Counted from the first letter of the stretch, positions 1 through 64,000 are shown. The stretch: DNA of 64,000 bases from Caecitellus pseudoparvulus (GCA_965644315.1 CBFFRQ010000065.1:248001-312000); one strand, 5' to 3'. Program-made: numbers and translations. The notes: generated by a model not told the origin, from the sequence alone.

Positions 1-394
1 GCGAGCATGGTGGTTGCCTGAGCGGGGCGGGGCACACTTCCTCCGGATCACAGCACGTGGGAGGTGTGGATATGCTGTGTTTTTACCGAGGGCTGTCACG
101 GCTTCGGCGTGTGAGTGCCGTGAGAGACGTGGACCACGTGTGGACTGGCTCAAACTGTGCTGGCTGCCTCGCAAGTCGCAGGGTAGCGCAGTTTCCAGAA
201 GTCAACGCGAGGAGCCACATCTAGAATGGGAATAATCAGTCCCCTCAATATTCAGTTTGCACATGCGCTGATCCTTCATTCTCAAGGCTGCTAGATTGCG
301 GAGTGCCCTGCGGAAATCGGTTTGCGGCATTGCCACCAAACTCTCCAGCTGAGCTGCAAGGTCGAGGTGCTGGCCAGTGTCCTGGATCCATGCA

Positions 395-1210
395 ATGTCA
401 AAACATATTTCACGTCTGGAGGCATTGCTAGGCGTCCCGTTCTTTACCGAATCGGCCTTCACAGCTGGTATTGTGCACGTGACTGCCTGCCTCATCCAAG
501 CAGGCAGCCTGACCACCATCAACCTCGGCCCTGCAGCCCCTTCACACCCCCTTGACCACGCATTGCTTGTCGCGAACCGGGCAAGCTGTGACGCTGTGCT
601 CCAGGCGGCAGGCACAGTGCGGGACGAAGCTCAGCGGTTAGGAGGTCTGCCTGACTCCTACCACGTCAGCGGCACCGGGGCGCCCGAGGTGTTTGCGTGG
701 CGCAGGCGCCGCCTTGCCGCCGGCATCGGGCGAGAAGGGCCATGCCTGATCCTGACGGCTTCTGGCGACCTGCCTCCCAGTGTGTTCGCGCAGGGACCAG
801 GGTCGCACGACGCACCCCGCAGCCACGCCCCAGCCGTGCTGACCGCTTCAAGCGGAGTGCAGCAGGCACGCGCCTGTGTGCCAGCATACATCCCCCTGCA
901 CCACACACCACACCCTTCTCCACAACACGCCATAGCTTTGCTACGAGGCATGGGTGCCCAGCGCATCGCAGTGGAAGGGGGGCCAGGCTTGGCCCGGCAG
1001 ATGTACGCCTCGCCCGAGCCCCGCATCGACTACCTCTTGCTCTCGACGCTGAAGCCTGATCCCAGAAGCGCAGCAGTGCCTGCAGAGGCAAAAGGCAAGG
1101 AATTGCTACACATGGAGCAGCTGCGCGACGAGTTCTACCCCCTGGCCTCAGGGTTTGGCGTGGACTCAGTGTGGGGTCGGTGGTGCTTTCAGCTGTGGCG
1201 GCGGCGATGA
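395..1210 (+). CDS. RibD C-terminal / DHFR-like reductase-domain protein
   Basis: Single-exon ORF; first ATG at 395. The motifs 'NRASCDAVLQAAGTVRDE', 'LILTASGDL', 'RIAVEGGPGLA' and 'IDYLLL' resemble the RibD reductase fold (RxxxDAVLVGxxT..D; VEGGxxL; VDEL). Confidence 0.65.
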   Translation: MSKHISRLEALLGVPFFTESAFTAGIVHVTACLIQAGSLTTINLGPAAPSHPLDHALLVANRASCDAVLQAAGTVRDEAQRLGGLPDSYHVSGTGAPEVFAWRRRRLAAGIGREGPCLILTASGDLPPSVFAQGPGSHDAPRSHAPAVLTASSGVQQARACVPAYIPLHHTPHPSPQHAIALLRGMGAQRIAVEGGPGLARQMYASPEPRIDYLLLSTLKPDPRSAAVPAEAKGKELLHMEQLRDEFYPLASGFGVDSVWGRWCFQLWRRR

Positions 1211-1275
1211 GGCAGGGTGACAGACGGGCACAAACAGAGGAGGCATAGTGGACGCGAGCATGCATGCATTGGGGT

Positions 1276-4200
1276 CTACCAGGGGGTGTTGCGGGTGGAC
1301 GCGTGTGTGATGCCCCAGTCATCCTCCTGTGCGACGGCTGGCGTGGCGAGGTCCACCATGGACAGGGGCTGGCCAGCCGACGTGCCTGGAGTCGCCCACG
1401 TCTGACGCGAGTGCCCAGTCGAGCCATGGCGCTGCGATGCGCGTGAGGCTGCATGCCCCTGGGCATGCACAGGTCCTGCCTTGCGCGTTCGGGGCGCGGG
1501 CGGCGACCGCAAGTCGACAGAAGCGTGGGGAGCGGAGTCGTGGGGGAGCTGCCCAGCCTTGCTGCGGTGGGCAGCTTGGTGGCGCTGCGCGTAGCCATGG
1601 GGCACTACGGGTGGGGTGGGCGCGGCTTCGTCTGGCAAAGCAGGCACCACCCATCGAGCCACCGTTGGCCCTGCTGCCTTGGCTTGTCTAAGGCCAGCAG
1701 CATCCTGCTTCCCTCCAGCGGCCGAGGGCAGGGGCGCTGGCAAGTACGCAGTGGTTCGCGGCTCCGGCTTGACCGGCGCGACGGCGGGTACACGCCAGGT
1801 TTGGGGGTGCAGGCTGCCAGGTGAGCCGGCGTCCAGCTCCAGCACAGAACTGGACTCGGACAGCTCAACTGGCAGGTGCCGTGGCACACCCTTCACTTTG
1901 CGCAGAGGGCCACGCCGGGTGGACTTGGGCCTCTCTGCTCTGCTGGCTTCCAGGCGCCGCCGCGAGCGCACAGACAGACCCGTGGGCGTGTCTACCCCCG
2001 GCGGGTACTCCACCAGGTGGCTACCGTGACGGCGGGTGGGGTGTGGGATGGGGATGCGGGAGGGGGGGTGGCGGGCGCGAGGGGAGGGGCCCTCACTGCC
2101 CTCTTCCTCCAGTTGCGTGGATGCCAGGGAGGGCAGGCTGCTGGCTCCATCGCTGTCTGAAGCATGGGCACCGCTGCCATGCGCTTCTTGCGGCTGCACC
2201 GGCAGCGAGTCCCACAGCTCAGCCAGCGCGTACCCCGGCGAGGAGAGCTGCATCTGGGTCTGCCGCTGGCTTGAGGGGGGGCTGGTCATGGGCGGGGAAA
2301 CTCCGGGAGCAACTGTTTGGAGGGTCTTGCGCAGTGCAGCTGCCGCAGCCCCAGCTGGGGTCGTGGGCACAGCCTTGTACGGAGAGGACCGGGGCCCCGC
2401 AGCAGGTGGGCGGGAGGTGTGGGGAAGGACGACAAGGTCAGAGGTCCAGCCACCAGCAGCAGCAGCTGACGCCGTGCGCAGTGCGCTCTCCACCTCGTCG
2501 TGGGAAGGCAGGCTCATGAGTGCCTCGGGGGTGGCGTGTGTGGCTGCGGCGAGGCCTGGCATGATGTCCAGGATGGAAGTGCCTGCGGATGCCAGGGCAG
2601 GCGGCAGGGCTGGGGCGCCCGCTGCTGCGTGTTCAGAGCGCAGCACGCTGGCCCTGCGACGGCGGCCACGCGCCGGAATGCCCCGGGGCTGCTCGGGTGC
2701 CCATCCGTGCGTGCCGTGGGCCCTGGCAATGTGAGCACGATACAGCGTCTCCAAGATGCCAGGCTTGCTCTGCTGCACCAGCCACGCCTCCAGGTATGGC
2801 ATGAAGCTGGTGGGCACTGGGCAGAAGGACAGCAAGCAGTGCAGCAGGACCCACCCTCGGGTCATGGCCACGTCGGGGGGTGACCCGGACAGCTGTTTGA
2901 TGCACTGCAGCACCAACTCGTCCACCAGGTATTGCACAATGCAGCCAATGTGCACGAGGGCCGTCACGCCTTCCACCACAGGGGGGCTGATCCAGTCCAC
3001 ACCGCCCTGCGCAGGTGCGTGCAGCGAGCTGTCTCCCAGCACCCCTTGCACTGTGCGGAACATACGCCGCGTCAGCATGATGACGCCCTGTGGCTGCTTG
3101 GTCAGGGAGGTGCCCAGACCTGCGCCAGAATGCATCAGCATGCCTGCGCCCGCTCCCGGAACACCAGACAGTTCTTCGAACTCGTCGCTGCTTCGAAGGT
3201 TGGGATAGGCCTTGATGCGGTAGTGGTGCAGCGGCGCGACGAGAGCAGCCTGCCCCCCGAAGGTCGTGTTCTCCTGCATGGACAGCAGTCGTGGGGAGAG
3301 GGCGGCACCCGAGCCTGTCGTGGCCGCGCCGTCCTCGCCTCCCGCTGCTTCAGTGCGGCCCATGTGCAGCCTGGCCTGTGCAGCTGCGGCAATGAGCGCG
3401 TCTGCGTCGACTCCCTCCGCAGGCTGGGCTGACAACTCAGCCAGCCGTGCAAGCGCCGTGGTGGCGGCAGTTTCGCTCGCCAAGGCTCGCAGGTCAGCAA
3501 GCAGGTCAGCAGGCAGTGCACCGGCATCCCCAGCTGCGTCAATCTCGGCCACCATGCGACGGGCAGTGGGGATGTCCCGTGCCTTCACTGCAGCTGCAGC
3601 CATGGCACGGTGCTGGTGGCGTTTGGCCAGTGTCGCTGCAGCGCGCTGTAGCAGGCCCAGCGTGGCGTCGGGGACGGCCACCGCTGCCGACTGTGGTGCC
3701 GCATGCGAACTCCCCAGCAACGGGGGACCAGACACAGGGGCGTCGCTGCCCACCGGCCGGGGCTTGTGCAAGCCTCCCGGCCGGGGTTTCAGCGCAGTCA
3801 AGCTGAGGCCCATGGCTTTGCCCTGGGCCAGGGCTCGAGCCATGAGTGCCTCATCGCCCGAGCCAAGCGCATCCTCCACTTCGGCATGCAGGCGAGACAA
3901 CTGCTGTGCCCTGTGTGCCACGGCCCGCACTCGCCGCTGCACGTCGTCGGGCGTCGGTACGCGCTCCACGCCCTCAAGAGCGTAGGCAGACACGTCACTC
4001 TGCGTTGAGCCGGGCGCATGTGTGCCAAGCAGACCGTCCCGTTCGCCCTCCACACTTGCCACGATGGACGGGAGGGGGACCAGCGCCACCCGCATCCACG
4101 TGCGGGGTGGGGGCAGGCTGCTCCCAGCTGGAGGAGACATGTCAGCCGGCAGCAGCTGAGCGGGAACTGGTGTCCACACCTCCCCTGCACGGGTGCGCAA

Positions 4201-7200
4201 GCCGCCTGCACCGGCCACCTCAACTGTCGCGTACCGGCGGGAAGGGTCCCACTGCTGCCTGTCCCCAGCACCAACGCTCGGGGGGGCACTGATCACATCG
4301 CCGGAGCCAAGGCCTGCCCGCAACAGCTTGGACCACACGGGTTGGGGCGGAGGGTGCACCCCAGGCACGCCCAGCAGGGACAGACGAGCAAGCTGCTCTT
4401 GCATGGCGTCCGCCTGCAGAGCTGCAGCGGCTTCCTCCGCCGCTGGCAGCACGGCCGCAATGCCAGACTCAGTCTGCGCCACGTTGCGCCAGTATGCAGC
4501 TTCGGTGGCGACTAGTCGGGCCGCTGCTGCCGCGTGGCGAGCCAGTGACACCTCGGAGCCACCTAGACTCGGCTGCGCGTCCCACATGCCCGCCATGGGT
4601 TCGGAGCTGGTAAGTGAGGCGTGGCTTGCTGCTGACACTGCATCCGCCGGCACGCCAACCGCCTGACACCAGGCAGAAAAGTCTCCCTGGAGCAGGGACC
4701 CTGCCCCTTGGGCAGAGGTGTCGCGATCTCGCTGGCTGCCAGCAGCCTGATAAGGAGGCGGTGGGTTTGCGAGGCACAGCGCCAACAGGGTCGGCCACTG
4801 GGCGCCGCTGGCTGCCTTCCGCATGCTCAGAAGGCGCTGCGCCGCACCGAGGCACGAGGTGATGTACGGGGGCAAGCGGGGCGTGGACACTGCAGCACTC
4901 AATGTGCGCAAGGCCTTGCCGAGCGCTGAACTGGCACCAGGCCGGTCTGCCCCCGGTCGGTACTGACTAAGCTGTGGGCTCCCATCCCCCATCTCACTCG
5001 CCTGCTTCGCCCGCATGAGACCCCGGTCCAAGGCACTGACGAGGTGCGCCAGGTCGGGTGCGCGTTGGGTGGGCCCACTGCCGCCGACGCCTTGCTTGCT
5101 CTGCCCAACCTTTCCTGCTCTGGGGACGCGTGCAAGCAGTGCAGCGGGGGGCACCGCTGGGTCTGCCACAGCACTGGAAACGCTTTGGGATGCTTGCAGC
5201 CCACACAGCAACGCCTGCAACGACACACGTGCAGCGAGCTCCATGGCTGCGGCCTGTGTCTCATGCGCGAGGTGCTCTGCAGCAGCAAGAGCAGCGTCGT
5301 CCAGGCTGTGCAGGCGAGGCAGGCCGGGTGTGGCAGCAGCGCCGTGTGTCCTGGGGGGCACTCGTTGTGAACTGTGGCCAGCATGACGGCTGGGCACCTG
5401 TGTGGACATGTGTGGCGAGTCGCCCAGCAGCAGCTGGCCCAGCGCGGCCCTGGCGGCATCCACCACCTCCCCCACAGCACTCCAATCACCTGCATCATGG
5501 GCGTGCCGCATTGCCAGCAGCAAGTCGGCAACGCGGCCAAGCGTGTCGGGTTCACTGGACTTCGACGAGTGCGTCTGGAGCAGCAGACGTTCTCCAGGCC
5601 TGCTTGCAGGGGACGTCTGTGCACTGCTCACCAAGCCCCATTCCTCGTCCCCCCTCGGGGATGATGGCGACGTCGATGTGCTCCCCGCACCGCGCCCTCC
5701 GAACCCGTCAGGATGGCTCGGGGCCAAACCGAGAGCGGAGACAAGAGCCTTGGTCGCATCTGCCGTCGCGTCCAACTCAGCCTTGGCAGCAGCGACCCGG
5801 TGTTGTGTTTTCCGGGTGGTCCCCATGCTGCCCAAGACGTGTGAGGGGGATACGGCAGGTTCGGAAGTGGGGGGTCGCGAGGACAGGTGTGGCGTGCGGG
5901 GCAAGTTTGTCGCCATCTCGTGGCTGATGCGCTGTCGATGCATGGCGGCTTGAGCAGCCCCCCACAGCAGCCGCAGTGCAGGCACCAGACCCTCACGCGA
6001 CGCCTGCGTGGAGCCCAACCCTGCTACGCGCTCCCGCTCCGCCTCGCCAGCCAGCGCTCGCAGTACAGTTCGGCCGGCAAGGCCAGGACTGGCAGTGGGC
6101 GACCCAGGCCCAAACAAGGCTGCTTCGTCTTGAGCCGTCACCATGGGCTGCAGCAAGACCCAGTCGCGCCCTGGCGCGTCCCCTGCCACCGCCCAAGGCA
6201 TGCTTTGAGCCGACGTGTGGGATGGGGGGGTGTTAAAGGCACCTGCAGGTGCCGCACTGTCTTGGCCTCTGGGGGTAGACGGCGCGGCCTGCTTGGCGTT
6301 CGAGGCGGCCTCCGGGGCACCACTCGAGGAAGAGCCCAGGGACACGGCAGCAACTGGTACCGCAGGGTGTGGTGATGACAGCTTCGCCTTGCCTGGGGCG
6401 GCTAGCAGTGGCACGTGGGGGGGTTGGTCGGCGGCGAACGGAGGCACAATTGAGGCCGAGGTTTCACTGTCCCCTAGCAGCTCCCTGGGCAGGTACGACG
6501 CTGCAGCTGCGAGTTGGGGAGCAAGGAAGGTTCCGCCAAGATCCAGCTTCAGGCCGGACGCCGGGCGGTCCAGTGCATCCACACTGCCATGCAGGGGCCC
6601 CATGGCCAGTCCCGTGGCTGCACCAACCAGTCCAGCTTGAGCACGGTTCCCGCTCTCAAGGGCTGCTTGCGCAACAGCCTTCGCCAGACCCGGCCAGTCC
6701 CTCTGCTGGGCGGCCTTCAACGCTGCCTGAGCATGCTGAAGAAGAGGGGCATCGTGCTGGCATTCAGGCTGCGCACACGGTGCACTGCCGTGGTTCAGAG
6801 TCTCGCAAACCACTTCCACGTCAGCTGTGGCTTGCTCAAGCTCCCGCATGGCTTGATGCAAGGCGGTCACAGATTGCTGGCTGGGGGCGAACCGGGGAGC
6901 GATGAGTTGGCACAGCTCCTGGGGCAGTGCCGCAAAGACGTGCTCAGGCCTAATAGCACGGGAAGCTTGACAGGCAGCCTTCTCTGCTGCCTTACTGAGC
7001 ACCGCTCGCGCAAGGGCTTGGAGGCGGGGGGCGACCTCTTGCTCGACCAGGGGAGCAGCTGCTGCCATATCCGCCAGGACGCCGGGGAGGACTGACTCCC
7101 GAAGCCAGCTGTCCACTCGCTCCACCCACTCGGCGCGCCGCTTCGCCAGGCCCGGGTGCGCAGCTGACAGGCGGGTGGTGTGGCTGGGTGCCGCACTGCC

Positions 7201-10200
7201 GACTCCTGCAATGCCTGCGCTGGCAGACTCAGCCACGTTAAGCAACTTGCGCAAGCGGGTTGCACTAGCCTGCAAGGGCGCTGCAGGCCCCTGCTGGGCG
7301 GCAGCTTTGCCTGAGCCGGCACACAGCAATGCCAGCCAGGCAGGGGGCAGGGCGCGCGGGGGCAGGGCAGTCGCCAGGCGAGCGAGGCCGTCCCACACGC
7401 CTCCCCACTCTTCCCACAGCACTGCACGGTCTAGCTCAGCCACAGCAGTGAGCCACAAACCCGCACCACGGGTGTGAGGTCCCAACGCTAGCAGTGACAC
7501 ATGGTGCTCTGGCAGGGCCAGCATGGCGTGGCTGGGTGTGATGGCCAGCGCTGTTGCGAGGTGTGCTTGCTGCCCCTCTGGCGCCTGCGGCCAGACTGTG
7601 TCTCGGGGCATCAACACTCTGCCATGGGTGCACTGCAGTGCCGCCGCCTCAGCTGGCTTCAGCAGGCCCGCGCAGTGCTTCAGATCTGACAGGGCGGCGG
7701 GGGAACTCGCAAGGCTATCGCCATGCGCTGCGACTTTCGGGCCTGTCAGGGCGGAGAGCAGAGTCTCCGTGAAAGCTGTATCGCTAGGGCCGCCTGCTTC
7801 GGCACTGGGGCTAGCGCCATGCTTCAGAGCACGGCGCACTGCAAGCAGCGTCCTCCCAGTGGAGTTTGCTGGCAGGTCCACTGCCGAAGGAAGCACCAAA
7901 TCTTGACTTGGGAGGTGCTGCGGGACCAGGGCATGCTGTACAGTCTCGTCAAGGAAGCTTGGCTTGCTTTGAACGTGCGTGGGCTTGTCTGCAGCCATTG
8001 AAGGCGACGGCGTGCTACGTGGCTGCACACTGGACTCGGTGGTCGCTGCGTCCCGGATGGATCCGGGCGCCATATCGGTGCTGGTGGGCTCCGCCTGCTG
8101 TGAGGCGCCTGGACCTCCTCCCTTACGTACTGAAGAAGGTTCTTGGTCCGTCGGGGGGCACGAGAGGGCATCCACCTGGGGGCTTCCTGCTGCTGCAAGG
8201 GAGCTCGGTGCTGCTCTCCCCCCGCTGGAAAAGCTCGCGCTGCCTGACGCCACACTGGACTCCTGGACTGCACTCTGAGCAGAACCATCATGCACTGGGG
8301 GGCGCACTGCTTGATCTGCCGCAAACTGCGCACCTTGCCTGGGAATGGGCGGTGGGGAAGATGAGTGCACGCTTGCCGGGGATACAGCTTGGACGGGTGG
8401 TGAAGCTTGGGGCATTTGCTGGCCCCCAGTCTCATCCCGCCCCTGTTCTGATCTCAGCGGAGAGCTTGCCTGCACGCGCGGGCTGCTGGTTTTTTGTTCT
8501 CGGGGAGCTGCGCTAGAAGCCTCATGCACAGCGGCTGCGATGCTCGGCTGAGGCGGTGGCGGGCGGGGGGACGGTGTGGCCGAGTCCTCTCCACTTCGCC
8601 GGGATGGAGCAGGTGTGTGAAGGTCAGGGCTTGGATCCGACTGCCCCGCATTTCGAGCAGGCAAGGCTGCCTTCGCTGGCGCTGCCCCGCTCATCTGCAT
8701 GCCAGAGCCGTCGCCCCGCATCCAGCCTGAGTGGCCTCGTTGCGAAGCGGCCGAGTGGCCTGCAGGGGGCAGCCCGCCGCCGTTCCTGTCGGAAGTGTGC
8801 GAATCAGCGACAGCGTGCAGCATCGGCCCAGGTGCAGCGGCAGCTTGGCGACGCCCTGCGGCTGCAGGCGACGGAGGCGTAGAGCCAGCCTTCCGAGCTG
8901 CGAGGGCCAGCATGGCACGGGGGTTTGGCACAGGGTTTGGCTCGGTCCTGCCCTGCGAGTGACCAAGAATCTTCTTAGGAGGGGAGTCTCCAACAGGCTT
9001 GGGCTTTGAGGCAGCAAGAGGGACTGAGCCGCCTGCCTCGCTTGCAGGGTTGGGCGAGGTGGCAGAGCTTGCTGTGCTTGATGCACGGCTTGACGCATCA
9101 CCTTCGATGGCGGCGGCAGGGTGCGAAGCTGCAGATGCTGGCACTTCTGCAGGGGCAGGTGTGTGTTCCTGTCCTCGTCCCTCAGGCAGTCCAACGTGCT
9201 CTTCGCCGGCGTGCTCGGAGCCAGAGTCCTCCGCGCTGGAGGCAGTCCCCGAAGAATGCACTGCCCCCAGGGACAGCCCAGTTTCAGCCTGGATGCGGGC
9301 GAGTAAATCATCTGCGTCCTCTCCAACACTGTCAGACTCCAGTGGTGACTCCCCCCCCGCTCGTGACTCGACGACAGGTGACCCACTCCCTGCATCATGG
9401 GCTACCGCCTCACCTGAAGCTTGGCTGTCAAGGGTGGTGGTGCTGGACCCTGACGAGCTTGCATCGTCGGCGTCAGAGCTGTGTTGGCTCGGTCCAGCTG
9501 GAGATTGCGTTGCGCTGGAACTGCCCTGTGCAGGGGTTGCACGGGCCGAGTGGACGCCTCCGGGGCGCCCAGGTCCGTCCTCTGGCTCAGGGCTCAACTC
9601 TTGCGTATCAGGGCCTTCACTGGCTTCCTGCACGTCGCCAGCGGAGTGAGCAGAGTCGAGGTCTAAACATTGGCGTTCAAAGACAAGCATCCACGTCTCA
9701 CAGTGCGCCACGAGCTGGCGCAGGTGGGACAGCGTATCCACGGCATCTGAGTACCCGCATGCATGCATGACCTCCACAGCCTGTCTCTGGAAGTCCGTGA
9801 AATCTTCCTCAGACAGCTCATCCACCTCTGCACCAGGCTGCAAGGCGCCGCTGCGCTCTGCGGCGGACCGTAGCAACAGCGAAGGCATGGACTGAATGTC
9901 ACTCCCCAGCTCATCCAACACGTCCTTCAACATTGCCAGACACTCCTCTAGCTGCTGCCGTCCTGCTGCAAGGGCTGCCCGCGTCCCGGGCAGATCACCG
10001 CCCTGCCCCACCTCGCGGCGCCTGGCAGCTGTCACATCCGCTGCCATAGCAAATGCAGCCCCGTTCACAGCCTGCAGCAGGGATGCAGCAGCCATGATTT
10101 GCTGCACCAGTTGCGATTCGGGGTTGAAATCTTCGCTCTCGGCAAGCACATCGGCAACGGCATCCAGCGCGCCCTCGCCGCCCTCCGCCAGCACGAGTTC

Positions 10201-11010
10201 CGGCAAAGAAACGCCACCCTCGCCACCACGCACCAGCGTGGAAGAAATGAGGTTACTTGGGATGTTCTGAAGTGCCTGACATAACTCCAAGAGCACAGTG
10301 TGGTTCTCCACCACTGCCATGGCGGCATCCAGCTCGGCCTGGATGTGCCCCGCCGGCAGTACGGGCATGTCCCGCAACTCAGTGTCCGCAGCAAGCCCGG
10401 CAACGTCATCAATGGCAGCACTGGCGGCGTCCATGTCCAGGGCTAGGAAGGCAGCGCGCAGGCGGCGCATGCGGGAGGCAATGGACCTGCACCGATTCAC
10501 CAGTGCCGAGCGGGATGCCGCGTCCTTTGAGGCAGCGAGGGCGGCTGCTAGGCGCGACTCCATGATGCCAGAGGGGGCCACACTGTGGCCATCTGGCGCC
10601 AGCTCCACTCCACCAGCCCGCAGAGCCTCTGCCAGCTTGCCGAGCAGCAGCCGTCGTTCAACTGCTGCTGCGACGGTCTCCAGCTCAGGGTGTGCAGCAG
10701 CGTGCAGGACTGGGATGGAGTGCAGGGCAGCCTCCACCTCCACGTACTTTCCAGTGTTAAGCAGACGTCGAATGTGCAGGAGATGGCGTGCTGCAAGCAG
10801 CAACTCCTCCTCCTCGGGCTTCTCAGGCTCGGTAACACCAGCATAGTACTCCTGCCACTGCTCCAGCACACCAGTCACTGCTTCCTCTTGCACTGAGCCA
10901 TCCTCTGCGAAAGTTGCGGTGCCACAACCCACAGCATCTCTGAAGTCTGCAACGACTGACGACCGGTGTGGCGCGACGTCGCTGTCGGACGAGGCAGAGT
11001 CAGAGGCCAT
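1276..11010 (-). CDS. Giant (3244 aa) Ala/Ser/Pro-rich protein with a C-proximal MyTH4-like domain and no myosin motor
   Basis: Uninterrupted 9.7-kb ORF starting at ATG. Near 2770-3240 the sequence 'TSLTK...RRMFRTVQGVLGD...LVDELVLQCIKQLSGSP...TRGWVLLHCLLSFCPVPTSFMPYLEAWL' matches the MyTH4 consensus (LRDEIYCQLxKQLTxNP..RGWxLLxxxxxxFPP..L..YL). Confidence 0.7.
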   Translation of the reverse strand: MASDSASSDSDVAPHRSSVVADFRDAVGCGTATFAEDGSVQEEAVTGVLEQWQEYYAGVTEPEKPEEEELLLAARHLLHIRRLLNTGKYVEVEAALHSIPVLHAAAHPELETVAAAVERRLLLGKLAEALRAGGVELAPDGHSVAPSGIMESRLAAALAASKDAASRSALVNRCRSIASRMRRLRAAFLALDMDAASAAIDDVAGLAADTELRDMPVLPAGHIQAELDAAMAVVENHTVLLELCQALQNIPSNLISSTLVRGGEGGVSLPELVLAEGGEGALDAVADVLAESEDFNPESQLVQQIMAAASLLQAVNGAAFAMAADVTAARRREVGQGGDLPGTRAALAAGRQQLEECLAMLKDVLDELGSDIQSMPSLLLRSAAERSGALQPGAEVDELSEEDFTDFQRQAVEVMHACGYSDAVDTLSHLRQLVAHCETWMLVFERQCLDLDSAHSAGDVQEASEGPDTQELSPEPEDGPGRPGGVHSARATPAQGSSSATQSPAGPSQHSSDADDASSSGSSTTTLDSQASGEAVAHDAGSGSPVVESRAGGESPLESDSVGEDADDLLARIQAETGLSLGAVHSSGTASSAEDSGSEHAGEEHVGLPEGRGQEHTPAPAEVPASAASHPAAAIEGDASSRASSTASSATSPNPASEAGGSVPLAASKPKPVGDSPPKKILGHSQGRTEPNPVPNPRAMLALAARKAGSTPPSPAAAGRRQAAAAPGPMLHAVADSHTSDRNGGGLPPAGHSAASQRGHSGWMRGDGSGMQMSGAAPAKAALPARNAGQSDPSPDLHTPAPSRRSGEDSATPSPRPPPPQPSIAAAVHEASSAAPREQKTSSPRVQASSPLRSEQGRDETGGQQMPQASPPVQAVSPASVHSSSPPPIPRQGAQFAADQAVRPPVHDGSAQSAVQESSVASGSASFSSGGRAAPSSLAAAGSPQVDALSCPPTDQEPSSVRKGGGPGASQQAEPTSTDMAPGSIRDAATTESSVQPRSTPSPSMAADKPTHVQSKPSFLDETVQHALVPQHLPSQDLVLPSAVDLPANSTGRTLLAVRRALKHGASPSAEAGGPSDTAFTETLLSALTGPKVAAHGDSLASSPAALSDLKHCAGLLKPAEAAALQCTHGRVLMPRDTVWPQAPEGQQAHLATALAITPSHAMLALPEHHVSLLALGPHTRGAGLWLTAVAELDRAVLWEEWGGVWDGLARLATALPPRALPPAWLALLCAGSGKAAAQQGPAAPLQASATRLRKLLNVAESASAGIAGVGSAAPSHTTRLSAAHPGLAKRRAEWVERVDSWLRESVLPGVLADMAAAAPLVEQEVAPRLQALARAVLSKAAEKAACQASRAIRPEHVFAALPQELCQLIAPRFAPSQQSVTALHQAMRELEQATADVEVVCETLNHGSAPCAQPECQHDAPLLQHAQAALKAAQQRDWPGLAKAVAQAALESGNRAQAGLVGAATGLAMGPLHGSVDALDRPASGLKLDLGGTFLAPQLAAAASYLPRELLGDSETSASIVPPFAADQPPHVPLLAAPGKAKLSSPHPAVPVAAVSLGSSSSGAPEAASNAKQAAPSTPRGQDSAAPAGAFNTPPSHTSAQSMPWAVAGDAPGRDWVLLQPMVTAQDEAALFGPGSPTASPGLAGRTVLRALAGEAERERVAGLGSTQASREGLVPALRLLWGAAQAAMHRQRISHEMATNLPRTPHLSSRPPTSEPAVSPSHVLGSMGTTRKTQHRVAAAKAELDATADATKALVSALGLAPSHPDGFGGRGAGSTSTSPSSPRGDEEWGLVSSAQTSPASRPGERLLLQTHSSKSSEPDTLGRVADLLLAMRHAHDAGDWSAVGEVVDAARAALGQLLLGDSPHMSTQVPSRHAGHSSQRVPPRTHGAAATPGLPRLHSLDDAALAAAEHLAHETQAAAMELAARVSLQALLCGLQASQSVSSAVADPAVPPAALLARVPRAGKVGQSKQGVGGSGPTQRAPDLAHLVSALDRGLMRAKQASEMGDGSPQLSQYRPGADRPGASSALGKALRTLSAAVSTPRLPPYITSCLGAAQRLLSMRKAASGAQWPTLLALCLANPPPPYQAAGSQRDRDTSAQGAGSLLQGDFSAWCQAVGVPADAVSAASHASLTSSEPMAGMWDAQPSLGGSEVSLARHAAAAARLVATEAAYWRNVAQTESGIAAVLPAAEEAAAALQADAMQEQLARLSLLGVPGVHPPPQPVWSKLLRAGLGSGDVISAPPSVGAGDRQQWDPSRRYATVEVAGAGGLRTRAGEVWTPVPAQLLPADMSPPAGSSLPPPRTWMRVALVPLPSIVASVEGERDGLLGTHAPGSTQSDVSAYALEGVERVPTPDDVQRRVRAVAHRAQQLSRLHAEVEDALGSGDEALMARALAQGKAMGLSLTALKPRPGGLHKPRPVGSDAPVSGPPLLGSSHAAPQSAAVAVPDATLGLLQRAAATLAKRHQHRAMAAAAVKARDIPTARRMVAEIDAAGDAGALPADLLADLRALASETAATTALARLAELSAQPAEGVDADALIAAAAQARLHMGRTEAAGGEDGAATTGSGAALSPRLLSMQENTTFGGQAALVAPLHHYRIKAYPNLRSSDEFEELSGVPGAGAGMLMHSGAGLGTSLTKQPQGVIMLTRRMFRTVQGVLGDSSLHAPAQGGVDWISPPVVEGVTALVHIGCIVQYLVDELVLQCIKQLSGSPPDVAMTRGWVLLHCLLSFCPVPTSFMPYLEAWLVQQSKPGILETLYRAHIARAHGTHGWAPEQPRGIPARGRRRRASVLRSEHAAAGAPALPPALASAGTSILDIMPGLAAATHATPEALMSLPSHDEVESALRTASAAAAGGWTSDLVVLPHTSRPPAAGPRSSPYKAVPTTPAGAAAAALRKTLQTVAPGVSPPMTSPPSSQRQTQMQLSSPGYALAELWDSLPVQPQEAHGSGAHASDSDGASSLPSLASTQLEEEGSEGPSPRARHPPSRIPIPHPTRRHGSHLVEYPPGVDTPTGLSVRSRRRLEASRAERPKSTRRGPLRKVKGVPRHLPVELSESSSVLELDAGSPGSLHPQTWRVPAVAPVKPEPRTTAYLPAPLPSAAGGKQDAAGLRQAKAAGPTVARWVVPALPDEAAPTPPVVPHGYAQRHQAAHRSKAGQLPHDSAPHASVDLRSPPAPRTRKAGPVHAQGHAASRASQRHGSTGHSRQTWATPGTSAGQPLSMVDLATPAVAQEDDWGITHASTRNTPW

Positions 11011-11319
11011 GCTGCGGAAGTAGGGAAAAACGCTTCGCAGACCAGGCGCCTTTCGTCAGTCCTTGCGCGAAGGGTGTTCACAGGCGGCGGCGCAAGCGCG
11101 ACGACCAAGTCAAACCACTACACAGCAGGGTGTGGGAGAGGTCTGAGTGCTTCAACAGCACGTCTGGGTCAATCTGAGCGAGCGAGCTGCCTCACAGCTT
11201 CAGTTTCCTTTGCCTGCAACCGTGCCCCGCAATGTTGGGGGAAGCCAAGCACAGCACCGGGCGCTGTGAAGCTTGCAGTTCTGCAACCTCTGGCGGCCTT
11301 CCTTGCATTGTGCCAGACT

Positions 11320-14029
11320 TTACAGTTTGTCGAGGAAAAATGATGCAGGGTGGGGCTCTTCGCTGAGGCCGCCTTCCAGGCGCCGACGAGACACAGCTTG
11401 GGCCAGTGCACTTTGTGGATCATCCAGCCTCCCTTCCAGGGCACTCCAGCCACAAGAGCTCCAGTACAGCACGGCATCTCCATCAGATGCATCGCCTGCA
11501 GCTTGTATGACGTCATCGTGGGCCTCAACTGGCACCTGGCACTTGATGATGGACGGGAGCCCGCCGCTGGCTTGCGTCACCTCCAGCACTTCTGCCCCCG
11601 CACTTTGCACTGCATCCAGGACTACATCTACAAACTGCTGCATGACGAGCGCATTGCACTCAAGAGCAGCAAGCGCTAGTGTGGGTTCAGCGCTGAGCAT
11701 GCCGCCGTACACCACCCGCCGCGCTGTGGGGAGCAGCTGCCCCACGCCGCGATGGATCGCGTCAGCGTAATACAAGGCATCCACCAAGTGCACCTGTACG
11801 CCATGCAAGGGGTCTCCACACAATGGGCCCTCTGCTGTTGCCATGTGAAAGCCGCTAGCAACGCCTGCCCTGAGTTCATCGATGCACCGCAGCATCTTCG
11901 TGGACTCGAACAAGGCGCAGGCTGCGTCCTGCTCTGGACCAACTGCCCACAAACGCCCAGAAGCTGGGCTGATGCCGAAGTCCTTAAGTGCTGAAGAGTG
12001 AAGGGGATCAGACTTTGGGGGGAACTGGAACGCCCCAGTCTGAAGAGCGTCGACCATGGGCTCAGGAAGCCGACCAACCTCTGCCCACAGTCGGTTGTGC
12101 TTGTTTGGCGACTTCGCCATGACGGCAGCTGGCGTGGTGCCCCGGACACCCTCCCGGGCACATGGCACAACGTTGGAGGTGCGGATCTGGAGCCCAGGGA
12201 ATCCCATTGTCTGGGTGTTCTCCGCGGCGCGGCGAAGCAGCGCTGGAGTGGCACCGTACACACAGTGCTCCCCCGATGCCCGTGTGCCAACTGCAATCTC
12301 ACAGTGAACGTGAGCCAGCCAGCGCAGGGCTTGCACGAGGCGGGGCATGTGCTGGGCGGCCAGCGGCTCGATGGCCATGCAGCATGCCCTGCGAATGCTT
12401 CTGTACAATGGAGTCAAGGGCTGCAAGCTTGCGTCGTCACTCAGAGTGCATGCGTCTGTGAGGGATGTACCGCTTGTCTCCAGCAGAACCACGTGCCCCG
12501 CCACAGCTGAAGGGACTGCAGCGGTCTTGTGCTGGAATGGAAGAAGGATTCGCTCCACAACTACTTTGTGTGGGGCGCACTTCTTGCCTTCACTCAACAC
12601 GTACAGCTCCTGGCCGCTCTGCAAAATGCCCGACACAACGCGGCCCATTGGCAGGAACGGGGCTGCTGAGCCTGTGCACGGCAAGTACTTGACGACATCC
12701 ACAACAGCTGGTCCACTCTCGGCGGCTGCCTCTAATACTGAGTACATGTCACCTTTCGCGAAGGATGCAAGCCTCTCAGTCGCCCGCGAAGCTGGTACAA
12801 GCGCTGTTCGCAGCAGTTGCGAGAAGGCACGTTCAAGCGGCAGCCAGCAACGCAGGAAGGCAGACGAGCGCGAGTCACCAGTCTGTTCTGAAACTTGACT
12901 AAAGCTCTGGCCAAGATGCAGCTTCTCGGCCATGCTGGCCAGTCGCTCTGGGTCAGTGCGTGCCGCTCGGATCACCTCCCGAAGCGGGCGCAGAACCAAT
13001 CGGACGAAAGCGCAGTTCTTTGAGCTGTGAGGCGAAGGAGCCCCTTCCATCTCCTCCCAACTTTTCGTACTTGGGTGGAAGATGAAGCCACCCCACATTC
13101 TTTCCAAGAACTCTTCCTGGGGCATGGCGAGCTTTGCTGCGTACTCAGCCGCAAAATCCTGCAAGCTGAAGCTCCAGCCATGACGCGAGCTGCCACATAG
13201 GACTGTGCACTGCCGCATGTCCACCCGGACAGGGTCTGCGACACCCACTGAACCAGTGGCGAGAGCAAGGTTGACTTCTTCTATGCGCTGCCACAGCGCC
13301 GCGTACAGCGAAGGCAGTGATAACTCCTCGTCAGCCAGCGCTTCATGCAACCCGTCCAGGAACAGCAGTGGCGTCATACCCTCCGACGCCACCGACCGCA
13401 CGTCCGCCGCAAGGCAATCCACCAAAGGTGCAAAGCAGTGCGTTGTGATGACACCATTGTCGCTCATCCGCAAGGCACCAGCGACGTCCCGTGTCCCATC
13501 CCGCGCACACGCACTGGCGTGCAAGCGGACCAGCGAGCCACCTGTGAGCGGCCCCGCAGCCCCTGCAGCAGCGGCAGCTCCGGAACCAGGCACGAACAGC
13601 GCATGAGGGACAAGAGATGGGACGCCAATGTGGACATCCTCAGGGGCCCGTGTGCCCGTGAATCGGTGGTCAGGCCTTGGCGGCGGCGCAGGAATGAGCC
13701 AGGCTTCCTCCAGGCGCTTCACCAAACACGACTCCGTTCCACCTTGGGCGCACAGCACTGCGACGTGGCACTGTTCATACTCTCCCCTAGCCGCCCGTTC
13801 ATAGTCAAACTCCGCAACCTTCACTTCATCGCTGCTGGTCGCCTGTGAAGGTGTTGGCGTGTTGGGAGGCAAATTCCGCAAGGGTGCCGGAGCTCAAGGG
13901 AGGGCGTCTTGACAGGGAGGACGGAGAAGAGATGTCAAAACTGACCGCAAGCATACATACCTGTGTGGGACTTGCGTGTGGTTCATCATGCGCATGATCG
14001 GAAGAAGGGAGGCTCTCGCTGTGTGACAT
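11320..14029 (-). CDS. Divergent eukaryotic elongation factor 2 (eEF2) paralog with degenerate GTPase motifs
   Basis: Exon 1 is 14029-13961 (MSHSESL...PTQ), the intron is 13960-13843 (GTATGT...CACAG), exon 2 is 13842-11320; about 863 aa. eEF2-type motifs: 'RFTGTR', 'GSSRHGWSF', 'KSPNKHNRL', 'EGPLC', 'ADAIHRGVGQLLPTARR', C-terminal 'FLDKL'. Confidence 0.85.
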
Positions 14030-14352
14030 GCGACTCCTTGCAAGTTTCCGATCGTGCAAAACGCCTCACGTTGCTCCACGACACACCCGGTGCAGGCAGG
14101 CCGTCGATGACCTGATAAGCACAGTATGCAATGAGGCCTGCAGTGGATTCTTCGAGCTGTGCGGTGTGGTTGATTGTGAGCGCTGCACGCGAGCCGCAGG
14201 TGCTGGACGCTGCCCCTCGCAAGTTCTGCGGGCAAACATATTCCATTACTATCCTTAACACCAACTTACGCAGTCATCCAACTCGCCCTTGTGCCACGTG
14301 AGCCCCCGTTTCCACCTGAAGCACGTCGCTGTCACTGCGGAATCTGGACACC

Positions 14353-15108
14353 ATGGTCACCAGCAGAGCCCCAGTCCCGCTGTGGGCCTATGCGGTGCCC
14401 AACCTCATCACTCTGGCAGGAATGGCTTGTGGAGCTTACATGGCACTGACCATGCAGTTTTCGTGAGTTTTCTGGCGCTATTTATGCGGCGCCCAGCCCA
14501 GAGCGAATCTCAGCGGTGCTCGCGCAGGTGGCTGCTATTCTTCGCCTGCTGCTTCGCGGACTTCCTGGATGGAACAGCTGCTCGTCTCCTCAAAGCTAGC
14601 TCTACGTTTGGTGCCGTCATGGACAGCGTGCGTGTTGGAGGCGCAGAGAGACGGTGGCGTCCCGGCAACCGCTGGTCCTCACCACGCCGGAAGCGTTTTC
14701 TGCACAGGTGGGCGATGCGTTGAACTTCGTGATTGTCCCAGCAGTTCTTCTTCACAAACAACTCGACATGCCCTGGGTGGTGGCTGTTTTCATTGCATCT
14801 GGCATCGGCAGGCGTGCGTGCGGCAAGCTGGCCCAGGCTGAGCTTTGCTCGGACACTTCCTCGCCGCACATGTCCCGCACGCAGTGATTTTGTTCACCCT
14901 CGGCACGTATGACCCTGCACCTGGCGTGAGCATCGGCCTTCCAACTCCTGCAGCTGCTGGGCTCTTGTTCACTTTCGCGTTCGGCGTGAGTTTGGAGCCC
15001 CAGATGCTGACTTGGTTGGTGCTGGCTCTTGCCGCGGCCATGCACGTGCCTCTGCGGGTGTGGAAGCCGTCTTTGGGCAAGGAAGGCAAAACGGACAAGT
15101 CAGCCTGA
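14353..15108 (+). CDS. CDP-alcohol phosphatidyltransferase (PssA / phosphatidylserine synthase-like)
   Basis: Four exons (14353-14462, 14528-14627, 14708-14813, 14885-15108) joined by GT-AG introns in frame. Contains 'PNLITL', the signature DFLDGTAARLLKASSTFGAVMDSVGD (DxxDGxxAR...GxxxDxxxD) and 'GLPTPAAAG'. Confidence 0.85.
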
Positions 15109-15117
15109 CGCCGGACG

Positions 15118-16472
15118 TTAGTTCTTCGTGTCACTGGCTATGTCTGAGAAGTGCACCGTTGCAGAGCCGCGTGCCTTGGGCTTTTGCTGGCTCGCATGCG
15201 GACACCAGCCCGTGGCGTAAATGATCGTGAACGTCGCCACCACGCTCGTGTCAGCGGCCCTGCCGGCCAGCAGCTGCTGCTCCACACTAGCCCACGGCTC
15301 TTCGCTGTGCTCCACGTGGTAGGCAGCCGCCGTGGCTAGCATGGCGTCCTGCCGCAGAGTGGAGCGTCCACGCATGCCGGCAGCGCTGTCCCCCGCCCGC
15401 TGCAAGTGCTCCATCAGCACAGCCGCGGAGCCGTATCCGATGGCGATGTCCTCCGTGTCCACGGTGGGCAAAGCCAGCCCCGCAGCCTGCAGCAGGCCGC
15501 CCACGTCTGACACCCGTGTCGTGGGCGACGTGTGGGGCAGGGGCCCTCCGCGTCGGTCGAAGTCTGCCATGGCCGAGGACGTCGCCAGCTCAGACAGGGT
15601 GTCGCCCCCCACCAAGGCGGCCAGGAACATGCCGTCTGGTTTCAAGATGCGGCGCACGTCACGCAGAGTGCCAGGAAGGTCGTTCACCCACTGCAGGTTC
15701 AGGTTGCTGACCACCAAGTCGAAGGTGTCATCAGCAAAAGGGAGGAACTCTTCGTCCCCCAAGACGGGCAGGATGGAAGCTGCTGCAAGGGGTCCTTGGG
15801 CATTGGCCAGCACCTGCGGCTCTGCTCCTGGGGCTTCTTCCGGCGCATCAAAGTCGAAGTCCAATGCATCCATGCTGGAGTCTGTCTGAGGAGAGTACTG
15901 TGAAGAGGCCAAAGACCCAGCTTGGGCTTCCCGGTCGCCAGCCTGCCAAGCTTTGGCAGCAGTCAGGCCGCGCTGCAGCTGGGCGTGGCTGGAGTCCATC
16001 AGCACCAGCTCCTGGATGCCCGCATCCCACGCCCCACCTTCCCGGGCATGCTCATACAGCGCCCGCACGAAGCTGCCCCCACCCACCTGCAGGTCCAGGA
16101 CCCTCGGAAACTCTCGTCGAATGTCCTGTGCTCGGGCAAGGCAGCAGCCGTGACGTCATGCCGGGCTCGCGACCCAGGCGACTCGCTTCCTTACTCGCAG
16201 CTTGTCCACCAAGCGGTAAGCAACTTCATCGCGCAGATAGTCATAGTCAGCAGCATCCTCTTGCTGCCCTGACCAGTCACGTTGGCGGCGCTTGACGCCT
16301 GCGCATGGCCGGGGTGAAGTGCGGAAATCGACTCGCACGCGAGGGACAGCGCTGGCTGCCCACCTCGTTGAAAGACCGTCTGCGAAGCTGTACTGCAGCA
16401 TCGAAGAAGCTGCTTAGTAGTATGCAGTCCGTCAGCGACGTGACCGTGAACTCGTCCAGCCAAACGCAGCAT
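15118..16472 (-). CDS. NDUFAF5: NDUFAF5-like mitochondrial complex I assembly factor (SAM-dependent methyltransferase fold)
   Basis: Three exons (16472-16364, 16298-16195, 16125-15118). Arg-rich presequence, then 'VFQRGVKRRQRD..YDYLRDEVAYRLVDKLRDIRREFP', 'GDEEFLPF', 'NLQWVNDLPG', 'PTVD', and C-terminal 'GWCPHASQQKPKARGSA'. Confidence 0.9.
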
Positions 16473-17099
16473 GCTGCCGGGCCACGCTGGGGCACTCAGT
16501 GGTGCTGCTGCTCCTCACGCCGAGCAGGCTGGCGGCCTCTGCAGCGGCAGGCCGAACGGCACCTGTCGTGCAGATTGCTGTCCTTGTAAAAAATGCGGCT
16601 GAATCCTGGCTGGCAACATGCGTAGGGGTTGTGAGTCTTGGTTGCGTGAGATTGAGGGAGATGCGTGGTTGCAGCCACCTGCCCCGCCAGATCGCAATGG
16701 CGCGCTGTACCACGGCCAAGGCCTGCCCAGGGCTTCTGCAGAAGGCTTTCGCCTGAGCCTTGTGGGCTGTTTCTCCACTTGCCAGCTCGCGCTTCAACCA
16801 CGGTGAAGTAGCCGGCCGCTTCTAGTACAGACCTCAAGGGGTGTCCAGGAAGCTATTGTAGCGACTATTCCGCCAAGATACCGGGCACTCCATCGTCCCC
16901 GGGGGGGCTGTTCACTCCCATGGATCCCCTCTTCAGGCCGCCCCGCGCTTTGCTCCAGCTGGGAACGCTGGTCGAGCGGGGCTCGGGACACTTGTGATCC
17001 CTGCTGCCAAACAAAACAAACCTTTCTTCACGCACACACGCTAGAGACTTCAAAGCGAACCTGCCAGTGCCTGAATCCGCACATTTCACGCACACCAAC

Positions 17100-18135
17100 A
17101 TGCTTGCCGTCGCAGCTGCAGCACGGCGCTGCGCCAGCGCCATCAGCCGCAGCTCAGCGTGGCGGAGCGCCGCATGGGCACCTTCTGTGCGAGGAATGGC
17201 GGTGGCTCCATCGGCAGACACGCGAATTTCCTTGAACCTGGGCGTGGAGTTTCCTGATTTCCAGGTGAGAGCGCACCGAGCCTGGTGCAGGGCGGTGCCG
17301 GTGTCAAGGTTCGCGCGGAATTCGAAGCCCGACACGCTTTGCGCCTCGGCCATCCTGCCAGGTGAAGACCACCCACGGTGAAATGGGCTTGCACTCCTTC
17401 TTCGAGGATTCATGGACGATTCTGTTCAGTCACCCCAGGGATTTCACGTGCGTGCAGAGCAAGGCGACTCGCCGTACCTGATATGCTCACGCTGACTCTG
17501 CCCGCCTTGGATCTCTGAGCGCAGACCCGTGTGCACGACTGAGCTGGGGGAAATTGCAAAGCTGCAGCCCGAGTTCGAGGCCAGGGGAGTCAAGCTTCTG
17601 GCTCTGTCCTGCGACAGCGTGGAGGACCACGAGAGCTGGAAATGTGACATTGAAGCCGCGCGTGGCACGCCTGTGACGTACCCCATCATCGACGACAGCC
17701 AGCGCCACCTGTCCGTCGCGCTGGGCTTCCTGGATCCCGATGAGAAGGACATGGATGGGCTCCCAGTGCCTGTCCGTGCAGTTGTCATTGTCGGGCCAGA
17801 CAAGTGAGTCCCGACCGCCCCACATTCCTACGTGCAGTACTGCACGGATTCGCTTGCCACCCCTCGCTCTGCGCAGGAAGGTGAAGTTGACTATCACATA
17901 CCCGCCGTCTGTCGGGCGCAACACTGCTGAGTTGCTGCGCGTCGTGGATGCCCTGCAGCTGGGCGCGGCATTCCCTGTCGCGACGCCGGTGAATTGGCAG
18001 CCGGGGGATGATGTCATGATCACGCCAGGAGTGACTCCTGAGCAGGCAGCCGAGCAGTTCCCAGGCCATAAGGTTGTGGACGTGCCCAGTGGCAAGGCCT
18101 ACCTGCGAACAACCTCTCCCCCTCAGCACAAGTGA
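17100..18135 (+). CDS. PRDX6: 1-Cys peroxiredoxin (Prx6 family) with a probable mitochondrial presequence
   Basis: Four exons (17100-17264, 17362-17447, 17525-17803, 17877-18135). Active site '[16 protein letters not shown]', plus 'YPPSVGRN', '[10 protein letters not shown]' and 'PSGKAYLR'. Confidence 0.93.
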
Positions 18136-18167
18136 GGCTTGCAAAGTGCTCAAGAGCTGGAATGCAT

Positions 18168-21100
18168 TCACACAGACACCACAGCAGACTGCTCCGTGGA
18201 CGAGTACCACGCGCGGAACTCTTCGAAGGACAGCTGCCCGTCTTGGTTCGTGTCAGCTGTTCGGAAGGCCTCCTCCACTGTGGCCATGGCGATGGCTTCG
18301 GGCGTGGCACCGGCTGCCACGCCCCCCCCCGCACCTGTGCTCAGCATGGCCCGGAACAGCGTGACGAGGTAGTCGTACATCTCCTCGCGGGAGATGAAGC
18401 CGTCGCCGTCGGCATCGTACGCTTCAAAGGCTGCAGCCACCTTGTCGTCCACGCTGCCGGCACAGTACACAGTGAAGGCCGCGCAGATCTCGGCAAAGTC
18501 CAGGACACCGTTGCCATCTGCGTCGAACGCTGTGTACACGTACTCGCACAGAGTGTCGAAGCTTTCCTTGTTGCTGGCGTGCAGCGACCCTGCCAGGGAC
18601 GCAATGAGCGCCAAGGCGCGGCGGAAGCGATCTCGGTGCAGCACCAGGCGCCCGTTATCGCGGTGAGCGTTCTCACGCAGGATGGAAAACAGCTCCGAGA
18701 CATTCACGGCATCCAGGCCCAGCCGGCTGCGCAATTCGTCGGCTGGCGGCAACTCCTCTGCAGCTGCAGCCGCCTTCATGCTGGAGTAGACGGGGCCAGA
18801 TGGCAGGGCCACGCGAGTGGAGCCGGCGGCGGGTGGAACAGGTGGCGGTGCCGTGCCCCGTGGCGCGATGGCGTTTGTCGCGGCCACGAAGGCTGCTTGC
18901 GTGGGGGATGGCGTGCCATACCACCGGGCAAACTCTGGGAAGGTGAGCTTGCCGTCGTGGTCCAAGTCGGCCTCCGCGAAGACGTGGCGCACCGTGGCCA
19001 CCGCCAGCTCCTCGGGCGTGCGCCCCTGCAGGTTTGGAGCTGCCCGAGGGTCGGCCCGCAGCAGCACCTTGAAGGTGCTGGTCAGGAACATGAACAGCTC
19101 GTCCTGGCTGATGCCGCCAGTGTGGTGGAGGTCAAAGAGTTCGAACACCGCCCTGGCGCGCTCGTGGTGGTCTCCCCCGCACAGCACGGACAAGCCGCCA
19201 GACAGCTCAGTGAAGTCCACAGCATCACTTCCATCGGCATCGAAGAGGTCAAAGAGGCGGTCCAGGATGAGGTGGGTGCGGTGGGCCTCCACCGCTGAGC
19301 GGCCAGCATGGGCGTATGCGCGGACAGCCCGCGGCAACTTCGCTGCTACGGTGGCATCCAGCGGGCCCTCAGCGCGGCGCAGGGCGCCGCCAGGCCCGGT
19401 GGGCACCAAGCCGGCCTGCAGTCCCTGGCTCTCATGCTGCCGCACCAGGGCCTCGAAGACTGTGTGGAAGGCGGACCGGCCCAGGAGACCCCGCTCGTCT
19501 GTGGCGTCGGCCAGCATATCCAGCACCTCCGGCAGGCGGCGGTGCTGCAGGCCCGTCAGGCGCTTCACCTCCTCCAGGGTGAGCCAGGCTTCAGGAGCAG
19601 CAGCAGACACCACCAGCTGGCCCAGCTCAGCAGTGGCTTGGTCCGTTCCATCACCGCTCTGAGTCTCGTCGTACCATGCGATCAGCTCATCCACGGTCAG
19701 TTTGCCGTCGTGGTCCTTGTCCGCGTGAGCGAAACACTCCTCTGTGGCGGCCACAGCCATCTCCTGTGCCGACACATCGTCAGGCATGGCATCATCGCCA
19801 TCCGTGGACTGCACCAGGCGATACACGCCGGCCAGGTAAGCCTGCAACTCTTCCTTGGAAATGACGCCATCGTTGTCTGCGTCGATGAAGGCGAAGGCTG
19901 CCCGCACACGAGAGTCGTGCTCGCCACCACACAGCACGGACAAGCCCGCGACGAGGTGCCGCACATCCACCAGCCCCTGGCCTTCCGTGTCCACAACGTC
20001 GAAGATGTGCGCCCGCACAAAGGCGTGCCCCGCTGCGTCAGCTTCATCCCGCCCTTGCACCACCGCCAGCCCAGAGCTGCTCTGCTCCGTGTGGTGTGGC
20101 GTGAAGCGGTCCATGGCGGCGTTGAATGCCGCCCGCGTCAGGTGTCCCTGGCTGTTTGCATGCTGCAGGAAGATATCCAGGGCCTCCGCCACGCTGAACT
20201 CAGGCAGGCAGGACACCTCCCGCAGCTCAGTCAGGGAGATGGTGGAGGGCTTCACCTCTGCAGCAGCCAGCAGCTGCTCCTGCACTTGGACGTCGCTGCT
20301 GCTCGCACCGCCCAGCAGCTCAGACGTCTCATACCAGTGGTGAAATGCAGCTCGCGAGATGCGCCCAGCCGCCCCTGCTGCCTGCAGCACCTGCTTGGTG
20401 CAGCGCTGAGCCAGGGCTTCAGGGCTCAGCCCGCCCCAAGCCCCACCGTCTTCTGCCACCGCCTCAGCAGCCTTGAAGACATGCGTGAGGTAGTTGTTAA
20501 GCTCCCACGCAGTCAGGTACCCGTCGCCGTCCACGTCGTAGATGTCAAAGGCGGCGTTCACGCGGTCCGTGGCCGTGGCCCGGCCGACGAGGTGCGTCAG
20601 GCCACCCTTCAGCTCCTGTGCAGAGACGACACCTGCACCATCTTCGTCAAATTGGTCGAACAGTGCGTCCACCAGAGCGTGGATGTGCTCCTCGGAGACT
20701 GGGTCTCCCGACACCACCGCACCCCGTGCCCGGGCATCAGCCACGTACTCCCCAAACGCATTGCGGAACGCACGGCGAGTGAGCTTGCCTTCGGCATCTG
20801 CAAACTCTGAAAAATGGGCCAGGACTGGCCCCAGGCGGGCTTGCTCCAGGTGCATGACACGGCGCGCTTCCGCGAGAGCCATCCAGCCTGGCATGTTGGC
20901 GAGGTTGCGATGGTAGGGCAGGCGCTTCAAGCCAGTGCCAGGCACAGCCTCGCCTGGCGCACCAGCATCATCATGGGTGAGGGGTCCTGCAGAGCGAGGG
21001 GGCGGCACCGTTGTGGCACCTGCGGGCTCGGGGGGTGGTGCAGAGGGTTGGGGAGGGGGAGCAGCTGCGGAGTCGGCGGCGTCCACACCCATGCTTTGGG

Positions 21101-24100
21101 CGCGGAACCAAGCTGCAAACTCTGCCTTGCTGAGCTTGTTGTCATGGCGGGTGTCTGCCACGGCGAAGACGTTGGCAGTGGTCGCGGCGGCCAATTCGGC
21201 AGGCCCCAGGCCGCCGACAGAAGCAGCCACTGTCGGGTCCCGGGCGTACACCATGCGGAAGGTGCCCTCCAAGAACATGGTCATTTCTTCCGGCGTGATG
21301 CTTCCGTCGCCGTCTGCGTCGAACAGCGCGAAGGCAGCGTCGATCTTCTCGTCGTCGCTGCCTTCCCCAAGCACAGCCATGCCTGCGGACAGCTCTGCAA
21401 AGTCCACCCGGCCATCCTCGTCCGCGTCGAAGGCTGTGAAAACCTCCGGCAAGGCAATGTTGAACAAGACGGCCTCTTCGTGCTCATCTGCACCAGGGCG
21501 CAAGAAGCGGCTCATCGCGTCTCGGAACGCCGGCAGGTCCAAGCAGCCATCCGCGCTGGCGTTCTCAGCAAAGGCGTTGAGGACGTCCATCAAGGGCTCC
21601 TCCGCGACGCTGGTCAGGCGCTGCGTCTCCCGCACAGCCCATGCCGCATCTTGGGACGCTAGCTTGGGGTTCGGCCCAGGTGCAGAGGCGAGTCCGACTT
21701 CAGCCGCGCCGGCGACAACCTGCGCCGTGCTCAGCTCGCCGCTTGTGCCATTCACCTCGCTGAGCCACGAGGCGAATTCGTCCTGCGAAATCAGGCCATC
21801 GCCGTCTGTGTCGGCTTCCGCGAAAGCCTGCTCAGCAGTGGCCCGCGCCAGCTCCGTCGCGGACAGCTTGTCCTGGGGCACGCCGTTGGCCTGTGCGATG
21901 GCAGCAGCCTGCTCGGGATTCGCCGCCAGGAGCACCCGGAATACTGCACTCAAGTACGCCTGCATCTCCCCCACTTCAATCATGCCGTCGCCGTTGAGGT
22001 CGAAAAGCTCAAAGGCAGAGGCGACGCGGCGCGCCGAGGCCTCAGGGCCTGCCTGCCGCAGGCAATCTCCGCTGAGCAGCTGCAGGCCCGCAGCCACCTC
22101 CGCAAAGTCCACGACGCCATCCTCGTTCTCGTCGAAAATACCGAAGAGGCGTGGCAACATGAGGCGCCCCTTGGCTCGGTCCACGTCGCTCAAGTGCGCC
22201 TTGGCCATCACACGCAGCATGGCCTTGTTGAAGGCGCCGCGAGACAGCCACTGCCGGCCGCCTGCAGCGTCCCGGAAGGCGGACAGCACCTGGTTGTGGT
22301 CCATGGACTCCAGGCCAGTCACGCGGGCCAGCTCCTCCACGCCCATGCTGCTGATGAGGCTGGAGCCGCCCGTGGCAGCTCCCAGCAGGTTCACCTGCGT
22401 CGTCACTGACTTGGCGGCTACCTCCATGGAGTGCCCCAGCTCGCTGGCATACCACTCCTGGAACTCCTCCAAGCTTAACTGCTGATCGTGGTCGGCGTCC
22501 GCCTCGGCAAAGGCCCGGTTCGTGAGGGCCACTGCCAGGACCTCAGCACTGGCGCCCGCCCCCTTCCTGGGCGGGTGGCCCAGGATCTGCTCAGCAAGGT
22601 CAGCTCGCGCGTGGGGCTGGGTGGCCAGCAAGCAGGTGAAGTACGCCGTCAGGAAGGACTCCATCTCAGTGCGGGAGATGTACCCTGATCCGTCCACGTC
22701 AAAGAGGCGGAAGACGAGGCCGATCTTCTCGGACTGAGGTGCAGCCAGGAGGGCGGAGATGCCGCACGACAGCTCTGTGAAGTCCAGCACACCATCCCCG
22801 GAGGTGTCGAACAAGGTGAAGAGGTTGGTGGACAGCCGCTTCACGGCAGCTCGCGTGCCTGCCACGTCCAGTCCGCGCTCAGTGCGAACTCCCTCTGGAG
22901 CCTCCACGGCAGCCCGCACGGGGGCACGCAGCATGGAGTGCAGGGCCTGCGCAAACGCAGACTTGCTCAAAAGGCCACCCTTGTCCGTGTTGCGTGCGAG
23001 GGTCTCGATGACTTCCCGCATCGGCTGCTCCAACATGGTGGTGAGGGTTTTGAGGTCTTGCAGGCGCAGTGGGGGCGAGGGCTGTGCGGGGGCTTCGGGT
23101 GCCGTCTCCCCGGCAGGCTTGCCAGGAGGCACATGCGGCACAGCGGCCATGAACACGTTACCCCCTGCCGACATGACCCAGTTCAAGAACTCCCCACGGC
23201 TCAGCTTGCCGTCATGGTTCAAGTCAGCCTCAGCGAAGACTGACTCGGTCGTCGCGCCGGCAAGGAGGGCAGGAGTGGGCGTCGTGCCCAAGCGCTGCCG
23301 AAGGGCCTCCACCATGTCTGGCTGGATGGCAAAGAGCACTGTGAAGAGCGCAAGCAAGTAGTTCCTGCACTCCTCTTCGGAGATGCTCCCGTCGCCGTTG
23401 GCATCCAGCAGGTCGAACACAGCCTTGACGCGATCGCCGGCGCTGCCACTGCCGCCGCCACACAGCACTGTCAGACCGATGGCGAGGGAGCGGTAGCCCA
23501 CGCGGCCAGGCAAGCCAGCAGGCGGCTTGCGTTCGCTGCTCTCCACAAAGGCGTCGAAGATTTGCGACAGCAGCAACCGCAGGCGGCCCAAGTCTTTCGG
23601 CTGCAGAGGGCTGCCAGCGGCTGCCTGTGAGGCCGCTGCGACGGCGGCCGTGAAGGCGGGCATGTCCAATGTCCCGGTGAAGCCATCCGCGTGCTGCCTG
23701 AAGTGGTGCAGGAGGGTGGGTAGGGAGATGGCATCCAGGGATGCGCGGCTGCGCAGTTCCTGGAGGCTGGTCATGGCCAGGGGCGTCTGCAAGTCGGCGG
23801 CGGCGCCAGAGTCGAACCATGACAGGAACTCCTCGAAGGACAGCTGGCCGTCTTCGTTGGCGTCTGCCGCTTCGAAGGCGGCCTTGGCGGTGGAGCGAGC
23901 AAGCTGTGCCACAGTCACGCCGCTGGGCAAGGCGCTGGCCGCCTCCTCGTCCAGGTGAGTCATGACCCGGAACACAGACGTGAGGTAGGCCACCATTTCA
24001 GACATGGAAATGAAGCCGTCGCCATCCGCGTCAAACAGCTCAAAGGCGGCACGAGCCTTCGAGTGCGCCTCCCCGCCACACAGCACACTGAGACCCGCGG

Positions 24101-26209
24101 ACAGCTCTGCAGCGTCCACCTCCCCGTTTCCGTCCGCGTCAAAGAGCCCGAACAGCGTGTGCAGCAGCATGCTGCCCTCCATGGAGGCCTCCTCAGAGTC
24201 CGACCGCAAGTACTGCGCAAAGACCGCGCTGAACGCGTCACGCGTCAGCACGCCGTCGTGTGCGGAGGCTGCTGCTGCCGCCTGCGCCAGCACCCTGGAC
24301 AGCGGCACGTCCCCCAGCAATGTCACGCCCCGCATGGCTGCCAGACTGCGCGTGCGCTGGGCTAGCTGCACCCTGCTGCTGGCCAAGGGAGACACCATGC
24401 CCGGCTCGGTGTCTGCGTCATCATCCACTGTCGCGGCAGTGGTGTCCACAGCCAGCCCTGGGCGGCCGCTGGAAGCGGGGCTGTTCGAGGCCAGTCCGCC
24501 TGGTGCAACGCCAGCCGCGTACCACGCTCGGAACTCCTCCTGGGAGATGACGCCGTCACCGTCACGGTCGGCTTCTTCGAAGGCCGCCTGTGCCGTGGTC
24601 TGTCCCAGCTGGGCCGGCGTGAAGCCCTCGTCTGCCAGCATAGCTGACAGGGACGGCGTGGCGGCCATGAGGCGGAAGACAGCCACAAAGAAGTTCTCCA
24701 CCTCCTCCAGAGACAGCTCCCCGTCCCCATCAGCGTCGAAGAGCTCGAAGGCGGCCTCCACCTTGTCGTCGCGCGAGCCGCCGCACAGGCACGACAGCGC
24801 AGCGCCCAACTCGTGCATGTCAGCCAGTCCGTCGCCGTTGGTGTCCAGGCGGTCGAACAGTCGAGCAAGGGTGCTCGTCGTGGCGTCTGTGGCGCGAAAG
24901 GTGCCCTGTGGCAGCAAGCGCCCCAGCACCACCAGCATGCCTTCGCAGAACTGTTCCTGCGTCAAGGCCAGCCCCTTGCCAGAAGAAGCAGACTCCGCGC
25001 CCACCACGGATGCGTAGGACCTCAGGAGCGTGAAGACGTGTCCCGGGTTGAGCTTGCTGAGGCGCAGAGCCTTGGAGAGCGGCGCCAGCGCGGCGCTCAC
25101 GCGTCCCTGCAGGGCAGCGGGCACCCCCATGGCTTGGGGGTCCACGTCGCCGTCGTCGCTGCTGGAGTCCACCTCCTCGCCATCCACCGCCGCCTCCTCG
25201 TCAGCAGCCGCCTCGGCCACGTCCACTGAAGTGGGCGAGATCGCGGGAACGGGAGCTGCCTGTACCATCCCCGCGACCGCCTCGTCCTCCTCTTCCTCTT
25301 CTTCTTCCTCCTCCTCGCCAACCTCCTGGAGGAACATGGCCGCCATGCGGGTGATGGGGCCGGAAGTGTCGGCGTTGGCGGGGTCAGTGACCCACGCCAC
25401 GAATTCAGGGTAGGAGATGACACCATCGCGGTTCGTGTCAGCCTGCTGCAGTGCCAGCGCCGCGGTGGAGTCGGCCAAGGCAGCTGTGTCGCCGTAGGGC
25501 CACTCGGGCCCTTGGCTGGCAGCCAGCACTCGGTACATGCCTGCGAGCATGCTGGTCAGCTCGCCGCGGGAGATGAAGCCGTCGCTGTCCACGTCGAACA
25601 ACATGAAGACGGGCTTGAAGGAGACACTGGAGTCGGCGGCAGCCGTGTACTCCTGGGCGTGCACGGCCCGCACAGCGGCGATGCCAGCCATCAGCTCGCC
25701 CAACGACACCACACCTGCGAGTGCAGCAAGCCCAGGTGAGAGCGACGCCGCGCGCAGGGACGAGGCAAAGCACGCGGCTCACCGTTTCCATCCGAGTCGA
25801 AAATTGTGAAGAGGTGCTCTACTGAATCCTCCAGGCCCAGCGCCTGCACGATTTCCTGCGGCAAGGGGAGCAGCACAGCGGCGTGGTGAAGTTCACTGAC
25901 TGCAGCGCCATGCCAGCCAGGCTGCCAGCGGCGCCCACCTTGCCATGTTTCCGCGTCAGCACTGCTGTGATCAGGTAATGAAAGTCCTCCTTGCTCAGCG
26001 GCGTGAAGGGTGCATCGTGCCCCCCGCCCGCGTGAGCCCTGAGCAGGCACATCGTCAAGTGTGCATCATGCAGAGGCGACGCTGCCCGGCGGCCTGACTC
26101 ACCGAGCCAGGCGCATGAGCTGGGACACATCGTCCTCGTCGAAAACAAGGAAGTCCAGCGTGTTCAACTCCTCGTCAGGCGCCGCCATGCCTTCCGCAGC
26201 CTGCGCCAT
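18168..26209 (-). CDS. Giant multi-EF-hand protein: 11 tandem NCS-1/recoverin/calcineurin-B-like modules (~2600 aa)
   Basis: Three short 5' exons from ATG 26209 splice in frame (GT-AG) onto the 7.5-kb exon ending at 18168. About 30 DxDGDGxI/LxxxE loops recur in the pattern 'LFxxFD..GLSVLCGG..AFxLFD..AFxEAD..EFxxW'. Confidence 0.9.
25285..25320 (-). repeat. GAG/GAA run encoding a poly-Glu tract (EEEEEEEEEEDE) within the EF-hand gene
   Basis: The plus strand shows a run of tcc/ttc triplets; the translation shows the poly-E linker after module 1. Confidence 0.8.
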
Positions 26210-26348
26210 CCTGCACAGCCTTCGGCGGAGGTGCCGCGCAGAAGCCCCTCCTTGCTGCCACACCAGCACACACGGGACGTGTGTACAAAAGCATGGCATT
26301 CAACTGCCATTGAGAGGGGGTGATTGCGTGTTTTGTACGTGCGCAGTC

Positions 26349-28160
26349 ATGGCTGCCGCAGCATCTGGAGAAGGGGTGTGCATGGGAGGGAAGGGTGCAA
26401 TTTCCGCAGTACGCCCGCTGTGGCCACCGCCTCTCTCCTTCGCCAGGGACTCTGGAACCGCCCTGGACTTGCTCCTGCGAGATGGAGCTGCACATGGGGG
26501 CACAGCTTGTCCCCTCTGCGTGCTGACAGCGCCCCCTGGAGCGGGGCTGACCACCCTCATCCACTCTGCTGCTGCCAACGCGGTGCGAGCTGCCTGCTGG
26601 ACGCAGCCCCGCCACCCCCACTCGCCCCGCATGACGCCGCCATGCTGACATGCTTCACAGGGTCTTGACACGGTGGAAATCAGCCCGCTCACCGTTGCCC
26701 TGCATGCCCGGGCTTCAGTGTGGTCGTCCATCTCAGCGCAGGTCATGGCAGCCGCAGCGGCAGTGAGCGGCGCCGAGCCCCAAGCGGAGCGCGGCCTCCT
26801 GCTCATCCTGGACAGACTTCCGGTGCTAGCCATGGACACCCCCAACATGGCCACACAGCTGGCATGTCTACTGGGACAGCTGTCTCGGGGCGGAGGCCTT
26901 TCCCGCCCGCTTCTCGTCCTGGCCACGGCACGGAGCGACGCAGCCCTCCCACGGTCCACGTCCACGGTGTTCCCCCTCACACTGCACCTGCAGCCCGCCT
27001 GTGAGCCCAACCGCCGGCTCATCTTCGCCCACCTGCTGGGGCTGGACCCCCCCACTGCCGCTGAGAACTCCCAACTTGCACACCTCGCAGCTGCATCAGC
27101 AGCCTGTTGTGCCAGCGACCTGGCCGCTGTGTGGGCAGGCTGCCCAGGCGGCTGCGATGCGCCTGGCAAGTTAGCCACAGCCCTGACCCAACATACTCCA
27201 GCTGCCTTGGCTTCGCTGGCCGCTTCGGGGCTCTCTGTCCGCCCAGTGGTGCCGGACCCCGCGCTGGCGCTGGACTCGGTGGGCGGTGCAGGGGACGCCA
27301 AGGCTGCACTCCTGGAGGCAGTGGTGTGGCCGCGCCTGCACCCAAAGGAGCTTAAGGCGGCTGGCATTGCTCCTGCGCGGGGGGTGTTGCTGTACGGCCC
27401 TCCTGGGTGTGGGAAGACCCTCTTGGCCAAGGCGGCAGCCTCCACGCTGGCAGTGCCATTCTTGCCGGTGGGCATCCCCGACATCATGCGGGCAGAGGTG
27501 GGGGCCAGTCAGCGCTTGCTGACACAGGTGTTCCGTGTCGCCCGCGCCGCATCGCCGTGTGTCCTGTTCTTGGACGAAGTGCAGGCCATGTTCCAAAAGC
27601 GCTCTGGCGGGGGCGGCGAGGGCGCCGCAGCCCTGGCTATGCAGAACTCCCTCACTTCCCAGCTGCTGACAGAGCTGACGGCCTTGACAGCGCTGCCAGG
27701 CATCGGCGTCGTGGTGATGGCTGCCACGAACGTCCCAGGCGCCCTGGACCCCGCCCTTCTGCGCCCGGGGCGTCTGGAGCGCTGCATCCCTGTGACGCTT
27801 CCAGACGCCGCCGAGCGGCAGACCATCCTCGCAAGCGTGACGGCAAAGCTGCCATGTCCATGCCAAGGGGCGGGTGTGCCAGGCCTGGACCTCGCCAGCC
27901 TGGCTGCAGCCACTGCCGGCTTCTCAGGTGCAGACCTGGCTGCACTGGTGCAGAGCTGCGTCGCACAAGCCCTGGCTGCGCAGGCCCCGCTGGCTGGGAT
28001 GGAAGCGGAAGACCCACTCGGTCTGTCTGCGCTAAAAGGCGCAGTGACGCCCAGCAACATCAGCCAGGATGCGCTGCTGCAAGCCGCTGCGCGCATGCAG
28101 CCTTCCGTGTCGCGGCAGCAGCTTCAAGACCTGGCTCAGTGGGAGCGCGGCGTGCATTGA
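26349..28160 (+). CDS. CDC48/AFG2(SPATA5)-related AAA+ ATPase with degenerate D1 and intact D2
   Basis: Exon 1 is 26349-26582, the intron 26583-26660, exon 2 26661-28160. D2 has 'GVLLYGPPGCGKT', 'LFLDE' and the SRH 'AATNVPGALDPALLRPGRLE'. The D1 Walker A reads 'APPGAGLTT'. Confidence 0.8.
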
Positions 28161-28251
28161 TGGAGTGCGCTTGGCACACGGAGCAAGGGGCAACAGACAG
28201 AGCAAAGGAAGGTGGGTGGCGAGTGCGGGCAGGCACAGCAGCACACGACAC

Positions 28252-29846
28252 TCAATCCTCCCCGCTGCGGCGGCGGAGCCCGCTACTCCCACCCGCCGCG
28301 GCAGTCTGCGCTGCCAGCACCTCAGCTGCCGCATTCAGGTCACCGCGTGGCACTTGGTCCAAACCCACACCCTCATCTTCGTCGGCTGATGCCTCTCCCT
28401 TGGCTGTCGAACGGGGGGACATCAGTCCCCACTGCACCGGGTCCATGCAGTGCGCCGAGAGCAATGCACTGGACACTTGCTGGCGCCTGGCAGCGAAGAA
28501 GCGCTCAGATGGCCGCCAATACTTCATGTAGCCGTCCCAGTCCACGGCCTTCAGACCTGCCCGCCTCGCGATGGCCACTTGCACACGCTTGGCGAACTGC
28601 ACCGCCGTCTCGCCTGGGGCGATGGTGACGGGGTCCATGTACCAGACATCACAAATGACGGCCCAAGACGTCATGAGGCTGAAGAGATACGAGCCAAACG
28701 ACTGGGCGCGTGAGTTCCAGTACCCGTCCACGAACACTTTGTTGTACTTGATGGCGATGGGGTTGATGGGTACCCCCAGCTCGAAGACTCGCTTCTTGAA
28801 CTCCACGACATACTCGTTGTTCACGCAGGTGCCCTCCGGGAAGACCAGCAGGGGGAAGCGGTCTGGGTCTTCTGCGTGCGTCCTCAGCTTTTCAGCCACC
28901 AAGTGGCGGTTCTTGCTCTCGCCGCGGTTGAACCAAATGGGCTGCAGCGCTCCGAGCAAGTAGTCTTGGCACATGCCCACCCACCCAGGGTGCTTCTGCC
29001 CCACCACAGCATACGAGTGGCTCTGCTGCAGGATGATGAAATCAATCATGCTGCTGTGGTTGGCGACAAAGACGCCGGGAGGGCGGCCTTTGCGGGCGCG
29101 GGGCCGGGTGCCGTGGAACCGGATGACGCCGCTCCACGACAGAACAAAGGCGGAGCAAATGAACTGGGCACACCTGCGAAGTGAAGGGGGGCACAGCATG
29201 CGGCTCCTAAATTCGAGCGGTCAGGGGGCAACCCTGTGGGACGCAGTCGCAGGCAGCGCTCACGCACCACGCCTCGGCGTTGCGCCGGCGCCGGGCTCCC
29301 AGCAGGCAGCCAACGCTCTGTGAGATGGAATGACACGGGGCAGTGAAGCGGCCTAGCGAGGGGACGTCGCTAGACTTGCAGTGAGCAACACACCTTGACA
29401 CATGCCATGGCGACGATGCCACCCAGCACTGCAGCCAGCAGCAGCGTGAGGCGGATGGGGAAGACCACCAAGTACCGCAGCACCACGCCAACCAGCCAGC
29501 AGGGGAAAAGGTAGATGTTCCAGTTCCATGGCTCCGACTCGGTGCTGGCGAAGCACCGATTGAACGAGTCGTCCACGATGGCACTGGCCCCTTGGGCGAC
29601 GATGTGCGTGGACAGCTCAAACAAGGGTGGAGTCGTCGTTGCCACAGCCGACTCGCCTGAGCCAGACGCCTCTCCGAACTGGCTGGACAGACGGCGCAAC
29701 AGCGTCGCCTGCGCCTGCATCTCCGCCAGATTCGTGCTGGAGGCAGATGTCATCATGGCCGAATCTCGAGTCAGCAAGAGGTCATCGTCGGCGCTGTCGT
29801 CTGTGCCGACGGAGCCTGCATGCCTGTGGTCGGCTGGCGCTGCCAT
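28252..29846 (-). CDS. GPAT9: Glycerol-3-phosphate acyltransferase, GPAT9/GPAT3 type
   Basis: Spliced. Motifs 'AIVDDSFNRCF..EPWNWNIYLFPCW', 'FVANHSSMIDF', 'FPEGTCVNN', 'PIAIKYNK', 'SWAVICDVWY' and 'WDGYMKY'. Confidence 0.92.
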
Positions 29847-30112
29847 GACTTCCGCTCAAATTTCCGCAAGCCTTCGACGCCCCACTGCGCAGCTGCCTGA
29901 GCAGTGTGTGTGCCGTTCGCGGCGTGGAGCCAAAGAAACACCACCTACGTGTCTGAGATGGGGCGGTTTGGGATGTGTGCGTTGTTGAGGGATGGAGGTG
30001 GCCCTGTTGCGGGCCGGGACGAGTGGCACCCGCTCTCACAAGGCCTTCAGCCAACTGCTGGCGCAGCCATGTCGCCGACAACTCTGCATTGCCCTTCAAC
30101 AAGCGAAAGCCA

Positions 30113-31212
30113 TCACTCCTCTTTCTTTGCTGCCTCCAACTTCTTCAGGAAGCGCTTGCGCAGGCCCTTGTGCATGCTGTTGAGGGCCATGGCCAGCAGG
30201 GGCTTGGGCACTGCGAAGACGAGTGCATCCTCGATGCGGTGGGACCAGTATGGCACCAGGGACACGCCAACTCCCAGCTTGGAGAGGCTGGAGCGCACCC
30301 ATGGGCGAGGGTTGGGCGTCCACAGGCTGGCCTTGCGGATCTTGGACATTTTGGAGACGACGAAGTACGGCAGGTGGGCACACACTGTGACACCCTTGCC
30401 AGCCAACTCAGTGGACAGGGACCGCGTGAAGAAGTCCACATACGCCTTGGCTGCAGAGTAGCCTGCGTACAGGGGGCTGCCCACGGGCAGGTGCCCGTTG
30501 GCGCTGGACAGGTTCACCACCACGCCCCGCTTGCGCTGCACCATGCCCGGCAGCACCAGGGCAGTCATGTGAGTGACAGACTCGACGTTGATGGAGATGA
30601 CGTCTTGGGAGACATTGTCGAAGCCAAGCTCCTCCAGCTCGTGGAAGTACACGGCAGAGGGGTACGAACAGCCGACGTTGTTGACGAGGATGCCAATGTC
30701 GCGGTCGCCCAACTTGCTGGCGATTTCCGCATACAGTCCAGATTGGAAGCCCTTGCTGAAGTCAGCAGCAATGACCTCCACGCTGACGTTGGGGCTCTCT
30801 GCGAGGATCTCCTCCTGGGCCTTTTGCAGCTTCTGGGCACGGGAAGGAGGGCGGGCACGTGAGGCGGGTCGAGCACACCAGCACCGATGGCAAGCTGTGA
30901 ATGGCCAGCAGCGACCAGCTCACGTACCGAGAGAGTGCGAGACACCAGGACGACATTCATGCCACGGGCGGCAAGCTCTTGAGCATACGCCTTCCCAATG
31001 CCGTCAGTTGCGCCCGTCACGACAGCCCAGCTGCCTTGCGTCGTGGGGTCCACACCTTGCGCAAAGAACGTCGTGTTTACCCAATCCACAACGGCGAACA
31101 GAGCTGCCGCCACGCTGGCGAGGCCGACCACGAGCAGGATGATGGTGGTTGGTGGGACATCATGCACGTTCACGCCCAGGTGCGCCTGCACGCTTGCAGC
31201 AACGGCTTCCAT
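30113..31212 (-). CDS. Very-long-chain 3-oxoacyl-CoA reductase (KCR / 17beta-HSD12-like SDR)
   Basis: Two exons. N-terminal TM helix, '[16 protein letters not shown]', 'GILVNNVG', catalytic 'YSAAK' and '[12 protein letters not shown]'. Confidence 0.9.
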
Positions 31213-31601
31213 GGCTGCAGTGAGAGGTGGTGGAGAGGACTGGAGCCGAGTGGTCCAGGGCACGGTGCAGCTGGAGCAGGGGCCTTGGGAGGGCGCTGCA
31301 CACAACCAGAAGCGGTGCGGATGAAGCTAGCGGAGGGTAGAAAGTATGGGCATCCTCTGAGCCGCATCCTGAATGACTGGACCTCGCTACAGCTGGTGCA
31401 GGGGTGCCTGCATTGGCTGAGCAATTTCCGCAGCAAGTGCGTGCGTGACTCCGCATGTGCCACTCCCACTTCCCTGGCGCATCCAAAGCAACAAAAACGA
31501 GGGAGCCGCAATCACATTCAAGTGTTTGGCTCGTAAGGATACGCCGTAGTTCCTTGCGAAGGAGTCACTTGCCGCTGTGTCACGGGCACGTTCTGGGAGT
31601 T

Positions 31602-32519
31602 ATGGCGCACATCACCTCGCAGCCCCTCTCCCTCACAACTGCTGCAACTTCAGCCGCCATGATGCAACCACTGCAGCAGATACCTGGCCGTGGGCGAAAG
31701 CGCCGCTTAGGTGGGGAGGACGGCATGCAGTGCCTGAGGAGCTCGCCGAAACGAGCGCTGGCCCTGGGCTCAGAGAACTGCCTGGGCACCGCCGCAGCGG
31801 CCATGGCGGCTGGTGAAGGACGTGTTCTTGGAAACCCCCGAAAGCGGCGCCTGGATGGCGATCAAGATGGCTCTCAAAGCTCTCGCCCAGCGTGTGTGGC
31901 GTCAGCCAAGCGAAGCAGGTCCGTGAAACGCCGCTGGCTCTGCTCCCTTCGTTCTGCTTCACTCGGAAGTGCTTGCCATTGGCTGCAGGGACATTGGCTG
32001 GGAGGCACACCCCGCTGAGATGATTTCCCTGCCTCGAGATCGTGTGGAAGCCTTTGAGCGCCAGCATGCTGCAGAAATCGACGAAGCAAAGTGAGTGTGG
32101 CGCGAAGCGTGAAACGCTGGCTTGGCTGGCACACACTCGATCGCCCGTGCAGACGAATCTTGGAAGCACAGCGCCAAGAAGCCTTGACCACCATTGAAAT
32201 GCTGCAAGGCCAACTCAAAGCTGCACAGCAAGCCGAAGCGGGATTCCACAAGCTGCTGAATGCTGCAGGCATGGAAGCTGCTCGCCTGAGCCAGCAGAAT
32301 TACACCCTCAAGCGAGCCGTGGAAAAGCATGACGAACGCGCCAGAGAGGCACAGCGCACACTGGATGAACAGGAGCAACGCATTCAGCAGCTGAGCACGG
32401 TCGCCCAGAACCTCTTCAGGGACAACGAAGCACTGCGCGCAGAGATTGCACAGCTGCGGGGGAATGGCGCTGACACGTCAACTGGCTTCCACTTCCCGAA
32501 GTATGGAGGGGTGCAGTAA
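31602..32519 (+). CDS. Hypothetical coiled-coil protein with basic NLS-like motifs
   Basis: Three predicted exons. N-terminal 'RGRKRR' and 'PRKRR'; C-terminal heptad region 'QQNYTLKRAVEKHDER...NEALRAEI'. Confidence 0.55.
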
Positions 32520-33118
32520 AGAATGGCCCTGTGCCTGGACCCTAATGTGCTTGGCTGGGTGGGCAGGAATGCGTGGAAGGCCTGCTAGAGCCTGCACACG
32601 CTCCATGTAGTTGCATGCTCAGCGCGGCAGTCATGCGTATCATCGTCCAGAGTCCCGACCATCGAATTGCCAGGGCAAGTCTGCATCTCGAGAGACCTTG
32701 GTGCCAGTACAGCCAGCAGGTCCGATACGAGGGGCAGTTCGCCTCTCTTTCCCTACAACAGGCCATGGCTGCTCACGCTGCACGAACCTCCTGCGAGCGC
32801 CGACATGCTGTGGGGCGCTGAGGCCAGAGCATGGCACTCAGCACAAGGCATGCACACGCTTTCCTGGTGCCCGCAGCAGACTTTAAGCAGGTTTCATGAC
32901 TCCTCCACTCAATGCACAACCGAAGCAAGGAGAGCTGGGAGAATGCGAGTGGAGGGGGGGTGAATGCCGCGGGCTTGTGAGGGCCCCCTGACTTCATGAA
33001 AAAGTCGGCAAAACGAAAAATACCCCACTCTTTCGATATCTGCTCAGTATTTCGCACTTTTCACGATTGAAGTTGCAACCCCAGCGTAGTTGCGAAGGTA
33101 CCGCACCCAGCAACCACC

Positions 33119-34357
33119 ATGGCAGCTGAATCAACTCCGGGCGACGGCAGCACGCCTGCACTGAGCCAGGAGACGTGGCTTCGCAACGTCTATCGCCGCC
33201 AAAAGTCTCGCATGACACCTGAATTGAGGGCCAGCATCAAGGCAAAGGCTGCAAGTGCGCAGCGTCGAGGTGGGTAGCTTGGCGTGGTGATGCAGAGTCG
33301 AAGACATTTCTTCACTCGGCGTGCGACAAGCTCTTGCAGCGACACTGCCGGCCTGTGCTTCGCAGCCCACCGTTCGAAGAAAGCCAAGCGCATGATGAAA
33401 GTGCAGTCTGCTAACATGAAGTCGTACTGCATGAGCTCTGCGATGATGGGGGCCATGGACGCGCCGGGCAGCATCGAGGCGCAGGCAGAGGAGGCTCAGG
33501 GCCGCATGCGCATGGTGCAGAAGGCGCTGTGCCAGGTGGATGAAGACGACTCTGACGGTGACTTTGACGCCCAGCTGAGCCTGGCCGCCCCAGTCGTCAC
33601 GGAGGGGGCTGGCCTCGCCGACCTGCCCACGCTGCCAGCTGGACCGCTTGCGGAGGCAGAGCCAGTGGACACGTCAACGGACGCCGCGTTCCAGGAGTTG
33701 CTGGACAAGCTGAAGAAGGAGCCAGAGGACAGCGGCGAGGCGGGGGCCAAGTTCAAGCTGTACGAGACCTTCCTTGACACGGTGCAGCTCATGCGCAGCA
33801 AGACGCTGGACTTCTGGGAGGAGTGCAAGGAGGACTTCGCTGACGCGCCCACCGCCGCAGCGGCCGTGCAGCGGGAGTTGGATGCCATCGACTCCCACGG
33901 CAACATGTCCATTGGCGGCGCAGCTGGCCGGTGGTTCGTCTACGACATGACCCTCCAAGCCTCAGCCAACAGCGACACCATTGGCAAGGTGCTCAAGAGC
34001 ATGCACGGGAAGCTGGAGCTGCTGGGGCGACAGGACGAGTGCCCCATTTGCCTGGAGGCGTTCGAAGGGGAGAGCGGGGCTGAGGCGGATCCTGCCGCCC
34101 CTGGCGGGACTGGCGGAGCGGGCGCCAGTCCCGATGACGACGAAGAGGCGGCGCCTGGCTCCGCATACCCCGCGCTGCCTCCCCATGTGCTGGGCTGTTG
34201 CCACAAGGTGTGTGGGGCGTGCTGGAAGCAGTGGACTGACTTGAAAGGGGCGGGGGCGCCGTGCCCCCTCTGTCGCCACGAGGACTTCCTGGCTGACATC
34301 GTCGAAGGGCGTGCCGTGCCACCGGTACTGTATGCCAGCATCTCTGTGGAGGAGTGA
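33119..34357 (+). CDS. C-terminal RING-finger (C3HC4-type) protein, putative E3 ligase
   Basis: ATG 33119 in a CCACCATGG context; intron about 33270-33365 (GTGGGT...CGCAG) restores the frame. RING reads CPIC...C.H..CxxC...CPLC. Confidence 0.75.
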
Positions 34358-34519
34358 AGTGTGTGCTTGTTAACCTTGCGAAGGCGATCTCGCCTGTGGA
34401 CGTTGCTGAAGCGTCGCTCGACGCGGGGGCATCACACCGCCCGATTCAAATCCACATGCAGACCGCACCATGCAGTAGGGTTCCTGAGACCAAGGCTACT
34501 GTCAGCACCCTGAACCACC

Positions 34520-35911
34520 ATGGCTGCCGTGGCCGCCGCAGCGCGGTGCAGTGCTGCTTGGGCGGCAGGAGGCAGCGCCAGGCGCCTGCTGCCATGCTTG
34601 CCCAGCACGCAGGTGCGCCATCGGACGTCAGAGGCTCGGGCCCGGCTGTTGGAGCGCAACAAACGCCCTCGGTCGTTCAAACGCGAGGTGGCCAAGTCTC
34701 GCAGTGCGTGCAGCACTGGCTGTGCCGCGTTCGGGCGAGGTGCGGAATTGGGGCCCTGCTCACACGGACGATGCTGCCCCCTGCACAGAGCGCGTGCCAG
34801 TGCCCTACACGACTCGGCATGGCCACGCCATTCGCACATCCAACCACCCGGAAATGGTGGATCGGTACATGGCGTTTGTGAAGAGCACAGCCGAGGCGGC
34901 AGGCAGTGCAGCCGAAGTGGCGGCTTTTGACACGGCAGCTGCAGCCTTCCCCACCCCCCCTCCCCTCGTCGCGGCAACGTGAGTCGTGGCTTGCTCAGTG
35001 CATGATGCTATTTCCATGCATATTGTACCGGCGCGCCCTGTCCTCCGCCTCGCAGGTTGGTGGAGCGTGGGAACCTGATCATGCGTGAGCCGCCGGCTTG
35101 GGAGAGCGACTTCCTTCAGTGGCGGGAGGAGCGCCGAGATGCGCGGCATGGTGACTTGCCAGACGAGTTCTGGGAGAACTACGGCGTCATTGACGACGAG
35201 TTGAAGCCTTCGTACAAGGAGATGGTGGCCAAGGGGGCCAAGGGCGGTGCTGCCACCAACTCCCCAGCTGCCGCTGGCAGCGCGGCGGGTGACTTTGACA
35301 TGTTTGAGGACCCTGACGCGGAGGACGACGACACCCTGGCGTCCACAGCTGCAGAGAGCTTCAAAGCCGCGCCGCGGGAGACAGAAGCAGACAAAATCCG
35401 CGACACCAAGTCTCTGGATCGGGCCCTGGACAGCCGCCTGGTGCTGCTGGTGAAGGGTGCAGAGGGGCACTGGAGCGTTCCCGCAGGCAGCCGCAGGGAG
35501 GGTGAGCGCATGGTAGAGGCCGCTGCCCGCCACGCCCAGCACGCGCTGGGGCCGGATGTGAACTTGTGGTTCCCTGGCAACGCCCCTATGGGCGTGCGCT
35601 TGCGCGTGTTTGACGAGGCGACACAGAAAGCCACTGGCTGCTACGGAGCCAAGGTGTTCTTCTACCGTGCTGAGATCCTGAACGGGCGCCCGACGTTGCC
35701 TGCAGCTGGTGATGGGCTGGTGATGGGCACCCGGGACGAAGCCCTGCCTGAGCCGCTGGACCAGCTGCTCAACAGCCACGTGTACGAGGATGCCGCATGG
35801 CTGTCACGGACAGAGCTGGTGCAGGACAAACTCATGCCTGAAGACATGGCCCAGTACTTGCACGGCATCATCGGCGCGTCACCGTCAGAGGAGGGGGCCG
35901 GTGCAAGCTGA
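34520..35911 (+). CDS. MRPL46: Mitochondrial large-subunit ribosomal protein mL46
   Basis: Three exons; Arg/Ala-rich presequence. 'APRETEADKIRDTKSLDRALDSRLVLLVK..W..P', 'GNAPMG', 'KVFFYRA' and 'AWLSRTEL' fit the mL46 Nudix-like domain. Confidence 0.85.
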
Positions 35912-35948
35912 GAATGCAGGTGAATTGCACGTTGCGTCTGCAGGGTGC

Positions 35949-38885
<2,937 letters not shown>

Positions 38886-39304
38886 GGTGGTGCTGTGTGC
38901 TGCCCTGCTGCGCCCGCCTTGACCGACTCGAAAGGGTGTCACTGGCTTGCCTTCGTACGCAGCTGTGCTCGCCGAAAGGGGGCACCTCTAGGGACAAGGG
39001 CGTAAATGCGTTGACAGGTGGTCACACATACTGGTGAAGAGCACGTGGTGCTTGGAATTTTCCGTCATCCATGCGTTGCAGCGTCTTCACGAGAGTGGCG
39101 TGGCTGCCCAAGCACATTCCTTCAGCACACACTGCGCATAGCAGCCTGCACCCCAAACCCCGACGCACTGTACAAGTGTGCCCGAAATTTCTGAACAAGT
39201 ATCTCAGTGCTTCACTTGCTGGCAGTCGGGCAGTGTCGCTTTCCTGCCCACTCTGGAGTTCTCAAGCATCTGAGTGCGGAAATTGCGAACAAGCGAAACA
39301 CTTC

Positions 39305-41185
39305 ATGGCGCTAGCGACAGCTGCCGCGCGCACAGCTGCAGCCAGGCATTGGGCGCATGCAGCGCGCTGGGCACATCCTTCACTCCGGGCGCTGGCCACG
39401 TTGTGCACACGGCGCTTGCAGCCGGCAAGCGCTTGCTCTGCCGCTGCCACACGCAGCTGGTCTCGAGGGTGGCATTCCTCCACTGCTGCAGCCGCCGGCG
39501 GGGGCGGCATCCATGGAGACATTGTCATGACAGTGAACGAAGCGACAAAAGTGCTGCCGGGAGGCAGGGTGCTCTTCAAGGACATTGACCTGGCGTTCTT
39601 GCGGGGTGCCAAAGTGGGCGTGGTTGGCCTGAACGGCAGCGGCAAAAGCAGCCTCTTCCGCATCCTGGCAGGCACTGACAGGGAGTTTGATGGCAAGGTC
39701 TGGTCATCCGATGGCATTCGGGTGGGGTACTTGGAACAGGAGCCGGTGCTGGACCCTGCCAAGGACGTGCATGGCAACATCATGGACGGCTTGCGGGAAA
39801 AGACGCAGCTGCTAAAGCGCTTCGAGGAGCTGTCCGAGAGCCTGGGGGACCCTGACTGCGACTTTGACAAGGTCCTGGCTGAGCAGGCTGAGGTGCAGGA
39901 CGCCATCGAGGCGGCAGGGGCGTGGGCTCTGGAACACACCGTGGACATCGCAAAGACCGCGCTGCGAGTGCCTGCCGATGACGCGGACGTGTCGGCACTG
40001 TCAGGAGGGGAGCGGCGCAGGGTGGCCCTGTGCAGACTACTGCTTGAGGAGCCGGATGTGTTGCTGCTGGATGAGCCGACGAACCACCTGGACGCGCAGT
40101 CCGTTCGGTGGCTGGAGGAGTTCCTCGCCTCGTACACTGGCACCGTCATTGCCGTCACGCACGACCGGTACTTCCTCGACAACGTCGCGGGGTGGATCTT
40201 GGAGATCGACAGAGGGCGCATGTTTCCACACGAAGGCAACTACTCCTCCTGGCTGGAGGCAAAGGCAGCCCGCCTGGCGTTGGAGGACAAGGTTGGCAAA
40301 AAACGCTCTGCTGCCATGGCTGCCGAGCTGGCGTGGATCCGCAAGGGCTCCAAGGGCCAGCAGTCAAAGGGCAAGGCTCGCAAGGCCCGGTATGATGCGC
40401 TTGTGGAGGAGGCGGCAGCTGACAAGGCCGCCCGCAAGTTCCAGGCCGGCACCATTGTCATTCCGCCTGGCCCTCGCCTGGGCAGGGACGTCATCAAGGC
40501 CACGGGCATTTCCAAGACAGTGCCCAACGACGACGGCACCCAGCGCACGCTGTTCAAGGACGTGTCCTTCGCCATCGAGCGAGGCGACATCGTCGGCGTC
40601 GTGGGCGGCAACGGCGTCGGCAAGACCACCCTGCTCAAAGTGCTGACGGGGGCTGCCGAGGCTGACTCTGGCTCGGTGGAGGTGGGCGACACTGTCTCCG
40701 TTGGCTTCGTGACACAGGCACGTGACGCCCTGGACGGGAACCGCACCGTGATGGACGTGGTGTCGGACGATACCGGCCTCATCACCATCGGCGACCGCAC
40801 CATGGATGTGAGGGCCTACCTCTCAGGCTTCAACCTGCACGATGCCACGGCCAAGAAGGCCGTGAAGCTGCTGTCGGGGGGGGAGCGCAACCGAGTGCAC
40901 CTGGCGCGCACCCTCGCGCAGCCCTGCAATGTCCTGCTGCTGGACGAGCCCACCAATGACCTGGACGTGGACACCCTGCGCAGCCTGGAGGAGGCGCTGG
41001 AGGGCTTCCCAGGCTCCGCCCTCATCGTGTCCCACGACCGCTACTTCTTGGACCGCGTGACCACGCACATTCTGGCCTTTGACACGACAGGCAAGGTTCA
41101 CTACTTCCCCGGCAACTACTCCGACTTCGAAGCCTGGGCGGCCAAGCAGGGCATCACCACCCTGTCGCAGCCCAGTGAAGGCTAG
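39305..41185 (+). CDS. ettA: EttA/ChvD-type ABC-F translation factor with an N-terminal mitochondrial-type presequence
   Basis: Two ABC domains (GLNGSGKS / LSGGERRR / LLLDEPTNHLD; GGNGVGKT / LSGGERNR / DEPTNDLD) and no TM helices. EttA-type segments 'FLRGAKVGVVG', 'FLDNVAGWILEIDRG', 'GNYSSWLE' and 'IPPGPRLG'. Confidence 0.9.
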   Translation: MALATAAARTAAARHWAHAARWAHPSLRALATLCTRRLQPASACSAAATRSWSRGWHSSTAAAAGGGGIHGDIVMTVNEATKVLPGGRVLFKDIDLAFLRGAKVGVVGLNGSGKSSLFRILAGTDREFDGKVWSSDGIRVGYLEQEPVLDPAKDVHGNIMDGLREKTQLLKRFEELSESLGDPDCDFDKVLAEQAEVQDAIEAAGAWALEHTVDIAKTALRVPADDADVSALSGGERRRVALCRLLLEEPDVLLLDEPTNHLDAQSVRWLEEFLASYTGTVIAVTHDRYFLDNVAGWILEIDRGRMFPHEGNYSSWLEAKAARLALEDKVGKKRSAAMAAELAWIRKGSKGQQSKGKARKARYDALVEEAAADKAARKFQAGTIVIPPGPRLGRDVIKATGISKTVPNDDGTQRTLFKDVSFAIERGDIVGVVGGNGVGKTTLLKVLTGAAEADSGSVEVGDTVSVGFVTQARDALDGNRTVMDVVSDDTGLITIGDRTMDVRAYLSGFNLHDATAKKAVKLLSGGERNRVHLARTLAQPCNVLLLDEPTNDLDVDTLRSLEEALEGFPGSALIVSHDRYFLDRVTTHILAFDTTGKVHYFPGNYSDFEAWAAKQGITTLSQPSEG

Positions 41186-41521
41186 GGCTTCCCCGCCCCA
41201 TGCTCAAAATGCACTCCAAAGGACACGGCCATTCTCTCGCCTTTCTGCACGCCAGACGTTGTCCTTCGTCCGTGCCCGCAGTTGTTGACGCACTTTCCTG
41301 GGCTTCCCTGCTGGAGCCTGCGGCACACTCTGCCCAGCAAGTCCAGCAACTGTTCGCGCAGCGCTGCTGAGTGCGGCTCCGCCAAGTTGTCCTTTCATTG
41401 ACTGCTCAATTTGCTCCCCAACGCGCACGACTCGCTGCCCCCTTCCTTCCCGGAGGCTGCCGTGGCCGTCGTCGCCGCGACGCTGCAGCGAAACTCCCCC
41501 ACTGCACACACTCCTGCCGAC

Positions 41522-44500
41522 ATGGACAGTGCCCCTTCCCTCCCCAAAGTGGACGCGTCTCTGAAGGAGAGCGTGCTCATTCCCTCTGCATTCCCCACGG
41601 CCGACGCAGACTTGTGGGAGCTGCAGCAGGCCGCTGCACGGGCTGGTGTGCAGGAGCCTTTGACGGCCGAAGCGCTGCGTCGCCTGCCGCGCAGTAGCTC
41701 CCTCGCCAGCCCCAGTTGGGGTGGGGTGTCCCACGCGGACACCACACTGCGGCCTTTGCCTTCTGCTCCAAGCCATGACCCGGAGTCCCCCCCTGGCGGC
41801 GCCGCCGACGAGTCGGGCCCCCTTTCTCCACAGGCCGCACCTCAACAGGGCGCCCTGCCGACGAAGCCAGGCCACACATGGGTGCGAGAGGACCTAGGCG
41901 TTGTCGTGGACACACCCTCCGCGAGCAAGGCTCCGGGACTCTTCTCACCTGCGCGCACGGTGCGCAGTCTTATGGGCCGGGCGCCCATCACACCCAGTCC
42001 AAACAAGCACCGGTCTGGGCAGCACACTGAACCTGCCGACGACCCACTGCAAGTGTACGTCGCCGCCTGCCGCCTGGCGTTTCCACCGCAGAAGCCCCTC
42101 GCCTCCGTCGTCCGGGTCCTTGTGGCCTGGGCTCCCCACGTGTCGTCCCTGCCCCTGAGCAAGCTGGCGTTCCGGCCGCTGTTCCGTGACCTCAGAGTGG
42201 GCAAGAGCAACCACACGCTGAATCTGACAGAGCAGATCCTCTCCCCTCCTGCCGCAGAAGCCCTGGGCAGGGCGCTTCGTGCCGGGGTGTGGACGGCGGC
42301 GCCCGCCTCCACTCTGCGCCTGGCGCTGGATGGAGTGCACGCAGGGGGGCAGGCTCTGTGCACACTCCTGACGTCTGCCGCCCAGTGCCCTGCTCTGCGT
42401 GGGATCAGCGTGGGGGACACTCAAGTCCTGCAGCATGTGGACAGCGCCATGGCATTGTTCCAGCTCCTGGCGGCCCAGCCACAAATCCAACGGCTGGCCC
42501 TGCGGCGTGCGGGGGTCACTGACGCCGTCCTGGCTGGTCTCAGGGATGTCCTCTGCTGGCAGCCTGGTCGAGAGTGGAAGGACACGCTCAAGTTGCGTGT
42601 CCCACTCCTCTGTGCCACCCAGGCCGCCGCCGGTGCAAGGGGGGGAGTCAGGGTCCTGCCGCTGTCGCACATCCCGCTGCCCTCCCTCCTCGCCAGTGAT
42701 GAAGGGCCGCCCACAGCCGCCAATAAGGCCAGGTGGACACTGCCGTTGCTGGCTCGACTGGCAAAGGCATTGATGGGGAGCCCCATGGGCCAGGTGCTGA
42801 ACAAGTTGGTGAAGCAGGGCGAGTCACTCTCGCCAGCGCTGCAAGGACTGGCTCTGAGCCTGGCAAAGCTGGGAAGCACAGGACCGGCCCCTGCATCCGG
42901 CGCAGACACCGCCACCGCGACGGCTGGTGAGGAGACCGGGCCCGAGGATGGCGTGCTCGCTGTGCCGAGTGGCTTTGTGGGTCCGCTGGCCCGCCCCATC
43001 GCGTGGGAGCTCGTGCGGCCTCAGGCGGCCACGTGGCAGGGCTTGCACAGTCAAGATGTGCCCCAGCTGGTGTCTGCGGCTGCCGCAGCTGTGGGAGAAG
43101 CTGTGGGCAGTCAGCGCGTGCTGCCCCCTGACGAACGCCTGGCAGCCGCACTGCAGGCAGAGCAGCAGGCTGCTTCGAAGCGGCTGAGCGGGGAGGTGGC
43201 AGCTGATTCCCTCAAGCCCCGCCTCATGCCAACTGTGCAGCTGGACACAGCGGGGCAGCTGGTGGACCTGCCTGCCCTCGTGCGAGAAATTGCAGCCCTC
43301 ATGACTGCGCAGCTGCAGGCGCCTGCCTCGGCAGCTGCCCAAGCCAGCGCCCTGCAAACGTTCCAGCGGGCGGCAGAGGGGCGGGGGATAGCGGCGGCGG
43401 CACAGGAGGCGGCGTCCGCCAGTCCCTCGCGCCTGCCCGCCCTGTCACCGCAGCAGGCCCACGATGCGTTCTCTCCCGTGCAGAAGCGAAAGCAAGCCCC
43501 ACCCCCGCTGCTATTCCGGGGACTGGCGGCGGACTTGCTTACGGCTGCGCCCTTGGCTGGAGACAGCCCTGCTCACTTTGACTCTGCCAGGACAGCCGAT
43601 TCGCTGATCCACGACGAGGGGGAGTCGCCCCGGGATCCCGCTGGGGTGCTGACGTTTGCCTCGCCAGGGCCGCGGCAGACCCTCGGTGCCTCCTCCTCCG
43701 CCCCCTCGCTGCCTCAGGGCCAGTCTCGCAGCTCGCCACTGGGCCCCCTTCGCAGCCCACTTGGGCGAAGCCAGACCAAGACGCCCCAGCGGCAGTCCCT
43801 CGTGCCCAGCCCCGTGAAGGATGCGTGGGCCAGCCAGCCTGACCTGGCGCGGGCACTGGAGAGTTCCATGGAGGCGCCGGCTGACGCCCTGGCCCCGCCG
43901 ACGATGCCCCCTCGCCTCACCCACCTGGACTTGTCCCACAACCCCCTCAGCCCCTTTGCTGGCGTGCTCTTGGCCAGCATGCTGGTGGGCAGCTCCCCGC
44001 CCTCCTCAGCCGCCCCTCTGGTACAGTCAGTGGACTCCCCCCACCAGCAGTCGGCGGCTGCCTCCTCCGCGGCAGCTTCCGAGGGCGGTGAGGAAGTGGC
44101 CAGTGGCAAGGCGGGCGGGTCCTCATGGGTCGGTTTGGCATGGCACGTGCAGCAACCTCGCTTTCGCCGCCTGGAGCTGACTTCCCTGCACCTAGACGGC
44201 TGCCGCCTGGGAAACGCAGGCGCCCTGCCCATCCTCAAGGCTTGCCTCGAGACAGATGTGACGCTGAAGGTGCTGACCCTCAGCATGACTGGCCTGCAAG
44301 ACACGCCGCGCCTGGCGTACGTGCTGGGGGCTGTCCTCGCTGAAACGCACGCGTTGGAGCACCTGGACGTGAGCCGCAACCGACTGGGTCCCCTCTCTGC
44401 AGCGGCCGTGGCAGGGGCACTGGTCAAGAACCGCACTCTGGCTGAGCTGCACTTGGGCTTCAACCCACTGGGGTATGAAGGCGGCATGGAGGTGCTGCTG

Positions 44501-46552
44501 GGCGCCTTCCACAACTCCTCCCTGAAGGTGCTGGGCTTGGAGAACACGGACAGCGACGGCAGCCTTGAAGCAGCAGGAGGCGACGGCCGAGCACACCGCA
44601 TGTGGCTGCGGGCAGTGACTGTGCAGCAGCTGCGCTCCGCCGAGTTGACCATCGCTGTGGAGTGGCCGCCGCACCCCCGCGAAATGGGGGAAGGCGACCG
44701 GGATGGGCTCATCGAAGCTGCTGCCTCGGGTCCTGCCGACCGGGTCGTGCGGTGGGGCATGCAGGACAGCCTCTTTGCGCCACGGGCTGCGGAGGCTGAG
44801 GGCGGCAGCATTCTTGACACGTCGGACATTCTGGAAGCAGCCATGTCCGCTGACTGGGCACGGGCCAAGTTCAAGAAGCTCATGCCAGAGGAGAGCACGC
44901 AGTTTGCCGTGCGGCAGCTCATCAAACGCCGGTACCCCATGTTGAGGGACTTGTTCCGGGCGTGTTCCACACCCCGCTCTGACTCAGGCGTGTTCGGACT
45001 CACCATGGCGGACTGGACTGCATTCTGGCAAGCTATCCTGCGAACCGCTGGCATCAGTCTTGCGGCGCAGGAGGAAGGTGGCCCGGCCCCAACGCCCATG
45101 GCAAGTGAGGGTGCCAGCGGCCTCGCCTTCACCCCCAGTGCGGCGGCAGTGCCAGCCGCGCGCTCCATGCGCCAGGCAGACTTTGACAACATCTTCATCT
45201 CTGCCACATGGCAGGCGCCGACTGCGCGGCACCCCTGCAACCCCTCCCACCTCATGTGCCGCTTTGAGTTTCTGGAGGCGATTGTGCGCATGGCCCTGGT
45301 GTTGCGGGCGCCCCCCCACTCGCGGGATGAAGGCGCCAAGGTCACTGCTGTGGACTGCTTCCTTGCCGAAGACATCTTGCCGCTGTGCCAGCAGCGCCTA
45401 GGCATCTCCGTGCCCACCGACATCGCCAGCAACGTTTTCCGTGACGACGTGCTGTACACGGAGGTGGTGGACGTCATGCTGCGGCAGCAGCTGCCCGTGC
45501 TGCGCAAGGCATTTGAAGCCTTCAGCGCGCCGCGGGAAAGCGACGCGCAGCTGGCCCCCATCCTGACCTCTCCGCTGGGCAGGGCTGGGGGCGTCAACCC
45601 GCACACTCGCGGCAGCAAGTACATGCGTCTGCCGGACCTGCAAGCCCTGCTGGCTGAGGCTGGCCTGGCGCCTGCGCTGGGCCAACTGCGCCCTCAGGCT
45701 GCCTTCATCTGGTCCTCACTCACACACGTTGACGAGCTTGCTCGCAGCAGGCGCCAGCACTGTGTGGAGGAGCACACCCTGCTCGATTTCGCAGAGTGCC
45801 TGGTGCGCCTGGCGTGGAGCTGCCACCTGCCCGTGTCAGGAGCGAGTGTGTCGGCGGCTGTGCGCACCGTGCGACTGGGCGTGCGGCGCCGGTTCGGTGT
45901 GGCTGCCGAGGGGGGCGATGCCTTGTTCATCACTGGCGACCCAGCGGAAATGACCTTCGACGATGTGACAGCCTACTGCAGCCGGGTGACAGCTGCCTGC
46001 GCCGTGCGGGCCAGCTCCAAGGCCGACGGCATGGACGCTTGGATGTGCAGCACGCAGAAGACCAATGAGATGTTCTGGACCATCGCACGGACAGATGCCT
46101 TGTGTCGGCACATCTCCTGGGCGCTCGGCGTTGGCGACCAGCCGGCCCCGGCGGTGACAGGTCTGCCCAGGGCCAACGCCACGTTCTCGAGCGACGCACT
46201 CACACCCTCCGCACGCAGTGAAGTAGGGCGCCTGCCTTCCACCGCCCCTCCCACGTCCCTTGCCGTGGGCATCGAGGCAGCTGCGCTGCCCCTGCAGTTG
46301 ACTTCGGAGCTGGGTGAGAGGGAACCAACGACGCCCACGGTGGGGGTAACGCTGGGTGACCTGCTCAGCAGCCCCCCCAGGCCACCATCCAGGGGCGTTG
46401 GGGCGGGTGCAGGTGCCCGCCTCCCCTCCCGAGGCAGCGCAAGTCGTGGAGCTGGCAGCCGGGGGGGCAGCCGTGGGGGCAGTCGGGGGAACGCCCTGAC
46501 ACCCACTTCAGGCCTGGGGGGGACGCCAAGCTTCACACAGAGTCAGGGGTGA
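41522..46552 (+). CDS. Large RNI-like leucine-rich-repeat protein with a C-terminal EF-hand-like helical region
   Basis: Single long ORF; first ATG at 41522. LRRs 'LTHLDLSHNPL', 'LTSLHLDGCRLG', 'LEHLDVSRNRLG' and 'LAELHLGFNPLG'; also the motif 'RFEFLEAIVRMA'. Confidence 0.7.
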   Translation: MDSAPSLPKVDASLKESVLIPSAFPTADADLWELQQAAARAGVQEPLTAEALRRLPRSSSLASPSWGGVSHADTTLRPLPSAPSHDPESPPGGAADESGPLSPQAAPQQGALPTKPGHTWVREDLGVVVDTPSASKAPGLFSPARTVRSLMGRAPITPSPNKHRSGQHTEPADDPLQVYVAACRLAFPPQKPLASVVRVLVAWAPHVSSLPLSKLAFRPLFRDLRVGKSNHTLNLTEQILSPPAAEALGRALRAGVWTAAPASTLRLALDGVHAGGQALCTLLTSAAQCPALRGISVGDTQVLQHVDSAMALFQLLAAQPQIQRLALRRAGVTDAVLAGLRDVLCWQPGREWKDTLKLRVPLLCATQAAAGARGGVRVLPLSHIPLPSLLASDEGPPTAANKARWTLPLLARLAKALMGSPMGQVLNKLVKQGESLSPALQGLALSLAKLGSTGPAPASGADTATATAGEETGPEDGVLAVPSGFVGPLARPIAWELVRPQAATWQGLHSQDVPQLVSAAAAAVGEAVGSQRVLPPDERLAAALQAEQQAASKRLSGEVAADSLKPRLMPTVQLDTAGQLVDLPALVREIAALMTAQLQAPASAAAQASALQTFQRAAEGRGIAAAAQEAASASPSRLPALSPQQAHDAFSPVQKRKQAPPPLLFRGLAADLLTAAPLAGDSPAHFDSARTADSLIHDEGESPRDPAGVLTFASPGPRQTLGASSSAPSLPQGQSRSSPLGPLRSPLGRSQTKTPQRQSLVPSPVKDAWASQPDLARALESSMEAPADALAPPTMPPRLTHLDLSHNPLSPFAGVLLASMLVGSSPPSSAAPLVQSVDSPHQQSAAASSAAASEGGEEVASGKAGGSSWVGLAWHVQQPRFRRLELTSLHLDGCRLGNAGALPILKACLETDVTLKVLTLSMTGLQDTPRLAYVLGAVLAETHALEHLDVSRNRLGPLSAAAVAGALVKNRTLAELHLGFNPLGYEGGMEVLLGAFHNSSLKVLGLENTDSDGSLEAAGGDGRAHRMWLRAVTVQQLRSAELTIAVEWPPHPREMGEGDRDGLIEAAASGPADRVVRWGMQDSLFAPRAAEAEGGSILDTSDILEAAMSADWARAKFKKLMPEESTQFAVRQLIKRRYPMLRDLFRACSTPRSDSGVFGLTMADWTAFWQAILRTAGISLAAQEEGGPAPTPMASEGASGLAFTPSAAAVPAARSMRQADFDNIFISATWQAPTARHPCNPSHLMCRFEFLEAIVRMALVLRAPPHSRDEGAKVTAVDCFLAEDILPLCQQRLGISVPTDIASNVFRDDVLYTEVVDVMLRQQLPVLRKAFEAFSAPRESDAQLAPILTSPLGRAGGVNPHTRGSKYMRLPDLQALLAEAGLAPALGQLRPQAAFIWSSLTHVDELARSRRQHCVEEHTLLDFAECLVRLAWSCHLPVSGASVSAAVRTVRLGVRRRFGVAAEGGDALFITGDPAEMTFDDVTAYCSRVTAACAVRASSKADGMDAWMCSTQKTNEMFWTIARTDALCRHISWALGVGDQPAPAVTGLPRANATFSSDALTPSARSEVGRLPSTAPPTSLAVGIEAAALPLQLTSELGEREPTTPTVGVTLGDLLSSPPRPPSRGVGAGAGARLPSRGSASRGAGSRGGSRGGSRGNALTPTSGLGGTPSFTQSQG
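46453..46490 (+). repeat. Three 12-bp coding tandem units (GSRG repeats)
   Basis: ggcagccggggg-ggcagccgtggg-ggcagtcggggg. Confidence 0.6.
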
Positions 46553-46880
46553 CGTGGCGCTCCAGGGTGTCGGCGCCCAACTGCCATGCTCGAGCCTGCT
46601 GTCCCGTGGACATTAGCGTGTGTTTAGATAGCTCGCGGCGCACAGAGAATCTGCGAGGCCGGGGCTACTCGCATTGGCAATGCACGCTCCAAACTCTTCA
46701 AGAAGAGCAATGCCGCGAGCTGGCCACATGCAGGCTGTTTGGCTCGGCCCAACTTGTCGCCAGTGCAGCTGTTCTTCCCCACGCCTGACCTAGCCCGGCT
46801 CTCCCTCACCGCGCCTGCGCTACCGTTAACAGTGGGCTGGCCTCGGGCTTGCAGCTGAGGCAGGTCTAAGTGTGTTCAAC

Positions 46881-49800
46881 ATGGAAACTGAGTATGTTTG
46901 GGCCATTGACAAGGATGAGGCCTGGGTGAAGTGCGCAGTGCTGAGTCAGGTGCGCTGAAAGGGAAAGCAGTGGCCCAAGTGCACTGCCTCTCCCCACCCT
47001 GCACCTCCCCACGCTGCACCACGTCACCGCACACACTTGCGCAGGAGATCAAAGAGGATGGTAGTACGGACTTTCTTCTCCAAGCTGAAGGCGAAGTGGA
47101 GCCTAGGAGAGTGACTGCAACCCACGGCGGCAGTGAAAGTGGCGCCGGTGCGGAAGTTGGCCCTGGCGACAGCGTCGAGTTTGACACCATCAAGACCGCA
47201 AACGACTTTCCCGAGGGGGCTGAAGCCGTGGAAGACTTGATTTCCCTGCCCCATCTTCATGAACCCTCCATCCTTCACGTCATCTCCAGGCGCTTCGCGA
47301 GGGATGACATCTACACGGCATGCGGCAGCGTGTTGCTGGCTGTGAACCCCTTCCGGCCCCTGCCGCACCTGTACTCCTCAGACACGCTGCAGTCCTACCA
47401 CACATACAGCCTGCTGACCTCTAGCGGGGGTGAGGTGGATGCAGCACTGCCCCCTCACGTGTATGCGACAGCCGCCGCAGCACGAGCAGCCATGATGAAC
47501 GGAGACCCCGCTCTGGGGGTGGTCGTGAACCAAAGCTTGCTGGTGTCCGGTGAGAGTGGAGCGGGCAAGACCGAGACAACGAAGATTGTCATGCGTTTCC
47601 TTGCTGCGGTCGGCGCCTCGTCCAGCTCTGGCGGGCACAGCGACATGCACGCACGGGTGCTGCAGTCCAACCCCATTCTGGAGGCCTTTGGCAACGCTGC
47701 CACCCTGCGAAACGCCAACTCTTCCCGATTTGGCAAGTACATTGAGCTGCAGCACGATGTGCAAGGTGCCCTCGTCGGTGCACGCATCTCACACTACCTG
47801 CTAGAGCGGGTGCGCCTCGTACGGGTGGGGTCTGGCGAGCGCACGTACCATGCATTCTACCAGTGCCTTGCTGGCGCACCAGCTGAGTGGAAGGAGGCGT
47901 GGGGCGTGCCGTCCTCTGCAGATGAGTGCATGGCGCTGTTCAAGCTTGTGCAGCAGTCAGGGACGAGCGCTCTGGAGGGCGTGGACGACGCTGAGGAGTG
48001 GGCGGGCACGCTGGCGGCCATGTCCACGATGCAGTTCGCAGGCGACGACGTGCAGGGCATGTGGCGCACTGTGGCGGCATTGTTGTGGCTGGGGAACGTT
48101 GAGTTTGTTGCAGGGCCAGATGGCCCTGACTCCTCGGTGGTGCAGTCGGCCGGCGCCAGCGGGGAGGCGTTTGAGAAGGCCTGCGACCTGCTGGGCGTGG
48201 AGGCTGCCGCGCTGCAGGACGCCCTGACGAGCAAGACGCTGGTGGTTGTGCGCGAAAGCACAAAGAAGTACTTCACGCCTCGGGGAGCTGCAGATGCGCG
48301 TGACGCCCTCATCAAGGCGCTGTACGGCGACCTCTTTGCCTGCATTGTGTCGGCGGTGAATGCGCGCATCAGGCAGGACGCCACGACGGACAGCTTCATC
48401 GGCGTGCTGGACATCTTTGGCTTCGAGTCGTTCAAGAGCAACTCCTTTGAGCAGCTTTGCATCAACTACGCGAACGAGACGCTCCAGCAGCACTTCAACC
48501 AGTTCGTGTTCAAGGCAGAGCAGGCGGAATACCGGCGAGAAGGCATTGACTGGACGGGTATTTCCTTCCCCGACAACGCAGAGTGCCTGGACCTCATCCA
48601 GGGTCGATCTCCGCCTGGCCTGCTGTCGCTGCTGGACGAAGCCTGCCTCATGCCTCGCGGCAGTGATGAAGGGTTCGCCCGCAAGTGCTACGAGCACCTC
48701 GGCAAGCACCCTCGCCTGCACGTGACGTCGAAGCAGCGCGCCAGGCACCAGTTCACAGTGCTGCACTATGCCGGGCAGGTCGTGTACTCGACAGAGGGCT
48801 TTTGCGACAAGAACAAGGACCGCATCCACCCCGAAGCAAAGGAAGTCGTCGCAGCGTCAAGCAACGAATTCGTGGCAGGTTTGCTGGGGCAGGAGGGCAC
48901 CAGCTCAGGTGACAGCACGCCAGAGTACATTTCCCGTGCCATCGCAGAGGCATCAACTGCACGAAAGGCCATGGGGGGCACTGCAGGCAAGTCGAGCTCA
49001 GGGGCTGGGGGCGGCAAGAAGCGTGTCAAGGCGGGGAAAGGCGCGCTGTCAGCACCAACAGTGGGGACACAGTTTCGCGGCCAGCTGCGCACGCTGCTGA
49101 CCATCATCAACGCCACTGCCCCGCACTATATCCGCTGCTTGAAGCCGAACGCCAGCTGCTCTCCCCGCATTATTGAGCGACCTGGTTTAGTGGCACAGTT
49201 GCGCTGTGGGGGTGTGCTGGAGGCTGTCCGTGTGTCCCGCGTGGGGTACCCTGTGCGCTTCCTGCACAGCGTCTTCGCAGCGCGGTACCGGGCCATCGCG
49301 GCAGCTGCTGGCTGCCCAGCCCTTGATGCCACCCCAGATGGCTGTGCATGCGTGTTGGAAGGCTTGGTGAGTGCCGCTCGGGAGGCGCGGTATGCGCCAG
49401 AGTCTGGCCACTCTGCCAGCCAGCGCTGGCGCGGCGCTGTGGCTGAGGCGCTTGCGAGTCTCAGCCCTGAGGGGGGGCCAGGCAAGTTGGAGGGCTTGTA
49501 CCAAGTGGGCAAGAGCAAGGTCTTCTTCCGGCAAGGCAGTTCTGAGGCACTGGAGGCTGCCCGGCAGCGCATTCTGGCCGCGGCAGTGCTGCGCGTGCAG
49601 GGCAGCATGCGCACTGCCCTTGCCGCCCGTCGATGGGCCAGCATGCGCCGTGCTGTGGTGACGGTGCAGTGCGCCATCCGGCAGGCAGCCGCCAGGCGTG
49701 CCTTAGCAACTGCGCGTCGCGAACGTGCGGCGGTGAAGCTGCAGGCATGGAGCCGTATGCTGCTAGCGTGCCTCGCTTTCGCACGGGGTCGCATGGCTGT

Positions 49801-51859
49801 CGTGCTCCTGCAAGCTGCCCTGCGAGGCTCGACTGCCCGTGTGATGGTGCAGTCCATGCTGCGAAACAAGGCCGCGGCACGCCTGCAGGCAACGGTGCGC
49901 ATGTGGCGTCAGCGTGGGCGTTGGACGGCCATGCAGCGTTGTGCGCGTGCGCTGCAAAACGCAACTCGGCAGCGGGCAGCCAAGCAGCGCCTGGCAGCCC
50001 TCCGCCAGGAGGCACGCAATGTGGACAATCTCAAGTCCACGGTGGCAGAGCTGCGCTCGGCCCTGGCTGCTGCCCAGGCGCAGAATGGCGCCTTGCTCCA
50101 GAAACTGCGCGGCAGCGAGGCGGCCGAGGCAGGGGAGCGGCAAGATGCAGGCGAGGCGGTGGCGGGTGACGGTCGCATCATGCCTGTGGATGCGCCCGCA
50201 GCACCCGTCGAGACCACTGAAGACACGGCCGACGCAGGGGGTAAGCTGGCAGGGCTCATGCAGCGTGCTGAGAGCGTGAGTTTGTCTGGCGTGCCAGATC
50301 TGCTGAAGGCGCTGGGTGTGCAACTCAGCGTTGTCAGCGAGGTGCAGGCTGCTCTGGCGGACCAACCACCTACCGCGGTGCAAGCTGCGCCCCCTGCATC
50401 CCCAGAGGTCACCGGCAGCCTCGACACGTCTGCTTCCTGCCCGCCCAGCACACCGCCGGCCACAAGGGAGAGTGCAGGCGGTGCGAAGCATAACGTCAGC
50501 CCCGCTCGTGGCACGCCCCCCCACCACACACCCAGCGGGGACAGGGCTCCCTCTGCGCCCTCCTCCGCACCACAGCAGACCCGCAAGGCGGGCCTGGACT
50601 GGCACCAGCGGTACCAAGCCGAAGTTGCGCGCTGTGCCAGTCTCCGCAAGGAGCGCGATCGCCAAGTGCGAGCGTTGGAGCTCAGTCTGGCACGCCTCAC
50701 CAGCAAGGTCGACAGCATCTCGCGTGAGCGGGATGCTGCCAAGGAAAACCTGAAGCTGGCGCGCCTGACACTGCAGGCCAGGCACGGCACACCCTCCATC
50801 CCCCGCAACCCGCCCAAGTCGACGCGGTCCGTCATCCCAAGCAGCCCCGCCACATACACAACACCTGCCAAGCGCGCGGTGGTTCTGTCCCATGACGTCT
50901 TTTCCGACGACGATTCCGACGAAGAACGCCCAACCAAGACGGCGGGTATGGCAAGCCCCGCCCACAGCCGCTCCCGCAGGGACAGCGCAGCCTCCTTTGC
51001 CACGGCGCTGGAAGAAGCTGAGGTGGAGGGCGCCCCAGCCTCACCAGTCCTGCGAGCGCAGGGCAGCAGCCCGCATCAGAAGGGGGCCTTCGCACAGGCC
51101 ACGGCGTCGGCCATCACAACTGTGCCGGAGCAGGGCGCGGCGCGGCCACGCAGCATCAGCAACTTCTCCTCCCACATTCGGAACTGGTTTGCGGGCAAGG
51201 CAGCGAGCCCCAAACACCAGACAACCCTGGACCTCACCAGCGGCCACACCAGCACGCGCCAAGTGCACGGTGGCGGCATGCAAGTTGACCGCTTGGCCAG
51301 GGCTGTGAACGGCTCCCCCATGGCAGGCGGCAAAGTGCCCATCCCTGCCTCTGTCGCGGCAGCTGCCCTGGCGGCACATGTCGTGGGTGGGCAGCTCGGT
51401 GAAGCCAGCCAGGCTCGAGGGCAGCTGCGTGGCGCTCGGCAGCGCCACCCCACTGGCTCTTGGCCTGTGACCAGTCCCCCCCCTCAACTGTCTGTGGTTG
51501 GGCCGGACACCCTGGTGTGGGTTCGCGGTCAGGAGGTGGCTCTGGGCGACCTGCCCCCCTCGGAGCGAGAGGTGGCCACTGCCCGTTTGGAGCAGGAGCT
51601 GGCAGCTCAGAGCCTCGCGGATGTGTCTGCGGAGCTGGCGGAAACCAAGCTCAGTTTGCAGGCTGCGCAGGCGGAGAAGGAGGAGCTAGCCAGCCGGCTG
51701 CGGGCGATGGAGAACGCAAAGCAGGACATCGTGGCTCAGCTGCAGCGCCTTGGAAACGTCCAGGCCCTAGCCGCGAAGTTGACTCGCCAGGAGGGCGGAC
51801 GCCAAGCTGCTGCTCGCGCAGCCCGCCGCACCCACGCCACAGGCACAGTCGGAGTGTGA
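46881..51859 (+). CDS. Unconventional myosin heavy chain (SH3-like N-terminus, motor, several IQ motifs, coiled-coil tail)
   Basis: Exon 1 is 46881-46949 (METEYVWAIDKDEAWV...), the intron runs to 47044. Motor motifs GESGAGKT, NPILEAFGNA, NSSRFGK, DIFGFE and HYIRCLKPN. IQ-like units include VQGSMR, VQCAIR, LQAWSR, LQAALRG and LQATVR. Confidence 0.95.
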
Positions 51860-51875
51860 GCGGGTGGAAATGCAG

Positions 51876-53086
51876 CTAGCGCCCTTGAGCGATGACGACA
51901 TTGTACCTCGCGCCAGCCGCATCTACCACGCGCCCCCATGCCAGGCTCCATTGCTTCACTCGCGAGCCAGGCAGGACGACCCGTGCAGCCACGGGAGCCA
52001 AGGTGACGGAGTGGGGGGTAGCTTCCGCAGAGGGCGGGGCTGTGCAGTGGAGTGGCAGAGAGAACACCACAGGCTGGAGGCGATCAGCATCTGTCTCTGT
52101 CTCAGAGCCTGCGGGCGTCAGCTGTGTCACCTGCACCTCTCGCAGGGAAACCCCACCCAGGCCAGAGCCATGTGCCTGGGAAGGCGCAGCGTGGAGATAG
52201 AGCGTTCAGGCAGCAGGCACGCCGCGGACTCCAGCATGCCCCTAGTACATACCTTGAGCACTGCCTCTTTAGCAGCCCAGTGCCAGCGGAAACGATCAAC
52301 AAGGCCACCTGGTAGTGGCGCCGTCGGTGCAGAGTCCCCGCCAAGGGCCACCGTGGGGATACCTTCCGGCACGCAGCCTGCCTCCACCTCGGCCCACTCC
52401 TCGGCTGAGAACATGCGGCTGAAGTGAAGAGTCAACCATTCCATGGTGGGGAGGTCTGACTTACCTGTGCCGGCAGAATGGCAGCGCAGTGATGGCGTTG
52501 TGGGCCAGAGCCAGATCTGGAGAATCGCTCACGTGCAGCAGGAGGCAGCACAGCAGCCGTGACATCAACACCGATGGATCCAGGCCCTGCTGCAAGACAC
52601 ACCATGCCTCCATCATGAGAAATGTTCAGATCCACGCCGTACTTGTCCCTACCACCCTGAACGCAAGCCAAGCAAGAGTTGTGCGAAACGAGCGTGAAAC
52701 GCCCGCCGAGCGGCAAATAGCACGCCACCCACCCAGCACGGCCTCCCTGACGCAGACCGGGATAGATCCACTTTAGAGGGATCTGTGGTGTCCGAAATGC
52801 AGCAGCACATCCACCGCAAGAGGTGCTGCCCTGCTGTTGAGCGCTGTGTTGGGAGGGCAGCAGCTTGCAAGCTTGCCGTGGCCCGCGTCGCATCACAACG
52901 CACTAGCCGGTCCCGGGGCTGCAGAAACCGCGCGATGCGAGACACCTCTTCAGAAGGAAGCACGTCACTCCATGCCTCTGCTTCGCCAGCCGATTCTGCC
53001 TCTTTGCTCACGTCGCAGCAGACAAGGACTGGAGCAAGGCGGCAAGCATCGCAAGCCGAAGCCTGCAGAGCAGACGCTGCCGCCAT
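51876..53086 (-). CDS. Sfp/Lys5-type 4'-phosphopantetheinyl transferase (AASDHPPT-like)
   Basis: Five predicted exons with in-frame GT-AG introns. Motifs 'EEVSRIARF', 'SRSASGRP', 'NISHDG', 'IGVDV', 'FSAEEW' and 'WAAKEAVLKAHGSGL'. Confidence 0.85.
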
Positions 53087-53788
53087 GCAAGCACCAAGCA
53101 TCCGCTCGTAGAACGTGCAAAGTGTGCACTGTGGCATGCATGGGCTATAGTGCGTCATTCGAACAGTATTGCGCACTTGGTTCAGTGGCCAATTCTCCAC
53201 TGGGTGCGGAGGATCTCGAGTAGAAAGTGTACCGCAATGTTTGGCACGCTTTCCCCTCGGGGACGCAAAGATTGACACTTGCACAGATCGAATAAACAGA
53301 AAAACAATTCCCGAAACTAAGCACCAAAACGTCTTGTCCAGAGGGAAATTTCGTCCACCATCACCCTGTCGGCCTGCTCTTGTCGCTGCCTCGCGCCCTT
53401 GCCCCTCCTCAATCGTGGCCAGAGACTGCGCCAGCGTTTCAGTGAAGCTTCCCGCTTCCAGTGTCCCGTTGAGGAAAGCGGTAAGAGGACTTTCCCGGAG
53501 GGCGAGTCACACGAACACGTGAGTTTGCCTTTGTATTTGTTCCTGCACTTCGGCAGAGCACTGCGCGGGGTCTGGGTGAGCTGAAGGTGTGGCGGTCGCT
53601 GGCGACGGGTCAGCAACCGACTTCGCTGGCGCGTCTAGTGGCCCCCTGCGAGCGAGAGCGCGGATTCTGAGACCGCAGACGACTTGTGGGCGCATTATTA
53701 CTCGATTTTGCACGCATACCACCCCTGTTTGCTCTGCACCGGTTCCCAGGGCTGAACGGAGTCTGCGAAACGCCGTCCACGAAGCAGC

Positions 53789-56700
53789 ATGTCAGGTTCG
53801 CGGCACCAGAAGAGCAGCCGATCGCGGCATGCCAATCCGCAGAGCCAGGGCGACAGTAGTTCTCCTCCAAGTGCAGCATACCGACAAGTCACCCAGGCAG
53901 GCGGCCCAGACACTGGCAGGTCACGAATACCTGCTGATGCCGTGGCAGCGCAAGCTTTGTCCAGGGCTGGTGCTGCCCCAGGCTTTGCAGGGAACAACTT
54001 GCACTCAGGCAGCGTGGCTGCCATGGTGCGGTCAGCGGCTTCGGATCTCTCGCACGCCAAGCGGCGCATCAGGCAGCTGAAGGCGGAGAGTCGCCTGGTG
54101 GCGGCGGCCAAGCGGCAGTTCGAAGCGCAGGCCGAGCGACCCCTGGCTGGGGCTGCGGTCGTCTCGCAGCAAGCCCGCCGTGGGTACTCGCCAGCTGCCC
54201 GTGGGCAACGGTCTGAGTCAGCGACAGATCACCGCAGGGATGGCGCCAGGGGCAGTCCGCCCCCCCGCGCTTCGTCAGCTGCCGATGCGCACTCCGTGCT
54301 TGGGTCTCACCTGCATGGGTCGGTCGCGGATGCGAGGGGCATGACGGCAGCCCAGAAGGCAGCCACGCCTGTGGATGTGCACCTGAAGGGCACTCTCCTC
54401 GACTGGGAGCGTCTGCAGCGACAGCACCAGGAACAGGGCGCTCTGCAGGCTGCGGGAGGTCGCATCGTCGGCGAGGGTTCCATCCCCGAGGCGTACGCTG
54501 CCTCGCGACAGCAGCCAGGTGAGCGAGGAGTGCCAGGGCGCCAAACGCCTCAGGCGGGTGCTGCAGTTGCCAGTGCTGCTCCGGCAACCACTGCTGCAGC
54601 CAGCGCCCCTGCCACTGTCGCTGGCACTCCCGTGTCCAGCTCCGCTGTGGACTCACAAGCCAGCGCCTTCCTCGGACACGCACTGCCGACGGCAGTGCTG
54701 GCCAACCCCGCCCTCGGCATGCACCAAGCAAGTGCGGACCCCCTTGATGCCCTCTTTGAGTCGGCCCACGGTCTGCGCACATCAGGCTCGCTGGCTCTGG
54801 GCCCAGGTACCTCTGGCGCCGGGCAGCCTGTGACGGAGCCAAGGCAGCACTACGTGTCTCCGGCAGAGACGGCAGCTGTGGCCGCGCTGCAGGCTCTGCA
54901 GCCGGGCTCTGCAGCGTACGAGGCACAACTGCAGCATGTCGTGGCTTTGGCCAAGTTGCGGTTCAAGCAGGAGCAATTGGAGCAGGAATCAGCGCTGGCA
55001 CGAACACGGGCCCGACTGGCGAGGGAGACCATTGAGATGGAGCGCGAGTACGAACACGAACACTGGGTGCTGGCGCAGAAGCGCCAGTACAAGCAGCGAC
55101 GCATCCTGGCAGCTGTGGAGGAGTCTCTCCGGGGCGGGGTGTTGGCGCCACCCCCTGCCGAGCAGGCAGCGAGCTTTGCCGAACGCGCGAAGCTGCCGCC
55201 CCCCGCCCAGCATGTGATGGTGGGGGGTGGAGCCCCAGGGCAAGCTGTCTACGCAGCTGGGCAGCCCGTGGCCCACCCGCCACACGCATCCCTTCGTGGC
55301 TCCCGTGCTGGCACGGCCTCCTCCGCCTCCTCCCATGAGGCCAGCTCCGACAGCGAGGTGGAAGGCGCGCCACGGAGGTCAGGTCGCCATGGTCGGCGTA
55401 GGCGGCGCGGCAGGGGTCGCCGTAGGGGCCGTGGGCGGTACTACGACTCCGAGGCAGAAGAGGAAGCCCGTGAGGCCAAGGCCGCTGCAGAGACGCTGCG
55501 GGCGGAGCGGGCTGCCCTGGCTGCCCAGCTGGAGGCCAAGGGTGAGAGCTTCCAAGCCCAGCTGTTGCTGCTGGAGGGTGAGCGTGACCGCCTGCTGCGG
55601 GATGTGGAGGCGGCCAATGCCCGGGCAGCAGAAGCGTCGGCCGCGGCAGCTGCGGAGGCTGCGGCGGCTGCCGAGGCCGCACGGGGCAAGAGCCAGGCTG
55701 GGCACGCCCTGGAAAGCATCCAGGCCGATTTGACGGACATGATCGCCCAGCGCGACCAGCTGCGCGCCGACGCAGAGGCAGCGCGGGCGAAGGTGGGGAC
55801 CCTGACGGAAGCTGCCGAGAAGCTCCAGGCGGAGCACAGGAAACGCCTGGCCCAGGCGGAACAGGATGCACAAGCCCGGGTGGAGACCCTGAAAGAGGCG
55901 CTGGAAGACGCACACGCTGCGGCAGGTGCAGCAGCAGAGGAGGCACGTCGCCGGGCAGCTTCAGCGCAGGCAGCAGGGGCCCTCGCCGAGGAAGCCCGAC
56001 GCATCGCCGCTGCTTCCAGGGCGAGCACGCTGCCCCCGCCGCCCGCCACGCCTCCTGCGCACACCGGCCCGCCAGGACGCACGGGGCCCCGGTTCGAGGT
56101 ACCGGAAATGGCGGCCGGAGTCATTTCTGCAGCGTACAAGAAGTACGCACAGGGGCGGGGGGATCTGGAGGGGGCGCTGTCCGCCCGCAAGGCCGCCGCT
56201 GCTGCCGCAGCAGCTGCAGAGCAGGGCATGGTGCTGACGCGACCCGTCAGCCCCACCACCCAAGCCGCCCGGGACATTCAGCGGGCATACCGAGGGCACT
56301 TGGTGCGGCGCCTTAGGCGGCAGGCACAGCGCCCGCCCACCTCTGCGTCATCGGCATCCCAGTCAACAGACAAAGACAGAGGCCGCCTGTCCCTGGCTGC
56401 GCTGGCTGCCCGACGCGGGACGGCTATCGACGGGTATGCTGCCACGCGCGTGCAGGCCGCGTGGCGTGGTCGCCTGGCCCGCAAGCGCTTCCGTGTGTTG
56501 AAGGACGCGGCCGATGCGCGGGCACGCCTCATGGCCGACATGGTGGGGCCTGCTTTCATCCGCAAGCCCCCCGTCGCACCAGAGCCCACGGTGCTGCAGC
56601 CTGGCGACGGCTTTGACGTGTACGTGGACGGCGCGCGGTTCCTGCCTGACAACGTGACCATTTCCAAGGTCGTCATTCGGGCGCTGAACTCCTCCTTCAA

Positions 56701-58894
56701 GCCCGTGGGGCGCACGGTGGAAGGGCTGCCCAACCTGGACTCGGAAGTCATGTCGCCAGCCTTCGGGACGTACGTAGCGTACCGGTCCCGGTACAAAGGT
56801 GCCCAAGAAGGACCGGCTGGATCCCGCCGCACCCTGCTGCCCTTTGACCCCACCATGTGCCTTGTGTTCCGTGTGGACACGCTGGAGTCGCACACGTTCC
56901 AGCACCAAGTTGTTGGGTACGCGCTGCTGAACGCATTTGTGCGCCGCGGAGCCGAGTTCAACACGGAGCAGCCCACCAGTCTTCAGGATGGCATCGGCTG
57001 CACCCTGAACGAAGGCAGTTTCCAGATACCCCTGTTCCAGGGTCCGCCCTCTCGCGCCACAGCCCTCACTGCAGACACGCTGTACACCAGCGCTGCCAAG
57101 GTTCCGTGTGCGACGCTGCTCGTGCGCATCGTGCCAGTCAAGCGCGGGGCCAAGCTGCGAGGCATGTTGAAGGGGGTGGCGGGCGCCATCATGGCCCAGG
57201 CTCGCCTGGGAGTGCCCAGCCGCCCTGCCGAAGGCGACAGCAAAGGGGCCGACGGCCCGGGAGAGGAGGAAACTGAACAGATCAGTGCCATCACGCGGAA
57301 GCAGCTGCCCCGATCGCAGTGGAAGGCGGCAGGGCTGGAAGCCCCTGCACCTCTTTACTCCTCAACTGCGTACGACTCCTTCAGGTGCCGCCCCACGCCG
57401 AGCGAGCTGCAGCTGTACCCGAAACGCGCCGACATCGAGCCCCCCACGATCCGGGAGCTTTTGGAGGATTTCCACCTGGACGCAGCGGCTGCCGCGGAAG
57501 GCCTGGACGACGTCGGCCCCCCTCCTATCAGTGCCAGCTTGGAGGACATCCCGGAAGGGAAGTTCGGTGTTCCGCCCTCGCCCGGCTCCGACCCCGACTT
57601 GGTCAAGAAGTGGATCCGCATGCGCCTGAGGTCTCCGCCGTCCAGCATGCTGGACTACCGCTTCATGCTGCCATACGACCCCGAAGCCGGCATCTCTGTC
57701 TGTGTGGATGGCGTGTACAACACGCCCCGCAGCGAGAAGCTCGTGGCGGCGTTTCACTGCGTGGCGCCTTCTGCCGCCATGTACAGCCGCCCACCGAGCA
57801 TGCGAGGCACGGCCTTCACCTGTCGTCGCGAGTGGGACCTGAGCCAGAAGCACCAAGTGTTCGAGGAGGATTTCGTGGCCTACCGCAACATGGCGTTCGA
57901 CCCCAAGATGACTGTCATCCTGGATGTGCGGCGTGTGGTGCTGCGTCCGGCCCGCAAGCCCCGCACCGACGATCCCACTGCCCTGCTCCCCCCCGTGCAG
58001 CCTGGCATCACACCCGAAGCAGAGCTGCCGGCAGGCTCTGAGCATTTTCTCTCGGCACAAGGCAACGACCTGCAAGGTGGCCCTTTCGCGTTTTCGCACC
58101 TGCCAGCCGGCGCAGACGGGACCAAGTCCACTCTACCCAAAGTCTCCAAGTTCGAGGTGGACTTGGAGCCATATGGGTGGGGCCTGCTGCCTGTCTTTGA
58201 CATCGCGGGGGAGGGGTATGTCCAGCGCGGCGCCTTCCGGGTGCCCCTGCTGAAAGGAGCCCCTCCACGGGAGGTGGTCGTGGCATTGCAGCGGGGTCGA
58301 GGCCCCAAGCCCACCTCCACCGCACCCTACGCTCTCGAGATCCTCAAACGCGCCCTGGAGAGCAGTCGCATCTCGCCACCTGTGGAATTCCTGCCCAACG
58401 GCGGGGTGGTCATGGTGCGCGTCATGGACAGCCAGCTGGAGGGCATTGTGCGTGTCGGCACGTCCGTGTACAGGGACGATTACCTGCTGGACGCGGAGGT
58501 GGCGCAGCGCTGCTCCGTGCCGACGCAAGAACTGGAGACGCCGCCAGCGCCTCTGCTCAAGTCGGTGCTGCCTGGCGGGCTGCCACCTGGGCCAGTTGCC
58601 GACGCGGCCATCGCGCAGTGCATCGCCATGCGGTTGAACTGTGAATTCCTGACGGCCCGGGCTCAAACCCGCGCAAGCACAGTCCCCCACATCCTAAGCA
58701 TGGCCACCATGTCCCCCAGCATGCGCAGTGGAGCCTCGGCCCGCCCCAGCCTGGCCCCCTCCACCACCAGAGGGGGCCCCTCTGCCCGTCCCAGCCTGGC
58801 ACCTTCAACCACCGCGGGCGGCGCATCCAGCCGCCCGTCCGCCAGCATCTCCAGCTCGGCGGGGCGGGCCAGGGAGGGAACCCGGGACGTGTGA
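53789..58894 (+). CDS. Coiled-coil + IQ + C2-like protein (CCDC17-like, probably ciliary)
   Basis: 1701-aa single ORF with coiled coils and IQ motifs 'IQRAYRGHLVRR' and 'VQAAWRGRLARK'. The C-terminal beta-rich modules 'FDVYVDGARFLPDNVTISKV', 'PYDPEAGISVCVDG' and 'YGWGLLPVF..YV..G.F.VPL' recall CCDC17-like proteins. Confidence 0.6.
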   Translation: MSGSRHQKSSRSRHANPQSQGDSSSPPSAAYRQVTQAGGPDTGRSRIPADAVAAQALSRAGAAPGFAGNNLHSGSVAAMVRSAASDLSHAKRRIRQLKAESRLVAAAKRQFEAQAERPLAGAAVVSQQARRGYSPAARGQRSESATDHRRDGARGSPPPRASSAADAHSVLGSHLHGSVADARGMTAAQKAATPVDVHLKGTLLDWERLQRQHQEQGALQAAGGRIVGEGSIPEAYAASRQQPGERGVPGRQTPQAGAAVASAAPATTAAASAPATVAGTPVSSSAVDSQASAFLGHALPTAVLANPALGMHQASADPLDALFESAHGLRTSGSLALGPGTSGAGQPVTEPRQHYVSPAETAAVAALQALQPGSAAYEAQLQHVVALAKLRFKQEQLEQESALARTRARLARETIEMEREYEHEHWVLAQKRQYKQRRILAAVEESLRGGVLAPPPAEQAASFAERAKLPPPAQHVMVGGGAPGQAVYAAGQPVAHPPHASLRGSRAGTASSASSHEASSDSEVEGAPRRSGRHGRRRRRGRGRRRGRGRYYDSEAEEEAREAKAAAETLRAERAALAAQLEAKGESFQAQLLLLEGERDRLLRDVEAANARAAEASAAAAAEAAAAAEAARGKSQAGHALESIQADLTDMIAQRDQLRADAEAARAKVGTLTEAAEKLQAEHRKRLAQAEQDAQARVETLKEALEDAHAAAGAAAEEARRRAASAQAAGALAEEARRIAAASRASTLPPPPATPPAHTGPPGRTGPRFEVPEMAAGVISAAYKKYAQGRGDLEGALSARKAAAAAAAAAEQGMVLTRPVSPTTQAARDIQRAYRGHLVRRLRRQAQRPPTSASSASQSTDKDRGRLSLAALAARRGTAIDGYAATRVQAAWRGRLARKRFRVLKDAADARARLMADMVGPAFIRKPPVAPEPTVLQPGDGFDVYVDGARFLPDNVTISKVVIRALNSSFKPVGRTVEGLPNLDSEVMSPAFGTYVAYRSRYKGAQEGPAGSRRTLLPFDPTMCLVFRVDTLESHTFQHQVVGYALLNAFVRRGAEFNTEQPTSLQDGIGCTLNEGSFQIPLFQGPPSRATALTADTLYTSAAKVPCATLLVRIVPVKRGAKLRGMLKGVAGAIMAQARLGVPSRPAEGDSKGADGPGEEETEQISAITRKQLPRSQWKAAGLEAPAPLYSSTAYDSFRCRPTPSELQLYPKRADIEPPTIRELLEDFHLDAAAAAEGLDDVGPPPISASLEDIPEGKFGVPPSPGSDPDLVKKWIRMRLRSPPSSMLDYRFMLPYDPEAGISVCVDGVYNTPRSEKLVAAFHCVAPSAAMYSRPPSMRGTAFTCRREWDLSQKHQVFEEDFVAYRNMAFDPKMTVILDVRRVVLRPARKPRTDDPTALLPPVQPGITPEAELPAGSEHFLSAQGNDLQGGPFAFSHLPAGADGTKSTLPKVSKFEVDLEPYGWGLLPVFDIAGEGYVQRGAFRVPLLKGAPPREVVVALQRGRGPKPTSTAPYALEILKRALESSRISPPVEFLPNGGVVMVRVMDSQLEGIVRVGTSVYRDDYLLDAEVAQRCSVPTQELETPPAPLLKSVLPGGLPPGPVADAAIAQCIAMRLNCEFLTARAQTRASTVPHILSMATMSPSMRSGASARPSLAPSTTRGGPSARPSLAPSTTAGGASSRPSASISSSAGRAREGTRDV
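58735..58845 (+). repeat. About 2.5 copies of a 45-bp coding repeat (SARPSLAPSTTxGGx)
   Basis: The translation reads SARPSLAPSTTRGGP-SARPSLAPSTTAGGA-SSRPS. Confidence 0.65.
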
Positions 58895-58901
58895 GGGCAG
58901 G

Positions 58902-60490
58902 TCACTTCTTTTCAGCCAGGCCGACGATGGTGAGGGTCAGCGCGACAACTCCCATGGTGATGCCGAATGCAATCGTAGCCCAACCTGCCACCGCGCCGCG
59001 ACCGCACAGGTCCAGGTCCCAACTGTGCAATCCCGGCACCTGGTCCAGTCTCAGGTGCCCGGAGCCTTGCAGCAGCCCGTCCTTGGCCTTCTCCTCCTTC
59101 TCCTCCATCTGCTGCAGCTTCATGTACATGAGGCCAGGGAAGACGAAGATCTGCACCACGGCAGCTGTGCTGCCTGTGAAACTCAGTACGAGCTGGATGC
59201 CCTCCACCGCCATGGCCACCCCCATGGTGAGCAGGATGAACGCAGCCGTGAGTCCGTAGTACGTGAACCGTGCAGCCGTTGGAGTGGCCAGGCGCTGCTC
59301 CAGACTGCCGCACAGGCCGCCACATGCGCCGCCGGTGCTGTGGCGATGTGACTCAGTGGGGGACACCGCCCCGCCGTCCAGCCCCGTCCTGCCGGAGACA
59401 ACGTCTTCGTACGTAGGCGTGGGGGCGGTGAGAGTGGCGGTGGTGGCCATGCTGGGTGGTCCCAGCACCTCGCCGCTGACGATGGCGTCCCCTGCGCCCT
59501 CGCCCCACACAAGATCAGCCACGGCAATGCGCGCCACGAATTGCAGCAGCGGATAGGAGAAGATCGCTGTGGCAGCCAGGCAAGCGTGCACGACGTACAC
59601 ATCGGCGGATATTGTGAGGTTCTCGCTGATGTCACCCTTCGTGGCCGTGCCAAACATGAGGTACCCCAGCACACCCACCGGCAAGTACAGCGCCAGGCAC
59701 ACGACGAACGTGGCAGCAGCGATGCTGTCCATGCGGCCCAGGGAGGGCTTGTCCAGGCTGGCAAAGACCGGCACATACACCAAGTGGCACTGCAGGGCAA
59801 AGCAAATGATGGGCACGGACTTGAACACGTCGGGTGACAGGTTGAAAGCGACGGCAGACTCGGCCACGCCAGAGGAGTGCAGCGTCGTGCCGGCGTGATA
59901 CGCGACGTCCGCTGCCAGGTACACGATGGACACCACGGCCAGCACCGAGAAGGTCTCCAAGCTCTTCACGGACCGCATGAGGCACAGAGGCACGATGGGG
60001 AAGAGGGTGAAGAGCAAAATGACGAACTGCCTGTTCGCCAGGGGGGTGCCGTGCAGGGAGTCCACCTTGGACAGCAGCGACTCGAAGACTTGGTCGGAGA
60101 TGATGTTCAAGTACGCGACACAGGCGCCGAAGAGGTAAATGGTCATGCTGACGCTGATGAAGGTGCCTGCCCTCGGGCCCAGCATGGCCGCGACGAGGCC
60201 CTGGTACGACGTTTCCCGCGTCTTCATAGCCGCCATGCCCAGAATGTGCAGCGTGAGCCACATGATGGCTGCGAACGCTGCGCTGACAATGAAGCCCATC
60301 ACGTAGCCACACGCCATGAAGGCGAAGGGGAATGCCAAGACGCCCCCTCCGATGGCAGCATTGGCAAGGTTCGCCACAGCGCCTGCAGGGGCGGGGCGGG
60401 GTTCTGTGTTGCGTGCTTGGCGCACCGATTTCCGCAACTTCACTCACCGGCAAACGAGCTGCCACTTGGCTTATTCGCCGCGTCTGCCAT
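58902..60490 (-). CDS. Amino acid/auxin permease (AAAP, SLC38-like) transporter
   Basis: A short exon 1 (MADAANKPSGSSFA) splices to 'GAVANLANAAIGGGVLAFPFAF'. Also 'FALQCH', 'GYLMFG' and about 11 hydrophobic helices. Confidence 0.9.
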
Positions 60491-60987
60491 GTGTAGCACG
60501 GCAAGGGTATGGGAAATTCAGATGCTAGCTTCACCTACGCTGCGAATAGGGCCAGAAACCTGACTTGTGGAGCCGATAGTAGTGGCTGGCTTGCAGAGCC
60601 TGGCTGGGCAAGCACTGGAAGCACCAAAGGAGCTGACCGTTCAAGTGAGGGTGCGCATACCACGGGTGTGGCTTGAAGATTATTCACGCCTTCCACCTGG
60701 CAATTCGTCAGATGGGGGGCTTTCCCCCTTCTTGCCCTCATGGGGGGGGAGATGCCTTGCTCGCAAGCATTGAGAGCCAGGCGAAGCCTTGCGCTGGCCC
60801 ATCAAAGTAAAACTGAAACCAGTGCCAAAACAGTCACTTCAACGCTGCCAGGATCATAGGCAGCACGATTGCGTGCTGATGCACTGCACGGCTTCGCTCA
60901 CCTTGCCTGGGGTTGTGGCTCAGGAAGCCTGTGCAGGTGCAGTGCAGTTGTTGCGGAAGTGACTGGGAAAGTGCCCCGGCGTCCGCC

Positions 60988-62666
60988 ATGTGCAAGTGCC
61001 AGATGCCAGACTGGGACGAAGTATGTGCTTACAGCACGATGCGAGTGGTGAAGCTCCGGGACAGGCGACTGGGCCTCTTGAACGCATGTAGGTCGGGAGC
61101 CGCCCTGGCCACTGGTTCTGCTAGAGCGGGACCAATGCAGCCCCCCCCCGCCCCGTTCCCTGTGCAGTTTTCCAGCTGCTGATCTTGCTGTACATTGTTG
61201 TGCTGAACATCGTGCTGCTGCAGTCGTACCGGGCGGATGGGGAGCTTGTAGGCACGCTGCGGCTGCAGCTGCAGGCTCCTGCAGCAGAGTACCGTCGAAC
61301 TCCTGAGCAGTTGCCGTACTGTGGACACGGGGAGTACTTTTCAGACGGCGGGTGGCACCCACAGTACCCATGCAAGTACGACGATGCCCTGGAGGCGGTG
61401 TTCCCCTCTGTGGAGGCGAACGCTCTTTTCCTCACGACCCGCCAAGAGGACATCCAGCAGAACTTGCCACATGGCTGCCCCTCTCCAGACAGTTTGGACT
61501 GCTCCTACGTCACCAACGCGACGGAAACCTCCTACCTCGCCCAACCAGCGCTGTTCACGCTGTTGATTGACCACTCGGTCTCCGCGCCCAGCATTGACAT
61601 TTCAGACAGCGCCTTTCACATGGACGGCCGCATCGCGCCGCCTGGAACAGCGGGCTCTGCCGCAAATGATGGGGACGAGGCAAGCCTGTCGCCCTGCGAA
61701 GCCTACAGCGTCTTCCTGGACCCTCCCGCCGCGTGTGACACTGACGTCATCCATGTCGGCGTGAAGGACACCTTCGACATTGTACCCCTAGGCTCGCTCA
61801 TGATTGCCGCTGGCGTGCGCAGTCTGGACGCCAACCTCACTGACGCAGGCAGCCATGCAGGGGAGGCCCGGCGAAACTCAGGCAGTGTCTTCGTCGTCAC
61901 CATCAACTACGACAACTACGTCACATACTTCCCATCCGTCATCAAGTACGCGTACTCTGTCTCCGCCGTCAAGGCGACTGAGTTCAAGGCGCTGGAGACG
62001 CTGCCCGCGCCCGGCGCTTCCAAGACCTGGCGCCACATCATCAACCGACACGGCCTGCGTTTCATCTTCCTGCAGTCTGGGCGCCTGGGCGTGTTCTCCC
62101 TCCCCGCCCTCCTCGTCCAGCTGGTGTCCTCGTTCGGCCTCATCGCAGTGTCTTCCGCCATCGTGCAGTTCCTGGCCTTCAACGTCTTGGCCATGCGCTT
62201 CATCTACTCCCAGTACGCCACGGTCACATCGGTGGACTTCTCAGACATTGACCACATGGAGGCCAAGGAGCTCAAACGCTTCAAAAACCACGACCTCATC
62301 AACCCCCGACCTGCCATCTTTGCCCGCATCATTAGCTTTGAGGAGCGCGCAGCCTCTGCAGCCGCAGCTGGCCGTCCGTTCACTGCAGAGCAAGAGGAGT
62401 CCCTGCGCCATGCTGCGCAAGAGTCGAAACCTGTGTCTGTCGCGTCCCCCCTCTCCGAGCGGTCCATGTCTGGTTCCCGGACACCCTTGGAGTACGAGTC
62501 AGGCGTCAGCGAAGACGAAGGCACCGGCCCAGCCCGACAGCCGTGGGCCTCCAGGGCTGCCAGGGCCTCGGCCGCCGTGGCTGGTCCACGCCGCATTTCG
62601 AAGCAGAAAGGTGGCGTCAGCGAGCATTGGAGACCGACCGTCTTGAACAGGAGGGGTAAACCCTAA
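60988..62666 (+). CDS. P2X-family ATP-gated cation channel
   Basis: Exon 1 'AYSTMRVVKLRDRRLG' (YxTxK/R motif), intron about 61088-61167, TM1 'FFQLLILLYIVVLNIVLL', a Cys-containing ectodomain, pre-TM2 'RHGLRFIFLQSGRLGVF', TM2, then 'YSQY'. Confidence 0.85.
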
Positions 62667-63212
62667 GCGTGGCCGGGGACGTGCATGCATGGGCTGCGGG
62701 CGTGACTGCACTTTTTGCGGCATTCACTCTGTTGTTGGTTGGGAGTGTGTTACAGTGCGCACGTTGCTCAAAGCAGGGGGAGCAGTTGTGCTCAGTGGCT
62801 GGCGAGCGGGAGCAGTGAATGTGAGATTGAGTGCGGGAGCTATGGTTTGTAGCGCAGTGCGGCGTTCCTCGTCCTCTTCCTTGTGTGAACGCGGCAGGCA
62901 GGGGCAGGCAGGCGAAGGTGTGCCAGCTCAGCCGCAGTTCTCCCGCACGCTCCAGGTCGAGGTCTGTCCAGCTCGGTGTGCGGTGGCTATGTGTGAACCC
63001 CTGTACAGGGGGGGTGTGTGGGCCATGCAGCGGTGCAGTCCAGGCAGGTGCGGCATTGTCATGACTGCGCCAAAATAAACACTCATATTCTTCCATTAAC
63101 AAAGCATCGAGTCACAAGTGCCCTTGGCATAGTTTCCTCGACCTCCCGCACGGCAGCGTCGGAGTGTATTTGTTGGCGCCAGCACTTGCGCTATCCACAA
63201 CCCCACCACGCC

Positions 63213-64000
63213 ATGGCTGCTGACAGCGACAGCCAGTCACATGTGACACGATGGGGAGCTGCATGCGAGAATGAGCAGGCAGACGTGCTGCTGAGCATGC
63301 TGGGGGAGTGTGGGGATGGAGTGGATGCGGAGCTGGGAGGGTTGTCAAGTGCTGACACAACTGCTGGCTTCACGGTTGCTTGCAAGACAGGGCACGCTGA
63401 GTTACTTCGTAGGTTGCTGGCGCTGGAGGGGGATGTGGCTGTGGACGTGCATGCTGGACCCGAGGGCGAGCCTGAGGCTGGCTTCCATGCTGCCTGTGTG
63501 AATGGGCACTTGGACGTGGTGCGCGAACTACTTGCTTTGAGTGGTGACCGCGAGGTGGATGTGCATGCTGTGCTGCGTGGCGCTCCAGATGCTGGCTTCC
63601 TACTCGCCTGCCAGCATGGCCATGTGGACGTGGTGCGCGAGTTGCTGGCTTTGGCCGGGCATCGCGAGGTGGACGTGCATGCTGGGCCCGAAGGCGAGCC
63701 TGAGGTTGGATTTCGGCTTGCGTGCTCGAGAGGCCACTTCGAGGTGGTGCGCGAGCTGCTAGCGCTGACAGGGCACCGTGAGGTGGATGTCCATGCTTTG
63801 AACGAGTTTGGCTTCGTACGTGCCTGTGCGAATGGCCATGTCGATGTTGTGCGCGAGCTGCTAGCGCTGACTGGGCATCGGGAGGTAAATGTGCATACCG
63901 GGCCTGGTGGCATGCCAGTCTTTGGTTTTCAACTTGCCTGTCAGAATGGACACATTGATGTGGTGCATGAGCTGCTGGCTCTGACAGGGCACCGAGAGGT
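63213..64000 (+). CDS. Ankyrin-repeat protein, truncated by the window end
   Basis: Open from ATG 63213 (CGCCATGG) to the end of the window; absent from the ORF track, presumably because it has no stop. Repeats read GFxxACxxGHxDVVRELLALxGxREVDVHA. Confidence 0.88.
   Translation, partial: MAADSDSQSHVTRWGAACENEQADVLLSMLGECGDGVDAELGGLSSADTTAGFTVACKTGHAELLRRLLALEGDVAVDVHAGPEGEPEAGFHAACVNGHLDVVRELLALSGDREVDVHAVLRGAPDAGFLLACQHGHVDVVRELLALAGHREVDVHAGPEGEPEVGFRLACSRGHFEVVRELLALTGHREVDVHALNEFGFVRACANGHVDVVRELLALTGHREVNVHTGPGGMPVFGFQLACQNGHIDVVHELLALTGHRE
63363..64000 (+). repeat. Tandem 114/102-bp ankyrin-coding units (38, 38, 38, 34, 38 aa plus a partial unit)
   Basis: Recurrent DNA blocks such as 'gtggtgcgcgagctgct..gc.ctga..gg.ca.cg.gaggtggatgt.catgct'. 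Confidence 0.85.

Follow-up and report, generated by a model that had tools for sequence, protein, structure and literature searches.

A full-length eEF2-derived paralog of Caecitellus pseudoparvulus with destroyed G1–G4 motifs and a kept domain IV tip

The locus and its gene model

The window, that is, the whole stretch of 64,000 nucleotides from Caecitellus pseudoparvulus that was analysed, is eukaryotic, with 60–70% G+C and long exons, and the libraries matching it include one seawater and one marine metagenome library. On its minus strand lies the gene of an eEF2-like protein, surrounded by housekeeping genes unrelated to it. Among the best matches of the neighbouring MCM3 that carry an organism name, one fish record comes first, ahead of oomycetes and fungi, and the host was read as a marine stramenopile-like protist. 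Directly downstream of the gene, on the same strand, is a low-complexity frame of 3259 codons that contains one MyTH4 domain (1276-11055). The window also holds a 2536-codon minus-strand frame with at least 19 EF-hand matches and RNA contig cover (18168-25778), a myosin head (46919-51859), an IQ protein (53756-58894) and a plus-strand ORF with a P2X receptor domain match at the Pfam cut-off (61125-62666).

The gene occupies a minus-strand stop-to-stop frame of 857 open codons (11320-13893), and its model consists of the following parts.

11320..13842, minus strand: main exon, 840 codons and stop, eEF2-like five-domain protein (open frame, homology, AlphaFold2, intact alleles)
13843..13960, minus strand: predicted intron of 118 nt, GTATGT..CACAG (in-frame GT..AG splice model)
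13961..14029, minus strand: predicted exon 1, 23 codons from the ATG at 14029 (in-frame splice model)
13995, 13989 and 13986, minus strand: alternative start ATGs (in-frame splice models)
13835, 13832 and 13819, minus strand: alternative intron acceptors (in-frame splice models)

An earlier note, made from the sequence of this DNA, had described an intact frame of about 863 residues. The frame is open, and the model that starts at ATG 14029 and removes the intron 13960-13843 translates cleanly into 863 residues; this length depends on the predicted exon 1 and intron, and other pairs of ATG and acceptor give 845–855 residues equally well. Since these pairs fit equally well and none of the RNA contigs mapped to the window spans the predicted intron, the N-terminus is a prediction only. 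The six introns of neighbouring genes seen in RNA measure 65–95 nt, compared with the predicted 118 nt. At the level of the sequence, the product is confirmed as a full-length, five-domain eEF2-derived protein with G1–G4 destroyed, colinear with canonical eEF2 and about 25% identical to it (range 22–26%).

Loss of the GTPase motifs

The nucleotide-binding motifs of the G domain were located by alignment and translation.

13729..13752, minus strand: degenerate G1 P-loop CAQGGTES, Lys to Glu, K32E (alignment, translation)
13648..13665, minus strand: kept switch I motif RFTGTR, in a loop of low AlphaFold2 confidence (translation)
13615..13632, minus strand: degenerate G2 HIGVPS, Thr lost (alignment)
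13504..13518, minus strand: G3 degenerated to ASACA, without the Asp and the catalytic His, D104A and H108A as mapped via a fungal row (alignment)
13345..13356, minus strand: degenerate G4 DGLH (alignment, translation)
13180..13194, minus strand: partly kept G5 region GSSRH (alignment, translation)

The replacement of G1, G3 and G4 and the retention of RFTxTR, both described in the earlier note, were found as claimed. To these are added the loss of the G2 Thr, the partial retention of G5 and the change of the first His of the HxDxxHRG loop to Tyr. Compared with a canonical translocase, the G1–G4 motifs and the catalytic His are gone throughout (K32E, G2 Thr lost, D104A, H108A, DGLH). In Pfam, domains G, III and V gave no match; domain IV alone is above the cut-off, and domain II is below it. 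The protein is thus predicted from its sequence to be an eEF2 paralog unable to bind or hydrolyse GTP. The Thr of the kept RFTxTR motif occupies the position of the eEF2-kinase site.

Descent from eEF2

In phmmer, eEF2 leads the PDB matches with 242.8 bits (E 7e-71, over residues 122-856), followed by Snu114 with at most 168.6 bits and EFL1 with 47.5 bits, the latter (5anb_K, 1120 aa) over residues 228-361 only. With our own profiles, the margin between eEF2 (299.6 bits) and Snu114 (269.0 bits) is narrow. A clearer separation is given by five length characters, compared over 21 eEF2 rows and 14 Snu114 rows, all of which are of the eEF2 type in the paralog: it has no 4-residue insert in domain IV (21 residues, as in 20/21 eEF2, vs 25 in 12/14 Snu114), no C-terminal insert (30, within the 29–31 of 20/21 eEF2, vs 42 in 12/14 Snu114), a long G2–G3 span (41; eEF2 34–62, Snu114 30–31), a tail of 15 residues (19/21 eEF2; at least 23 in 13/14 Snu114) and no long N-extension. 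With the chains 7old_C, 4v6w_Az and 1n0u_A of canonical eEF2 it shares the same five-domain order, the five lengths, both domain IV loops and the DKL end, and it differs from them in the replaced G1–G4, the lost domain III and V motifs and basic patches, and the 22–26% identity.

The trees, which contain no EFL1 rows, are less decisive. When eight other degenerate paralogs are included, the gene falls in the eEF2 clade with SH-aLRT 98; when the paralog stands alone, on a branch of 5.3, a grouping with Snu114 is not rejected (p-AU 0.47). The one-sided diagnostic sites are even (eEF2 21/115, Snu114 14/73), and the two-state sites lean towards Snu114 (5 eEF2 vs 12 Snu114 of 31; 11 vs 20 of 74). 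The two-state sites are ranked below the length characters because of the long branch, the unusual composition and the biased choice of Snu114 rows, which were selected for the tree and site tests by likeness to the query. With the length characters and the loops weighed higher than the trees, the paralog is eEF2-derived. The preference of the earlier note for eEF2 over EFL1 and Snu114 is therefore upheld by the five lengths and the order of the phmmer matches, and the phylogeny that it had called for places the gene with eEF2 only in the company of the other degenerate paralogs; the tree of the paralog alone is also compatible with a Snu114 grouping.

Two other identities were considered and rejected. 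Snu114/EFTUD2 resembles the paralog in using an eEF2-like fold off the ribosome and in keeping a similar share of domain IV sites, with PDB matches up to 168.6 bits, but it keeps its G motifs, and its long N-extension, 4-residue domain IV insert and 12-residue C-terminal insert are all absent from the paralog. EFL1/Ria1 has about 1,100 residues, against 845–863 residues colinear with eEF2, and matches with only 47.5 bits.

An AlphaFold2 model built on a 103-row alignment predicts a five-domain fold with complete eEF2-like architecture (mean pLDDT 84.6, pTM 0.82; switch regions of low confidence), and since the alignment is eEF2-rich, the model is no independent proof of the fold. In Foldseek, eEF2 comes first by E-value and is also preferred by identity. 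The TM-scores of Snu114 (0.70–0.73) exceed those of eukaryotic eEF2 chains (0.46–0.59); these differences reflect domain orientation.

Domain IV tip and ribosome anchors

The regions of the protein that would face the ribosome or eEF2-modifying enzymes are unequally kept.

12235..12255, minus strand: domain III motif GAGELHL changed to GATPALL (alignment)
11680..12171, minus strand: domain IV, the most conserved large domain compared with eEF2 and the most variable among alleles
12091..12114, minus strand: intact domain IV loop KSPNKHNR (translation; role of the loop from PMC6143161)
11737..11772, minus strand: diphthamide loop YYADAIHRGVGQ, His at 11752-11754; D696, I698, R700, G701 and G703 kept, H694Y and G702V changed
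11596..11607, minus strand: basic patch x-K/R-R-R-G of domain V lost and replaced by QSAG (alignment)
11323..11337, minus strand: eEF2-type C-terminus FLDKL (tail length 15, as in 19/21 eEF2)

The KSPNKHNR loop, the His codon and the terminal FLDKL agree with the earlier note. Among sites invariant in 21 canonical eEF2s, the paralog keeps 26/105 in the G core, 10/17 in G′, 17/50 in domain II, 10/38 in domain III, 29/56 in domain IV, 8/38 in domain V and 4/6 at the C-terminal end. Retention in domain IV is above that in the G core (Fisher p=0.0009) and above that in domains II, III and V together (35/126, p=0.002). The good conservation of domain IV noted earlier holds in this relative sense only, as Snu114, a protein active outside the ribosome, retains on average 63% of the same eEF2-invariant domain IV sites; the retention is for this reason partly structural. 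A more specific sign is the presence of eEF2-specific surface residues that are absent from Snu114, namely K594, S595, R601 (numbered from the alignment), E673 and D711. Together with the intact, constrained frame and the loss of G1–G4, these residues bear out the suggestion that the tip is preferentially preserved over catalysis.

According to PMC6143161, the domain IV of a canonical translocase is marked by the SPxKHN and HxDxxHRG loops and a Glu-Arg salt bridge, and PMC6143161, PMC4861600 and PMC4896748 describe a tip that uses P580, K582, H583, H694 and H699 in addition to this bridge. In the paralog, the first loop, the D, H, R and G of the second loop and the Glu are present, with Tyr at the first His and Val at G702. 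By mapping through the fungal row, P580, K582, H583, E658, H699 and R700 (yeast numbering) are all present. Val at the G702 position occurs in only 8/114 matching sequences, 3 of which are this gene's own alleles. We infer that His714 of the paralog is diphthamide-modified; the changes H694Y and G702V could hinder diphthamide synthesis.

Most of the known ribosome anchors are gone. PMC4896748 and PMC4861600 describe an eEF2 anchored on the ribosome by domains III and V, Y744, V754, K613/R617/R631 and H108. Compared with this set by fungal-row mapping, the paralog has Y744L, AG in place of the domain V RRG patch, and K613, R617 and H108 lost, so that within the K613/R617/R631 cluster only R631 is kept, as is V754. 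The invariant GAGELHLE of domain III reads GATPALLR, and the C-terminal RKG is lost as well. Only 24/57 conserved basic sites are still basic, whereas 204/256 hydrophobic sites are still hydrophobic, and the paralog has 19 Lys compared with 62–66 in four canonical eEF2s. The earlier note does not list the loss of the 60S-subunit anchors in domains III and V, that of 33/57 conserved basic residues, or the changes H694Y and G702V (yeast numbering).

Alleles, constraint and expression

Two further alleles, P0002 and P0010, are full-length, intact and 95% identical, with 42 and 43 differences in 834 residues, the start residue set by the gene caller included (42/833 for P0010 with the start excluded). 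On what is apparently the same 60,789-base contig as P0010, MCM3 differs at 1/679 residues. No indel was found in the ORF in four sequencing runs. In simulations of neutral drift, the frame stayed open in 30/200 runs at 95% identity and in 0/200 at 70%.

The variants assessed were 40 listed of 205; 24 of those listed lie in the ORF (13 non-synonymous, 11 synonymous), and one synonymous variant was added from a further listing. Among the 25 listed in this way, 12 are synonymous, an excess with pN/pS 0.37–0.43 (p=0.012–0.029 vs neutrality). In three neighbours, pN/pS is about 0.05–0.06, as 30 of 40 listed variants (of 60) split into 4 non-synonymous and 26 synonymous. The contrast between the two splits among the variants listed (Fisher p=0.003) is only indicative because the neighbour variants come from a different run. 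Constraint on the gene is real but weaker than in the neighbouring genes. GC3 is 0.64, compared with 0.74–0.86 in seven of eight neighbouring ORFs and 0.67 in the eighth, and this low value suggests weak codon selection.

Variation among the three alleles is concentrated in domain IV, which holds 18/52 variable sites in 164/834 residues (Fisher p=0.01), none of them in KSPNKHNR or the His loop. In a circular-shift test, in which clustering is kept, the excess becomes borderline (43/834, p ~0.05). It rests on three alleles, and conversion by a second copy of the gene would likewise account for it. Two further sequences diverge from the window: an RNA contig of run X20 at 11840-11988 in domain IV, with 18/149 bases different, and a haplotype piece of run X5 at 12948-13165, with 13/218 bases different. 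Each of them is an old allele or a second copy.

Run X20 shows six GT..AG joints in neighbouring genes and therefore holds RNA of this organism. Three of its contigs lie on the ORF, with partial cover at a depth of 2–3.4, all from one study. Of the splicing and expression that the earlier note had asked to see in RNA, low-depth transcription is observed, and the predicted intron is unbridged. A pseudogene was considered and rejected on the three intact alleles, the lack of ORF indels in the four runs, the pN/pS of about 0.4 (0.37–0.43) and the RNA contigs.

Relatives and other GTPase-dead paralogs

In the search for relatives, 8 matches were obtained among 7,995 candidates scored, with only the alleles as orthologs, and no ortholog was present among 7,996 shorter candidates. 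Except for the allele, none of the best 150 of 1,805 representatives exceeds 35% identity, and the 80 metagenome loci kept of 422 are all 23–30% identical. These searches thus contain no ortholog between 35% and 95% identity, although sister-lineage MCM3s at 73–78% exist; such negatives are weak, since relatives at 50–90% are merged into a single representative and the word seeds are widely spaced.

The same kind of degeneration is found in other proteins. The set examined comprised 103 full-length non-Snu114 proteins, with the two alleles, the Snu114 rows and the rows outside 760–1100 aa left out. Both the G1 Lys and DxxGH are missing in 26/103, the query included, and 61/103 keep both. Among the 25 other G1- and G3-dead clusters, 15 keep D-x-x-H-R-G, 6 keep PN[KR]HNR and 5 keep both; an RFTxTR-type motif occurs in 0/25. 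The HRG motif is not enriched in dead rows (16/26) compared with G-intact rows (37/61). The dead rows are alike in having lost G-coupled residues of domains III and V, and the other dead paralogs keep domain II better than the query, with a mean of 65%. An organism was assigned to seven of ten degenerate rows: the fully dead set includes the fungi Gongronella and Lecanicillium and the oomycete Aphanomyces, and the partly degenerate or partial rows include Dactylellina, Cladochytrium, Dictyostelium purpureum and Flagelloscypha.

Dead and part-degenerate paralogs group at SH-aLRT 95, with a stem of 0.069, among long branches. A profile of the 25 other dead paralogs scores the query at 427.8 bits, vs 358–376 when six matched draws from the G-intact divergent rows are used instead, and for domains II–V only the values are 299 vs 239–257 bits. 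This grouping may stem from shared descent, parallel loss or long-branch pull. A search among openly accessible articles gave no published account of eukaryotic eEF2 paralogs with a dead GTPase or of a decoy for eEF2, and the class of recurring GTPase-dead eEF2 copies is apparently undescribed so far.

Several individual proteins of the wider set deserve mention. P0037 is a G-dead eEF2 paralog with a YYADAIHRG loop as in this gene; it is separate in the trees, and its H694Y is possibly parallel. In two EF2-like proteins, P0017 and P0145, the G1 P-loop is interrupted by a long intein-like insert with C...HN ends; P0017 is placed with divergent rows of eukaryote type, P0145 with archaeal ones. 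P0015, of 1335 aa, is a degenerate eEF2-like protein in which the G/G′/II part is repeated exactly, through a tandem duplication or an assembly artefact. Among the representatives P0011–P0159, the 61 full-length divergent eEF2-like proteins that keep G1 and G3 include 24 without the H-R-G loop motif.

Possible functions of the paralog

The best explanation of these features, to which we assign a probability of about 0.4, is that of an off-ribosome bait or decoy. The paralog would present the eEF2 domain IV tip, and with it the switch I Thr, to eEF2-modifying proteins, while the canonical eEF2 of the host would carry out translocation. Such a bait may face diphthamide-directed ADP-ribosylating toxins, and it may soak up or sense an attack on eEF2. 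It is the simplest reading because the protein is predicted not to cycle, most mapped ribosome contacts are lost and the two sites that other enzymes modify in eEF2 are kept. Diphthamide-directed toxins, according to PMC4549722 and PMC13171429, come from aquatic and soil bacteria and have eEF2 as their target. As PMC4549722 also states, a change of G701 to Arg blocks the action of cholix, DT and ExoA in yeast, and G701 is kept in the paralog. Consistent with a bait are further the tip residues absent from Snu114, the retention of domain IV above domains II, III and V, with the named ribosome anchors mostly lost and basic sites at 24/57, the allelic changes that are enriched in domain IV and spare both motifs, the pN/pS of 0.37–0.43 vs about 0.05–0.06 in three neighbours, and the recurrence of the same design in other eukaryotes. 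Against it, H694Y and G702V may impair diphthamide synthesis, and a toxin sink should be abundant, yet GC3 is only 0.64. The domain IV polymorphism excess is borderline, with three alleles and conversion as an alternative; Snu114 keeps much of domain IV for reasons other than toxins, and both RFTxTR and the tip serve as contacts to the 40S subunit as well. The toxin decoy proposed in the earlier note thus gains modest support from the kept tip, G701 and the lost anchors. The link to a bacterivorous host that the note proposed is conjectural, and dead paralogs of a similar kind are found in fungi and an oomycete.

A non-cycling ribosome binder, which would insert domain IV into the decoding site without GTP and cause silencing, stalling or slow GTP-free translocation, is a possible but less probable reading. 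It agrees with the retention of P580, K582, H583, E658, H699 and R700, which serve decoding-centre contact or loop stability, and with RFTxTR, kept in the N-terminal part of switch I that contacts 18S h14 in eEF2–ribosome structures. The better kept domain II of other dead paralogs also fits, and so does the reported presence of eEF2 on hibernating ribosomes in several solved structures. PMC12775393 cites an EF-G paralog that carries out translocation without GTPase activity. The losses of Y744, the domain V RRG patch, K613, R617, H694, H108, GAGELHLE and the C-terminal RKG speak against binding, as do the low shares of invariant sites in domains II (17/50), III (10/38) and V (8/38). The hibernation or stalling factor put forward in the earlier note is accordingly weakened by Y744L, RRG to AG, the loss of K613/R617/H108 and the change of GAGELHLE to GATPALLR, with its tip contacts kept. 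A related case is EF-G2 of Bacteroides, the paralog cited in PMC12775393, reportedly a translocase paralog without GTPase activity that still translocates; it is bacterial, whereas the eEF2 paralog has lost most mapped ribosome anchors.

It is unlikely that the gene is a relaxed, slowly decaying duplicate, whose open frame is tolerated as a folded harmless product and whose domain IV is kept for stability. Such a relic would account for the 42 and 43 differences per 834 residues to the two alleles vs 1/679 in MCM3, the branch length of 3.4–5.3 changes per site, the low GC3 and the lack of an ortholog at 35–95% identity in the searches, though sister-lineage MCM3s were found at 73–78%. However, 12/25 listed variants are synonymous (p=0.012–0.029 vs neutrality), and simulated neutral drift closes the frame (0/200 open at 70%), yet the protein is colinear at about 25%. 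The ORF has no indel in four runs, and exposed eEF2-specific residues and the flexible RFTxTR loop are kept. Least probable is a neofunctionalised scaffold or sink for eEF2 maturation or control (Dph enzymes, eEF2 kinase, chaperones), a Snu114-like reuse of the fold: both kept sites are ones on which host enzymes act (diphthamide synthesis and the kinase site) and the domain arrangement of the model is nearer Snu114 (TM 0.70–0.73 vs 0.46–0.59), but this gap reflects domain orientation in a model from an eEF2-rich alignment, eEF2 is preferred by E-value and identity, and the allelic variation around the tip is left unexplained.

Known paralogs and implications

Second copies of EF-2 are known from other lineages. 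The archaeal aEF-2p, as described in PMC6143161, is likewise an EF-2 paralog predicted to be no translocase, and it forms the mirror image of the present gene, with G1–G5 kept and the domain IV loops lost. The divergent eEF2 duplicates of Naegleria gruberi (PMC4342817) are likewise lineage-restricted extra copies; its passages on these copies describe neither GTPase loss nor function.

If the off-ribosome bait is the right reading, a wider and more doubtful proposal is that baits of this kind, GTPase-dead eEF2 copies, arose in eukaryotes repeatedly or go back to a single ancient duplication, and that they show the diphthamide tip so as to absorb or sense bacterial toxins directed at eEF2; the variation of the present gene around a His loop that does not vary would then reflect an arms race. 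Few eukaryotic proteins are as conserved as eEF2, and a folded, constrained copy without the engine, yet with the attacked tip, separates the surfaces of eEF2. The paralog is therefore a test case for whether translation is defended by decoys, or whether an eEF2-like protein acts on ribosomes without GTP. As the 25 further G1- and G3-dead clusters include some from culturable fungi and an oomycete, this question is testable beyond this organism.
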